From an uncultured Chloroflexia bacterium (GTDB lineage: Bacteria; Chloroflexota; Anaerolineae; JAAYZQ01): a stretch of 64,000 nucleotides of DNA. Below the pieces are notes generated by a model. That model was not told the origin of the DNA, did no database searches, and saw only the letters and a list, made by a program, of their open reading frames with translations. The DNA lies in the NCBI GenBank assembly GCA_963700285.1, contig CAVOXA010000001.1, forward strand, positions 1,312,001 to 1,376,000, given 5' to 3'. The position numbers and the translations under genes were made by a program. Below are positions 1-64,000 of this stretch, one piece after another; within the stretch, counting starts at the first letter, position 1, and each line of letters opens with the position of its first letter.

Positions 1-917
1 CTCGGCGCTCGACAACCGGCCCCTTCCAGTTCCGCGAGTTCGAGGAGCGCGTCGACCAGGTGATCTATGCCTCGGCCACGCCGGGGCCCTACGAACAGCG
101 AGATGTCGGCTCAGGTCGTTGACCAGATCATCCGTCCCACCGGTCTGGTCGGTACCCGGAAGTGATCGTCGGGCCCGACCAAAGGGCGGGTCGATGACCT
201 GCTCGGCCGATCCGCAAGCAGGACGAGCGGGGCGAGCGGGTGCTGGTAACGACCCTGACCCAGCGGATCGCCGAGGATCTGGCGGACTACCTGGCCGAAC
301 TGGGCCTCAAGGTCCGCTACCTCCACTCGGAGATGCGGACCTTGAGAGCGCGTTCGAGATCTTGCGTGATCCTGCGCCTCGGCGTGCACGATGTGGTGGT
401 AGGCATCGACCTGTTGCGCGAGGGCCTGGACCTTCCGGAGGTCTCGCTCGTGGCCATCCTGGTGCCGACAAGGAGGGTTTCTTGCTGCTCTGACACGGCC
501 CTCGTCCAGACCATCGGGCAGAGCCACCCGCACGTCAACGGCCAGGCTGATCATGTACGCGGCCAGTACCACGGACTCGATGCAGCGGGCCATTGATCGA
601 CGCATGATCGCCGGGCCGTCCAGGAGAAGTATAATGAAGAGCAGCGCCGGCATCAGCCGCCGAGAGCATCGTCGAGAGAGGTCGGCAATCGTACCCGCAC
701 CGAGTGCGCATGGTCGGCAGAGCGAACGGGCAGATACCGCCCCACAGGCGAATCTGCCCCGGCTGAAGTCAGGCCTACCTGATCGGCGGCTGGCGGCGCG
801 GTCGAGCAGGCTACCGCGACCTGGAATTCGAGAAGGCGGCCCTGCTCCGCGATCAGATCTTTGAACTTCGCAGAGCGGTTGGAGGACGAGGCCGTGCCCA
901 AGTGGGAGCCGATCTGA
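1..917 (+). CDS. uvrB: Excinuclease ABC subunit B, C-terminal part (5'-truncated by window, multiply frameshifted)
   Basis: Motifs across frames: [66 protein letters not shown], and C-terminal UVR motif [13 protein letters not shown]. The 3' end is approximate. Confidence 0.9.
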
Positions 918-1071
918 AAAGAGAACCGCCAACGGTAGGCTTGAACCAGACTTGCACCTGTTACCGACCCTGGCCCACCTCCCGCGAAGATACTCGACCT
1001 GGACCTCATCCGAGTTATCGGTTCACAGATCCCTGGCCCGCCACAGCCCTGGAATTCCAGTTGTCTCACCC

Positions 1072-2129
1072 CTAGGCTGCTTCGAAGGACGCCCTGGCCA
1101 CATCCAGCGCTTCGTCAATGTCTTCAGCCGTTCGATGCCGTGATCCGGTTCGCAGCGCGAAAGCGACTGCCGCCCATGGCCCCGACCTGACCCCTCGCGC
1201 TGCCAGGCCGCATGGAACCTTGCTGGCTTCAGGGCCTTCGGGCGCTGTCTCAAAGATGACGAGGTTGGTCGGGACCCGGTCCAGGTCCAGCACGATGCCG
1301 GGCAAACGGCCAGCCCTCCGCCAGCTTGTGGGCGTTGGCCTGGTCCTCAGCCATGCGGTCGACCATGGTTTCCAGGGCCACGATACCGGCTGCAGCAAGC
1401 ACGCCTGCCTGTCGCATGCCGCCTCCCAGCAGCTTGCGCTGCCGCCGTGTTTCCGCGACGAACGGCGCCGGGCCGCACCCAGCGCTCCCACCGGCGCGGC
1501 CAAACCCTTGGATAGGCAAAACGTTACCGAATCCGCATCGAGGGTCAGGTCGGCCACGGGTACGCCCAGCGCTACGGCCGCGTTAAACACCCGCGCCCCA
1601 TCCAGATCGACGGCCCGGCCATGGCGGTCCGCCAGGGCGCGGACCTGGCTCATGTACGCAGGGGTGAGCGCCGGCCCCGCCGCAGCGGTTATGCGTGTTC
1701 TCCAGGCAGATGAGCCGGCTGTGGGGATGATGCGGGTTGTCGGTCGGCCGGATAGCCGCTTCGATGTCGGCGAGGTCAAGCGTGCCGTCGGGCTGGTTGG
1801 GCACCGTCCGGGGGTGGATGCCGCCTACGGCAGCAGCACCGCCCGCCTCGAAAAAGAAAAGTGTGGGCCATGTGGCCCATGATCGCTTCCTGGCCCCGCT
1901 GGCAGTGGGCCAGCAGGGCGGACCCAGGTTGCCCATGGTGCCGCTGACCACGAACAGTCCGGCCTCCTTGCCCATTCGTTCGGCCGCCATTGCTTCCAGG
2001 CGATTGACTGTCGGGTCTTCACCATCACGTCATCGCCAAGTTCCGGCCTCGAACATGGCCTGGCGCATGGCGGGGGTGGGCAGGGTTACTGTGTCGCTCC
2101 GCAAATCGATGAATCTCAGAAGGCTCCAT
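1072..2129 (-). CDS. ltaE: Low-specificity L-threonine aldolase (PLP-dependent), frameshifted in this assembly
   Basis: [55 protein letters not shown] (PLP lysine), [11 protein letters not shown] at 2129 with AGGAGG upstream. Confidence 0.88.
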
Positions 2130-2175
2130 TGCGTTCTTCCTCCTATATTGAAGGGACTGGCGTTCTTCCAGGGGC

Positions 2176-2204
2176 ATTGTACTGCAACATCAACAAGTTG
2201 GCAA
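2176..2204 (-). promoter_or_regulatory. sigma70-type promoter for ltaE
   Basis: TTGCCA-17 nt-TACAAT on the minus strand, ~47 nt upstream of the start. Confidence 0.55.
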
Positions 2205-2241
2205 GAAACCCACGCCCACAGCATCCATTCGGCCCTGAGCT

Positions 2242-2349
2242 GTCATTCCCGCGCAAGCTTGGCCCGAGTAGAATCTCCCTCCGGGAGTTGCACCCTGGGA
2301 ACCAACCGGTTTCAATCGGTCATTCTCCCATGCTCCTGGCGGGAATCCA
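2242..2349. repeat. Two degenerate REP-like units of the GTCATTCCCGC...GCGGGAATCCA type
   Basis: GTCATTCCCGCGCAAGC at 2242 and GTCATTCTCCCATGCTCCTGGCGGGAATCCA at 2319-2349 in a divergent intergenic region. Confidence 0.5.
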
Positions 2350-2379
2350 CGTGAGCCCGGCCTCCAGCAACCTGCAACC

Positions 2380-2408
2380 TGGACTTTTCGGATCAGATGC
2401 GCTACAAT
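2380..2408 (+). promoter_or_regulatory. sigma70-type promoter for the MFS-amidohydrolase-GNAT unit
   Basis: TGGACT-17 nt-TACAAT, followed by AAGGAGG and ATG at 2441. Confidence 0.45.
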
Positions 2409-2440
2409 CCGGCAGCGAACGCTGTCAAGGAGGCAGCGCC

Positions 2441-3737
2441 ATGGTTGCTGCAAGGCAGAAAGTCATGTACTCTCCAAGGACGCCCCTTTGAGCGATAGAG
2501 TGCCGAATATACGCGGGTCTGCCCGTACGACCACCTGGCGTCTGGTGGAGCAGCCGGGATGGCGCGCCTATTCCTCAACACAGCGCTGCGCATGGGCTAC
2601 CCATTTGCGCCAGCGCTCAGCCGTGGACTGGGTGTGCCGCTCGACCTCGATGACCTCGGGTCTCGCCCTCAGCCAGTTGACCGGCTTCTTTGGTATCATT
2701 ACTGGGCCCATGGCCGATGGCTGGGGCAGGCGACGGATGATGCTCGCCGGGATGACCATGCTTGCTGGCGGCATGCTGGTTGCGGCAGCCCATCCAACCT
2801 TTGTGACCGTGCTGATGGCCCTCTTTCTAGCTGGATTCGGCAAGACCTTCTTCGACCCGGCGCTAAAGGCCTACGTCGGCGATTGGATTCCCTACGAACG
2901 CCGAGGGGCGGGTCATGGGCGTTCTCGAGTTCTCCTCGGCAGCGAGTCTGCTGTTCGGTATGCCACTCGTCGCCCTGTTGATAAGCCGCTTTGGATGGCG
3001 GTCTCCCTTCTTCTCCTGGGTGCTGCCGGCCTGGTGAGTGCAGCCTCCATACTATTGCTGTTCCCTCGGGGACGCCTGCGGGCTCAGTACTCGGTAGTCG
3101 CGGCAGGCCTTCTCAGTGCCTGGCAGCACCTGGCTGGCGAACCGGCGGCCCTCTGGGTACTGGCTTCCAGTGTGTTGGTCGCCGCAGCCAACCTCGCTCT
3201 CTTTGTCGTCTATGGCGCTTGGATGGAGCAGTCTTTCTCCTTGAGCATTGTTGCGCTTGGAACGACCGGCTTGCTCATTGGCCTCAGCGAGTTGTTGGGC
3301 GAAAGCCTCACCGCCTTAACCTCTGACCGGATCGGTCTGAAGCACGCGCTCCTCATCGGCTCGGCCCTCCTGGTCGGCAGTTACTGTCTGTTGCCCTGGT
3401 TTGGCCACAGCCTGTCGATGGCCTGGCGGGCTTGTTCATCGTCTTTGTCTGCTACGAGTTCGTGGTCGTCACCGCGATGTCCCTGTCCACTGAGATACTG
3501 CCTCATGCCCGCGCGACGATGATCTCTGCGCTCATTGTGGCCAGTAGCCTTGGCCGTGCGGTGGGCACCGCTGGCGGGGCACTGGTTTGGGAGGAGGGCG
3601 GGCTGCTGGCAATCAGTATCTTCGCAGCAGTGATCACGGCGTTCAGCTTGTTGTGTTTGGTCTGGGGGCTGCGCAATTGGCGCCCCGAGAGCGCACTCTC
3701 TCCCCGGAGCCTGGGGGTCTCAGAGGAGGATCTTCGA
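2441..3737 (+). CDS. MFS transporter (frameshifted; stop codon apparently lost)
   Basis: Hydrophobic helices over ORFs 2559, 2488 and 3432; motif A GPMADGWGRRRMML; second-half motif TSDRIGLKHAL. Confidence 0.8.
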
Positions 3738-5125
3738 ATGACCGATATTCTCGTCAAGAATGGCACCATTGCCACAATGGATCAGCAGGCTAATGTCTAC
3801 CAAAACGGCAGCCTGTACGTCAAGGATGGCAGGATTGTCGCGGTAGGAGAGCAAGTCGATGTCTCTGGCAGTCCGGATCACATCATCGATGCGGAACACA
3901 AGGTGGTTCTCCCGGCTTTGTGAATGCCCACGCCCACCTCCAGCAGTACTTTCGGGGCGTCTATGAGCTGGTCGACGAGTTCTACAAGGTCGATCTTCCC
4001 CTGGAAGGGTACCGCCGTCCCGAAGACATGGAATACCTGGGCCTCGCCTCTTGCGCCGAGTTCATCTATGGCGGTTGCACCACGGCCATGGTCATCTAAC
4101 CTACCCCGATGGCTTTGCCAGGGCTGTGAGCGAGGCTGGCAACCGGGTTATCTTGGCAGCCGATATCGAGGAGGTGGATCTCGACAGGCTTGGGGCAGGG
4201 GGTCTATGAATACCTGCCTGAGAAAGGGGACGCAGCCTTCGAGCGCGCCCAGGACCTCTACCGGAACTGGCATGGGAACGCAGGTGGCCGCATAACCACC
4301 ATCATGGCGCCCAAAGCTCCGGATCTGGCTCGGGCCGAAACCTACCTGCGCTGCAAGGCATTCGCTGACAGCCACGGCCTGAGATTGACCACACACCTCT
4401 CCCAGAGCTGGCGTGAGGTCAAACAGGTAGAAAAACTGTATGGCAAGACGCCGCCCCAGCATCTGCACGACCTGGGCATTCTCGACGAACAATTGACCGG
4501 TGCTCACTGTACTTACGCTACCGAGCTGGATACCCAGCTTATCGCAGAGGCTGGCATGGGCATTCTGCACTGCCGATCCGTCACCAATCCGCTCGTCCGC
4601 TGGATGGACATGGGCATACCTGTTGGCCTGGGAACCGACGACTACCACCACGACATGCTCCAGCTCCTGAGGGAGAACCTGGCGGGCCAGGCCGCGCGCG
4701 CCCGGCTCATCGAAGGGGCCGAAGAGATGCTGGCCAGTGACCGGCGTACCTCCCGGCCCAGCTTTTACGAACTCCTCGAGCTGGCTACCCGGCGTGGCGC
4801 AGAAACCTTGGGCATCGACGGAGAGGTGGGCTCCCTGGAGCCAGGCAAAAAGGCCGACATCATCACCATCAACATGCAGAACCCCTACCTGACGCCCACC
4901 CTGGATCCCCTCACCAGTATCGTGCTGTATGGTTCTTCGCGGGATGTTGACACGGTCATCGTGGATGGGCGTGTCCTCAAGAAAGATGGAAACCTCACCA
5001 GCCTGGATCTGAAGGAGGCGCTGGCCACCGGTCAGGCGAGAGTCGAGCAGATCATTGGCAGGTTTTTTCAAGAGCATCCTGATCAGAAAAGCGCCTGGCT
5101 GCGCAGGGTCCCGTATTTGGGGTAG
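3738..5125 (+). CDS. Metal-dependent amidohydrolase (MtaD/SsnA-like deaminase), frameshifted
   Basis: GAGGAGG before ATG 3738; MTDILVKNGTIATMD, VVLPGFVNAHAHL (HxH), TTHLSQ, GAHC, VGLGTDD, GSLEPGKKADII. Confidence 0.85.
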
Positions 5126-5155
5126 CCTGCCCGGTTCGCCAAGCACGTCTGTGGA

Positions 5156-5710
5156 GTGAGCGTGATGAGCATCATCCGACAAAATCTGCCCCTCACCATG
5201 GTACGGGACAACCTCGAGGGAATCCCCCGCCATGGCCTGCCTGTTGGTTATTCGATGCGGAGGTACCAGCCGGGCGACAAACGCCTTTGGGAAGAGATCC
5301 ACCGCCTGGCCGATCCGTACAGCGCCATCGCCCCTCACCTCTTCGGCCAGGAGTTTGGACCTGACGAATCAGTGCTGGCAGAGCGCCAATTCTACCTCCT
5401 GGACGCTCGGCAGCGGGCGATTGGTACGGCCACCGCGTGGTATGATGATGACTTTGAGGGAGTGGGCTATGGTCGCGTTCACTGGGTAGCCATCGTTCCA
5501 GAGTACCAGGGCCAGGGGTTGGCCAAGCCGCTAATGGCGGCTATCTGCTGCCGGCTGCGGGAATTGGGGCATGAGCGCGCCTATCTGAGGACCTCTTCCG
5601 CCCGCATTCCGGCTATTCATCTGTACCTGCGCTTTGGCTTCATTCCCTTGATCGATGGACCTGACGGACTCGGGCTCTGGCGACAACTTGAAAAAGAACT
5701 CGGGCGGTGA
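5156..5710 (+). CDS. GNAT family N-acetyltransferase
   Basis: Acetyl-CoA motif VAIVPEYQGQGLAK and C-terminal AIHLYLRFGF; intact ORF. Confidence 0.85.
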   Translation: MSVMSIIRQNLPLTMVRDNLEGIPRHGLPVGYSMRRYQPGDKRLWEEIHRLADPYSAIAPHLFGQEFGPDESVLAERQFYLLDARQRAIGTATAWYDDDFEGVGYGRVHWVAIVPEYQGQGLAKPLMAAICCRLRELGHERAYLRTSSARIPAIHLYLRFGFIPLIDGPDGLGLWRQLEKELGR

Positions 5711-6456
5711 GCGCCTGTGGTTGGACGATGCGGTGATGGTATACCTTCCTCTGTTCCGCATCCCGTCCCGCTCTGCTGTGGGAGGGCCTTTGGTGCACAT
5801 CTCCAGGCTTGCCCATCATCCCTCACGAAGGGCATTGTCTATGCATGTGCTCATCTTTTCTGCCAGGACCCGCATGTGGGATTCTTCTACCGCGATACCA
5901 TGGGCACCAACGATGGATACGTGACTGCCAGGGATCTCGTGGACTTGAGCACCTCCCTCCGCAAACTCGCCCCAACCCGCCCGCGGGCTGTCGGCATCGC
6001 TCAAAGTCGCCTTGGCCAGAAAGATCTCAATCCGACCTGGGTAGGGGCGTGGAACGTAGCGCCTTACGGCCCACAAGTTGGCCAGGACCTTTAGCCTGAG
6101 GCGCATATAGTCTCGCTGTCCGGTGGAGGGTAGTTCAACTATCCTGTGCGTGTGGTGGCCAATGCGTTGCCGAAATGTTCGAAGGAGGTAAGACACAAAG
6201 CGTAGGGTGGTCTGCAGCCCAGGACTTCGCAGGGGTGAGGGTTCCACCATGGCCAGGAGAGGCACTTTCTGTCCCTGTGCCCAGAGTTGTTGAGCCATCT
6301 CAAAGGCCACAACGGCGCCCGAGCACACCCCAGCCAGGAGATAGGGGCCCTCGTGCTGCACGCGACGGATCTCATGCAGATAGCGTGCAGCCATTGCCTC
6401 GATCCAGACTCAGTAGATCCAATTCTGTATCGATAGCGTGCTAGCCTGTGTGGAAA

Positions 6457-6485
6457 TTGTCAGGCTTGCCCAAACCTTGTAAGAT
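6457..6485 (+). promoter_or_regulatory. Putative transposase promoter inside the IS left end
   Basis: TTGTCA-17 nt-TAAGAT, then AAGGAGG before ATG 6524. Confidence 0.4.
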
Positions 6486-6523
6486 TGTAAGCACCACACC
6501 GACAATCCAAGGAGGGCAAGCCC

Positions 6524-7690
6524 ATGAAGGATGATACACTGAAATTGACTGATCAGCAAGTACTTGAACAGGCGCGTGTTGGCCTTCAGAAGCATTTGGC
6601 CCTGGAGGCAAAAGGCTTCAAGTGCTCCACGGAGGATCTGTTGAATGTGCTGTTGGCCGTTGGTGCCACGGGGAATACCATCGAGTCGGTTTGCGCTGAC
6701 CTGATTGGTACCCCACACCCGGAGACCATTCGCCAGTACTTGAATGAGCAACTGACCGTGGAAGGCTTGCCTGATCTGGAGCGCAGCTTGAATGCTGCCC
6801 TGGCAGCCCAAAGCCCACTGCGCGTCTGGCGTCAGTCTCGCGATATTGCCATTGACCTGCATGACCGATCGTACTACGGTAAAACCTCGCAAGAAGAAGG
6901 CCTTTGGGTTCGGGGCAAAGCCAAGAATGGCACGACGCGGTTCTACCGTGTCGCTACGGCCTACGTCATCCTGCGAGGACTGCGCGTAACCTTGGCTCTT
7001 CGTTTCTTCTTGCCGGATGATGACATAGTCACGGTGCTGGATATCTTGCTGCGTCAGCTTGAAAAGATAGAAATCCGTGTGAAACGATTGCTTTTGGACA
7101 AAGGGTTCGCCAGCATTGCGGGCATGGAATATCTGACCGAGCGTCAGATACCAGCTCTGATTGCCTGCCCCATCCGTGGGCGGACGGGCGGTACACGCGC
7201 CTTGTGTCGTGGGAACAAGAGCTATAGCACAACGCACACCTTCCAGAGCCAGAACAAGAAACCCTTCACCGCTCAGATGGTAGTCTGCCGGGTGTTCACC
7301 ACGGCCCAGCGTACAGGGCGGATGAAGCGCCGTGCCGATTGGCTGATCTTCATCTCGATCAATCTGGACCTGTCGCCCCGCCAAGCGCGTCGACTGTACC
7401 GCAAACGGTTCGGCATTGAAACCGGTTATAGATGCGCCAACCAAGTACGGGGCTGGACCACATCCAAGAACGCTGCCTATCGATTCGTGCTCATCGGACT
7501 GAGCTTCTTTCTGCTGAACGTGTGGCTGCACTTGCGTTGGCATTACACCCAGCTTCCGCGCCGTGGCTGCCGCTTGTTAGACACCAAGCGATTCCAATTG
7601 AATCGGTTTTCCAAGTTTGTTACCCGTGCATTGGAGCAACACTATGGTTGCGTTCATGAAATCATCGCACCAGCCGCGCCTCGGCCCTAA
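6524..7690 (+). CDS. DDE transposase (ISH3 family, IS4-like fold)
   Basis: IAIDLHDRSYYG, KAKNGTTRFYRVAT, LLLDKGF, YRKRFGIETGYR (Y-R-E signature); intact 388 aa. Confidence 0.9.
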   Translation: MKDDTLKLTDQQVLEQARVGLQKHLALEAKGFKCSTEDLLNVLLAVGATGNTIESVCADLIGTPHPETIRQYLNEQLTVEGLPDLERSLNAALAAQSPLRVWRQSRDIAIDLHDRSYYGKTSQEEGLWVRGKAKNGTTRFYRVATAYVILRGLRVTLALRFFLPDDDIVTVLDILLRQLEKIEIRVKRLLLDKGFASIAGMEYLTERQIPALIACPIRGRTGGTRALCRGNKSYSTTHTFQSQNKKPFTAQMVVCRVFTTAQRTGRMKRRADWLIFISINLDLSPRQARRLYRKRFGIETGYRCANQVRGWTTSKNAAYRFVLIGLSFFLLNVWLHLRWHYTQLPRRGCRLLDTKRFQLNRFSKFVTRALEQHYGCVHEIIAPAAPRP

Positions 7691-10600
7691 TAATTTGGAT
7701 CTACTGAGACTGGATTCTGAGCCCCATCCTGGAGGCCGTAGAACGGTTGCTCAGGGCCGAGGTACTGGGCAAGATCGCCGAGATCAGTGAACACATTGCC
7801 TACATTGCCAGGGACAACAAACAGAGGAGGTCTGGAGCCGGCGAGCCGCATCGACACCAGCGGTGACCATGCTGCTGTCACAGATCCCTTCTCCCGGTCC
7901 ACGGTCGCTGCCAACTCTTCGATGGTTGGCGCCTGAAAGAGGGCGGCCAGCGGCAGCTCTACATTGAGTGTTTTGTTTATGAGGGCTAGCAGGCGTATGC
8001 CCAACAGCGAGTGCCCCCCAAGGTCGAAGAAGTTGTCATGGACGCCTACCCGCTCAACGCCCAGGACTTGGGCCCAGATACTGGCCAGTGCTTCTTCCCC
8101 TGGAGTCCGGGGGGCGGCATAAGCAGCCCCTAACTGAGAAAGACTCCCGTCGGGCTCGGGAAGCGCGTTCCGGTCGACCTTACCGCTGGGCGTGAGAGGC
8201 AGTTGCTCCAGAAACACAAAGGCCGTAGGGACCAGCGCCGCTGGTAGTTGCTGACTCAGATAGGTTCTCAATTGGCCAGCCGTCGCACGTTCTTCCCTTG
8301 AAGCGACCACATAGGCTGCGAGATAGGTCTCCCCCTGCTTCTGCTTCCGGGAGATAACCACACAGGCCTCCACGGCCGGGTGGCGGGCCAAGATGGCGGT
8401 GACCTCGCCAGGTTCTACACGCACCCCTCGGATCTTGACCTGGTCGTCGAGCCGGCCCAGGATCCTCGAGTAGTCCGTCGGGCCGATATCTGCCCCGGTC
8501 GCCCGTATAGTACAGCAGGTCTCCCTCGTCGTTATGGAATGGGTTCGGGGCGAAGCGATTCTGTTCTTCCTCGGAGGCATGGACGTAGCCCAGGGTCCGG
8601 AAGGGTGTGCGCAGCACGATACTCCCCCAGGTTCACCAATACCACACAACCGCTTTCTGTCTGTGAGAACCAATGCCTGGGTCTGTGGCATCGGCCAGCC
8701 TGCAGGTTGGACACCGGGGAGAGGCTCGGCTGGCACACGATAGAAACACTTGACCATGGTGGTCTCGGTGGGCCCATAGAGGTTGATGATTTCGCCTCCA
8801 CCAGAGAAGGTAGCCCGCCATTTGCGAACCAGCGCCTCGGTGAGCGGTTCACCCGCAAAGAACACCCAGCGCATGGCACGCAGAGAGATGCTCGCTGGAG
8901 CATGAGCCAGCCATAGTTGGGCCAGAGATGGCACCGTGTTCACAATCGTGATGCGCTCATGTTCGAGCCACTGCATGAGATTTGCGGATCAAGGGCATCC
9001 GTACCATCTGGCAGACAGAGCGTCGCGCCGCTGACCAACGGCAAGAAGACATCCCGTAGAACTGCGTCAAAGGAAAGGCCAATCAACTGCGCTGCCCGGT
9101 CTCCTGGTCCGACCGAAAAGGTGTCACGCTGCCAGGCAAGGAAATGTCCCAGGCTCTTGTGACAGCCCAATACGCCTTTGGGCACACCCGTCGTGCCAGA
9201 GGTGAAAAAGATGTAGGCCGGATCATCGGGACTCGGGTCTGGCAAAGGACCTGAATCCTGCCCCTCATCCGGCTCTGCACCCATGAACCGGCCTGTCTCT
9301 TGGTCTACCCGTAGAACAACCAGATCTGGCCCTCCAGCCTGACCACCCACCCGCCTCGTAAGCGCCACTGACGCGCAACATTGCCTTCGCAGCAGCCTCT
9401 CGCAGCATGAGCTGCTGTCGCTGGAGGGGAAGTGAGGGATCAATGGGCAAGAGCACGCAGCCACTCATGAATGTGCCGATCATGCTGGCAATCAAACCAA
9501 AGCTCCGCGAACCGAACACTGCTACCACATCCCCTGGCTGCAATCCTCTGGCTAGCAAATGTCGCGCTAGGGAATGGGCACACTCGGACAATGTGCCGTA
9601 GGTCCAGTTTCGTCCAGCTTGGATGACCGCTGGGCTGTCTGGTGCGCGATCTGCCCACGCGGCGAACATTTGCATCACCGTTTCCTGGGGCGGTTCAGCC
9701 AGAAGGGCGCGCGGATCAGGCAGCAAGGGGTGGGCTTCTGATGTCACAAGAGAGAGTGTGTTGATAGGTTTTTCAGGAGCAGAGAGGACCTGCTCGAGCA
9801 ACTGCCGGTATTGCCTCAGCATCTCGGCCATGCGCGCCTGGCTGAATAGGTCGGCATTATAGACGAAACGCAACTGAATGCTCTCGCCCTGGTCCGAGAC
9901 ATACACAGCTAAGTCGAAATTCGAACTTTGTCCCCCTGCGAGGGAGGTTGCTGATGCTGAGCCCTTGCAGAGCCAGGGGTGTGTTCCGTGCGGGGAGCAT
10001 GTTGAAGAAGACCTGAAAGAAGGGAGTACGGCCAAGTTCGCGTTCCGGCTGGAACTCCTCGAGAAGTTTTTCAAAAGGGACATCCTGATGATCATAGGCC
10101 GCCAGGGTGGTCTCGCGCACTCGGTGGAGCAGTTCGAAAAATGATGGCTGCCCGGACAGATTGTGCAGGACCAGATTGTTCAGGAAGAAGCCGATCAAAG
10201 CCTCAGTCTCGCGGGTGATTCCGGCCGGCAATGGGTGTACCGAACGAACGAGACGTCCTCCTGGCCAGTGAGGCGGTAGAGCAGCGCCTTGAACGCGGCC
10301 AGCAAGGTCATGAACAGGGTGGTGCGCTCCCGTTGGCCGAGTGTTTTGAGCGCATGGGTCGTACCCCTTCGGTATCTCCAGGGACTGCGTCCCCCCCCGA
10401 TAGGTCTGCATTGGCGGACGCTGGTGGTCAAGGGGCAGCTCCAGGTTGGGCGGAGCGCCTTCAAGCTGCTGCTTCCAGTAGCCAAGCTGTTTCTCCAATA
10501 CCTTCCCCCGAAGCTACTTCCCTGCTGCCACAGGGCATAGTCCGCGTACTGGATGGGTAGCTCGGGAAGCGGTGAAGGTTTTCCAGCGGCAGAGGCAGCG

Positions 10601-11199
10601 TACAGGTCAGATTTCGCGGCGGAGGATGCCCATTGACCAGCCGTCGGAGATGATGTGGTGGATGCTGAGGAGCAGCACATGCTCTTCATCCTGCAGCCGC
10701 CACAAGGCGGCTCGCAGAAGTGGACCCTGGGCCAGGTCGAAGGGCTGCCGGGCACCCTCCTCAACCAGCCGCTGGACTTTATCCTGCCGCTTGCTCTCGG
10801 GGCAGCTCTCGTAGATCGACCACCGGCAGGCTCAAGGCCAGGGCTGGGAGATCTTTTGCACTGGCCGGCCATCCATGGCGAAGAAGGTGGTTCGCAAAGC
10901 CTCGTGGCGCCGTACTGACCTCGTTAAGGCTCTGCTTCAGCGCTGCTACGTTCAGCGGTCCCAAAATCTGATAGGCTCTGGACATAATGCGGACGGGACT
11001 GCCAGGCTCCAACTGGTCGAGGAACCATAACCGCTCCTGGCCAAAGGACAGCGGTATCTCGTCGAGATCGTGTCTCCGGGGCCTCACCTGTTGCCGAGTC
11101 GGTGCTATTCCTCCTTCCCCTCGAGGAGGTAGGCAAGAAGCTCTAGATTCTCCTTACTAGTGAGTTCATTGCTATCTAGGCGCTTTTCGGTCTGGTGGG

Positions 11200-13192
11200 T
11201 CACGCATACTTCTTCCTCCGCCTTTGCTTCTCTAAACATCCTCTTGACCTCGTTGGCCGGGATGCCTTCAACCTTGTTCCAGAGTTGGGCGATTCTCTGT
11301 CTGTCCTGCTCTCTCCTCCCGGGCGATGATCGCCTCTGACAGCTCGGCAATCGTGGGCGCCTCAAATATCGTGAGCAGGGGGACCTCTACGCGCAGGGAA
11401 TCTCGCACGCGGAGGCAATCTGGGTGGCCAGCAGCGAGTGTCCTCCCAGTTCAAAGAAGCTGTCGTGGATGCCAATCTTCTCGATGCCAAGGACCTCGAC
11501 AAAGATGTCGGCCAGCACTTCCTCGAACCGGTGTGCGGAGGACCACGGAGGCCTGCGCTGGTTCGTGTCTTGCCCAATCGGGCTCGGGAAGTGACTGTCG
11601 GTCGACTTTGCCATTGGGTGTCAGCGGGAGAGCCTCGAGCATCGCAAAGGCGGCAGGGACCATATAGTCGGGCAGCTTTTCCCGGAGAAAGCCACGCAGA
11701 TCAGAGGGAATCAGGGTTGCCCCGCCCTCCGGGACGACGTAGGCCACCAGCCGCTGGTCGCCCTGTGTCTTTTCCTTGATCAGCGCAGCCGCCTGTCCCA
11801 CGTCCGGATGTTGCCGCAGGACGGCCTCAACCTCCCCGAGTTCAACGCGGAAGCCACGGATCTTCACCTGGAAGTCCTTTCGGCCTTGGTGAACAAGGTG
11901 GCGGTCGTGCGACATGCTACCCAAGTCTCCGGTGAGATAGATGCGCTGGTTTGTATCATCTGGATCGTCAAGAGACTTGGCTAGAGTCAGTTCAGGACTT
12001 CCTCCAATAGCCAGAGGAGAGGTAAGGGCTCTTCACTGCAATCTCACCAGTGTGATTGAATCCGACCTCAAGGCCAGCATCATCACGCAGCAAGACCTCC
12101 ATGTCCTGGACCGCATTGCCAACAGGCACATTGTGGCCGACGATGGGCTCGTCATTGCTGATGAAGCTCCAGCGGAAGGTCATGGTCTCTGTGGAGCCTA
12201 GGCTGTTCACCACAACACAGTGAGGGGCGAAATGCTCTCTACATAGTCCAATATCCTTGCTGCTGACCGGTTCTCCCGAAAGGTTGATCAAACGCAAGCT
12301 GGGGAAGCTCTCATTCCCGGACAGCACGCTGCAGAAGTGGCGAAAGACAGTCGGGACAAATCGGGAGATCGTAACATCCTGCCCGATGAGCCAGGCAGCC
12401 AAGTTGGCCAGGCCCTCCTCTTTGATGTCGAAAGGGTAGAGCGTTGCACCGTTGAGCAGTGCACCGTATGTTGCGCGCACAGAATCCACAAAGCTGCAAG
12501 AAGAGAGGAGCACGATACGGTCCTCTGTGCAGATGTGGAGTCCATTCGTGTAGTTCATGATCTCATGAAGCAGATTGCGATGGCTGTGAGCGACCCCTTT
12601 GGGCTGACCGGTTGAGCCCGAAGTATAGAGCAGAAAGGCAAGCCTATCCGGCGATATGGGTAGACCCGGAGAGTCTGTTGATGTGCTGCCATCGAGCTCA
12701 TCTACATCCTGAATTTGGTGCACGCTCTCAGCCAGTATCCTGGCCAAACCCACATTCCGCCTGTTAGTCAGGATGAGGGGTTGCCTGCGAATCCCGAAGC
12801 GAATAGCTGATCCTGGCTTGGGGATAGGCGGGATCCAGCGGGACGTACATCTTCCCAGCCTTGAGTGCCCCCAAAATAGTCGCAATCAGCGGTGCCCCCT
12901 GCTCAAGAAGTACAGCGACGGGCATCTCACGGTCGCCAAGCTGCCGGAGGATGCCATGTGCCACTCGGTTGGCAGCTCTGTCCAACTCGTCGTAGGTGAG
13001 CTCCTGGCTCGATGTCTTGACCGCGAGTTTCTGGCCATACTCGACCGCCAGCTTTTCGAACCGGTCAGGGATCGATTGCTCGATTTCGTCTCTTGCGAAG
13101 GCGATGAACTCACCGCTGGGATGGAACCACTTTCCTTGAGTTTTCCCCTGGCTTTGCGTAGTGCCAAAGGGTAGTCGGGCAGCTTCACTCAT
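11200..13192 (-). CDS. NRPS-5: stand-alone A-T starter protein (frameshifted)
   Basis: [25 protein letters not shown]-terminus, [42 protein letters not shown]. No C domain. Stop position inferred by assuming one homopolymer indel. Confidence 0.85.
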
Positions 13193-13410
13193 CAGATGTC
13201 TCCAAAGCAATCGAGCCAGGCGCCAGAAATCGCCGTAAGCGCAAAGCCTGACCTCTCCAACATGCCCGTCAACTCCGGGGCGGTATCGTAGTCCTGCTCC
13301 CACCAGTGTAGGCCCCCCTCCCATTTGAACCGCTTTCCTCCACAAGGAGGTCCCCTGTCCGCAGCAACAGCTCTGCCTCCGCCCGTTGCCGGGCTGGGGC
13401 ACGGAAGTGC
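13192..13410 (-). pseudogene. Short gene remnant, possibly the C-terminus of a class I SAM methyltransferase
   Basis: Frame reading LHWWEQDYDTAPELTGMLERSGFALTAISG..FGDI* ends in a TGA overlapping the NRPS-5 ATG (TGATG). Confidence 0.35.
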
Positions 13411-13415
13411 CATCT

Positions 13416-16400
13416 TTAACCATTTGACAGAACGTGGTCGATACGCGCTCGCAGCTTTGCTGCCAAGGCTTGCATGTGGGTTTCTTCTATTGGGACATCC
13501 AGGCCGACAATGGTCGCATGGTTGCCCGGGAACTCGTGTACCTCTGCTCCAAGAAGGGCCAGTTTGCACCAATCCAACTGAGAATTCTCGTCGATTCTGA
13601 GCGAGTCCTCGGTGAGGAAAAGGTCCAGCCTCCCATGATACGGCTGTGGCCTGTAGCGGACAAGGGCCAATCTATTGGCGATTACCTTGAGCTTCAACCG
13701 TACATAGTCCACCTGTCCGCTCGATGGTTTGGATAGAATCTGGCGCGCGTGCTTGCCAAAGCGTGGCAGCAAGCGTTCCAGTACTGACCAGGCAAGATCC
13801 AGGTACGCGCCGATGCCTGGACCCCGCTGCCCCGCGGGTTCGACCATAGCTAGGAAGGGTACCTGCTGCCCTTGAGCTTGAAGCTGCTGGGCCATCTCAA
13901 AGGCTACAACCGCGCCAGCGCATACCCCACCCAAAAGGTATGGCCCCTCGGGCTTGACTTCACGTAATTGCTCCAGATAATAGGCAGCCAAGGCTTCAAT
14001 CCGGACCGGGTTCGCCATCCCGTCCTGGAGACCATAAAACGGTTGATCGGGGCCAAGCTGGCGGGATAGGATGCCCAGGTCAGCGAACACATTGCCCAGA
14101 TTACCAGGCAGGAAGAATAGGGGCACCCTGGAGCCGGTGCTTCTGATCGCGATCAAAGAGGTCGAGATCACTGACTGTTGCTTCCCTCCCTCGCCGAGGT
14201 GACCTGCCTGCAGTGCGATGGTGGGCGCCTGGAACAGGGTGGTCAGTGGAAGGGATTCCCCAAATTCCTTTCTTATCTGAGCAAACAAGCGCACGCCTAA
14301 CAGCGAGTGTCCGCCAACGTCAAAGAAGCTGTCGTGGACGCCAACCCGGTCCATGCCAAGGATCTGGGTCCAGATGCCGGCCAGTTTCTCTTCCGCAGGT
14401 GTCCGGGGGGCGACATAGGCAGCTTCCAACTCCGACCGGACCCGGTCAGGCGCAGGCAGCGCACGGCGGTCCAGTTTTCGGTTTGGCGTCAGAGGCAGGG
14501 CGTCGAGTGCGACAAAGGCCGAAGGGACCATGTAGGCAGGCAGCCTTGCGCTCAAGTGACCGCGGAGGTCAGCGCCTGCCGGCGCCGGCTCCTGCGCAGG
14601 GACGACGTAGGCGACCAACCGTATCTGTCCGGGCTGGTCTTCCCGGGCCAGGACAACGGCTTCCTGGATGTCATCGTGCTGGCTCAAGACCGCCTCAATT
14701 TCGCCCAGCTCAATGCGAAAGCCGCGGATCTTGACCTGGTGGTCGTTGCGGCCGGCAAACTCGACGGTACCGTCGGGCAGGTAGCGGCCCAGATCGCCAG
14801 TCTTGTAGAGACGGTCGTACTCGAGATTGGTGAATGGGCTAGTGAGAAATCGCTCTCGGGTCAGCGGCTCATCGCCCAGGTATCCGCGGGCCAGGTGAGG
14901 GCTGCGGATGTGAATCTCGCCCAATTCGCCGACTCCGGCCAATTTCCGCTCGCCATTCAGTACCAGCAACTGCGCGTCAGGCATGCCGGAACCGAGGGGA
15001 TAGACGGCCTTGGCCCTATCCCTTTGGGCATTGGGGGGGATGGTGTAATAGGCTACGGCGCGTTGGGTTTCGGTGGAACCGTACGAATTGATGCAGGTGA
15101 CGTTAGGAGCGAGGCTTGTGAGCCGCTGTACCTCGACCTGGGTCAGTTTGTCGCCGACAAAGAAGGCATAGCGCAAAAATGGCAGGCGACGCTCTGGGCC
15201 GGCTGTTTCGGTGAGGATCTGGCTCATTGCAGGGGTAAGATGGACGAAAGAGATCTTCTCCCGAGCCATCCAGTCAGCCAGCCCGCCCGGGGTGCCGATG
15301 GTGTCGTCATCGGGGCTACAGACGGTAGCTCCGATCCAGAGGGGGGTAAAGATGTCTCGCTGCAGGGGGTCATGGGACAGGCCGGAGAGCATGCTAAAGT
15401 GGTCCGCTGGCGATAGGTCAAAGGTTTCTTGCTGCCACGGCATAAAGTGGGTAAGGGGTCCATGGCGGCCGAGGATGGCCTTGGGCATGCCAGTCGAGCC
15501 AGAAGTGAAAGCTACATAGGCCAGGTCATCTGGTCCAACGGTCAGGGCGGGATCGTCGGTGGGGTGGGAGCCGAAGGCATGGTGGGACTGGGCTTCAGCC
15601 TGGCTGGGAAGAGTAAGCCTGCAGCAGAGGGGGGAGGCGGCCAGGAATGCCTCGAGTGGCTCTGGCACGTCCCCAGTGGCTTTGGTCTGGATCCAGCCTC
15701 GAGGTCCTACAGTGCGGAGATAGTCGGCCAGGCGGGCGGGCGGGTAGGCGGGGTCGAGGAGGAGGAAAGCTGCCCCCGCCTTGAGCACGCCTAGGATGGC
15801 CCACACCAGCGCCGCACTGCGATGGCCGAAGATGGCCACGATGTCCTGGGGCTGGATGCCATTGGCCCGCAGGTAGTTGGCCAAACGGTTGCTCCAGCGG
15901 TCCAATTCCTGGTATGTCCACTGCTCATGTTCGTCGACCACGGCCATATGTTCGGGCGCCTGTCGCGCGCGCTCCGCGAACTGACGATGGATGGCTCCTT
16001 GCCACTCACCGGACAGGGGAAGCGTCGGATCGGGCAACAGCTTTTTGGCTGCCGGCGTCACCAATGAGAGACTGGAGAGCCTCTGCTCTGGGTTCTCAGC
16101 GATCTGTTCCAGCAGATGCTGGTATTGGGCCAACATCTCGGTCATGCGGTCCTGGTCAAAGAGATCGGCGTTGTAGACAAAGTCTACCCGAACATTGCCA
16201 CTTTCTTCCCAGACATAGGCGGTCAGATCAAAATTGGAGCGAATGTAGTCCAGCTCGTACCACCTAACTCTGAGCCGAGACAAAGTGAACGGAGACTCCT
16301 CACCCGGATACAGGTTGAAAAAAACCTGAAACAGTGGTGTGCGGCCAAGATCTCGTTGTGGCTGCAGCTTCTCCAGCAATCCTTCAAAAGGGAGATCCTG

Positions 16401-17405
16401 GTGATCATACGCCTCCATGGCAGTCTCGCGTACGCGGCGCAGCAGTTCGAGGAAGGTTGGCTGTCCTGACAGGTTTGTGCGCAGAACCAGCGAGTTGAGG
16501 AAGAAGCCAATGAGGCCCTCGACCTCGGGGCGAGTCCGGCCTGCAATGGGCGTTCCAACGACGACGTCATCCTGCCCTGTGAGGCGGAACAGCAGTGTCT
16601 TGAACGCTGCCAGCAAGGTCATAAAAAGGGTGGCACTCTCCCGGCGGCCAAGTTCCTTGAGCGCCCGGCTGAGCGTCTCAGGTATCTCCATCGATTGGCG
16701 CGCCCCCCGGTAGGTCTGTACCGGCGGACGAGGGTAATCGGAAGGCAGGTCAAGTGCGGGTGGCGCACCGTCGAGCTGCCGTCTCCAGTAATCGAGCTGT
16801 CTCGCCAGTACCTCGCCCTGAAGCCGCTCCCGCTGCCAAGCGGCATAGTCGGCATACTGAATAGGCAGATCTGGGAGTGGGGAGGGCTCTCCACGGGTAA
16901 AAGCTTCATACAGGGCTGAAAGCTCCTGATGAAGGATACCAAGCGACCATTCGTCGGAGACAATGTGGTGCATGGCCAGGATCAGTATATGCTGCTCGAC
17001 ATCCAGCCGTAGCAGGGTTGCCCTGAAGAGTGGGCCTCGAGCCAGATCGAAGGGGCACTGGACTTCTTCCTCCACCAGCCGGCGGGCCTCGGCATCCCGG
17101 TCGCTATCAGGGCTCTCATGGAGATCCACGACTGGTATGGTCAAGTCAAGGGCCGGGGTGATCACCTGCACAGGCTGTCCATCCAAGGCTGAGAAGGTGG
17201 TGCGCAGCGACTCGTGGCGCTGTACGATCTCCTGAATGCTCCTTTCCAGCGCCGTCACATTGAGCGGGCCGGCCAGGTGAAAGGCTTCAACCACATTGTA
17301 GGCGGCCTGACAAGGCTCCAACTGGTCCAGGAACCACATTCGCTCTTGTGCAAAGGATGTCGGAAGTATAAAGGCCCTTTGTTCCATCGATGGGTTCTCA
17401 GACAT
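13416..17405 (-). CDS. NRPS-4: C-A-T-TE termination module, intact
   Basis: [76 protein letters not shown]...PGNHA. Confidence 0.93.
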   Translation of the reverse strand: MSENPSMEQRAFILPTSFAQERMWFLDQLEPCQAAYNVVEAFHLAGPLNVTALERSIQEIVQRHESLRTTFSALDGQPVQVITPALDLTIPVVDLHESPDSDRDAEARRLVEEEVQCPFDLARGPLFRATLLRLDVEQHILILAMHHIVSDEWSLGILHQELSALYEAFTRGEPSPLPDLPIQYADYAAWQRERLQGEVLARQLDYWRRQLDGAPPALDLPSDYPRPPVQTYRGARQSMEIPETLSRALKELGRRESATLFMTLLAAFKTLLFRLTGQDDVVVGTPIAGRTRPEVEGLIGFFLNSLVLRTNLSGQPTFLELLRRVRETAMEAYDHQDLPFEGLLEKLQPQRDLGRTPLFQVFFNLYPGEESPFTLSRLRVRWYELDYIRSNFDLTAYVWEESGNVRVDFVYNADLFDQDRMTEMLAQYQHLLEQIAENPEQRLSSLSLVTPAAKKLLPDPTLPLSGEWQGAIHRQFAERARQAPEHMAVVDEHEQWTYQELDRWSNRLANYLRANGIQPQDIVAIFGHRSAALVWAILGVLKAGAAFLLLDPAYPPARLADYLRTVGPRGWIQTKATGDVPEPLEAFLAASPLCCRLTLPSQAEAQSHHAFGSHPTDDPALTVGPDDLAYVAFTSGSTGMPKAILGRHGPLTHFMPWQQETFDLSPADHFSMLSGLSHDPLQRDIFTPLWIGATVCSPDDDTIGTPGGLADWMAREKISFVHLTPAMSQILTETAGPERRLPFLRYAFFVGDKLTQVEVQRLTSLAPNVTCINSYGSTETQRAVAYYTIPPNAQRDRAKAVYPLGSGMPDAQLLVLNGERKLAGVGELGEIHIRSPHLARGYLGDEPLTRERFLTSPFTNLEYDRLYKTGDLGRYLPDGTVEFAGRNDHQVKIRGFRIELGEIEAVLSQHDDIQEAVVLAREDQPGQIRLVAYVVPAQEPAPAGADLRGHLSARLPAYMVPSAFVALDALPLTPNRKLDRRALPAPDRVRSELEAAYVAPRTPAEEKLAGIWTQILGMDRVGVHDSFFDVGGHSLLGVRLFAQIRKEFGESLPLTTLFQAPTIALQAGHLGEGGKQQSVISTSLIAIRSTGSRVPLFFLPGNLGNVFADLGILSRQLGPDQPFYGLQDGMANPVRIEALAAYYLEQLREVKPEGPYLLGGVCAGAVVAFEMAQQLQAQGQQVPFLAMVEPAGQRGPGIGAYLDLAWSVLERLLPRFGKHARQILSKPSSGQVDYVRLKLKVIANRLALVRYRPQPYHGRLDLFLTEDSLRIDENSQLDWCKLALLGAEVHEFPGNHATIVGLDVPIEETHMQALAAKLRARIDHVLSNG

Positions 17406-20400
17406 TGCTATCCGTATCGTCGAGTATCTTGAGCTCATCTGAAGAAAGCACCCTCACATTCTGCGCCCTGCGAGGGCCTGCCGAGATTGCCGGTCCCTCG
17501 TGTTGTGAGTCTTTTGCTTTCAGCTCCCTGACCGCCTGGGCAAGGCCCGCAATCGTCGGGGTTTCGAACATGCTGCGCACAGCGAGCTCTACATGCAAGG
17601 CGGCGCGCACGCGAGAGATGACTTGGGTCGCCAGGAGAGAGTGCCCACCCAAGTCAAAAAAGTTGTCAGAGACGCCCGGCTTCTGTACGCCAAGCACCTC
17701 GCTCCAGATATTGGCCAACGCCTCCTCATCTGGTGTCCGGGGGGCAACGTACTCATGGCCCAGTAGCTCCCGGGACCACTCGGGCTGAGGCAGCGCCCGG
17801 CGATCGATTTTTCCGGTTGTCGTTTGCGGAAGGGATTCCAGAGTCACAATGGCCGATGGCACCATGTACTCGGGGAGTCGAGCGCGCAGGAACCGCCGCA
17901 GATCGCTCATCGACGGAGATAGCGCGTTGTATGGAACTACGTAGGCCACCAGCCGTGTGCCACCCAATCCGGGAGTATCCTCCTGAGGTACCACGACTGC
18001 TTCCTTCACGGCCTCATGCTGCATCAAGACTGATTCAATCTCACCCAGCTCGACCCGGAAGCCACGAAGTTTGACTTGGTGGTCCCGGCGACCCAGGAAC
18101 TCAATGTTGCCATCGGCTAGGAAACGTACCAAGTCCCCGGTGCGATACATTCGGGCCCCTGGTTCTTGGCTAAAAGGACAGGGGACAAAACGTTCGGCCG
18201 TCAGACTAGGCTGGTTGAGATAGCCCCGAGCCAGACCCATACCCGCGATGCACAGCTCGCCGCGCACTCCGATGGGCACTGGAGCCAGGCGTTCGTCCAG
18301 TACGTAGGCCTGGGCATTGCTGATGGGGCGTCCAATCGGTATCTCACGACCTGTTGCCACGAGTTCTGCCGTATTGTCCAGCGCGCAGCTCGTGCTATTG
18401 ATCGTTGTTTCTGTTGGACCATAGCCATTCAGTAGCCACACGCGATCTCCGACACGCGCATACCAAGAAGCCAGTCGCTTCGGAAGAGCCCTCTCCCCAC
18501 CGAAATTGATGAGCCTGATCGTCTCCGGAAACTCCAGATCAAGCTCATCCATCGCGTCGACCAAAGCGTGCCACACAGCTGTTGGCGGATCGAGGGCGGT
18601 GACCTGCTGATCATGACATACCTGCAGGATCATGGATGCCGAGGCGAGGATCTCGTCAGGAGGTAAAACCAGGGTGGCCCCACTGAGCAGACTGGTAAAG
18701 ACCTCGTGCGCGGCTGAGTCAAAACTGATGGAGGCTACCTGCAGCAGCCTTTCGCCAGGGCCTCGCCCAAGTTCAGTGCATGCGGCCAGGGTATAGTTTA
18801 CAAGGGCCTTGTGGGTGATCTGTACGCCTTTGGGCTGTCCCGTCGACCCTGAAGTGTAGACGACATACGCCAGGTTATCGGGGCTGGCCCTATTGACTGG
18901 AGCCTGGCTGTTCTCTGTGGCGATACTCTCCCACTCGCTATCCAGTTGAATTAGCTCTACCGAAGGCTCAGGCAGACTATCGAACAGCCCGCCTGAGGTC
19001 AGAAGTAGACCTACTCCCGCAGCTTTCAGCACCAAGGTCAGCCGGTCAGTGGGTAGGCAGGGTCTAGGGGCACATAGCCTCCCCCCGCTTTGAGGACGCC
19101 CAGGATGGCCACTACCACATCGAGCGAGCGCTCCATGCAGATCCCGACAAGAACCTCCGGCCCAACACCCAGGTCGAGCAGGCGGTGCGCGAGCTGATTG
19201 GCGCGTAGCTCCAGTTCCCCATAGGTCAATGCCTGATCGCCAAAGACTACGGCCGGAGCACCTGGGGTCCGTTCCGCCTGGACGTCGAACAGCTGATGCG
19301 CGCATAGGCCTGCGGCATGATCTGCCTGCGTTTGATTCCACTCTACCAGTATTAGCCGCAGTTCTGGCTCTGTCAGCAATGACAGCCTGGAGATAGGCTG
19401 CTGCGGATTGGCCACAACGCATTCTAGCAGGGTTTGAAAGTGACCCAGCATGCGTTCGATCGTTGCATGCTCGAACAGATCAAGGGAATAGTTCACTACG
19501 CACCGAAGCTGGTCGGCTTCCTGCAGGATATCCAGGGACAGGTCAAACATGGCCGAGCTATACTCGATGCTCAGGCGCGATATGTCCAGCCCGTGTAACG
19601 CCAACACCTCAGGCTCGCGGGCCAGAAGCTGAAACATCACGCGGAACAATGGGTTGCTTCCCGGGGTACGGTCTGGTCGCAGTGTCTCAACCAGTTTTTC
19701 AAATGGAAGATCTTGGTGATCGTAGGCATCCAGGCACACCTGGCGTACCCGCTCCAGAAGTTGCCAGAAACTGGGATCGCCGGCCAGATCGGTGCGCAGC
19801 ACCATGGTGTTGACAAAAAAGCCGATCAGCGCTTCGGTCTCTGGCCTGGTGCGACCAGCAATGGGGGCGGCGACGACGATGTCATCCTTTCCAGAGTAGC
19901 GCCACAGCAGTACCTTGAAAGCAGCCAGAAGCGTCATGAAAAGTGTGACCCCTGCCTGCTGGCTCAGGAGTTCAATGGCTGCGGCGAGGTCTGTGGAGAG
20001 AGCCAAAGCCTGTTCAGCCCCCCGTGCGGTCTGAACAGGCTGCGGAGGGTGGTCAACGGGCAGGGCCAGATCGCCGGGAATCCCGTCAAGCTTGTGCTTC
20101 CAGTAGGCCAGCTGGTCCCCCAGCACGTCTCCCTGCAGCCAGCCCCGTTGCCAGATGGCGTAATCCGCATACTGTAGGGAAAGCTCAGGAAGGGGGGATG
20201 GCCTCCCTGCGGTATAAGACTTGTAGAGGGCTGACAGCTCTGGAAATAGCACCATGTCGGTGGACCAGCCGTCAGAGATGATGTGGTGCAATGCCAGGAC
20301 AAAGGTGTGAGCCTCTCTGCCCAGTCGCAATAGCAGGGACCTCGCGAGAGGTCCTTGGGCCAGGTCAAAGGGTTGCTGGACATAGTCCTTGACGAGTTGC

Positions 20401-20823
20401 AGTGCTTTCGCCGCCCGCTGGCTCTCAGGCAGATCTTGGAGATTCACCACCTGCAGTTTCAGCCACAGGTCTGGATGGACGCGCTGGGTGGGCAGGCCAT
20501 CCACGGTTGGGAACGTTGTCCGCAGTACCTCATGGCGGCGAACGATCTCGTTGAGGCTTTGTTCCAGCGCCTCCACGTTGAGGGGCCCCGAAAGCCGGAA
20601 GACTTCGTAGGTGTTGTAGATCGGACTGCCTGGCTCCAACTGGTCCAGGAACCAGAGCCGCTCCTGGGCAAAGGAGAGCGGTACCTCGTCGAGTTCCGGT
20701 CTCGAGGGGAATCGCCTGCTGGGTGGGGGCATCAATGCCTTCCTCCTGGAGCAGGTAGGCTAAGAGCCGGCGCCCCTCAGCAGAGAGTTGGCTCAGGCTC
20801 GAAAGGTCTCCAGTGCCCATCAT
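17398..20823 (-). CDS. NRPS-3: docking-C-A-T module (frameshifts near 20700 and 19050)
   Basis: [54 protein letters not shown]; ATGA overlap with NRPS-2. Confidence 0.9.
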
Positions 20824-23800
20824 GAAGACTCTCTCTCCTGGAGCATTTTCCGGACCTCTTCGGCTGGCATGCTCTCGAGGTTCCTGAGTATCTGGGCCAT
20901 CTTCTCGGTCTGGCCAAGTGTGGGCTCATGAGCGATGATAGCCTGCGCAAGCCCGGCAACGGTGGGCGCTTCAAAGATGGCTCGCAGAGGAACCTCTATC
21001 GGCAATGCCTGCCGTGCGCGGGAGATGACCTGTGTAGCCAGCAGCGAGTGCCCTCCGAGCTCGAAGAAGTTGTCATGAACGCCAACCTTTTCGACGCCCA
21101 AGACCCGTACCCAGATCCCAGCCAGTACTTCTTCGACCGGTGTACGGGGGGCAACGAACAGTTCCTCCAGCTCTCGCTTGAACCAGTCCGGGGCAGGAAG
21201 CGTACTGCGCGCTACTTTGCCACTGGGCGTCAGCGGCAAAGACTCGAGCATCACATAGGCTGCAGGCAGCATATACTCGGGTAGCCTTTCCTGGAGAAAG
21301 CTACGCAGGTCGGCAGGGACAAGGACCTGGTCTTCATCTGGGACCAGGTAGGCTACCAGCCGCTGGTCCCCCTGCATCCCCTCCCTGACCACGACCACTA
21401 CCTCTTGTACGCCTGGGTGTCGCCCTAACAACGTCTCGATCTCCCCCAGCTCAACCCGGAAGCCGCGGATCTTGACCTGGTAGTCACTGCGACCCAGGAA
21501 CTCGATGTTGCCATCGGGTAGGTAGCGGGCCAGGTCTCCGGTTTTGTACAGACGCAAGCCCGGCACGTCAGCGAAGGGGCTGGGAACGAACTTGTCAGCG
21601 GTCAAGTCCGGACGATTGAGGTAGCCCCGGGCCAGGCTGTCACCGCCAATGTAGAGGTTGCCGGTAACGCCAACCGGCACAGGTTGCTAGGTTGTTGTCC
21701 AGCAGGTAGATCTGGGTGTTGGCGATGGGCTGGCCAATGGAGGGGAGCGCGGGCCAGCCGGCCGGCGAATCCTCCAAGGTGAAGCCGGTCACCACGTGGG
21801 TCTCTGTGGGACCATACTGGTTGTGGAGTGTGCAGCCCTCCAGTCCGGCAAGAGCTCCACGATTGGTGGCGTGATCTGCAACTGCTCGGCCGTCGTCACA
21901 ATCTCGCCAAGACTGCTGGGCACCGTTCGCTGGCTGGCCGCTACCTCGGCCAACTGCTGCAGGGCAATGACCGGCAGGTTCATTCTCTGCACCGACTGCT
22001 CTGGAGATGAACTCCAAGAGGCCTGCTGCGTCCCGTCGCAGATTGCTCTGTCATCAGGACCAAAGTTCCCCCCGAAGCCCAACTCCAGAACATATCCACA
22101 AAGGAGGCATCGAAACTCAGAGGCGAGAACTGCAACATCCTGGTCCGTACCTGACAGCCTCGAATTCTGGACCTGCCATCGGATCAGATTGTAGAGAGGC
22201 CGGTGGTGCATGGCCACCCCTTTGGGCACCCCGGTAGAGCCTGAGGTGTAGAGCACGTAGGCCAGATTCTCACGCTGAGACCCCGCTGATCGGGGTTCTC
22301 TTCGCTTTCCTGGGCGATGGCTTGCCAATCTGTGTCCAGGCGAATGACCTTTGCTCGGTGCTCAGGCAGCGCGTGTAGCAGTCGCTCTTGAGTCAACAGC
22401 ACCGGTACCCGGGAATCCTGCAACATGAATGCCAGCCGCTGCTGTGGAAGGGACAGATCCAGCGGCACATATGCCCCACCAGCCTTCAGAATGCCCAGCA
22501 CGCCGACTACCATATCTAGCGAACGCTCTACACAGATTCCCACCAGTGTCTCGGGCCCAACGTCGTGCTTGTGCAGATAATGCGCTAGCTGGTTGGCCCG
22601 GGCGTTGAGATCGCCATACGTCAATGATTGGCCCTCGAACAGCGCCGCCAGGGCGCCAGGGGTTCGCTCCATCTGATTCTCGAAGAGATGGTGGACACAT
22701 GGTACCTCAGAGTACCCTGCCTGCGTGCTGTTCCACTCTACAAGTAGCTGACGGCACTCGGCTCCAGTTAGGAGTGGCAACACTGAGATGGGCAGATCTG
22801 GGTCGTCTACAATCCCTTCCAGTAAGGTCTGGAGATGCCCGAGCATTCGCCTCACCGTGGCTGATTCAAACAGGTCGGTATTGTATTCTAGGGTGGCCCC
22901 GAGCTCTCCTTTCTCCTCCCTTGCGAACAGGGTCAGTTCGAACTTGGCAGTTCCACTGTCGACCTCCAGAGGCTCCAATGATAGCCCGCAGAAGTCCATG
23001 GCCTGCCCCTCGGCGGGCTCCAGGAGGAGGAACATCACTTGAAATAGTGGGGAGTGACTGAGATTCCGTTCGGGGACCAATTCCGCAACCAACCTCTCGA
23101 AGGGCAGATCCTGGTGCGCATAGCTCTCCAAGGCTACCTGCCGCACTCGGCCCAATGCCTCCCGGAAGGTGGGATTGCCCGACATGTCCGTGCGCAGTAC
23201 TAGCGTGTTCACAAAGAAGCCAATCAGCTCTTCCACCTCATTCCGATTTCGGTTGGCGACGGGAGAGCCCACCACGATGTCTTCCGCACCGGTGTAGCGA
23301 AACAACAAGACCTTGAACGCTGCCAACAAAGTCATGAACAGCGTTGCATCCTCGTGGCGGCTCAGGGCTTTGAGCCTCCGTAGCTGAGGAGCTGAAAGCA
23401 GCCGCCGGGATTCGTACGCACCTCTATGGGTCTGTCTTGCCGGTCGAGGGTGATCGGTTGGCATACCTATTGAAGCCGGAGTGCCAGCCAGTTTCTCCTT
23501 CCAATAGGAAAGCTGGTCCTCCAGGGTTTTTCCCGCCAGCCACTCTCGCTGCCATACCGCATAGTCGGCGTACTGGACTGGGAGTACTCCAAGCCGGGAC
23601 GGGGTACCGGTTCTGTACGCCTCATAGAACGAGGACAGTTCGTGGAGCATGACCCCCGTTGACCATTCGTCGCTGACAATATGGTGCATGTTCAGCAGCA
23701 GGAGGTGCTCCGTACTGCTCATTCGTATCAACCTGCCTCGGACGAGCGGGCCGGTGGCCAAGTTAAAGGGCTGCTTCGCCTCCTCGCGCAATAGCCGCCA

Positions 23801-24292
23801 TCCCTCTGCCTCCCGCTCTGTCTCTGGCAAAACCCCTAGATCCACCACTGGCAGGGCTAGGGGCATGGCAGGGGCTATGACTTGGTATGGAATTCCCTCG
23901 ACGGCAGAAAAGGTCGTGCGCAGGACCTCGTGGCGTTCGATGATCGCATTGAGACTCTGTTCCAGCACGAGCGCATCAAGCGCACCGGTCACGCGAAAGG
24001 CCGAGGGGACGTTGTAAAGAGGACTGTCTGGCTCGAACTGGTCCAGGAACCACAAACGCGCTTGCGCGAAAGACAACGGCAAGTTCCCTTGTCGAAAGGT
24101 GGGAAGCAGTGGCGCCTGGCTGGCCTCGACGTCGCGCAAGAATGCCAGGATCTCGATCTTGCGCTCGGCTAGCTCTTTTCGCAGGGCAGGCGTCAGTGCA
24201 CCCCGCGGCGCACGAAAGCCCAGTTGGTCACCTTCTGCCCACACCCTGATATTCTGGCTGCGAAGAAGCGTGAGGAACTCCAGGGCCGTCAT
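20820..24292 (-). CDS. NRPS-2: TubC-type N-terminal docking domain-C-A-T (frameshifts ~21.7-22.3 kb)
   Basis: [92 protein letters not shown]. Confidence 0.9.
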
Positions 24293-27200
24293 AACCGTCC
24301 CTCCTCGAGTCCGCTGCCGGCATCACCGAGCGGGCCTGGCTGGCCTTGAGTCACCCACTGGATGGTCTCGATCGACTCAGCGAGGCTGGCAACCGTCGCT
24401 GTCTCAAAAAGGCTGCGGAGGGGCAATTCCACTTGAAAGGCCTCGCGTACACGAGATACTACCTGCGTGGCCAGCAAGGAGTGGCCCCCCAATTCGAAAA
24501 AGTCATCCTGCACGCCGATGGGTCTCAGGCCAAGAACCTCAGCCCAAATACCGGCCAGCCTTTCCTCGACAGGCGTACGCGGTGCGATGTAGGGCTCCTC
24601 CAACTCCGGGCGGCCCTGACCTGGCGCTGGCAGCCCCTGGCGGTCTATCTTGCCATTCGGTGTCAAAGGTAAGGCTCTGAGCCTCACAAATGACGAGGGA
24701 ATCATATAGTCAGGCAATTGCTGTGCCAGGAAACGGCGCAGTTGTGGCACCAGCTTGGCGGTCTGTGTTTCCTGCAATGGGGTGCTTGCAAAGCTGTGCC
24801 AGTCTTGCTCTTGAGCCTGCGAAGACTGGCAGCTTGGAAAGGCTACCCAGGGTGTCTTCATTGTCCCCTGCTGGCGCCTGCGGAACAATATGTCAAAGCA
24901 GCCTTCTGCCCCAGCGCCCGACCAGCCTATATCGACTTCATAGGGTAATTCGTTGCCCAGGCACCATAGAGACTCAGGGTCTATGCCTGTCTGGGGTAGC
25001 TCGGTCAGCCTGTCCCGCAGGGTACCTGCCTGATTGGGTGGGATCTCGCCGTGCAGCCAGGCCAGACTCTGTAGATCTGGCCCCAATCGTGCGTTGGGAA
25101 CGTGTCTAAGGCCGATCGCCTCTGGGTTCTTGTCCAAGAGCAATTGGTGCAGATCGGGCACAATCAAAGTGCTCTGATCCCAATCCAACCACTCCACCTC
25201 TACGCTGCGAGAAGCTTCGGCCTCAATGTGGAGCAGCACATCGTAGCGGAACTTGGTCTGTTCGTTTGCGTATCGGCCCCGCTGGTGCAAGATCTCGACG
25301 TGGCTGATTCGGGGCAGGCGCTGTGGGAGGGCGACGAAAAGGGCTGGGTCAAGCACCAACTGCTCCTCACGCTCCACCTGTCTCCTCACACGTTGCTGCA
25401 GCGTCTGTCGGGATACAGAAGGTGAGGCTCTATGCAGTTGCACCGAAGTGTGGAAGGTCTCCAGCAGTGGCAGGCTGCGTACGTCGCCTACAAAGACAAA
25501 GCCCCCGGGTGCGGTGGCCGCCACTGCATCGTCGAGGACACGCAAGAGGTAGCTCAGGCTGGGAAAGTACTGGACGACAGAACTCAGAAGGACAGCATCG
25601 AAGGCATGCGGCTCAATGCCCGTAAAGTCATCTGCTGGGCGATGGTCGAGAGTCAGATGAGGCAGGGACATCGCAATCCGGTCCACCTGTTCCTGTATAT
25701 AGTTCACAGCCACGGAGGAAAGGTCTGTTCCCCAGTAGTCGGTGCTTTCGGGGGCAAGCCTGAACAACAGCAGCCCTGTGCCGCAACCGATTTCAAGGAT
25801 CCGTTGGGGGCGTAGTGACTTTATTCGGGTCACTGTCTGTTCCACCCACTCGCGCACTTGTTCTGCAGGGACGGGCAGGCCGGTGTAGCTGCTGTTCCAT
25901 CCGCTGATATTGAAGGTGGGGTCTGCCTGAAGCGAGTCTTGCTCGTAGGCGTCATCGTACACGGTCTGCCAGTGGGATAGGTGGTCGGTCTGCGCAAACG
26001 GCTCCGGATCTGCCGAGTCCGCGGACTCGGCACGCTGAGTGAAATAGGCCGCCAACCGCTTGTCACCGTTGGTCTCCTCTCTGGCAATCACAACGGCCTC
26101 ACGCACCAACGGGTGCTGTGCCAGGGCGGCCTCGATTTCGCCCAGTTCGATGCGGAAGCCACGTATCTTGACCTGATGATCGGAACGGCCCAAGAATTCG
26201 ACATCGCCGTTGGGCCGCTGGCGAGCCAGGTCGCCAGTTTCGTAGAGCCGTGCCCCGCGCCGGCCGCTGAAGGGATCGGGAATGAACTTTTCCGCCGTGA
26301 GCCCGGGACGGTTGAGATAGCCCCACGACAGGCCATCCCCACCGATATAGAACTGGCCAGGTTCCCCGATAGGTACCGGCTGGAAGGAGGAGTCCAGAAT
26401 GTAGACCTGCGTGTTGGCAATGGGCTGCCCAATCGGCACGGGGCCTTCACCGGCGCGCACACGTTTCACGGTGGACCAGATTGTGGTTTCTGTGGGCCCG
26501 TACAGGTTCCACACCTCTGCGCTGCGCTGCAACAGTTGGTCGGCCAGGTTGCGGGGCAATGCTTCCCCTCCACAGAGGATCCTTAACTGGGAAGATCCCC
26601 CCCATCCTGATTCCAGCAACATGCGCCAGGTCGCGGGGGTTGCCTGCATCACGGTCGCTCCGGACGCGTCCAGCGTGTGCGCCAGCCGGCTGGGGTCAGT
26701 GCTCGTCTCTCGGCTGGCCAGTACCAGCCGGGCGCCCACGCTTAGGGGCAGGAATAGCTCCAGGGCCGCAATATCGAAGGACAGGGTAGTCACGGCCAGA
26801 AGCGTGTCCCCCTGAGCCAGGCCAGGTTTGCAGCGCATGGAATTCAAAAAGTTGACCACGGCACAGTGAGGAATCTGGACGCCTTTCGGCTGCCCCGTGG
26901 AACCAGAAGTATGGATCACGTAGGCCAAGCTCATGGGCGATGCCGCGCTCGGCAAGTTCTGGGTGCTTTGTCCAGAGACCATCTGCCAGTCTCCATCCAG
27001 GCACATTTTGTGGGCCTGATGCTTGGGCAGCGCAGAAAGGAGGCGCTGGTGAGTCAACAGTACTGGCACCTGGGCGTCCATCAGCATGAAAGCCAACCGT
27101 TCCCCAGGGAAAGCCGGATCCAGAGGTACATAGGCGCCACCCGCCTTGAGAACACCCAGCAGACCCACCATCATGTCTAGTGAGCGCTCCAGGCATACGC

Positions 27201-27441
27201 CTACCAAGACCTCTGGCCCTACGTCCAAAGTCCCAAGATAGTGAGCCAGTTGGTTGGCTCGTGCGTTCAGCTCGTGGTAGGTAAGTTGCTGGTCCTCAAA
27301 CACTACTGCCGTTGCACCCGGTGTCCGCTCCGCTTGGGCTTCGAAAAGTTGATGGATACACAGATCCCGTGGCCGGCCGGCCCTGCAAGCGTTCCGGTCC
27401 ACCGGTTGCAGAGATCCCTCTGCAAGGTGTCGTTTTCTCAA
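24289..27441 (-). CDS. NRPS-1: starter A(Gly) with embedded N-methyltransferase, plus T
   Basis: Likely TTG start after AGGAGG. A-domain code read as DILQLGLIWK. MT insert between A8 and A9 ([22 protein letters not shown]). [10 protein letters not shown]; C-terminus LEEGRL. Confidence 0.92.
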
Positions 27442-27729
27442 GGCCTGGAATCCTCCTGGCGTGCTATCTACCGTTCTCCGCCGACGCGGTCTGTAAGATG
27501 CCCGGCAAGAAAGCGCTGCCCTGGTGCGTGGTATCACCGGCTCCCGTCTCATGTCAGTAGTCCTGCCACGGAGTGACCGCCGACTGCTGGCTCAGGTAGG
27601 ATAGCGATGGACTGTGCATCCCATTCCTGGCTGGTGCCAGCTCGCTGATATTCACCTGTGACAGGCTGAACTAGTCCATGGCCCGGATCTGTCTGCGCTC
27701 CTCTAGGCGATGGACGCATAAAGTCCCCT

Positions 27730-28779
27730 CTACGACGCAGCCATTGTACCCTCAAGACACGTATCCTTCAAGTATAGGCTCTTGCCGTGCCGCCCGGCCT
27801 CTACCAAGTGCTGGGCCAACGTAACCGCCCAAAGTCCGTCTTCCCCACTGACCGGGAAGGGCTCGTCACTCACGATAGAGCGGACAAAGGATTCCAGCTC
27901 AACCTGAAGCGGTTCGCGACGGGCAATGGGATAGCGGATCATCCGGCCTTCGGCAACCCCGCGGAATACCTGGAGGCTCTCCCAGTCGCCGTCCCGGTAG
28001 CTGTTCTCGTAGAAGTAGAGGTCCTGGGTGAGATAGTTGACCACAAACATGCCTCGTTGGCCGCTGACTGTCAGCTCGCGGATCTTGGTCGGACTCAGCC
28101 AGTTGACGTTTAGCAGGCCGATGACGCCACTGTCGAAACGCAACAAACCGCAGAGCATGTCTTCTTGCGGCCGATCCAATGCCCGGGTGATCTCGGCCGA
28201 GACGCGCGTCACCTCGGCGCCAGTTAGGTGTCGCATTACGTCCAGATCGTGGGTGGCCAGGTCCAGGACGACACCCACATCCCGGATACGGGGGGGAAAG
28301 CCACTGATGCGCTGGACGCTGATCTGAAACATCCGTCCCAACTCACCCAGGGCAAGATGTTCCTTCAGGGCCATGACTGCCGGGTTGAAGCGTTCCACGT
28401 GCCCGACGCCCAGAACCACACCCTGAGCCCGGGCCTGGGCGATCAGCTTGCTGGCATTGTCAGTACTCAACGCAAGCGGCTTTTCCACCAGGACGTGGAT
28501 ACCGTGCTCAATGAGAGCGCTGGCCACAGGGTAGTGCTCCTGTGTAGGTACGGCGACTATGGCAAAGTCCAGATCTTGGGCGTGCAGGAGCGTGCGACAA
28601 TCGGCATAACCCTGCGTTTGGTAGCGCGCTGCTGCTTGCGCGCGGATGGTTGGGTCTTGATCAACCACGCCGGCCAGGCTCACACCATCTGTTTCGGCGC
28701 AGAGGCGTGCATGGTGCCTGCCCATCGCGCCCACGCCGATGACAGCTGCCCGCAATGGTCCTGTTCTGGTGTCTCTCAT
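27730..28779 (-). CDS. Gfo/Idh/MocA oxidoreductase, WbpB/WlbA-like UDP-sugar 3-dehydrogenase
   Basis: AVIGVGAMGRHH, HVLVEKP, VGHVERFNP, RIRDVGVVLDLATHDLD. Confidence 0.85.
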   Translation of the reverse strand: MRDTRTGPLRAAVIGVGAMGRHHARLCAETDGVSLAGVVDQDPTIRAQAAARYQTQGYADCRTLLHAQDLDFAIVAVPTQEHYPVASALIEHGIHVLVEKPLALSTDNASKLIAQARAQGVVLGVGHVERFNPAVMALKEHLALGELGRMFQISVQRISGFPPRIRDVGVVLDLATHDLDVMRHLTGAEVTRVSAEITRALDRPQEDMLCGLLRFDSGVIGLLNVNWLSPTKIRELTVSGQRGMFVVNYLTQDLYFYENSYRDGDWESLQVFRGVAEGRMIRYPIARREPLQVELESFVRSIVSDEPFPVSGEDGLWAVTLAQHLVEAGRHGKSLYLKDTCLEGTMAAS

Positions 28780-28816
28780 GGGTTCCCATGCCTCCCTTGA
28801 CGAGGTCCTGTCCCGT

Positions 28817-29461
28817 TCAGATGGGGTGGAGATCGCGCTCTCCGGTAGGTCGCTGCTCGGGTCCGGAAAGGTCCGGCGCAGGGTCTCTGGCAAAATCGTA
28901 CCGCTGCTGACAGATGGAACACCATAGGCCTCTATCCGTTGCGGGTTCTAGCCGCCGGCCACAGCGACAAACATAGCCGGCGAGACGTGCCGGCTGGCCG
29001 ACCACCAGGGCATGGTCTGGCACGTCGTGCGTGACGACTGCGCCCGCACCTACCATCGCAAAACGCCCAATGCTCACTCCTGGCAGCAGGATGGCCCCGG
29101 CCCCAACCGAGGCGCCATAGCGTACGGTGATGGGCCCAACCTGCCAGTCATCGTCGCCCTTGAGCAGGCCATCCGGCGTGATCGCCCGTGGGAGCCTGTC
29201 GTTGGTCAGGCAGGCACGGGGTCCGATGAACACACCGTCCTCGAGTGTGGCCCCATGATAGATCAGCGCATAATTCTGGATCTTGACCTTGTTTCCTATC
29301 TTCACGTCAAAGTCGATGTAGGCGCCCTTGCCGACGATACAGTCGCGGCCCAAGCATGCGCCCTCCCGCACCTGGGCCTGGTGCCAGATGCGCGTGCCAG
29401 CGCCAAGCTCAGCCTGCGGCGAGACCTCGGCTGTGGGATGGATGCGAATGTCCGGAATCAT
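28817..29461 (-). CDS. Hexapeptide-repeat N-acetyltransferase, WbpD/WlbB-like
   Basis: IHPTAEV, IGNKVKIQN, FIGPRACLTND..PRA, VGAGAVVTHDVP, C-terminal CRCG..CSIC zinc-ribbon-like motif. Confidence 0.88.
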   Translation of the reverse strand: MIPDIRIHPTAEVSPQAELGAGTRIWHQAQVREGACLGRDCIVGKGAYIDFDVKIGNKVKIQNYALIYHGATLEDGVFIGPRACLTNDRLPRAITPDGLLKGDDDWQVGPITVRYGASVGAGAILLPGVSIGRFAMVGAGAVVTHDVPDHALVVGQPARLAGYVCRCGRRLEPATDRGLWCSICQQRYDFARDPAPDLSGPEQRPTGERDLHPI

Positions 29462-29709
29462 GCCGTTTCCCTTTCTTCTGCTGCTTGATGCCGTAGAGAG
29501 GATCGGAAGCATTGACCTGGGCGCCGAATGATTCCGTAGACCCGCGCCAAAAAGACCCCTCATGGAGGCCAACCGGCCAGTCCCTGGGGCAACCTAGCCT
29601 CTTCTATAATACCTTTGGAACCCCCAAAAGGATACGGCCGGGATTGGATCTCGTTGACAAAGAGAGGAGGGCTTTCTCCAGGGCTTCTCTCCGATACCCG
29701 ATCCCGCAG

Positions 29710-29748
29710 CGCAAGAGGCCAGCCCGTACTCAGGGCTGGCCTCTTGCG
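29710..29748. terminator. 16-bp perfect hairpin downstream of the large secreted protein (terminator or mRNA stabiliser)
   Basis: CGCAAGAGGCCAGCCC-GTACTCA-GGGCTGGCCTCTTGCG; no clear U-tract. Confidence 0.55.
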
Positions 29749-29802
29749 GCGTTCCGAGGTCTTTAATCAGAGGTCAAGGCTGGATCATCTAGATAGACCG
29801 GG

Positions 29803-32800
29803 CTAGCGCGTACTCTGGATCGAGGGCAGATAGGCTGGATAGCGGATGACGCCCAGATCGATCTGGTGTGGCGTCGGTTCATTGGCCCATTGGAGGTCGA
29901 CGGACCCAGAGACAGGGGCCCCATTCACCCTGATGGTCAGCGGATCCCCTGCCTGGAAGCCGGGGCCTGGCATGTCTTTGGCGTCCTGGCCGTAGACGTG
30001 CATGTAGCCATAGTGCCCGGCGTGGCGGACGATGGAGCAGCCGGCCACGCTGCCCGAGGCATTGAGAACCTCGACGACCGTCCCTGCGGGCGCAGGGCTG
30101 GTGCCGATGGCGATCTCGCCATAGACCACGGCAAAGGTTGGCGTGGGAGACACGGTGCTGCAAGCGTCGCTGCTCGTCTGGTCGGGAATGGTCTGGCTTG
30201 CAGTTGCTCCCGCCGGGTAGATCAGGTCCACTGCCTCTGTGGCGCGGATAAGGTAGCCCTGCCCAGGCTCCATCTGCGTCAGCGTACTGTACAAGGGCTC
30301 TGCCGGATTGTAGGTTTTGTCGATGCTGTGGACCATCAAGTACTTGCCCTCGATGCTCTGCAGGGCCGTAGCGATGGGCAGGGGAGTCCCAGGCAAGTAG
30401 CCGGCCCAGTTCCAGTATTCGTGGAGCGGTAGCGGTGTGCTGGCTGCGACGGGAGCCCCCTCCACCCATAGATCGGCGCTGCTGCTTCCGCCCACGTGCA
30501 GGTAGTATGCCTGGCCTGCATGGAGTTCCTTCAGAGTATGGTACACCGGATCCAACTGGCAATCATAGACACCGCCTTCACCCACGACGCGGCAGGTTTG
30601 GCCTTCGATGGTACGCAGCGCTCCGTCGACCGCCGGGATCAGCGGTTCCAGCGGCCAGGAGGTCAGGTTCCAGCCAGGAGAGAGGCCGATCTGCACGACA
30701 GTCGATGACCCGGCCAGCCAATCCAGTGCCCGCTGCATGACCGCAGTTCTGTCCGCGGCGCTGTCAATTCCCTCAAAGCCAAAAGGCAGGTAGACGATTT
30801 TGTAGGCTCCGGTGTTGATGCGCAGGCCAGCAGTACCAGCGGGTGCCCCGTCATCGTAGGTGAAGGCAGGCCACGCCGGCCCAATGGGATCAACCTCGTC
30901 GGTGGACGACTGGTTGCCGGCCCCACTGCCCCCATCGATATCCAAGGCAAGCCCATCGCCGATGGGGTCGCCGGCGACCCCCAGCAGGTTCTGAATACCG
31001 GTGGAGTTCTGGACGTATGCGGCGTGGAGATATTCGTTGAGGAAGGCAGAGCCACGGGTCATGTAGGCTACGTCCTGACCGGAGATGAACAGCTTGCCAC
31101 CGCCGTCCAGGTAGGCCTGGAGGCTTGAGCGGACACCTCCGTCTTCAAGATAGCCGCTCGACCCCGGAACGGACCACATCACCAGGCCGTCCGTGTACTG
31201 GTTCAGGATGGAGCCGCCCGGCGCGCCCCGTATTCCGGTGTCCCACAGGTCGTAGGCTTGCCCCAGAGCGTCCAGGGCAGCAGTGTAGTAGGATACGTAG
31301 GGGTTGGAGCTGCCGGGATTGTCGTCAGCCACGAGCAGCGTGTCTGAGGTCTTGACAAATCCGCCGGACTCGTATTCGTACCGGCCGATGTCAAAGGCGG
31401 CGCCCTGGTATGACTGATCCAGGCCAAAATGAGACAAGAGGGCGGTCAAGGAGGCCGGTAGACCAGATGTTCCCCTGTCGATGGCGTTTGTACTCTGGGC
31501 GGTCAGGCGAAAATCGGGCCAGGAACCATCAAAGAGGTTGTGGTCACTCACGTTATATGCCTGAAAGTGAGGATCGCCCGCTACACCGTGGTCTTCCCAG
31601 GGGGTGCTGGCCTGGATCTCGGCCAGAGTCTCATGGTACTTGGTTGGAATCATTGTCCAGGTAGATGGCGCATTGCTACCTGGCGCATAGCAGGCCACCA
31701 CTCCTCATAGGGCCGCCATCCGTTGTTGAAGTATAGGTTGTGGTCAAAGGACAGGTTGCCATAGACCCCATCATTGTCGGTCATGAGGATGCCGTAGCCT
31801 TCGTTGTTCACCACAATGTTGTTGGACAACTGGGTGTTCATGCTGCCACCGTGTGTGTCGTAATCCGGACCATCTAGCCGGAAACCGAAGAGGGAATTCG
31901 CTGCGATGTTGTTGTAATAGACGATATCGCCGTCCCGCCAGACGCCGGCGAACGCATAGCCTGTATAGGCGTTGTTGTAGGCAATGTTGCGGTAGGCATG
32001 GATGTCGCTGGCCATGTCTACGTACAGGCCACAGCCACCCATCCCCTGGCACGTCGCTGCTGGCACCGCCCGACCAACGTCCTCTTTTCTCCGCAGACGT
32101 AGGTCCAGCCGAAGGTGTTGCGGAAAACGTTGCCGGTGACGAGTATATCTCTAAAGATGTGGCTGATCCGGCGGATCACCCCAGATCTTGAGCCCTCCAC
32201 AGTCGGCGGTAAGCTGACATGCCTTTTCAAATAGGTTGTCCTTGATCAGGATCTCGCCAGTCTTGATCTCGTCTGGATCAAAGTCGTACAGTTTGGGCGA
32301 TTGGATGATGGATTTGTTGAACTGTACACCGTTTTGGGCAACGTGATGGACGTGATTGCCCTCAAAGCGCAGCTTGTCAGCGTAGGGGAACAGCTGCGCC
32401 GTAGGCATTGTCACGGTCGCTGCGAAAGCCCAAGTGATGCAGTTCGTTGTTCTGGATCACCGTATTGACGATGCCCGAATGAGTGAACTGGCTGGGATTG
32501 GGTCGTCCTGGCCAGTTGGGGTCTAAACGGATGGCCAGTCCGAGTCCATGTGGGCGATCTCTGAGTCCTGGCAGCGTGAGAGCCGTGGGTGACGTTGGTA
32601 GCGACCGGGCCGGTGTCCTGGCTAAGATACACACCCTCATTGGCATAGCGCACAGCTACGTTGCGTACGAGTATTCGAGTAGGACTGTGCTCTTCCTGAT
32701 TCATCTGGTAGATGGCAGTGTCGTTAAAGAACTCCAGGGTCAGGCCATCCAGCGTCGTGTAGGAACGGTGGCTGAGGGTGAAACCAATGTCCCGTCGGGA

Positions 32801-34456
32801 AATCTCTAGATTCTGCACCGCTGGGCTGCCTGGAGTTGGGGGCCAGAGATAGAGACGGCCGCTTGAGGTGTCGTACCACCACTCACCCGGGGAGTCCAAA
32901 AGGTTGGGTTTTGCCTCAACAAAATACTTAGAGCCCCATCCCAGGCCGGGAATACCGGATCCGCTTCCATGCTCACAGATTTCGTCCACCATGATGCGTC
33001 CAGTGGAGATCTCGTGGGAGACGATCGTGCGCCTATAAACATAGTGTCCCTGTTTGGTATCCATGGCAACGAGGGTAGCGCCCGTCAGGTCGCCCAGGGT
33101 TGACAGATTGCCCGCCTCGATTCCAGGGGGACTGGTGTCGTTGGTGCGGTCCGTGAGTTGGCTTAGAGAACGCGATGGAGCGTCACAATCAAGGTCGGCG
33201 TTGGTGGTGGGGTCGCAGCTGGCTACGCTCGAACCACCGTCGGCAGACCACCAGAATTCGTGATACTTCCAGTCGGTAGCCACGTCCCAATCGGGCTCCC
33301 GGGCTAGGGGCAACCGAGCGTTGACACTGCCGTCGCCAGCCAGTTGGACGACAAAGCGCGGTGGGCCATCCAGTGCCCAGGCCGAGAGATCGGTATAGTA
33401 GATGTTGGCCGGGTTCACGCCCACTGGCAGGCCGATGGTGTTGCCCGTCAATTGGGTCCAGGAAAGGGAAGAAGCCGGTTCGGAGCCACGGATGATCGCC
33501 GTGCCGGGACCATTCTCGGAAACGTAGACGATGGGCTCCCCATCACTGCCACTCCTGGCCGGCCACACCATCTCGCGGTACACACCTGGCTGGATATGTA
33601 CGCTCACACCTGGCCCAGCCACGTCTGCGGCTTTCTGGATGGTGCGGAAAGCCGTGTTGGCGGTCAGCCCATCGTCGTCGTCGTTGCCTGTGGCCGCGTC
33701 CACCCATAGGTCGCCTATTCGCGGTATCTCGAAGGCTATGTCATCAAAGCGCATCTGACCGCTCGGCGTAATCACCGAGTTGTTGCTGGCCTTGCCGGTC
33801 TCGATGATGTCCCCCAAAGCTTCCTCGTGGTCTATGCCAGTGATCTCGCGCACCTGGACGTCGTTCACCCAGACAGCCACCCATTCATCCACGTGGAAGC
33901 CCAGGGTGATCTTTTGCCAGCCGTCAACGATGCTGAACTCGCCAGCACCCAGGTCAAAGTGGTTGCCATCCGGAGCGCTCCATTCCAGGTAGGCTTTGTA
34001 GCCCTCGCCGGCGGGTTTACGCAGCCGCAACCCTACCAACAAGTGCCACCACTGAGAACCTTTCACATCGGCTATACGGATCGACTTGCTAGGGATCCAG
34101 CTGGTGCCCTGGTCAGGGATGCTGACGCCGTTGGGATTGAACCAGAAAGTGAGGTACCCCTCTTCAACGGGGGCAAAATCCCGGCGAAAGATGTAGCTTG
34201 ACTGCTGGCCGACGGCGACCGATAGCCCCGTGGAGCCATTGTGCCCGCCACCAGGGAGCAGGCCCAAGTCGCCAGCTGAGACCTTTTCCCAGGCATCCAA
34301 AGTGCCGCCCTCAAAGTCGTCGCCGACGATGGGCCAGGTGGGGGGGATGCTGGGACTGGCGATCGCAATAGGTTGGTGCAATGTGAGGGAAACCAACAGA
34401 AGCAGAGCTACGGCCTGCGCAATCAGCGCGGCAGACCTTTTGACGATATGGTTCAT
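29803..34456 (-). CDS. Large secreted multidomain protein (~1550 aa if frameshifts are corrected) with right-handed beta-helix; putative glycan-active enzyme
   Basis: Signal peptide; WVDAATGNDDDDG..AFRTIQKAA..PGVYRE (DUF1565-like); LLDSPGEWWYD; Asn-ladder repeats (YRNIAYNN, YNNIAAN); DIGRYEY; GWNLTSWP/YWNWAGY repeats; C-terminal YLPSIQSTR. Frameshifts at 31.6-32.6 kb. Confidence 0.75.
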
Positions 34457-34571
34457 TCTCTACCCGTCTCTCCTTTGCAATCCTTGCTCTGCTTTGAGAA
34501 GAACCTTCGATTTCTGCAAAGCCCGGTGCTCTCTTTGCCAGGGCCGGATCACGCCGCGAGCGAGCCCTGCC

Positions 34572-34600
34572 AGTATAGCATAAGGCCTGAGGCGAGTCAA
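34572..34600 (-). promoter_or_regulatory. sigma70 promoter with extended -10 for the large secreted protein
   Basis: TTGACT-17 nt-TATACT with TG at -15/-14. Confidence 0.65.
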
Positions 34601-34804
34601 GGACAAATGTGTGCTAGATGTGCTCAAGTTGCGTGCGAAAAGTTGCTGGATCTATTGCAGCATGCGGGGCAGGAACTTTTAGTCCTTCAGGGGGTGCAGA
34701 ATGGGGCGCAAGTTGGGGGATTCGGGCAGAATCTGATCTGGGGCAGAAGGCCTAGATTTTGGATATCAGCTTTTCGTCTTTCGTTCTCTCTGAATGCGCG
34801 GTGA

Positions 34805-35881
34805 TCATAGGCGACGGCCCCTGCGCACCATTCCGCGCAAGGGTTCGAGCTTCCACGCGCCATCGATGGCCAAACGCACCAACCATCTGGGGCGCAGACC
34901 GTAGCTGTTGTCATAAGGATGGGAAAAGGTCGACATCTCGCCGAACCGGAGCTTGAACTGGGCGATTCCTGTCCCTTTGCCTGGCGGAGGCTGCTCTCCC
35001 CGCTTTAGCGCCGCGGAGACTTTGGGCGTGATCCCACCCAGGTCGTAGTAGCGACAGCCCATGTCCTTGGCCCACAGCATTGCATGCCAATGCAATAGCT
35101 CGTTCGGGTGCATGTTCAGGTACGCGCCCGACGACGCACCCCATTTGAACACTGCCCAGTGTCCCAGGGCAATCACGATGATGGCCGAGATCGGTTCGCC
35201 CTTGTAGTAGGCCATCAAAAACCTCATCATGCCTTGAGGCACGAAGAGCTGCCATGCCTCTCGATAGTAGGCGAGGTCATAGTGGCTGTAGCCATTCTCG
35301 GCGGTTAGGGCCTGTGTCCACTCGAAGAACTTGGGCAGGTCAGCTTCGGTTCCCTCGCGGATCTCTACGCTCTTCCGTGCGGCCAGGCGGATCTTGTAGC
35401 GGGTATTGCTTTTCATCCCGGCCAGAATATCGCTTTCACTGGGTTGTAGATCGACGAGTACTGTGCTTGGTGGGATCAGGTAGAAACTGCTGGGCCGGAA
35501 CCCCCGTGTCTGCAGGGTATCTGTGTAGAGGGCCTCATCCGCTGGCGGCTCTATGGCCAGCAGCAGTAGTCGCTTGGTTCGGGCCACCCGCTCTATGGAG
35601 TCCAGAGTGGACTCGAACACGTCTGCCCTGCCAGGGGCGACGGCCGGTCCCCTGGAGATATAGCCCATGCTGCCCCATACGGGCAGGGGGCGGGCAAGGA
35701 TCTGCGCCCCACCCACGATCTGTCCTCTCTCCTGAACCTGAACGCGGGTCACATTCCAGCCAATCGTGGCCTTGAGCTCTCCCCAGAGGCTGCTTTGCAC
35801 ATGGTGCCCGGTAGGCTGACTTGCCAAGAACTGATCCCAGGCAGGGTCATGTGATGCTTGTTCAATGATCTCAGTATGCAT
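34805..35881 (-). CDS. FemABX-family aminoacyl-tRNA-dependent transferase-like protein
   Basis: HHVQSSLWGELK..GW, YISRGP, MKSNTRYKIRLAARK, GASS..PNELLHW, YYDLGG, QFKLRFG. Confidence 0.85.
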   Translation of the reverse strand: MHTEIIEQASHDPAWDQFLASQPTGHHVQSSLWGELKATIGWNVTRVQVQERGQIVGGAQILARPLPVWGSMGYISRGPAVAPGRADVFESTLDSIERVARTKRLLLLAIEPPADEALYTDTLQTRGFRPSSFYLIPPSTVLVDLQPSESDILAGMKSNTRYKIRLAARKSVEIREGTEADLPKFFEWTQALTAENGYSHYDLAYYREAWQLFVPQGMMRFLMAYYKGEPISAIIVIALGHWAVFKWGASSGAYLNMHPNELLHWHAMLWAKDMGCRYYDLGGITPKVSAALKRGEQPPPGKGTGIAQFKLRFGEMSTFSHPYDNSYGLRPRWLVRLAIDGAWKLEPLRGMVRRGRRL

Positions 35882-35934
35882 GCTCTCGTCTCAGTCTCTC
35901 TGCCCCAAGTCCAACCCCAGGCCGACCCGTGCTC

Positions 35935-37006
35935 TCAGGATGCTGTGCTAGCACTTGCGCCACTCTCATAGGATTCCTGAGGGTTGCCCTTTCCCCAAAG
36001 GAACCTGCGAGCCAGTCGATAGCCGGCCTTGCTGAGCTGAAGGGCCCACGGGGCATGGACAGAAATGTTGCGGCCGTAGTTCACCAGCTCACCGCCGAAC
36101 TTGGCCTTGAAATCGCGCACGCCATACACTTCGCTGGGCTTGCCAGCACCGCCAAAGTCGAGGACGCGGAAGCCGTTCCTGTTGCCCCACTCCAAGGCAT
36201 GCCAGACGAGGAAGTCACCGGGCCTGTGGGCCGCATACTCCCTTAGCGTGCCCGAATACCAATAGATCATCGTGTCCTTGTACAGCAGTAGCGTCATCAC
36301 GCCCATTTCCACCCCGTCCGCCTGGGCCAGAAAGATCCTCATCATGCCTCGGGGATGGAGGATCTCAAAGGATGACTGGAAGAAAGAGAGGTCGGCCAAT
36401 GGTACCTGGATCCGTTGATAGATCGTTTTGAGCAGGAGGTAGGCGTCGACGGTCTGATGCACGTCGTTTACCTCGCGGATGGCGACTTGGGCGCTTGCGG
36501 GCTCTGCGCACGTTGCGCCGGGCGTTCGACCGTATGCTCTTCCAGATCTTCTCGGGCGGGCGTGTCAGGTCTACCAGGAAGTTCAGGTGATCCTCATAGA
36601 TGAAGCCACTGTGGTTCAACACCGGCTGCAGGTCGCTCAAACTCGATAGGTTTCGCAGCTCGGTGAACAGGATCCTACCGCGCGTTTCTCTGTTATAGGT
36701 CTCTAGCAGCAAACTCAGGGCTTCCATGGCCTCCTGTTGGGGAGCGCACAGCACGCTCCCATAGGCCACAGCACGGGTGGTGAACTGCCGCAGCCATTGC
36801 CTCGCAAGAGCCACCTGGACCGGCAACAGGAGGGCCATCGGGCGATTGTGGTGATCGGTGGCTGCCCACAAGCTCGGCTGCTGCCCCTTTGCCTTCTCAA
36901 AAACCTGATACATCTCTGGGGTATGGAAGATGTTACCCTGGGGATGCCCATGTACAAAACGCCGCCAGTCTTCCTCAGGCAGGGTACGAACAATCTGAAT
37001 ATCCAG
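35935..37006 (-). CDS. FemAB-related GNAT protein (EPS-associated type), one frameshift near 36480
   Basis: HPQGNIFHTPE, FTELRN, ARRNVRRA, LVWHALEWG, LDFGGAG..YGVRDFKAKFGG. Apparent CTG start after AAGGAG. Confidence 0.82.
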
Positions 37007-37023
37007 AGGATCACTCCTTGTGC

Positions 37024-38787
37024 CTAGTCAGAAGGCGTACTGGATGGCAACAAGGAGCCAGCGCTCAAGGCATCGAGAAGGTCGTCGCTGATATGCTCGA
37101 TGTCAAAAAGGACAAAACCCTCGGAGCCACTGGCCCTGGCAGTCGCAATCTCGGATAGTATTTTCCTTGTTGTCTTGGAAGGGCTGCCTTTCTTTCCCTC
37201 ATCGTGTACCTTGAGACCCAGCGCAATACGCCCGGAGTCTTTCATTGCCGGTTGCCAAGCCTTAATGACGCCCGCAAGAGACTGGTTTAGACCCACGTAA
37301 GCGCGGGGAACGATCAAATCCACGTATCCTCCGTCGAGCCACGCCTGCCAATCCAGCAGATCCTGCTCCGACAATCTCTCCTGGTCGTGGTATACGGTGA
37401 TGCTTACCACCACTTCGGGATCCACTTGCTTGACTCGTTGGTAGACCCCTTGTAGCAACTGGTTGATACCCTGTTCACGAAACGTCTTCCATTGGGCATC
37501 CAGGGCCTGGTAGGCGTCCAATGGCAGTACTTGGCTGCTCACGGGGATGATTTCGTGTTCCTGTGTGGCTGTCAGCAAGCCGGTTCGCTTCAAGTGCCTG
37601 TACCGCATATTCATTCCGGTGATGGCCCGTACGTGCTTGTTCCAGATCGAGGGGGTGGGGCCGTCGATAAAGATCACGCCGCCGCCCTGATGGACAAAGC
37701 TGTCCAGATCCGATGCAAACTGCCCCCCGATCGAGTAGACCTGGGGCAGGACCAGCACACTGCCCGGACCGAGGGTGGCCAAGTCTTTTTCCTCTATTGC
37801 GGTAGGCTGCCAGCCAAGATCCTCGAGCCAGGCGAACCCTGCATCAAAGGCATCAGCGGCATAGCTGCCGGTGTTCGCCTCGGAGCGAAAAATGTAGAGC
37901 CCGCCATCTTTCCCAAGGAGGTAATCGATGCTGCGGTCTAGGATTTCACTTGTGGCGACCGTCTCACGGTGGCTGGCCATCCAGTTCAGAAGGATCGCTT
38001 GGCCGGCTCCATAGTGATTGAGCAAGACGGCGGGTTGTCCATTATCAAACTCGGCCAGAACCTGAGCAGTATTCGGCCAGATGAGAGGGTTGCCCTCGAA
38101 CCGAGCGTAGGCGGGCAACTCGGGGTAGCGCAACGTCTCGAGATCGAGGCCGTATTCCTCTGCAAACAGGTCGGCGCTGTAGGGGTCAAAGCCAAACTGA
38201 GACCTGGGATAGCGGGTATAGTCGAAATGTATGCCATCAACGTCATAGTTGGTCACCAGTTCCAGTACCAGGTCGCTGATGAACTGCCGGACGTCGGGCC
38301 GGGTGTAGTTCAGCCAGTTGATCTGCTGGCCCTCGGGCCCCATCATCGCCCACTCAGGATGCTCAACCAAAACACGGGCCGGCTCGCCATCGAAACTCAT
38401 TGGACCGGCATCGATCCATGCATGGACGGCGATGCCTCGCTCGTGCGCCTGTTCGATGACGTAGGCAAGTGGATCATAGTCGGGTTCTACGTCGGGATGC
38501 TTGTCCATCAGGCTGCTGTCGAAAAAGACATGTCCATAGATGAGGACACTTAGAAAGATGGTATCAAAGTGTCCCGCCTCAACGCGAGCGAGCATCGCAT
38601 CAGCTCTTTCGGCCGTTCTGAACGACCTCTCGTGCACCCATACCCCCCTGATTCCCGACGTACCTTCAGGGTCGATCCGGTGTTGAGCATCCCCCAGAAT
38701 GCCCAACAACAAGAGCAAACAGACCAAAGGGACCAGTTGGGCCAGCTTTCTGGTTTTGCCCCTGAATATCGCCAAGGACTTGCTCAT
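37024..38787 (-). CDS. GHL10/DUF187 (YddW-like) glycoside hydrolase with N-terminal membrane/signal segment and internal insertion
   Basis: IRGVWV, YDPLAYVIEQAHERGIAVHAWI, NYDVDGIHFDYTRYP, DWQAWLDGGYVD. Confidence 0.8.
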   Translation of the reverse strand: MSKSLAIFRGKTRKLAQLVPLVCLLLLLGILGDAQHRIDPEGTSGIRGVWVHERSFRTAERADAMLARVEAGHFDTIFLSVLIYGHVFFDSSLMDKHPDVEPDYDPLAYVIEQAHERGIAVHAWIDAGPMSFDGEPARVLVEHPEWAMMGPEGQQINWLNYTRPDVRQFISDLVLELVTNYDVDGIHFDYTRYPRSQFGFDPYSADLFAEEYGLDLETLRYPELPAYARFEGNPLIWPNTAQVLAEFDNGQPAVLLNHYGAGQAILLNWMASHRETVATSEILDRSIDYLLGKDGGLYIFRSEANTGSYAADAFDAGFAWLEDLGWQPTAIEEKDLATLGPGSVLVLPQVYSIGGQFASDLDSFVHQGGGVIFIDGPTPSIWNKHVRAITGMNMRYRHLKRTGLLTATQEHEIIPVSSQVLPLDAYQALDAQWKTFREQGINQLLQGVYQRVKQVDPEVVVSITVYHDQERLSEQDLLDWQAWLDGGYVDLIVPRAYVGLNQSLAGVIKAWQPAMKDSGRIALGLKVHDEGKKGSPSKTTRKILSEIATARASGSEGFVLFDIEHISDDLLDALSAGSLLPSSTPSD

Positions 38788-39992
38788 TTGCCCAGGCTCT
38801 CTACCAGTGCAACATACCCTGTACTGACCTTGGTCCAGTTGAACTGCTGGTTGAACCTGTCACTATTCGTCACCAGTTCTGCGAACCGATCCTGGTTGGT
38901 GTACAGCTCCAGGATACAGCGGGCCAGATCATCAGGATCATCTGGAGTGAAGTACAGGACCATCGTTTCGTCAAAGTAGGCCATGATAGCTGGCGTACGG
39001 GCAGCAATCACCGACAGGCCCAGGGCCACATATTCCATCAACTTGGTGGGCAGGATCCCGTCGGTGAACACGTCGCGCCGGTAGGGCACAAGTCCGACGT
39101 CGGCTTTTCGTATGAACGAGGGCAGCTCGGACGACGGCATGACCTGGGTACTGAAGGCTACGTGATGCTTTAGGTCTAGCTCTTCAGTCAGCTTCATCAA
39201 TGCCTCTCCGTAGTCTCCTGCGCCATGGATGGTCAGGAGGATCATGGGTATCTCTTCCCGTACGATGTCCACAGCCCGAATGGCAACGTCAATGCCGTAT
39301 CGCCAAGTCCAGGCGCCATGGTAGATTAGGTTAAAGCGCCCCTTCCCCCTCGTGAGCGTCTTGATCATCGGCTCTCGATGGAAGGCCCGGCTGTCGGCAA
39401 CGTTCATGACTACAGTGATCTTTTCTGGTGCGACGCCTCGCTCGATGAGCGTCTGCCGCCAGAGTTCAGTGACAGTGATGATGTGGTCGGCGAAACGACA
39501 GGAAAGCTGTTCCTGCCAGCGGACGAAACGCACCGCCCAGCTATCCGGCCCCGCGTGGAAGCGAGCAGCATAGAATTCGGGCATCAGATCGTGAAGGTCG
39601 AGGATCAGGCGCGCCCCGCTCAGTTTTGGCACCAGAGCTGCAAATACCAAGAAATCGGGCAGATTGTGTACTTGAACGACATCATACCGCCGCCCGCAAT
39701 GCAGGGCCGTTAGCTTGACCAAGACCAGGACAAAGAAGGCCAGGTACTCCAAGAACTGCTGCACTGCACCAGACCGCTTGTATCGCTTCACGGGCAGACG
39801 GTAGATGTTGACACCCTCCTGGGCATCGACCGCCAGTTCTCCCGAGTGTCTCAGGCAAAGGACATCCACCTCGTGGCCATGGTCTACCAATGCCAACGCC
39901 TCTCGTTCAACCCGGGTTTCGCTCAGGGGATAGTAGGCGTGGACGACCATGCAGTGTCGTCTGGGGTTTATTTCTTCTCGGTAGTTGCTCAC
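38784..39992 (-). CDS. Glycosyltransferase family 4
   Basis: ETRVEREA, VQVHNLPDFL, DLHDLMPE, ILPTKLMEYVALG. Confidence 0.88.
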   Translation of the reverse strand: MSNYREEINPRRHCMVVHAYYPLSETRVEREALALVDHGHEVDVLCLRHSGELAVDAQEGVNIYRLPVKRYKRSGAVQQFLEYLAFFVLVLVKLTALHCGRRYDVVQVHNLPDFLVFAALVPKLSGARLILDLHDLMPEFYAARFHAGPDSWAVRFVRWQEQLSCRFADHIITVTELWRQTLIERGVAPEKITVVMNVADSRAFHREPMIKTLTRGKGRFNLIYHGAWTWRYGIDVAIRAVDIVREEIPMILLTIHGAGDYGEALMKLTEELDLKHHVAFSTQVMPSSELPSFIRKADVGLVPYRRDVFTDGILPTKLMEYVALGLSVIAARTPAIMAYFDETMVLYFTPDDPDDLARCILELYTNQDRFAELVTNSDRFNQQFNWTKVSTGYVALVESLGK

Positions 39993-40006
39993 GCCTATCA
40001 GTGCAC

Positions 40007-41311
40007 CTATTTGCCAAATGCGCGCAGGGCATAATCCCAGATTGTCAACGCGTCGATGTCACCTGTGACACACAGGGCGCTGCGGGCGCCATCGGGCCAG
40101 CGGCCCAAGCGCACCAGTGGCGCGGTACTCTTTTCGATCTTGGCCAACAAGGGGCGTTCGTCCTCATGGCCAAAGTCCAGCCTGTCGAGATAGAGTGTAT
40201 GGGATTCATACTCGTGGCTGACCTCACAGACATAGCCTTGCTGGCGCAGGAAGCTATCCAGTGCCGGGGGGCAGCTCGGCGAAAGGCCGATGACAGGCCT
40301 GCGCGCAGCCCGAACGATACAGGTCGTTGAGGCCGCCTGCCAGTAATCGTCAGCCCATGGTTGAGCTAGTCCCAATACCTCCACCCCTCGCGTCAGAATC
40401 GTCGTACCTGGCGGTCCAGCGGCGAATAGCTGCCAAGTACCATGTTCGGCTTCTCTGATCTCCACGACCGCGGCGGCGCGGGCGCGCCACCAAGCGGCTA
40501 CCTCGTCCATGCGGGCCAACCACACTGCCGGCACCAACGCGCGCGCTTCCGACAGTATACCTGAGAGCGCTTTGGCGCACAACTCTATGCGCTCCGGATG
40601 CAGTTGAATTGTGAACAGTTCCCCGAGATGATAGGTTTCCGACAAGATGCGCAGCCAGGTGCTCTCCACCAGGCCGCTGGCTCCACCTCCCAGCCGATCG
40701 AGGAGTATTTCGTCGTCTGGCAGCGAAACCGGAATCTCGAGCATGTTTCCGAAGAACTGCGGCAGCGCTGGCCTCGTGCCAGCATGCCAGGGAGCGTAAA
40801 AGTCAAGGGCCCGCTCGTAGCCGGCGCGGGCTGCCGGGGCCATCTCGCTGCCTTTGAGAACGTCCCACATGATGGGCTGATTGCTGGCGTAGGAGAATCC
40901 GGATTTCTCAAGGCCTGCGTACAAATCGGTCGTGCGGCTCAGGTAGGGGGATCGAAAGCCCACGGCTGCGATGCCTGCTTTGGCAAAGCCCTCCCGGGCA
41001 CGCTTTAGGTGGAGCAACAGATGATCTGGATCGAATCCTGCATAGTTCACGTGGGTGTAGCCATGTACTGCAAACTCGATGTTGTGCCCTGAATACTGGG
41101 CGATCGAGCCAGTGTTGCGTTCCAGCGTGACAGCGGACAAGGGAAAGCTCGCTCCACAATCGAACCGATTCAGTATCTGAACAAACAGACGCAGAGCCCT
41201 GTCCATCTTGGCCGGCGTGATGCCATATCGCCGGTGAATTTTGAGGCCACGCTGTAGCATCGCAAGCGGCCCTTTGGCCCTCGCCGCGACGGTGATGGGA
41301 TTTCTTTGCAT
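40007..41311 (-). CDS. Polysaccharide deacetylase family protein
   Basis: EFAVHGYTH, GFRSPYL, EIPVSLPDD, QLHPER, C-terminal ALCVTGDIDA. Confidence 0.78.
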   Translation of the reverse strand: MQRNPITVAARAKGPLAMLQRGLKIHRRYGITPAKMDRALRLFVQILNRFDCGASFPLSAVTLERNTGSIAQYSGHNIEFAVHGYTHVNYAGFDPDHLLLHLKRAREGFAKAGIAAVGFRSPYLSRTTDLYAGLEKSGFSYASNQPIMWDVLKGSEMAPAARAGYERALDFYAPWHAGTRPALPQFFGNMLEIPVSLPDDEILLDRLGGGASGLVESTWLRILSETYHLGELFTIQLHPERIELCAKALSGILSEARALVPAVWLARMDEVAAWWRARAAAVVEIREAEHGTWQLFAAGPPGTTILTRGVEVLGLAQPWADDYWQAASTTCIVRAARRPVIGLSPSCPPALDSFLRQQGYVCEVSHEYESHTLYLDRLDFGHEDERPLLAKIEKSTAPLVRLGRWPDGARSALCVTGDIDALTIWDYALRAFGK

Positions 41312-42642
41312 TACTCACCCAGGATCCTCGTCAGATCCGCTACGTATACTCTGCGAGTGCCACCGGCGCAGCCATTGAAGGCGATGCGTCGAAACTGGCG
41401 GTCCCAGGCCGGATGTGGATCGACGCGCAACTCGCCTCTGGGGCCCTTGTGGGGCGCGTCTGTCTTGATCCGTACCAGCGTAGCGTCCTGGCCCGCATCC
41501 AGGTCTATGAGACGGATAGGAGTAGTACCGTCGCCAAAGGCCACAGGCTCGTTCAGGTACGCATCCGTTACCACATGTCGCTCGTTCGGATGTAAGGACG
41601 GATGTCCGGACCCCACCACGGTTTCGTTCATAACTCCAAAGCCGCTGCCATCATATCGGGCGCGAACAAGGCGCATTGCATCGCGATGGGTTCCAAGGGC
41701 CCGCACAGCGCGTCTTTGCACTCTGGAGAAAAGCCGTGGATAGGCCCGGGAAGTCGCATGGCCGGCAACTCTGAGATTCATCATCACCGTTTCGCCGTCT
41801 GGACACCAGTTCGGGTGATGTCCTCCTTTGTCCCACTCGGACGCTGGAATGGCGACGTGGATGTCGGAGCCATCGGCCTTCATTGTTATGACTTGCGACC
41901 TTATTCTTGTGCGCTCTTGCCGCGGCACCCATCGCAGCACCAACATGAGCCGGTCGCCCTGTGGGTTCCACTTGACGTGGAAAGCGTAAAAATCCCCATC
42001 TCGATATTCCCCCAGAGTCAGGGGGGGGCTCGCAGTCTCAACGATTTCCTTCAGGGAGACAAGCAACTTGCACTCACCGGACGAGGTATCTGTGATGTAC
42101 AGCCCATCTTCAGCCGGAGCGCCACGGTTAATCGGCACCTGATCCTGAGGCACAATGATCCCATATCCAGGCTGGGTTGCGCCAATCCGAAGCAGGCAGG
42201 GGCTTGCGGCCCACTTGCTGTCCGGCGATATCATGTAGATGGTGCCGCCAAGATTGCGCCTGAGCCCCGAGAGGGGATCCAGCTTCACGCCGCAGGGTCT
42301 CCAGGTCGTAGCGTCGAGGTCGTTGAAGAAGAGCTGGTGATCCGTCGCACCCCACTGTACTTGAGCGCCAAGCTGAGTATCCCATCCACGCGACTCTGCC
42401 ACTACCCGTTCTTTGCCAGTTTGCAGATCAATCAAGACGATCTCGGCTACGTCTCCGGGAGAAGGCAACTGGTCCTCACAAGGCAGGCGCGTCAGCCCGA
42501 GATAACGGCCCGAAGGACTGAAGGGTGATGTGTCAAAGAAACGGTGAATTGTCCTACCCAGACCTGGTGTGACACACCACACCGGTACGGGGGGACCATA
42601 GTCTTTGTACGGTGGAAAGGTTGTGGAAAGGTCACTGTACAT
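41311..42642 (-). CDS. Beta-propeller protein (oligogalacturonate lyase/TolB-like)
   Basis: HRFFDTSPFSP, GWDTQLGAQVQW, FHVKWNPQG, GGHHPNWCPDG, RVDPHPAWD. Confidence 0.6.
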   Translation of the reverse strand: MYSDLSTTFPPYKDYGPPVPVWCVTPGLGRTIHRFFDTSPFSPSGRYLGLTRLPCEDQLPSPGDVAEIVLIDLQTGKERVVAESRGWDTQLGAQVQWGATDHQLFFNDLDATTWRPCGVKLDPLSGLRRNLGGTIYMISPDSKWAASPCLLRIGATQPGYGIIVPQDQVPINRGAPAEDGLYITDTSSGECKLLVSLKEIVETASPPLTLGEYRDGDFYAFHVKWNPQGDRLMLVLRWVPRQERTRIRSQVITMKADGSDIHVAIPASEWDKGGHHPNWCPDGETVMMNLRVAGHATSRAYPRLFSRVQRRAVRALGTHRDAMRLVRARYDGSGFGVMNETVVGSGHPSLHPNERHVVTDAYLNEPVAFGDGTTPIRLIDLDAGQDATLVRIKTDAPHKGPRGELRVDPHPAWDRQFRRIAFNGCAGGTRRVYVADLTRILGE

Positions 42643-42770
42643 TTCGCTTGGACCTCACGAATATGGCCTGCATTCTCAACTGGACGGCACCAACGACCAC
42701 TCCCGTCGAACCGGATGGAGGGCCTACCTAGAATCTCCAGGATACCCTTGTAAGACTGGAAGAATAGAAC

Positions 42771-44084
42771 TCATTGTGCGTGCGCGTGGCTACCCATCCG
42801 CTGCTGTCTGGGCAGAGCTGCTTCTGCTGCAGCTATGCTCTGAAATACGGCCGCCAGGCGTGGCGCGTTTTTCTCGATGCTGAACTCGGCTTCCACCAGG
42901 GCCCGGGCGTTTTGACCCAAGCATTGTCGCAACGTTGGATCAGTGGCCAGTGTAGCAATAGCGTCAGCCAGTTCCACTGCGTCGCCAGGTGCGACAAGCC
43001 AGCCGGTCTGACCATGGCGCACCAGCTCGGGGATGCCCGAGACCGGCGTCGATACTAGCGGTAGGCCCGCTGCGCCCGCCTCCATCAGTACAACTGGAAT
43101 GCCATCCATGTCCCCACTCGGTGCCACCTCCGAGGCCAGCACAAACAGATCGTGCTGATGATAAGCATGGACAACCTCAGGGTGGGGACGAGCCCCGAGG
43201 AGCTGAACTCGTTTCTGCAATCCAGCGTTGTGTATTTGGCTATGCAGCGCAGACTCAGCAGGACCACCGCCTATAATGGAACAGGTGAACTCTACGCCTC
43301 GGCGCTGCAAAAGCTGACATGCGTCAATCAGGTGAGGATGGCCCTTCTTTGCTTTCAGGCTGCCTACAGACAGAATCCTTATCGGTTGGTTGGTTGGGCG
43401 TCCTGTTTCCGCTGCCAGCCTCTGTCGAAAAAGCGGCAGGTTCACGCCACAATGGATCACAGAGATGTCTTTGGCTGCGTGCTCAACTATTGACTCCAGA
43501 TGCCGACGATTGTAGTCCGATATCGTCACAACGTGGCTGGCCTCGTTGACTACGAGGGGCAGCAAGTCATTGGAAATATAAATGTCATGAGCATGCGTGG
43601 TGACTGTAAAGGGCAGTCCCAGGAGGCGCGAGCAGACCCAAGCTGCTGCCCCGGATAGCCACGCAAAGTGAGTGTGCAGCAAGTCCACATCCTCACCCTT
43701 GAGGTGGTATGCTGCTCCCACAGCTCTGAGGAATATCACCAGGCGCTTGGCCATCGACACCCAGGGTCTTGGTCGGTGTGGCTGGCGCAACAGATGCGCC
43801 AACAGTCTCCAATACGCGCCCGGTGAGTTGAATGCATAGTGGAATTGCGCTCTCCACAGCTCGAGGGACAACAGACCTGGTGCATACCAGACATCGGGGA
43901 GCATCTGCTGTGAAAGGGGCTGCGCAGGGCCAGGCCCCGGTCCTAGGAGTGAAATGATGCGCACCTCAAGTCCCAGCTGTCGAATAGCCTGAATCTCCTC
44001 GGCGACAAAGGTCTCGGTGTGAAATGGGAAGTGGAGCAGGAGGTAAGCGATCCTTGGTGGGCGCATAGTCTGATTTCCGGTCAT
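42771..44084 (-). CDS. Glycosyltransferase family 4, WcaL-like
   Basis: ETFVAEEI, HTHFA, THAHDIY, KKG, DMDGIPVVLMEA, SGIPELV. Confidence 0.88.
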   Translation of the reverse strand: MTGNQTMRPPRIAYLLLHFPFHTETFVAEEIQAIRQLGLEVRIISLLGPGPGPAQPLSQQMLPDVWYAPGLLSLELWRAQFHYAFNSPGAYWRLLAHLLRQPHRPRPWVSMAKRLVIFLRAVGAAYHLKGEDVDLLHTHFAWLSGAAAWVCSRLLGLPFTVTTHAHDIYISNDLLPLVVNEASHVVTISDYNRRHLESIVEHAAKDISVIHCGVNLPLFRQRLAAETGRPTNQPIRILSVGSLKAKKGHPHLIDACQLLQRRGVEFTCSIIGGGPAESALHSQIHNAGLQKRVQLLGARPHPEVVHAYHQHDLFVLASEVAPSGDMDGIPVVLMEAGAAGLPLVSTPVSGIPELVRHGQTGWLVAPGDAVELADAIATLATDPTLRQCLGQNARALVEAEFSIEKNAPRLAAVFQSIAAAEAALPRQQRMGSHAHAQ

Positions 44085-45229
44085 GGCGGAGCCGGCTGGT
44101 GCTCAAGATGCTGAGGGGCCCGCGATGTCCTTCGGGTGTCAGCTCGGGTCCGGTAGAGCAGGTGATATAGGATCATAGTCAGGTAGCGCGGATAGGAGCG
44201 CCTATCACGCAGCAGACCGTAGTTATGTGTGGAAAAGTCAAAAGCGCCGTCAGGTCTCTGGTGGGTGAGCAGGTAACGGAAAGCACGTTCACTCTGGGAC
44301 AAATAATCCCCTAGTCCAAGTTCGTGTGCTTGGCGTAGGGCAGCAGCCAAAGCAGCGGTCCAGTAGTCTTCTTCTGGGACCTCCTTGAAACAATCATAGC
44401 GGGTGCTGCCACGCTCCGTCAAGCCGGTGGCCAAGTAGGCTGCCAGTCTGATCAGTATACGACGAATACCTTCATGTCTGGTGATTCGATAGCAATCCGC
44501 CAGATCCATGAACTGGAAAGCGTTGTACTGGTAGCATTGAAAATGGGGGCAGATGCCATAGGCGTAAACAAGTTCTCCATTCTCCATTTGGCTGTATTCT
44601 ACAAACCGGATCATTTCTTCAAAATGGTCAGGATGGTCAATGTGCTGCAGGGTGCCCGTTGTTTGACAGATCTCTGCCATCAGCCCAAGGAACATGGTGG
44701 TTACATTGGGCACCATCCGTGTCAACCCGGCATAGTAGTTCAAGGCCAGACTATCTTTGAACCGGCGAAAGCCGATGACATTGAAAAGGGCATCATATCC
44801 CTTGAGGGCAGCATCCAGATCACTTGGGTTTCCTGTCTTTCGGTAGGCGGCGACCAGCCCGAGGCACGCCCACACGGTTTCAACAGTTGAGACTAGGCCC
44901 CGCCGCTCTCGGATGGGCGGGTGCTCCCACGCTCCGTTGGCAAGTTGCTTCTGAACAATAAAATCCGTGCTCCGGCCAACCATGTCAAGACATTCAGAAC
45001 TACCTGTCAACTCGTGCAGTATCAGGTTTGCCCGTATCCAGTAGCTCTGACCCTGAACATAGGCATATTCGTCTTTCCAGGGAAGCCACCTGGTATAGCT
45101 CTTCACGAAACGTGTGATCCGCCAGTTTATCCTGCCAATGGGATCAGGTCCCACATTTGCCCAGCCATCCCAGTGCGTATTCACTATGTATTGATGCAGT
45201 CTGACCGCTGCTTCCAGATATGGTTCCAC
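44081..45229 (-). CDS. Putative (alpha/alpha)6-barrel protein of polysaccharide clusters; function unknown
   Basis: Helical repeats with QLANGAW, QMENGE, QRPDGAF (QxxxGxW-like) motifs; translationally coupled within the EPS block. Confidence 0.5.
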   Translation of the reverse strand: MEPYLEAAVRLHQYIVNTHWDGWANVGPDPIGRINWRITRFVKSYTRWLPWKDEYAYVQGQSYWIRANLILHELTGSSECLDMVGRSTDFIVQKQLANGAWEHPPIRERRGLVSTVETVWACLGLVAAYRKTGNPSDLDAALKGYDALFNVIGFRRFKDSLALNYYAGLTRMVPNVTTMFLGLMAEICQTTGTLQHIDHPDHFEEMIRFVEYSQMENGELVYAYGICPHFQCYQYNAFQFMDLADCYRITRHEGIRRILIRLAAYLATGLTERGSTRYDCFKEVPEEDYWTAALAAALRQAHELGLGDYLSQSERAFRYLLTHQRPDGAFDFSTHNYGLLRDRRSYPRYLTMILYHLLYRTRADTRRTSRAPQHLEHQPAPP

Positions 45230-45299
45230 GGCGATTCCACCCCGTTAAGAGGTTCTTTGAACAGCCGCTGCCCAACGCATGCGCCGGGCCAACAATTGT

Positions 45300-46394
45300 C
45301 TATGCACTCTGTGCTGAGGTCATGGCTTTTTCGTAGACACGCATTGTTTGTTCGGCAATGCATGTCCACGACAGGTCCCTTCTTGCCTTCTCTTGTGCTT
45401 TCTGCCCCATCTCTAGTCTGGTCCTTCGATCTGTGAGCAGAGCTATGACAGCTTTGGCGAGGCTGGCGGGATCGTTGGGCGGTACTAGATAGCCGGTCTG
45501 CCCATGATCAACAACATCTGGAATGCCCCCTACGTTTGTGGCCACCACCGGCTTGCCAAAGGCATAGGCGATCGGGATCACGCCGCTTTGGGACGCTTCG
45601 AGGTAGGGCAGGACAACAATGCTGGCTGACTGAAAGAGTTCGGCCACCATCTCGTTTGGAATGTAATGGTTGTGCAACTCAAAGTGGCCGGGATTGACCA
45701 TGGTCTGTTGGTATTGATCCAGTGAGTCTCCCCGCCCGGCAATGACAATGCGCGCATCAGGCACTTCCCTGGTGATCAACGGTTCTGCTTCAATGAGGTC
45801 CTCCAAGCCTTTGTACGCCAAGATTCGCCCAAAAAAGAGCACCGTGTTGGGGTGTTCAGATAGGTCCTTTCGGGTCCATGTCTCATAAAAGTCGTAGGCA
45901 CCGATGGGGACCACATGGACCCGATCTCGTTGACAACCATGCTGGCTGAGCAATTTTCGCCTGTCCGCGTCGGAGTGCACAATGATCTGCTTGGCCCAGT
46001 GCCACTGAAGGGGGTAGAGGAATCCGGGATTGCGCCCCCACCCACCGTCCCCTGGGTGCGGGCTGACATCGTGTACCGTTGCAACCAAGGGAAATGGTGC
46101 GGATCGTCCCAAGCCTGGGGTGCCCCACCAGTGCCGAAAGGTGATGTGAAGGAGGTCCGGATCCAGAATTCTGAGTTGGCGACGTAGGTCACGTACCATC
46201 GCCAGGTTGGCTGGCTCCCGATACCGGGGCATGTGAAAAAAGCAAAGATCGACCGTCGTCCGATCTAGCCCGTCTGCCAAACCGGACGCTGCCTCTGGCA
46301 GCAGCAGGGTGATCTTGCACAATTTGCCCAGTGCATTCGCCAGTTGAACTGGATATGGTGTTGTATTCCTGAATTCAATCAGCACAGCGTGCAT
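45300..46394 (-). CDS. Glycosyltransferase family 4
   Basis: ATVHDVSPH, LFFGRILAYKGLE, LPYLEASQSGV, GKPVVATNVGG. Confidence 0.88.
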   Translation of the reverse strand: MHAVLIEFRNTTPYPVQLANALGKLCKITLLLPEAASGLADGLDRTTVDLCFFHMPRYREPANLAMVRDLRRQLRILDPDLLHITFRHWWGTPGLGRSAPFPLVATVHDVSPHPGDGGWGRNPGFLYPLQWHWAKQIIVHSDADRRKLLSQHGCQRDRVHVVPIGAYDFYETWTRKDLSEHPNTVLFFGRILAYKGLEDLIEAEPLITREVPDARIVIAGRGDSLDQYQQTMVNPGHFELHNHYIPNEMVAELFQSASIVVLPYLEASQSGVIPIAYAFGKPVVATNVGGIPDVVDHGQTGYLVPPNDPASLAKAVIALLTDRRTRLEMGQKAQEKARRDLSWTCIAEQTMRVYEKAMTSAQSA

Positions 46395-46438
46395 ACTTAC
46401 TCGCTTCTTTGCAGCCTGGTTTCCACGTACCGGAGACG

Positions 46439-47272
46439 CTACAAAGAATCGGTCTCCTGTGCCTGGTCGAGTGTCGCTACTCTCTTGCTGATCCGCCTTC
46501 TTTGTTCCGCGTCAAAGATCTGTTCGTACTTGACTGATCTTGTGTCTCTGATCGCCCCGTCAGGGTTGCTCTTCCATCTCTCATCGCTGCGGACGATCTT
46601 TTCGTGTATCGCCGCTAGATCGAGGCAAAGATCCTCGTCTTTCAGGTCAAGCCGTGCGAGTAGTTCATGATAGACTCTATCGACATCATCCAGAACATGC
46701 TCGTAGCGTACGAACACATGACCTGCATTGCCAAAGTACTTGGCAGATTCCCTCAGGCAGCGGTTATACTCTGCGATCGCGGTCTCCAGGTCTCCGTACC
46801 TTTTCCATGCCGCCGCTTGCGGGTATTTCTGGGCAGCGTCCACGAGGGAAGCAACGACATCAGGTCCATCCCTCAGAACGTGTACGAACCTGGCCGATGA
46901 GATGTGACGCCTGATCAGGCGGATGTAGAATAGATGCGCCGGGGTCTTTTCCAACCATGCTGACCTACCCCTGGCTGTTGCTTCTGAAGACATCAACCCC
47001 TCAAAAAAGTGCGCGGCAGAGCCAAAGGACCTCACTTGATCTGGATGGTGCTTGAGCAGGAGTCCATTCTGCGACTGAATAAGGGCGTAGGCCCAGGCGA
47101 CCTGCGCGCGATCCAGGAAGAGATAGTCGAGTACCTTGCTTTTCCCGGCCCGGCGTATTCTCTGAAAGAAATGTGTCTCCCGGCAGGTATAGATCTCGCT
47201 ATGACTGCCGAGCAGCGTCTGGACCAGGGTGGTGCCAGACCTTGGACAGCCTACAATGAATATCCTGTTCAT
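46439..47272 (-). CDS. Sulfotransferase (PAPS-dependent)
   Basis: 5'-PSB loop IVGCPRSGTTL, ETHFF, WLEKTP, VLRDGPDVVAS, VRYE. Confidence 0.88.
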   Translation of the reverse strand: MNRIFIVGCPRSGTTLVQTLLGSHSEIYTCRETHFFQRIRRAGKSKVLDYLFLDRAQVAWAYALIQSQNGLLLKHHPDQVRSFGSAAHFFEGLMSSEATARGRSAWLEKTPAHLFYIRLIRRHISSARFVHVLRDGPDVVASLVDAAQKYPQAAAWKRYGDLETAIAEYNRCLRESAKYFGNAGHVFVRYEHVLDDVDRVYHELLARLDLKDEDLCLDLAAIHEKIVRSDERWKSNPDGAIRDTRSVKYEQIFDAEQRRRISKRVATLDQAQETDSL

Positions 47273-47320
47273 CCACAGCCTCTCATCTCACTCATCGGGG
47301 CTGGCTCAAGTTGATCTCAG

Positions 47321-48850
47321 CTAGTCTGCGCCGAGCAGGGGATCATCCGGCCCGCCTGTCCTCTTGGCGATCTGAATGGTGGCGGAAATCAGTGCAAAGA
47401 GGAGCCACATCAGTTGCACCCGCCTTCCCGTAAAGCTGCCGGAGAGCATGTGGATGATGGGGACTGCCAGGGCACCTGCAAGACCTGCAAAGACCACAGA
47501 AGCGTAGCGGTCCAAGACACGGATGGAGGCAAAGAGGGCGGCTCCTTCAGCAGCCAGCAGCAGCCAGACAAAGGCCAGGAATCCGAACAGCCCGGTTTCA
47601 ACCCACATTGCCAGGTAGCTGTTGTGGATCCCGGATATCTCCAGCTCTTTTCCCCACAACTCAAGCGGCGTATACTCGCCGCTGTCTATGGCGAATTGTT
47701 GATTGTTCACCCCCACACCGCCAAACATGTAGTCCTGGATGATATTGAGAGCCATCTGGCTGTGCCAGATCCGGCTCTCGCCGGAACTGCGGTCCTCAAC
47801 GGAGAAGCGCCCGGCTATGAGCGTTGCAGTACCTATGCCGATGAGCGCCAACGCAGCAAGCACTTGGAACAGGCTCCTAGTGCTGACTTGCCTGGCGATA
47901 GCCCGAGCGGTCACGATGAGAAAGCCAACGGCAAAAGCGATCCAGGCACTTCGGGACTGGGTTGTCACCAGGGCCAAGATGGCCGTTGACAATGCTATCA
48001 GGGCCAGTTGCTTGTTTATCAAGCGGCCGCCGGTCAGGTAGGCGGAATAGATCAATAGGGCGCTCAACGCCAGATAGGTTGCGGCAAGGTTTGGTCCAGC
48101 AAAGGTGCCGCCCGGTCGCCGTGGTGCGCCTGCGACATTGCTGCCGACGGAGTAGGTGCTGACCCCAAAAGCAGAGAACTCGAGGCCAAATGCGAACTGC
48201 AATAGAATGATCAGGCTGACGAGCACGACGCAGATCGCCAGCGTCGTGGTCACAAGCCGCACATCGCCCCAGGATCTGACGTGCATGGCTACGTAGAGAA
48301 ACATGAGCAAGAACTGGAGCTGTAGGATAATCTGGGCAATGCTGAACCAGAGCTCGGTGGCCTGCCAGGCCGACACGATAGTGGCAAGCGTAAAGGCCAG
48401 GGCCGGTACGGCTATTCCTGGCTCGACGCGCATTCTTTTACCGTCTGCCCCGGACCTGTTCACAAACCAGTGCGCATACCCAAGCACCAGTGCAAAGCTC
48501 ATGAGCGAGATCAAGATGCCGCCTGGGCCGCCCCGGTGCTCTGGCCTGTTGGCGAGCGAGATGTCGAGACCAAGTGGAATGTCGATGACAAAGAGCACCA
48601 GGACGAGTTTTCGGATGTCCTTGGCCAGGATGGCGACCGTAGGCGCTATCGTGGCCAGGAGGAGCAGCCCGGCCCAGGTGGGCGGCAGCTGCCTGGACAG
48701 GACCACGACCAGCCCCACAACCAGCCCCAGGAGCACGGGACTGGCGATCCCGATGGCCTGCCAGGTGCCTCTGGATCGGGCCAGGGCGCGAACTTGCTGG
48801 CTCCAGCGAGGAGCACCCTGGGTCGGGGTGTGAAATTGCACTAGGCCCAT
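47321..48850 (-). CDS. O-antigen ligase / Wzy polymerase family membrane protein
   Basis: Multiple TM helices, RPGGTFAGPN, TQSRSAW, GVGVNN, IHNSYLAMWVETG. Confidence 0.85.
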   Translation of the reverse strand: MGLVQFHTPTQGAPRWSQQVRALARSRGTWQAIGIASPVLLGLVVGLVVVLSRQLPPTWAGLLLLATIAPTVAILAKDIRKLVLVLFVIDIPLGLDISLANRPEHRGGPGGILISLMSFALVLGYAHWFVNRSGADGKRMRVEPGIAVPALAFTLATIVSAWQATELWFSIAQIILQLQFLLMFLYVAMHVRSWGDVRLVTTTLAICVVLVSLIILLQFAFGLEFSAFGVSTYSVGSNVAGAPRRPGGTFAGPNLAATYLALSALLIYSAYLTGGRLINKQLALIALSTAILALVTTQSRSAWIAFAVGFLIVTARAIARQVSTRSLFQVLAALALIGIGTATLIAGRFSVEDRSSGESRIWHSQMALNIIQDYMFGGVGVNNQQFAIDSGEYTPLELWGKELEISGIHNSYLAMWVETGLFGFLAFVWLLLAAEGAALFASIRVLDRYASVVFAGLAGALAVPIIHMLSGSFTGRRVQLMWLLFALISATIQIAKRTGGPDDPLLGAD

Positions 48851-50391
48851 ACCCTCCTGAAGCGGTCTCTAGTTCGGGACAACACGAAGCGGTCCTCCGC
48901 TGTGAGACCCAGCAGCATGGTAGCGACGGCGTATGCCAGCCAGAGGACAGCAACGTCGACGAGCAGGTACAACAGGTGGCCTTCCGGCGGAAGCAGCCTT
49001 CTCAGAAGCAGGCCCGCGCCCATTGCCACGAGGCCTGCAACCAGGGGTTTGACGAAGGCCAGGTCCCAGGGCCAAACCTCAACCAGCCAGTGTACCTGTA
49101 GCAGCCGAAGAGCATTCACGATGACGCTGCCCAGCGTGGTAGCCAGCGCTGCTCCCACCAGGTCATAACGTGGGATGAGGATAGCGCTGAGGGTCATCGA
49201 CAATGCGACCGTTGCGAGTGTGTTGCCAAGGGACAGCTTGGAGTGTCCGGTCATGACAATCAAAGCGCTGCACAATCCGGTGACTGCCGCTACCATTGTA
49301 CCTATGCTGACGATGATCAACACGGGCGCTCCGGCCTCATAGTCCTCGCCAAGGATCGCCAGAATTGGTCTGGCAAAGAGCACGACCGTAACGAAATAGG
49401 GCAGCAGGAATGAGGTCGACCAGCGGGTCAATGTCTGGTACAGTTGTCTGAGCTGTGCCATCTCTCCCCGGTGATACAAGTCGGAGATAATCGGTTTGGC
49501 TACCAGATCGCTTGCAGTCAGAAGCATACCGCCAACAGCCTGGACGCTTACCGCGGCACTGTACACGCCCACAGATGTCAGCGTGCCGAATACTCCTAGC
49601 AACACCAGGCCGAAGGAAGTCCTGAGGTTCACAATGACTTGGGTCAGGCAGACGGGGGCTGAGAAGGAGAGCAGCTCGCGGACATTGCGTTGGGCTGGAT
49701 TCAAGGGCCGTCTCAAGGGAAAGAGGCGATTGAGGAAGAAAACCATTACTACCGTCTCAAGGAACCAGGCAAGGACGAAAGCTGCCAATGCCCCCTGCAC
49801 GCCTAGACCGAGCGCCAAGAACAATACAGTCAGAACTAGCCTGCTGACGTTGAACAGGATGCTGTCAACGTACAACTCGTACTGCATTTGTTTGAAAGCT
49901 CGACAGGCCGCCAGCAGAATGCGCCCCAAAGCCAGGAGGGGAATGGCAAGGCTGGTCAGACGCAGAATAGGCGTTGCTTCCGGCTGCTTGAAGAGATAAA
50001 CGGCCAGCAGGCCAGATAGGCCGAGAAAGATCGCTGCCAACAACGTACTGATCACGAACGGCAGGGTGAGCCCTACCTGCAGTGCACCCCATACCCGCAA
50101 CTCGTCGTGATCTCGAAGGGCAGGGGGCAGGAATCGTATCAGGCCCTCTGACAAGCCAAGCCTGGCAACCGCGCCCAGAAGAATGGCTGCTGTTACCCCC
50201 AGGGTGTAGAGCCCTAGGCCTTCTGCACCGAGGGCGCGGGCAACGATGATACCAAAGACAAAGCGGCTGCCATACTCGAACATGCGGCCGAAGAAAATGA
50301 GCCCGCCACCCTTGGCGGCCAACAGAATACTCTCGTGGGAGGATACATCATCCGGCCTACCTGTGGTCACGGTCATGCGGCTCTCATCCAT
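48841..50391 (-). CDS. wzx: Wzx-type oligosaccharide flippase
   Basis: ARALGAEGLGLY, RELLSFS, VGVYSAA, LIPRYDLVGAALAT; multiple TM segments. Confidence 0.85.
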   Translation of the reverse strand: MDESRMTVTTGRPDDVSSHESILLAAKGGGLIFFGRMFEYGSRFVFGIIVARALGAEGLGLYTLGVTAAILLGAVARLGLSEGLIRFLPPALRDHDELRVWGALQVGLTLPFVISTLLAAIFLGLSGLLAVYLFKQPEATPILRLTSLAIPLLALGRILLAACRAFKQMQYELYVDSILFNVSRLVLTVLFLALGLGVQGALAAFVLAWFLETVVMVFFLNRLFPLRRPLNPAQRNVRELLSFSAPVCLTQVIVNLRTSFGLVLLGVFGTLTSVGVYSAAVSVQAVGGMLLTASDLVAKPIISDLYHRGEMAQLRQLYQTLTRWSTSFLLPYFVTVVLFARPILAILGEDYEAGAPVLIIVSIGTMVAAVTGLCSALIVMTGHSKLSLGNTLATVALSMTLSAILIPRYDLVGAALATTLGSVIVNALRLLQVHWLVEVWPWDLAFVKPLVAGLVAMGAGLLLRRLLPPEGHLLYLLVDVAVLWLAYAVATMLLGLTAEDRFVLSRTRDRFRRVWA

Positions 50392-50415
50392 TGGGTGCCG
50401 GACTCGCGCAGGCTG

Positions 50416-51942
50416 TCAACTGGATCGCCTGCGTCTTCCCGTCTTCTGCACCAGGACTAGGCCCGCCATTGGCGCCCGGACCGGACGTAGGCGCTGCAAC
50501 GCACCACGCAACTCTTCCTCGGTCGACACTGATAGGTCAAGCTGCAGGACGACACCGTCGACGGCGTGGGCCAAAGAAACCGCATCGGGTTCTGCTAGGA
50601 CAGGTGCCACGTTTGTAAACACCACGTCCTCCTGCCTAGAAGCTTCGTTGAGCATCGCTTCCATACCAGGTGAACTAAGCAGTACAGACGGATTCGCCGG
50701 CACCGGGCCTGAGGTTATCACTGAGACCCCTGGTGTTGAGGTGTTTTGCACTGCTTCGTGCAGCGATGCCTGCCCAGTCAGGATGTTGCAGAGACCCACC
50801 AGGTTGCGCAGACCAAAGTGTTGGTGCATGCTGGGCAGCCGCAGATTGGCATCTACGAGGAGAACTCTCTTCCCAGCCTGGGCCAGCATTGGGGCGAGGC
50901 TGGAAAGAACCTCGGTTCCACCCTCACGCGGGGTGACACAGGTAAACATGATGGACTGGTCTGGAACGTCCTTCAACGCCGCCAGCAGACTCGCGCCCAG
51001 GAGCCGGTACGGCTCCTCAAGCCGCTGGCTGGCACGGTGCTGGACAGCATCACCCCTCTCCACTGCTGGTAGAAGGCCTCTTGGCACCGTGCCCAAAACG
51101 GGCAGTTGTGCAAGCCGCTCCGCCTGCTCAGGCGTTCGGATTCGTGTGTCCAGGCTTTCCAGCAACAGCGCAAGGCCGATCCCTCCACACAGGCCGATGA
51201 CCAGCGCAAGGACAATCTCCTGCCGTCCCAGTTTGTTGGACGGTTCCGAGGGGAGCGTTGCCGGGGAGATAATCTTGACACTGTTCGCACGCAGGGCTTC
51301 GTACGATTGCACCAATTCCGCCCGGTCCAGCCCCCGGCTATACACGTTTTCTTTTTCCCTAATTTGCCGCAAAAGGCCACTTGACACAGCGGACTCTCCG
51401 TCCTGGGCCTCTGCGGTTGCAAGCAGTGCATAGTCTTCTCGAAGTTCGTTTTCAAGACTGGCCGACTGCTCCTCAAGGATCTGATCCGCGCTTGACTCGT
51501 AGCCGACATTGGCGGTTTGGGCGTATGCGATCAGCAGTGTTGCCAGTTCATTTGCCAGATCCCGGGCTCGAGAGGGGCTGGTGTCCTGCACATAGATGGT
51601 CATCAGCTCCGAGTCCGGGATCATCTCTATCGATACCCTGTCGGCGAGATCTGCAGCAGTGAGCGAGGGGTCTCCTCCCGAAGCGCGGTGGATGGCTTCC
51701 TCCAACACCGGTTCGCTCTTCAGGGCCTCAGCGTAGGTCGTGACTATGCGATCGGCGACGAACTCGCGGGGGCTGAGGTCGTAGACGCCCACGTCCCAGA
51801 GCACGCGCACGATGGCCTGAGATCTGTAGACCGGGGGGATCAAGATCCCGGCCACTGTCACTACGACCATGGCCAGGGCTGCAACAGCAAAGACTGCCGG
51901 CAGGCGCCGATAAATCGTCTCCAGAAAACGACGGATCTCCAT
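50416..51942 (-). CDS. Polysaccharide co-polymerase (Wzz/CapA domain) fused to a degenerate BY-kinase domain
   Basis: Two TMs, PPVYRSQA, ESLDTRI..LPVLGTVP, Walker A' VLLVDANLRLP. Walker A and Walker B are degenerate. Confidence 0.85.
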   Translation of the reverse strand: MEIRRFLETIYRRLPAVFAVAALAMVVVTVAGILIPPVYRSQAIVRVLWDVGVYDLSPREFVADRIVTTYAEALKSEPVLEEAIHRASGGDPSLTAADLADRVSIEMIPDSELMTIYVQDTSPSRARDLANELATLLIAYAQTANVGYESSADQILEEQSASLENELREDYALLATAEAQDGESAVSSGLLRQIREKENVYSRGLDRAELVQSYEALRANSVKIISPATLPSEPSNKLGRQEIVLALVIGLCGGIGLALLLESLDTRIRTPEQAERLAQLPVLGTVPRGLLPAVERGDAVQHRASQRLEEPYRLLGASLLAALKDVPDQSIMFTCVTPREGGTEVLSSLAPMLAQAGKRVLLVDANLRLPSMHQHFGLRNLVGLCNILTGQASLHEAVQNTSTPGVSVITSGPVPANPSVLLSSPGMEAMLNEASRQEDVVFTNVAPVLAEPDAVSLAHAVDGVVLQLDLSVSTEEELRGALQRLRPVRAPMAGLVLVQKTGRRRRSS

Positions 51943-52001
51943 CTATCCTATATCTCCCAGCGCGGCGCGCAGCCCTACACGGGACAAGTTGGAAACGGGC
52001 A

Positions 52002-52718
52002 TTACTTGGCCCCAAACCCGCCTAGCACGACCAAAGGTGTCAATAACAGCACCTTGATATCCAGCCAGAGGCTCTGGTGCTCGATATACTGGATGTCATA
52101 TTGTACTATATCGTCGAAAGTCAGGCAACTTCGCCCATGCACCTGGGCCAGGCCGGTCACGCCTGGCAGCACTTCCAACCGCCGGCGATGCCGGGGCAGA
52201 TACGCTCTGACCTCCCATGGTAAATTGGGTCGCGGCCCGACCAAGCTCATCTCACCCTTCAGGATGTTTATGAGTTGTGGCAGCTCGTCCAGGCTGGACT
52301 TTCGCAGAAAGTGCCCCACCCGGGTGACCTCAGACTCGTCAAAAGGCTTGTGGATTTCCTTACCGGTCCCGCTTGCATTGGCCGAACCGTTCACAAAGGA
52401 ACGCAAGTACGCTCTGTGCGCAGTATCATCCAGCTTCCAGTGCAGGGTACGAAACTTGTACATGCGGAATCGGCGGCCATCCTTCCCCACGCGCACCCGG
52501 CGGTATATCGCAGGTCCTGGAGAATCCAAGCGTACTAGCATGACGATAAGGACCCACAATGGCCAGATGAATGCGAGCACCAAGAGCGAGAGGCCGATGT
52601 CCATCCCACGTTTTGTTATCCGATATGCTCGTCGAGCAGGTACCATCGCCGTTCCGGTCGCGGTTGCGAGTTCCATGGCTTCTCTCTTTGAAGGTGGATG
52701 GTAATCATTGGTGGTCAT
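52002..52718 (-). CDS. Priming sugar-phosphate transferase (WcaJ/EpsL-like)
   Basis: KRGMDI, DSPGP, FRMYKFRT, LRKSSLDELPQL, GEMSLVGPRP, PGVTGLAQV. Confidence 0.92.
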   Translation of the reverse strand: MTTNDYHPPSKREAMELATATGTAMVPARRAYRITKRGMDIGLSLLVLAFIWPLWVLIVMLVRLDSPGPAIYRRVRVGKDGRRFRMYKFRTLHWKLDDTAHRAYLRSFVNGSANASGTGKEIHKPFDESEVTRVGHFLRKSSLDELPQLINILKGEMSLVGPRPNLPWEVRAYLPRHRRRLEVLPGVTGLAQVHGRSCLTFDDIVQYDIQYIEHQSLWLDIKVLLLTPLVVLGGFGAK

Positions 52719-52901
52719 GGGTGTTCAATGTCAGGAATAGATGGTCTGGGCGCGCTGGTGGATCACCAGCATAGCGCCAGTACGAAGCCACACGTTCTCA
52801 ATGTGGCGACGGGATGAGCCGGTCAGGAGGTAAGTCTCCCCTGTTGCGGCCTGGATGATTCCATTCTCCTTGTCCTCTCATCTCTTCCCATTATTCGCCC
52901 G

Positions 52902-53007
52902 AACCTGGGGCAAAAACACCAAATAGCAGCCTTGTGGAGCAGCCAAGGTGCTACCGAGCCAGCCCCAGCTCGCCTGCTGAACAGGCGCTATTTTGGCAAC
53001 CCAGGTT
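52902..53007 (-). promoter_or_regulatory. Structured 5' leader of the EPS operon (candidate attenuator or cis-RNA)
   Basis: Nested stems AACCTGGG/CCCAGGTT and CCAAAATAGC/GCTATTTGG enclose three hairpins. An alternative TAGCACCTTG/CAAGG(C)TGCTA hairpin is followed by TTTGGTGTTTTT. Confidence 0.5.
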
Positions 53008-53220
53008 TCCCGCTTGGCCGATGGACCTGCCAATGAGAGAATTGCGGGGGAGGAGACTGGCCAGAGCCAAAGTCCCCGGGCGGTACAACCATCACGCTTG
53101 CTGCCCAAGAGCTAAGGCCAGATAGCTGCCGGTCGCGTTCCCCAATAGCGGCAACGACGCCACCACAGACATTATCGCCTATGGAAGTATACGCGAGGTA
53201 ACGAGAAAGTATAAATTCTG

Positions 53221-54114
53221 TTACAATCTAACGATCTGACCAATCACTCCTGCAGAACGGGGTAGCCGCGCCGGATGTAGTCTCGTGTGCGCTTTAGGAT
53301 TACGGTCCGCTTTTCCGGTGAGAGGGCAATCTGAGCCAGGTGGTCGGACAAACAGGCTGGGCAGATGACCGTGTACTCTTGCCGTCTCCACTAATCTGTT
53401 CCGGAGTTCTGGCTGGGTGACGATCCAGCCGGTCCTCAGGCCTGGCAGACCGTATGCTTTGCTCAGGCTCTGCTGAATAAGAACCTTGTCATAGCGCCCC
53501 CAAAACGACGGGGTTTCCCGATCGGTAAGACATTCGGCCCCAGCATAGACTTCGTCCGACAGGAGCCAGGCACCAACGCGGTCCGCAGCAGCCACGATGG
53601 TGTCCATCTCAGAGTCGGTGAGGATCCGGCCAGTGGGGTTGTTGGGATTGCAGACGGCAATCACCTTGGTCCGCTCCGTGACCGCTTTTGCCAGTTCGTC
53701 CAGGTTGGGGGCTCAGTCCTGCTCTTCCCTCAGATGGAATGGTTTTACGGGAATGCCCATGCTCTTGGCAATGCCCCAAATCTGCATATAGTTGGGCAGC
53801 ATCAGCACCAACTCCTCGCCTGGCTCAAAGAGGGTCCAGATGGCGAGAAAGTTGGCTACGGCCGCCCCGCTTGTTACAAGTACATTGTCAGGGTTAGACC
53901 CCGGGTAAAGGGTGCAAATTCGTTCCCGAAGCGCGATGGTACCGTTGGTCTGCGAGTAGTCGAGGCCGATGTTGAGCAGTTGATCGAGCTGGGCTGGGTC
54001 GTCGACCAACTCGTGAGCGGTCAAAGGGTGGACGCCGCTCTCCGAGAGGTTATAGTCTACGATCTTTTCCCACTCGGACATCAGTTGTTCCAGTTCAAAG
54101 GGGTGAAAGGGCAT
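53221..54114 (-). pseudogene. Class I/II PLP aminotransferase pseudogene (two in-frame TGA, one frameshift, 3' truncated)
   Basis: YNLSESG, CNPNNPTG, LLSDEVY, SLSKAYGLPGLRTGW. In-frame TGA at 53713; homology appears to stop at about 53240. Confidence 0.8.
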
Positions 54115-54171
54115 GGGCTTCTCCTCCAGCTTTCTGCCAGGATTGTGCCACAGGACCCGATGATGGGCAAG

Positions 54172-54200
54172 TTGCCAATTTATCCAGAGTCAGGTACAAT
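54172..54200 (+). promoter_or_regulatory. sigma70 promoter for the HD-domain gene
   Basis: TTGCCA-17 nt-TACAAT. Confidence 0.55.
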
Positions 54201-54232
54201 GGCTGGCAACCAGAAGGTGGAGGGAGAATGCT

Positions 54233-54820
54233 ATGGCAACACGCCTGGATGCCTGGAAGCTGGTAAACGAGTACACAAAGAACCAGAACCTGGTTCGCCA
54301 TATGCTGGCCGTCGAGGCGGCCATGCGCGCCTACGCTCGTAAGTATGACGAGGATGAAGAACTATGGGGAGTCGTGGGTTTGATCCACGATTTCGACTAC
54401 GAGCGCTATCCTGATCTTTCTGTAGAGGGGCACCCGGTCGTCGGAGCGCGTATCCTGCGGGAGGAGGGCTGGCCCGAGGAAGTCGTCCAGGCGGTGTTGG
54501 CCCATGCCAGCGAGTACACTGGGGTGCAACCCGAGTCCCAGATGGAAAAATGTCTCGTGGCCGTCGATGAGCTAACCGGTTTCCTGGTGGCTGTGGCCTT
54601 GGTACGGCCTACCAAGGACATCCGCGATGTCACAAAGATCCAGTCCGTCAAGAAAAAATGGAAGGATCGCGCCTTTGCGGCGGCTGTCAACCGGGAGGAG
54701 ATTGAGCGGGCGTGTCAGCGGCTACCGGTTGATCTGTGGGTGGAGCATGTTCCCCTCGTATTGGAGGCAATGAAGGCGATCGCGCCCGAGTTGGGGCTGG
54801 ACGGACAGGCAAGCGCCTAG
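54233..54820 (+). CDS. HD/HDIG-domain metal-dependent phosphohydrolase
   Basis: RHMLAVEAAM, GLIHDFDYE, VLAH, AVDELTG, KKWKDRAFAA. Confidence 0.85.
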   Translation: MATRLDAWKLVNEYTKNQNLVRHMLAVEAAMRAYARKYDEDEELWGVVGLIHDFDYERYPDLSVEGHPVVGARILREEGWPEEVVQAVLAHASEYTGVQPESQMEKCLVAVDELTGFLVAVALVRPTKDIRDVTKIQSVKKKWKDRAFAAAVNREEIERACQRLPVDLWVEHVPLVLEAMKAIAPELGLDGQASA

Positions 54821-54837
54821 CCTGTTCACTCCTGGGT

Positions 54838-57240
54838 CTACCGTTCTGTATCGACCCACATTCGGCGGCCATCTGTGATAAACTCGACCGTGCCCTGTTC
54901 GTCGGTACGCAGGATCTGCACCGCCCCGAGCTGTTCCAGCCGCTCCAGAACCACTGGATCGGGGTGGTTGAACTTGTTCTCGGCGCCGGCTGAGATGACG
55001 GCATAAGTGGGATCTACCGCCACAAGAAAGCCCTGGGTTGATGCGCCACCACTACCGTGGTGACTTACTTTCAGAACGTCGGCCGATAGAGTGTGGCCGG
55101 ACTGCATGAGGTAGCCTTCCCCTTCTTCTTCGAGGTCACCGGTGAGCAGGAAGCTGGCCTTCCCCCATATCAATCGTAGTACCACCGATCCGTTGTTCGA
55201 GTCAGCCTCTATCCCCATAGCCAGATCGGCGTCTGGGTGCAGTACCTCCACGTCGACGCCACCCCCGAGATGCAGCAAGTCTCCGGACTTGACTGTTTGA
55301 CGTGGGATGCTGGCATCCTTCAGAAGCTCTAGGCACTTTTGGAAGGGCTTGCTCTTGCTGGCAGCACCATTGTCCAGCCAGCCACCGATCTGGTAGCGCT
55401 CCAGTACCCCTACCAAGCCGGAGACATGGTCGATATCTGCATGGGTTAATACCAGCAGGTCGATGTCGTGGTCCCAAAAGGGCATCTCCCGACCCAGGGC
55501 GGAGGTGAGGGCCACGGTACCCGGTCCGCCATCTACGAGGATCTGCTGGCCTTGGGGGGTGGTAATGAAGATGGCATCGCCCTGACCCACGTCGAGAAAG
55601 GCGACGTGCAGACGGCCGTCGGGTTGTTGCAGCAGGGCAAGAATGGTCAGAACGATGGCAATGAGAGAAATACCCAGGAGGGCCTTGGCCGGTGTGCGAG
55701 CCGAGACACCGTTCCACAATTGGCGAGCACTGGCGCCACGCTGGCGGAGAGCCCACAGCAATCCCAGGATCAGGCCATACAGGGCTACTAGCCAGCCCAT
55801 GTGGAATCCGTTCATCTGGGGCATCGCAAACTGCCATTCTGCCATCCAGCGGACGATGGTGTTGGTGAAGGCAAGCAGAAGCCACGGCACCATCGCGATC
55901 ACTCGGGCCACTGGTTCCAGTGGGGGGACAAGGCCGGTGAGTGTGGCTACTGCTCCCCAGCTCATAATGTGGGGTTGGATCGAGAGGATGAACATGTTTG
56001 TAAGGGGGGCGATCACGGATAGATGGCCAAAATGGTAGCTGACCAGAGGCAGCGTCAGAACCTGGGCGGCCAGTGTAACCACCAGCACGCTGCTCAAGAT
56101 ACGGACTATCCTTTCTGCCTGTTCCCGAGGCACGAAGCGAACACAGAGTCGTGTCAGGGCTTGTTCCATGGGCGTCGTGAACAGGATCAGACTCAGCGTC
56201 GCTGCGACGCTGAGCTGAAAGCCGACATTCCACAGGGTCAGGGGATTGATGAGGGTCAGTAGCATGGCAGCAGCAGCTAGCGTAACATAGGCCGTGGCCC
56301 GGCGGCCCATGTAGACGGCTGTGACAAGGAGGCCGCCCATGATTCCTGCCCGGACTACCACGGCATCTGCACCCACCAGCAGTACATACAAGCTGACGCC
56401 GGCCAGCGTGAACCAATACGCCTTCTGTTTTCCCATCAAACAGCCAAAGGACTTGGAGAACAGCATGGCCACGACCATGATGTTGGCGCCGGAGATAACA
56501 ATGATGTGGCTGGTACCCGTACGATTGTAGTCTTCATAGAGGTCATCAGGGATGCCAGACCTGATGCCAAGCAGGATACCCTGCAGTAGCGACGCTTCTG
56601 GTTCAGGCATGAGCCGGGCAATCACAGCTTGCGCGCGGTCCTTGATGGATGACAGAAGGCTGCTGAACGGGTTGCCTTGGACGGTGGCTACTTTCTCGAT
56701 CTTCGGATGACGGACGTAGGAGAGGATACCTCTCTGGGCAAGGTATTTACGGTAATCAAATCCCTCGAGCTCGGGGACTGGCTCCAGTATGCCTGAGATG
56801 CGCAACCGGTCTCCGTAGCGATACCTGGGTAAGTTGGAAGTGAGCACCAGCGCTCGACCGTGGACCTGTATGGCTTGGTCTTTGAACTCAAGCTGCTCAC
56901 TCTCGATCTCCAGCCTGGTCGACGAGTCTTTGGTATCCGGGTAACCCCGTACCACCCCCTCCAGCGTGACCCAGCCCTGATTACTATAGGAAGCCACGGC
57001 CTCAGGGTCATTCAGGCTGCGTACGTGTAACTGGTAGCGCAGCGCGCCCCCGAGCAAGGCAAGGGCACACACGGCGGCCAGGAGTATGGATCGCTCTCTA
57101 TGCCACAGAAGAAGCGCCAGCATGGGGACGAGAGCAAGCAAGATGATCGACGCCGGTTCAATGCCTGCCGGCATCAGGAGGTGGTGGGCCGCAACCAGGC
57201 CAGCCATCCAGGCGATGGTGACAAGGACCAAAGGGGGCAT
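54838..57240 (-). CDS. comEC: Competence protein ComEC/Rec2 (DUF4131-competence-metallo-beta-lactamase)
   Basis: GTSHIIVISGAN, VVRAGIM, GFQLS, FLDVGQGDA, THADIDH, LLTGDLE, LKVSHHGS, RTDEQG. Confidence 0.92.
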   Translation of the reverse strand: MPPLVLVTIAWMAGLVAAHHLLMPAGIEPASIILLALVPMLALLLWHRERSILLAAVCALALLGGALRYQLHVRSLNDPEAVASYSNQGWVTLEGVVRGYPDTKDSSTRLEIESEQLEFKDQAIQVHGRALVLTSNLPRYRYGDRLRISGILEPVPELEGFDYRKYLAQRGILSYVRHPKIEKVATVQGNPFSSLLSSIKDRAQAVIARLMPEPEASLLQGILLGIRSGIPDDLYEDYNRTGTSHIIVISGANIMVVAMLFSKSFGCLMGKQKAYWFTLAGVSLYVLLVGADAVVVRAGIMGGLLVTAVYMGRRATAYVTLAAAAMLLTLINPLTLWNVGFQLSVAATLSLILFTTPMEQALTRLCVRFVPREQAERIVRILSSVLVVTLAAQVLTLPLVSYHFGHLSVIAPLTNMFILSIQPHIMSWGAVATLTGLVPPLEPVARVIAMVPWLLLAFTNTIVRWMAEWQFAMPQMNGFHMGWLVALYGLILGLLWALRQRGASARQLWNGVSARTPAKALLGISLIAIVLTILALLQQPDGRLHVAFLDVGQGDAIFITTPQGQQILVDGGPGTVALTSALGREMPFWDHDIDLLVLTHADIDHVSGLVGVLERYQIGGWLDNGAASKSKPFQKCLELLKDASIPRQTVKSGDLLHLGGGVDVEVLHPDADLAMGIEADSNNGSVVLRLIWGKASFLLTGDLEEEGEGYLMQSGHTLSADVLKVSHHGSGGASTQGFLVAVDPTYAVISAGAENKFNHPDPVVLERLEQLGAVQILRTDEQGTVEFITDGRRMWVDTER

Positions 57241-57400
57241 AGCCCCTACCTCCCTGGGCCCGACCCCGCAATCCCTGTCTGCAGGTCGTAGCCAGGGCTC
57301 GCGGTAGGAAATGCACGACAAGCAGTCATGCCACGACGCGCGCTGAGATGCTCAGCGGACCGCTCGTCCAAAGCCTGCGGACGGGCACCGCAGCCCAAGG

Positions 57401-57429
57401 ATTATACTATGTCTTGAACCAGCAGTCAA
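57401..57429 (-). promoter_or_regulatory. sigma70 promoter for comEC
   Basis: TTGACT-17 nt-TATAAT. Confidence 0.65.
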
Positions 57430-57629
57430 GCCCCAGCGGCAGACCTGGTACGGCTGTTGCAAAGTCGCCATCGCGAGCGTCAGCGAAGCGATCTCCACTT
57501 GTGCCCTGGGGATTGCCACGGCGCAAACAGCGCGCCTCGCAATGACAGATCTGACTGGCAGTGCATGTCAAGGGACAATGCAACAGCCCTAGCAGACCTG
57601 GCGAGATGATCTGCCTGGATCGGGACTCT

Positions 57630-57658
57630 TTGACAAAAGCGGTACTCGGTGCTATAAT
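57630..57658 (+). promoter_or_regulatory. Consensus sigma70 promoter upstream of the HtrA gene
   Basis: TTGACA-17 nt-TATAAT with extended -10 TG. Confidence 0.75.
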
Positions 57659-57943
57659 GGCGATGTGATGATTCCCAATCTCTTGCAGACGGTTCCCTCA
57701 GGATTCCAATGTGACATCTCAAAGAATGCCGACGGATGTCGCCCTGGACCGGTTTGTCTTTGCTATCGTCCCAATTGTACGGCCGACGAGAGTTCGGGTA
57801 ATTGTCTGAAAGCAGTCGGCCTCGTCCCTTGATTTTTGTCAGGAAACGTAGTAGACTTGGAGTGCAGTGGACAAGGGCGCTTCTGGACGCAAGCGAGTTT
57901 GACTGTAAATCACCGACGTCATAGAGAGGTGGTTCCGGGATCG

Positions 57944-59104
57944 ATGCGCAAGGCTTTTTCAATCTGGATTCTTCTAGGCTTGTTGGCACTGAGCACGTTG
58001 GCATGCAATCTGTCTGAGGTCGTCACCTTGGTCGCTACCCCTGCGCCGGCTGCAGTATCCATGGAGCCGACAGCGGTGGTCATTGTCTTGACACCTACGG
58101 CTTTACCTCCAGGGCCTATGCCCCAGACCGATGTAGAAGAGCAACTGGTAATTGGTGTCTACGCCCGGGTTGGGCCAGCAGTGGTTTGCATCAAGGCTCG
58201 GGATCACCTGGGCGGTTGTATTGGCTCCGGTTTCGTGCTTGACCGGGAGGGGTATGTTGTCACGAACAACCACGTAGCTGAGGCCTCTCCTGACTTGCTG
58301 GTGACACTGGCCGACGAGACTACGGTGCCTGCCACGGTGGTTGGGTCGGATCCTGGCAGCGACTTGGCGGTCCTGAAGATCGACCTGCCCGCCGACAGGC
58401 TGTCCGTTGTCGAGCTGGGCGACTCCTCTTCACTTAGGGTGGGACAGCGGGCCATTGCGATTGGAAACCCATTTGGTTTGGAGCGAACCATCACGACTGG
58501 CATCATCAGTTCGCTCGGTCGGACACTGTTGCGCGACGACAGCGCTTTCCAGTTGGCAGAGGTGATCCAGACCGATGCTGCTATCAACCCAGGGAATTCG
58601 GGCGGTCCTCTGCTGGACTCGCAGGGCCGCGTTATTGGCGTCAATACGGCCATTCGATCAACGAGTGGAGTCAACTCGGGAGTAGGTTTTGCCATTCCGG
58701 TAGATATTGTCAAACGGGTTGTGCCAGAGTTGATTGACCGTGGACGCTATCGCCATACTTGGGTAGGCGTAACGGGTCTGACGATTTCACCAGAAATGGT
58801 TGAGGCAATGTCCCTTCCTGTGGAAACCGGGGTACTGGTTTTTGAGGTGGAGGAAGGTGGTCCAGCCGCGAGGGCCGGTTTGCAGGGAGGCAATCGGGAG
58901 ACCCGAGTGGCAGGCAGGCCGATGTTAGCAGGTGGAGATATTGTGATCGCCATAGACAGTGTGGATGTCAAGCGGTTTGATGACCTGGTCAATTTCCTGG
59001 CCACGCGCACCACCGTTGGTGATGTCTTGACGCTGACGGTTGTCCGGGATAAGGCTGAGATCAAGATTGACGTAACGTTGGAGGAGCGTCCCAGCAATCG
59101 CTGA
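57944..59104 (+). CDS. HtrA/DegP-like serine protease lipoprotein (trypsin + PDZ)
   Basis: Lipobox LSTLAC; triad VTNNHV, SDLAVL, INPGNSGGPL; PDZ AGGDIVIAID. Confidence 0.9.
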   Translation: MRKAFSIWILLGLLALSTLACNLSEVVTLVATPAPAAVSMEPTAVVIVLTPTALPPGPMPQTDVEEQLVIGVYARVGPAVVCIKARDHLGGCIGSGFVLDREGYVVTNNHVAEASPDLLVTLADETTVPATVVGSDPGSDLAVLKIDLPADRLSVVELGDSSSLRVGQRAIAIGNPFGLERTITTGIISSLGRTLLRDDSAFQLAEVIQTDAAINPGNSGGPLLDSQGRVIGVNTAIRSTSGVNSGVGFAIPVDIVKRVVPELIDRGRYRHTWVGVTGLTISPEMVEAMSLPVETGVLVFEVEEGGPAARAGLQGGNRETRVAGRPMLAGGDIVIAIDSVDVKRFDDLVNFLATRTTVGDVLTLTVVRDKAEIKIDVTLEERPSNR

Positions 59105-59222
59105 GCGGCCTTTCTGTGCCGCAGTCATTTCTGAACAAGGCAGTGCCTGCTCGCTGCCTGTTACTAGCCGGATTCCTTGTTCTGTGAAGACTGGTCCCAA
59201 TAACCTATGTGAGGAGGCCAAG

Positions 59223-60344
59223 ATGTCAACTTTTGACGTGCGAGATCTGAACGAGTTGGTGGAGTTTAAGGCTGGCTCTGCACCTGTTCTCAGCCTGTAC
59301 CTCAATGTAGATCCTACTCAGCAATCGAGAGATCAGTACAAGCTTGCCCTGCGGTCCCTACTCAAGTCTGTGGGCGACGACGCAGAGGCGGAAGATGTGT
59401 CTGCAATTGAGCGGTACTTTGATTTTGAATACGATTGGCAGGGGAGAGGAGTAGCCGTTTTTTCCTGCCGTGAAGCTGATTTTTGGCGCAGCTACCCGCT
59501 TGCCGTGCCGGTGCACAACGATGCCTATGTCTCGCATCGCCCCTATATCAAGCCACTCCAGGATGTGTTGGATGCCTATGGTAGATATGGCGTCATCCTG
59601 GTGGACAGTGAGGGCGCACGGATGTTTCTCTTTGATCTTGGCGAGCTTGTGGAGGCAACCGGCACGCTGGGCGAAGAGGTTCGTCGCACCAAACATGGTG
59701 GTGGCTCGGGCGTATCCGGGATGCGGGGCGGGATGGCAACTCGCTCCGCCCGTCAGGGAGAGGCGGTTGTCCAGCGCAACCTGAAGGAGATGGCCGATGC
59801 CACCGAGGCCTTTTGCAGCAGGCAGGGATGCACGCGTCTTGTCCTGGGGGGAACCGAAGCCATCGTCAGCCAATTCCACGATACGTTGCCCAAGGCAGTA
59901 CAGGACAAAGTCATTGGCACGTTTGCAATAGACTCTGATGCGACGGTGAACGAGATTCAAGCATGTTCGATGGACCTGATTGAGAAAGTAGCTCAGGATC
60001 GTGAGGTTGAACTGGTTGATGAAATGATCGCCTGCTGGAGGCGGGGCAGTGGCGCGGCGGTTGGGCTCTCCGATACGCTGGCGTCACTACAGGAACACCG
60101 GGTGGCGATCTTGCTTATTGCGGCGGGCTATGAGGCCTCAGGTTATCGCTGCCAGAATTGCCGCTACCTGATGCTTGCGGAGAGAGAGACCTGTCCTCTG
60201 TGCGGAGGATCGATGGAGCCTGTGACCGACCTGGTAGAGACAATGACCCATCGAGCGCTGGAGCAAGGCGTTGAGGTCGAAATAGTGCGTGGCAACGAGC
60301 TACTGGAGGACTCTGGATCGGTGGGAGCGCTTCTGCGCTATTGA
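59223..60344 (+). CDS. Bacterial aeRF1/Pelota-like protein (baeRF family) with zinc ribbon, no GGQ
   Basis: VLSLYLNVD, RPYIKPL, LVLGG, CQNC..CPLC, VEVEIV...VGALLRY (eRF1 domain-3-like end). Confidence 0.78.
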   Translation: MSTFDVRDLNELVEFKAGSAPVLSLYLNVDPTQQSRDQYKLALRSLLKSVGDDAEAEDVSAIERYFDFEYDWQGRGVAVFSCREADFWRSYPLAVPVHNDAYVSHRPYIKPLQDVLDAYGRYGVILVDSEGARMFLFDLGELVEATGTLGEEVRRTKHGGGSGVSGMRGGMATRSARQGEAVVQRNLKEMADATEAFCSRQGCTRLVLGGTEAIVSQFHDTLPKAVQDKVIGTFAIDSDATVNEIQACSMDLIEKVAQDREVELVDEMIACWRRGSGAAVGLSDTLASLQEHRVAILLIAAGYEASGYRCQNCRYLMLAERETCPLCGGSMEPVTDLVETMTHRALEQGVEVEIVRGNELLEDSGSVGALLRY

Positions 60345-60365
60345 TCCAGTGTTGGAAGGCAGAGC

Positions 60366-60397
60366 AAAAGGGCGCCGCACTACCGGCGCCCTTTTTT
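60366..60397. terminator. Bidirectional intrinsic terminator
   Basis: AAAAGGGCGCC-8 nt-GGCGCCCTTTTTT between convergent genes. Confidence 0.85.
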
Positions 60398-60453
60398 CTC
60401 GTCTGGACCAGTCTCGACCCGTCGCCAGGCTGTGCAATACCTCCATCGCTTTC

Positions 60454-61269
60454 TCAGAAGCGATCCCAGGGTACAGTAGTGGGGAAGAGCAGACGCACGA
60501 ACTGCCAGGCACGGTCCAGCACAACATCCTTACTCTCACCGGGTGGGAGGAACAGATTGACGCGAACAGATAGTACCCCATCCTTGGAGTCGCGTTGGGG
60601 GTCACCCCAAAGATACCAGAACAAGACCATCAGTTGCTGACCTGTCTCTGCATGTTCGGTCAGGAGGTACTGGGCGTGCATAGGCTGACTGCCTATCATA
60701 GCTGATTCTCGTCTGTTCTCGGTTACCTGCCACAAGCGCCCAGGATAGCATGTTTCCGGGGTGTGGCTGAAGAGGAGAAAGCTGTCTTCTCCCTTGTTCC
60801 CGATGATTGTCAAGGTCAGTTCCTGGCCTGAAGGGGAACGATAGGTTCGCTCCAGGGCGATGGTAGGGTGATTGAGGTAGAATACGACAGCGGGATCGTC
60901 GCCCACGTACCGGTCTGCACCGACCTGTTTCCACTCACCCACTTCTGTGGGGATCGCGGCGGCTACTTCCTCTGTAGAATCACCGCTCAGATCAAAGTTG
61001 CTGCGTACCACTGTTTCGTATGGTGTGATGCGATACCAGCCCTCCACATCGAGGAAGTAAATGTGGTCTGGCGGTTCCGCAGATTCAGAACCTGCCCCCT
61101 CAGCAGCGATCGCGGCTGGCACGGGCAACTCGGTAGAGAGTCGTGCATCTGAACTCAACTGCTGGCCCCAGGTCAATGCAACCCCAAGGAGCAGTAGGGT
61201 GATGATCAGAACAAATCTTTGCGTACTCGCGAGCACCCCAAGACCTTTCCGAGAACGAGCAAGAGGCAC
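60454..61269 (-). CDS. Exosortase-associated EpsI-like protein
   Basis: N-terminal TM, IPTEVGEW, ERTYRS, HTPETCYPG..W, VLFWYLW; directly downstream of the exosortase. Confidence 0.72.
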   Translation of the reverse strand: MPLARSRKGLGVLASTQRFVLIITLLLLGVALTWGQQLSSDARLSTELPVPAAIAAEGAGSESAEPPDHIYFLDVEGWYRITPYETVVRSNFDLSGDSTEEVAAAIPTEVGEWKQVGADRYVGDDPAVVFYLNHPTIALERTYRSPSGQELTLTIIGNKGEDSFLLFSHTPETCYPGRLWQVTENRRESAMIGSQPMHAQYLLTEHAETGQQLMVLFWYLWGDPQRDSKDGVLSVRVNLFLPPGESKDVVLDRAWQFVRLLFPTTVPWDRF

Positions 61270-62057
61270 AGAGCAATTAGGAACAGAATTGGGCTGGACC
61301 AGTCGTGGTAGTAGGAGAGGGCTACCTCCTCACCGAAAGCCTGCGCTACAATCAGAAGGATCGCGACGCGCAGCACATTGCTGGCCGCCACCAAGGGTAC
61401 GATGGCCAGCAACATCAGGGCTTTGGCGGTCGGCCGCCCTTCTACTACATACACCCAGGCGACCCCCACGGTGACCATCGTCACCAGGGAGCGCAGTCCA
61501 CTGCAGGGGGCTCCCACGGTGACGGCCGTGTTGGGCAGGGTGATCTCGCCACCTTGCTGGACGGCCGAAATGCCAACGAGGCGGGCGAGCGCTGCAGCCG
61601 ACTGGGCTGTGAAAGACTCGAGCCAGGGGCTGGCCTGGTCGATGAAAGGTAGCGGTACCATGAATGCCAGGAACAGGAGGGGAAAAAGCCAGTACTTGAG
61701 GCGAGGCCAACCCTCCAGAAAGAGGAGGATCCCGACCAGAAGGACAACCAGGCTAAGGGCGACCACAAAGTAGTACTGCCAGCGCATCGCCCAGACGACA
61801 ATGCCAAGGCATGTCGCAGTGATCAGCAGCCCAATCCACGCACCCCCTTGGCGTGGCTCATCTACCGCGTACCGCCACTGGCGCCAGGCAAGCATGGCTG
61901 CTATGAGGGGGACAAGAAATCCGTGGGTATAATAGGGGTTGCTCAACCACGATCTACCCAACCAGACAAAGGCGGGATAGAAGAGAAGAACCAACAGACC
62001 AATGATGAGCAAATAGGCTACGGGTCCTGTCTTGACTCTGGACAAGGGACATGCCAC
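61206..62057 (-). CDS. Exosortase/archaeosortase family transpeptidase
   Basis: YYTHGFLVP, FMVPLP, catalytic Cys GAPCSGLRSL, Arg NVLRV, His YYHDW. Confidence 0.88.
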   Translation of the reverse strand: MACPLSRVKTGPVAYLLIIGLLVLLFYPAFVWLGRSWLSNPYYTHGFLVPLIAAMLAWRQWRYAVDEPRQGGAWIGLLITATCLGIVVWAMRWQYYFVVALSLVVLLVGILLFLEGWPRLKYWLFPLLFLAFMVPLPFIDQASPWLESFTAQSAAALARLVGISAVQQGGEITLPNTAVTVGAPCSGLRSLVTMVTVGVAWVYVVEGRPTAKALMLLAIVPLVAASNVLRVAILLIVAQAFGEEVALSYYHDWSSPILFLIALCLLLVLGKVLGCSRVRKDLF

Positions 62058-62067
62058 CTGTTTGGGA

Positions 62068-62168
62068 TTGACTACGCAACAGGGCTAGCGTATAATCTAC
62101 CGACTGGACAGGCTGGGCCACGCCGTCATAGGCTGGCGGAGTATAGCTCCTTTCCAGGGGAATGTCAA
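62068..62168. promoter_or_regulatory. Pair of face-to-face sigma70 promoters (glycoside hydrolase on +, exosortase on -)
   Basis: + strand TTGACT(62068)-17-TATAAT(62091); - strand TTGACA(62168)-17-TATACT(62145). Confidence 0.7.
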
Positions 62169-62262
62169 GTCAACTGTGATATCCTCGCGGCTGGGAAAGG
62201 GAACAGCCTTGACTGACGGTAGTGGCACCACGAAACACGACAAGGTCACGGGGACAGGGCAG

Positions 62263-63558
62263 ATGCGGCGCTTTGTGGCCGGAGCGATGATCCTCCTGGG
62301 CTTGACTGGCGTGCTTGGTGGGACTCTTGTGGTCAACTGCTCATGTCCTGAGGGCCAATAGGATCATCGTTGCCATTTCTCCGTAGAGACTGTCCCAATC
62401 CCTCATACCAATGTCAATCCCTACGGGGCCAACTTTTTTCTTGACCGGGAAGTTGAGCATTGGAAACAGGAACGGACCCTGGAGATGGCCAGGGCTGTCG
62501 GTGTTGGCTGGGTCAAGCAGTTGTTTGCGTGGGAGGAGATAGAGCCACTACGCAAGGGAGAGTTTGATTGGGCCAAATACGACCGGATCGTGGGCCTCGC
62601 AGAGCAATACGGGATGCAGATCATCGCCCGGCTGGATCGGCCACCAGATTGGACACGGCAGGCCAGTACGGGTGGGGGCAGCCGCTTCAAGACCCGTCCT
62701 CCCGATGACCTAGCCGACTATGGCGATTTCGTGTTTGAGTTTGTCCGGCGCTACAAGGGCCGCGTGCGCCACGTTCAGATCTGGAACGAGCCCAATCTCA
62801 CTGCGGAATGGGGCTTCCAGCGCGTGGACGCCGTCGCCTATACGCGTCTTCTGGAGATTGCCTATCGTCGGGCCAAAGAGGCCGATCCGGAGGTTGTCGT
62901 GCTCAGCGCGCCGCTGGCCATCACCCTGGAGGATGCTTCCATGCGGGGTAACCACAATGACCTCGTTTTTCTCGAGCAGATGTATCAGGCAGGTGCCGGT
63001 GACTATTTTGATATCCTATCGGCCAATGCCTTCGGCCTGGATCTTCCTCCTGAAGATCCACCGGATCCTAACGTGCTCAATTTTCGCCGGGTCGAATTAC
63101 AGCGGCAGATCATGGAGCAGTATGGGGACGAGAACAAGCCAATCTGGGTAAACGAGTATGGCTGGAATGCCCCTCCCACGTCATTTCCACGAGATCTCCT
63201 GACTTGGGAGAGTGTGACGGAAGCTGAACAGGCCGAATTTACCGTGCGAGGCATCGCCTGGGCTCGGGAACACTGGCCCTGGCTGGGTGTGGTCAATATC
63301 TGGTACTTTCGACAGGTGGGCGATGTTCCTCCTGACCGCCCGGCCTACTATTTTGCCTTGGTGGATCCAGAGTTCAACCCCCGGCCGGTCTATCTGGCGC
63401 TGCAAGCGGCTACGCAGGAGAGGGTGATGCCACTGGGACAAGGCGCTTCTCACTCCCGCCCACAGCCAATGAACGCGGTTCCGGTGTATTTGCTCTGGGG
63501 GCTGTCTGGCGGATTGGTCCTCGCTGGGGGGATTTTGTGGGTCAGATCTCGCAGATAA
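62263..63558 (+). CDS. Clan GH-A glycoside hydrolase (GH5/GH39-like) with signal peptide, in-frame TAG at 62359-62361, and C-terminal membrane anchor
   Basis: MRRFVAGAMILLG signal; NPYGANFFL; QIWNEPN (acid/base); IWVNEYGW (nucleophile); tail AVPVYLLWGLSGGLVLAGGILWVRSRR. Confidence 0.8.
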
Positions 63559-63576
63559 GCCACAGGGCGTGGCTTG

Positions 63577-64000
63577 CTAGCGAAGTATTGATTCAATGCC
63601 ACGCTGGATGTTGGCTGCCGTAGTCTCGGCACCCTGATCGCCTGCCAGCATGCTGTTCACCTCGGTGTGGATCGCCTCGGAGAGCAGCGCGTATTCGGCT
63701 AGCGACGGGCGAGACTTGGCATCGACAAGGACGGTGGCCAGGATCTCCAGGAGCGGTGAGCGTTCAAGGAGTGCTACATCCTCATAGGCCGCTGTCAAAA
63801 CTGGAGGTTGGTTGGCGGCTAGTGCCATGTGGGCCTGTTGTTCATAGCCGGCCAGAAACGCCATGAACTGCAGGGCCTGCTCTGGATGCAGGCTGTGGCT
63901 GGACAGAGCCAAGCTCTGCCCACCCAAGCAGGAGGCCGGCAGCGCTGCCATACCAACCTTCCCCGCTACTGGCGAGTCCTCGCTATTAACATAATCCCAG
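63577..64000 (-). CDS. ABC transporter sugar-binding protein, C-terminal part (continues beyond window)
   Basis: KVGMAALP..CLGGQSLALS..S.HPEQALQFMAFL, AKSRP..Y..LSEAI. Confidence 0.75.
   Translation of the reverse strand, partial: WDYVNSEDSPVAGKVGMAALPASCLGGQSLALSSHSLHPEQALQFMAFLAGYEQQAHMALAANQPPVLTAAYEDVALLERSPLLEILATVLVDAKSRPSLAEYALLSEAIHTEVNSMLAGDQGAETTAANIQRGIESILR

Follow-up and report, generated by a model that had tools for sequence, protein, structure and literature searches.

A cysteine/glutamate/histidine thioesterase clade of Anaerolineae as a candidate transacylase for surface glycans

Two NRPS lines in the window, a 64,000-nucleotide stretch of DNA from an uncultured Chloroflexia bacterium whose numbering is used throughout, each end in a thioesterase (TE) with a Cys nucleophile and a Glu in the place usually held by Asp. 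We propose that the conserved clade to which both TEs belong acts as a transacylase tolerant of many donors, attaching small acyl or peptide groups to a surface glycan, a reading drawn from sequence to which we assign a probability of about 0.5. In the first step of the proposed reaction, the acyl group would pass from the carrier to Cys87 (TE1 numbering) by transthioesterification, Glu114 serving to orient His221. The acyl-enzyme would then be attacked in the cytoplasm by a nucleotide-sugar or a lipid-linked repeat unit, through an amine or hydroxyl group, the acceptor possibly being held by the basic lid residues Arg136, Arg140, Lys163 and Lys165 and by Trp171, and the decorated unit would be exported by Wzx/Wzy. 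For the window, the groups transferred would be a four-residue peptide from line 1 and a two-unit acyl group from line 2.

The Cys/Glu/His family and its donors

TE1 (13,419..14,180, minus strand) is the terminal domain of NRPS-4 (P0001; 13,416..17,438, minus strand), a C-A-T-TE protein encoded in a single open frame. It lies C-terminal to a PP-binding domain and scores 66 bits against the Pfam Thioesterase model (PF00975; cut-off 26.4). The motifs GGVCAG, MVEP and PGNH, which the preliminary description had read as a Cys nucleophile with Glu at the usual Asp position, correspond to Cys87 (13,920..13,922), Glu114 (13,839..13,841) and His221 (13,518..13,520); GxSxG is absent from the whole domain, which rules out another Ser as the nucleophile. 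Structure prediction, proposed earlier as a check on triad geometry, agrees with this assignment at the level of secondary structure. The AlphaFold2 model, computed from 46 sequences (mean pLDDT 93), is an alpha/beta hydrolase with a two-helix lid at residues 123-175, in which Cys87 sits at the nucleophile elbow between strand 82-86 and helix 88-102, Glu114 at Cys+27 directly past strand 109-113 (beta6; position I) and His221 past strand 212-217 (beta8), all canonical places for a type I TE.

We defined the family, by a partly circular criterion, as the 189 proteins with a score of 275 bits or more against a profile made from the initial protein-search matches, and counted residues over the 131 members left after copies of more than 75% identity had been dropped. 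The triad is conserved throughout: Cys in 131/131, Glu in 130/131 (the other has Asp) and His in 128/131. Residues specific to the family are Pro25, Asn27, Asn30, Asp34, Arg136, Arg140, Lys163, Lys165 and Trp171, the last being Leu in TE1 itself. Of 190 outside TEs, 143 have Asp and 25 have Glu as the acid, and of 184, 92 have a Ser and 83 a Cys nucleophile; the last figure, taken over the nearest outside TEs, rules out Cys as a rarity that distinguishes the family.

The preliminary description had suggested a TE phylogeny against ObiF, SulM and canonical TEs. In a FastTree phylogeny of 132 rows, with 40 fragments left out, the family and two lower-scoring rows bearing the PGN motif split from the other 33 rows with SH support of 97. 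The ObiF1 and SulM TEs were absent among 43 sequence matches (E up to 10) and among the 50 structural matches listed, but both may nevertheless be relatives. TE1 and TE2 fall in one 15-member subclade without being sisters, TE1 pairing with a single TE from the congener G263 and TE2 grouping with two more of that genome's TEs. On this tree, the paralogy of TE1 and TE2 is older than the split from G263. Carriers with a name belong for the most part to Anaerolineae, besides a single record each from Chloroflexia, Desulfobacterales and Latescibacterota, and the distribution is patchy, strong matches being found in 4/401 genomes of the class, 5/23 of the order, 5/401 of a second class sample and 2/401 of the phylum.

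The domains in front of the TE are diverse. After dereplication, and by motif-based labels, the clade TE ends C-A-T (41), A-T (30), PKS (12) and C-T (4) modules, besides 10 unclassified cases and 40 fragments. The PKS type is KS-AT-(KR)-ACP and its TEs form one subclade; C-A-T and A-T are interleaved on the tree, with 17 changes in 71 rows against a mean of 23 and a minimum of 17 after shuffling. The 101 terminal A pockets, a set that was not dereplicated and in which the window's own is counted twice, yield 72 codes. By known code signatures, we take these to cover Thr, beta-Ala, Gly, Leu, Val, Ala, Gln, Asp and basic types; many others have no amino-binding Asp and would select acids that are not amino acids. 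NRPS-4 has the code DPRHFVSRAK, and the model nearest to its A region, among single-A models, is aminoadipate reductase (TIGR03443, E 9e-207, below its whole-protein cut-off). Taken with the chemistry of Lys2, the aminoadipate reductase, this resemblance suggests that NRPS-4 activates a side-chain carboxyl.

This variety bears on a competing account. There, the product would be a free small molecule, released by the TE through hydrolysis, aminolysis with a small amine, macrocyclisation or head-to-head dimerisation, and it would be by chance that the lines occupy one variable island with the polysaccharide genes. A-T-TE enzymes that dimerise their substrate occur in fungi and Ralstonia. The Cys TEs of MacB, PmxB and BulbE, with their acid at the same position as in the clade, are cyclases (PMC13288461, PMC11792885). 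Free release is harder to reconcile with the complete stand-alone A-T-TE proteins that Pfam identifies in G141, G860, G401, G402, L035 and L137, around which no condensation domain was found in the 9-80 kb of DNA examined for each. Such a protein must deliver its acyl group to something, because hydrolysis would spend ATP merely to regain the substrate. The small size of most lines found, at one to four modules, also speaks against a free product, and one conserved pocket that serves 72 donor codes as well as PKS products is more easily explained by an acceptor in common than by a common ring closure. We consider free release unlikely, although it keeps appreciable weight.

Polysaccharide genes and the acceptor

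The case for a glycan acceptor comes from gene context. All six NRPS genes in the window are on the minus strand, and their domains were assigned with Pfam. Line 1 comprises NRPS-1, an A-methyltransferase-T starter (24,289..27,552) whose pocket, read by eye, is presumably of Gly type; NRPS-2, TubC_N-C-A-T spread over several frames (20,820..24,292), whose pocket, read across frame breaks, we take to be Pro-like; NRPS-3, C-A-T in two frames (17,398..20,735); and NRPS-4. Line 2 consists of NRPS-5, an A-T starter lacking the amino-binding Asp (11,200..13,192, with approximate ends and frame breaks), and NRPS-6, C-A-T-TE (5,816..11,200, with an approximate start). Single-base indels break many of these modules.

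NRPS-1 starts 178 bp past the end of a co-oriented 25 kb Wzx/Wzy polysaccharide cluster (27,730..52,718, minus strand; Pfam and profile matches). The cluster encodes a sugar transferase, Wzz-like, Wzx and Wzy proteins, a sulfotransferase, three GT4 glycosyltransferases, a deacetylase, GHL10, FemAB/GNAT proteins, a hexapeptide acyltransferase and a Gfo/Idh/MocA dehydrogenase that resembles UDP-GlcNAc 3-dehydrogenase with a match below cut-off. An exosortase (TIGR02602, above cut-off), accompanied by an EpsI-like gene (60,454..62,057, minus strand), lies 8.5 kb upstream of the cluster.

To place this arrangement among family loci at large, eight marker profiles, seeded from the window and from family loci, were scored within 10 kb of the TE. 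A scan of genome contigs with an unspecific pattern gave 80 loci, 4 of them with a family TE and the rest serving as controls, and of 38 loci found with a metagenome pattern, 25 had a family TE. Removal of 8 near-copies and of 11 loci under 7 kb (one of the 11 marker-positive) reduced 37 family loci to 18; the controls were 73 other TE loci, after 15 short ones and one family fragment had been dropped. A marker was present at 10/18 family loci as against 17/73 other TE loci and 0/10 same-class controls (Fisher p 0.019 and 0.004, values overstated by kinship and by the family-seeded markers), and the background in the window's genome was 17% of random 20-kb windows. The 8 of 18 family loci that lack a marker, and the 17 controls that have one, count in favour of free release. 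The window (G000) and G263 are among the eight, for reasons of distance or a contig break. In G522, GT4 and Wzy-like genes are further off and a close GT4 orthologue is on another contig; no glycan genes were found in the DNA examined around the TEs of G141, L033, L034, L035 and L137.

In the congener G263, a syntenic cluster is followed by an NRPS fragment with which contig C15 ends, and C6 has four family TEs at its end; we infer that the two contigs join. Full clusters are present in G056, G401, G402 and G860, where they adjoin an A-T-sulfotransferase together with PKS-TE or A-T-TE. Because NRPS genes with other TE types also occur in polysaccharide loci, the two kinds of genes may be neighbours through a common insertion hot spot. 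The TE lines look like optional cassettes. A clade TE is found in only 2/12 genomes with a close GT4 orthologue, a point against the glycan reading; of eight TE-less polysaccharide loci of that GT4 type, none has an NRPS, and five carry PaaK-like adenylating enzymes (matches below curated cut-offs), which speaks for it.

From this context, we judge the odds that the acceptor is a polysaccharide precursor to be roughly even. The preliminary description had supposed that both TEs offload onto the same or a similar external nucleophile, and had named amino-sugar acceptors. Donor variety, the stand-alone A-T-TE proteins and the enrichment of polysaccharide genes lend indirect support to the shared nucleophile. 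An amino-sugar acceptor is possible but unsupported in the window, since no DegT-type aminotransferase gene was found there; G401, G402 and G860 do have one.

A transacylase with some other acceptor, such as a lipid, a thiol, a polyamine, a cell-wall precursor, or surface proteins sorted by exosortase and acylated on their glycan or side chains, would show the same donor tolerance. Hints of such acceptors are scattered through the data: two Mur-ligase genes stand between TE-ended lines in G263, the window has the exosortase upstream of its cluster, L033 and G522 are bordered by Ig-domain or PMT-like genes, and several A-T-TE loci have a PPTase as their sole neighbour of note. The neighbours that recur, however, are GT4, FemAB/GNAT, Wzy and Wzx genes, and no gene for an alternative acceptor does so, which leads us to regard these acceptors as rather improbable. 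Adenylation coupled to a carrier protein is an established way of feeding glycan acylation, as in the Dlt system, RfbK-O of Vibrio cholerae O1 and the NRPS of the C. difficile flagellar glycan. Unlike the clade, these systems use other transfer enzymes, and we know of no carrier-dependent glycan acylation system with a fused Cys TE.

Acid position and known thioesterases

Which acid completes the triad matters for comparison with characterised enzymes. TE1 has a further acid, Asp192, past strand 185-190, and so do 101/131 family members. Glu114 is the better candidate, because the second acid is missing in TE2 and in 30/131 members and an acid past beta7 is common in outside TEs (94/188). The acid at position II may nevertheless help catalysis in some members.

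The preliminary description had offered strained-ring formation, as performed by ObiF and SulM, as the other possible outcome for both TEs. Production of beta-lactones or beta-lactams would be compatible with the Cys nucleophile, with the acid past strand 185-190 where it is present, and with the pockets we take to be of Thr type (7/101 terminal codes) or, for line 1 of a second contig (C13), of Ser type. It is nonetheless very improbable, given that the position I acid at Cys+27 is invariant in the family and is replaced by Gly in ObiF1 (Gly1173, PMC6668435), that the post-beta7 acid is dispensed with in TE2 and elsewhere, that the family nucleophile motif is V/I-C-S/A/L/F with no Gln-Cys-Asn, that a beta-nucleophile is missing from most donors and the TE also serves PKS modules, and that the window's pockets, by their codes, are aminoadipate-reductase-like and not of beta-hydroxy or beta-amino type. 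With 72 codes and A-T, C-T, C-A-T and PKS donors, closing strained rings is not the general job of the clade. ObiF1 and SulM do share with it the Cys nucleophile, the type I TE fold and a place at the end of short lines. Their catalytic Asp follows beta7, in contrast to the clade acid, while AB3403 retains position I (PMC11298585 and PMC6668435), and the Gln-Cys-Asn motif missing from the clade is described for SulM in PMC11298585.

The closest known relative of TE1 is the TE of AB3403, a C-A-T-TE protein of Acinetobacter baumannii (PDB 4ZXH/4ZXI), which was the top profile match (E 6.5e-45) and the top Foldseek match. Both are single termination modules with GxCxG, an acid aligned with Glu114 and PGxH (GWCFG, MID and PGDH in AB3403); AB3403 differs in having Asp, in lacking the PGNLGNVFxDL loop and in its 24% identity. 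Its TE is called uncharacterised in PMC11298585. In the VIA-align comparison, the Pks13, AB3403, FAS, Skyxy-type (7CRN) and NocB TEs tied at Z 23-24, and the ESM Atlas gave generic thioesterase clusters only.

Amines and weak nucleophiles attack a Cys acyl-enzyme more readily than a Ser ester. The same inclination towards aminolysis from a thioester is found in MacB, PmxB and BulbE, to which the clade can be likened. MacB and BulbE share its Cys-His-acid arrangement with the acid at Cys+27, at Cys89/Asp116 in MacB (PMC13288461) and Cys961/Asp988 in BulbE (PMC11536411). The same papers report that a Cys-to-Ser change makes hydrolases of both, and for that reason Cys would suit transfer. MacB, PmxB and BulbE are set apart from the clade by their descriptions, since they use Asp and macrocyclise long peptides intramolecularly. 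The characterised Cys TEs whose descriptions we consulted are intramolecular cyclases, an observation that counts against glycan transfer; PMC13288461 estimates Cys TEs at some 2% of TEs and describes the characterised ones as ring-closing.

A precedent for intermolecular acyl transfer from a terminal TE to a sugar is Pks13, whose TE passes the acyl group to trehalose according to PMC10147368; the accessible part of PMC13721041 mentions release alone. Its fold aligns with the TE1 model over 232 residues (Z 24.3, rmsd 3.8, 19% identity), a score that ties with those of non-transferases. TE1 is not an orthologue of it, and the Pks13 TE differs in its Ser nucleophile, its long-chain lipid donor and its place on a mycolate condensase instead of an NRPS.

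Within a literature search that covered subscription journals thinly, Cys TEs with Asp were known, and no account was found of a Cys/Glu/His clade or of a TE that decorates a Wzy polymer; the accessible parts of PMC10510592 and PMC11748557 add nothing on the clade or its role. If our reading is correct, the clade would represent a new release chemistry in which a Glu-bearing Cys TE passes dozens of donors to an outside acceptor, and would be a candidate ligation catalyst. Many NRPS and PKS clusters of Anaerolineae, counted as antibiotic-type in PMC11748557, would be reassigned to building the cell surface. The compact A-T-TE members, each one protein of 860-960 residues, make the idea testable.

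The second line and the C13 haplotype

TE2 carries the motifs GVCSG, MVEP and PGSH that had been reported for the TE of NRPS-6, with Cys at 6,323-6,325, Glu at 6,242-6,244 and His at 5,921-5,923, but it is not a continuous domain in the window. An insertion sequence of 1296 bp (6,411..7,706, plus strand), with a DDE_Tnp_1 transposase (ORF 6,524-7,690), inverted ends, a 5-bp direct repeat and a second copy on contig C9, severs an N-terminal piece that holds the PGNVGNVF loop (7,707..7,866, minus strand) from the catalytic C-terminal piece (5,816..6,410, minus strand). Contig C13 of the same assembly has an uninterrupted TE2 and an empty insertion site, and contigs from the public runs X2 and X4, which belong to two studies, join 6,405 to 7,707 and so lack the element. 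The split leaves the catalytic piece without the initial strands of the fold and without the conserved PGN loop, and the haplotype in the window therefore probably has an inactive line 2.

The insertion point lies within the stretch NPV.IEA that the preliminary description had quoted as common to the two TEs, so this stretch is interrupted in the window's TE2; the paralogy itself stands, the TE2 of C13 being 53% identical to TE1 over 249 residues. A recent tandem duplication from TE1 to TE2 is ruled out by that identity and by the non-sister placement.

Line 2 of C13 matches that of the window at 97-98% identity, but the line 1 genes are wholly different, a single module on C13 standing against four in the window; the switch point is inside TE1. 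This switch may be due to a chimeric assembly. A wholly different line 1 beside a near-identical line 2 is also what would be expected of a variable surface trait. As a tentative extension of the transacylase reading, which we hold with somewhat less than even confidence, Anaerolineae may use interchangeable mini NRPS/PKS cassettes with a constant Cys/Glu/His TE to graft amino acids, peptides, and sulfated or polyketide-extended acyl groups onto Wzx/Wzy polysaccharides, varying the coat by module swap.

The single-base indels of NRPS-6 are absent from the X2 contigs where these cover the gene, and C13 differs at them as well. The frame breaks are therefore probably assembly errors, and the X2 contigs disfavour genuine frameshifts in NRPS-6.

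The alternative haplotype and copies of the insertion sequence

Comparison of contig C13 of the same assembly (20000-31918) with the window (1-14800) indicated that the two represent the same locus, with C13 carrying an alternative haplotype. NRPS line 2 is almost identical in both, and the A domain of NRPS-5 has an internal deletion on C13. In place of line 1 of the window, C13 encodes a single TubC_N-C-A-T-TE module, and the final 41 residues of TE1, the thioesterase that ends line 1, are identical between the haplotypes. The insertion sequence at window 6411-7706 has a 99.9% identical copy on contig C9 (309375-310670); the flanks of that copy are not direct but inverted. C13 holds a relative at 70% (5421-6670).

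Further genes of the window and its contig

Within the polysaccharide cluster, four genes (window 29803-34456 and 41311-45229) have weak family matches or none; the product of one (29803-31701) is 88% identical to its counterpart in the congener G263. Exosortase and EpsI-like genes (60454-62057) lie upstream of the cluster. Approximately 15 kb past the window's end, the contig encodes another small pair of NRPS proteins (L158:14705-18940), first A-T and then C-T, adjoined by a GNAT gene; in the C-T protein, a hexapeptide-repeat acyltransferase domain is fused where a TE would be.

Thioesterases at other loci

In G263, TE-ended NRPS lines flank a tandem pair of Mur-ligase genes (L025:10380-13181), with a PLP-enzyme gene farther upstream. 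At two polysaccharide loci, an A-T-sulfotransferase protein immediately precedes KS-AT-ACP-TE (L116:3842-6892 and L028:13290-16339). A protein of ~400 residues adjoins the NRPS-TE in genomes G401, G402 and G860 and at L116 (L154:315-1793; L116:10808-12070; L171:6089-7267); its copies have similar N-termini and no Pfam or NCBIfam matches, and in two cases an ATP-grasp-like gene accompanies it. At L034 (5153-6094), a member of the TE1/TE2 clade is encoded as a separate protein of 314 residues, matching only Thioesterase in Pfam, with no NRPS nearby. Polysaccharide genes also surround NRPS loci with thioesterases outside this clade, in Acidobacteria and Nostoc (L052, L078, L083, L094 and L099).
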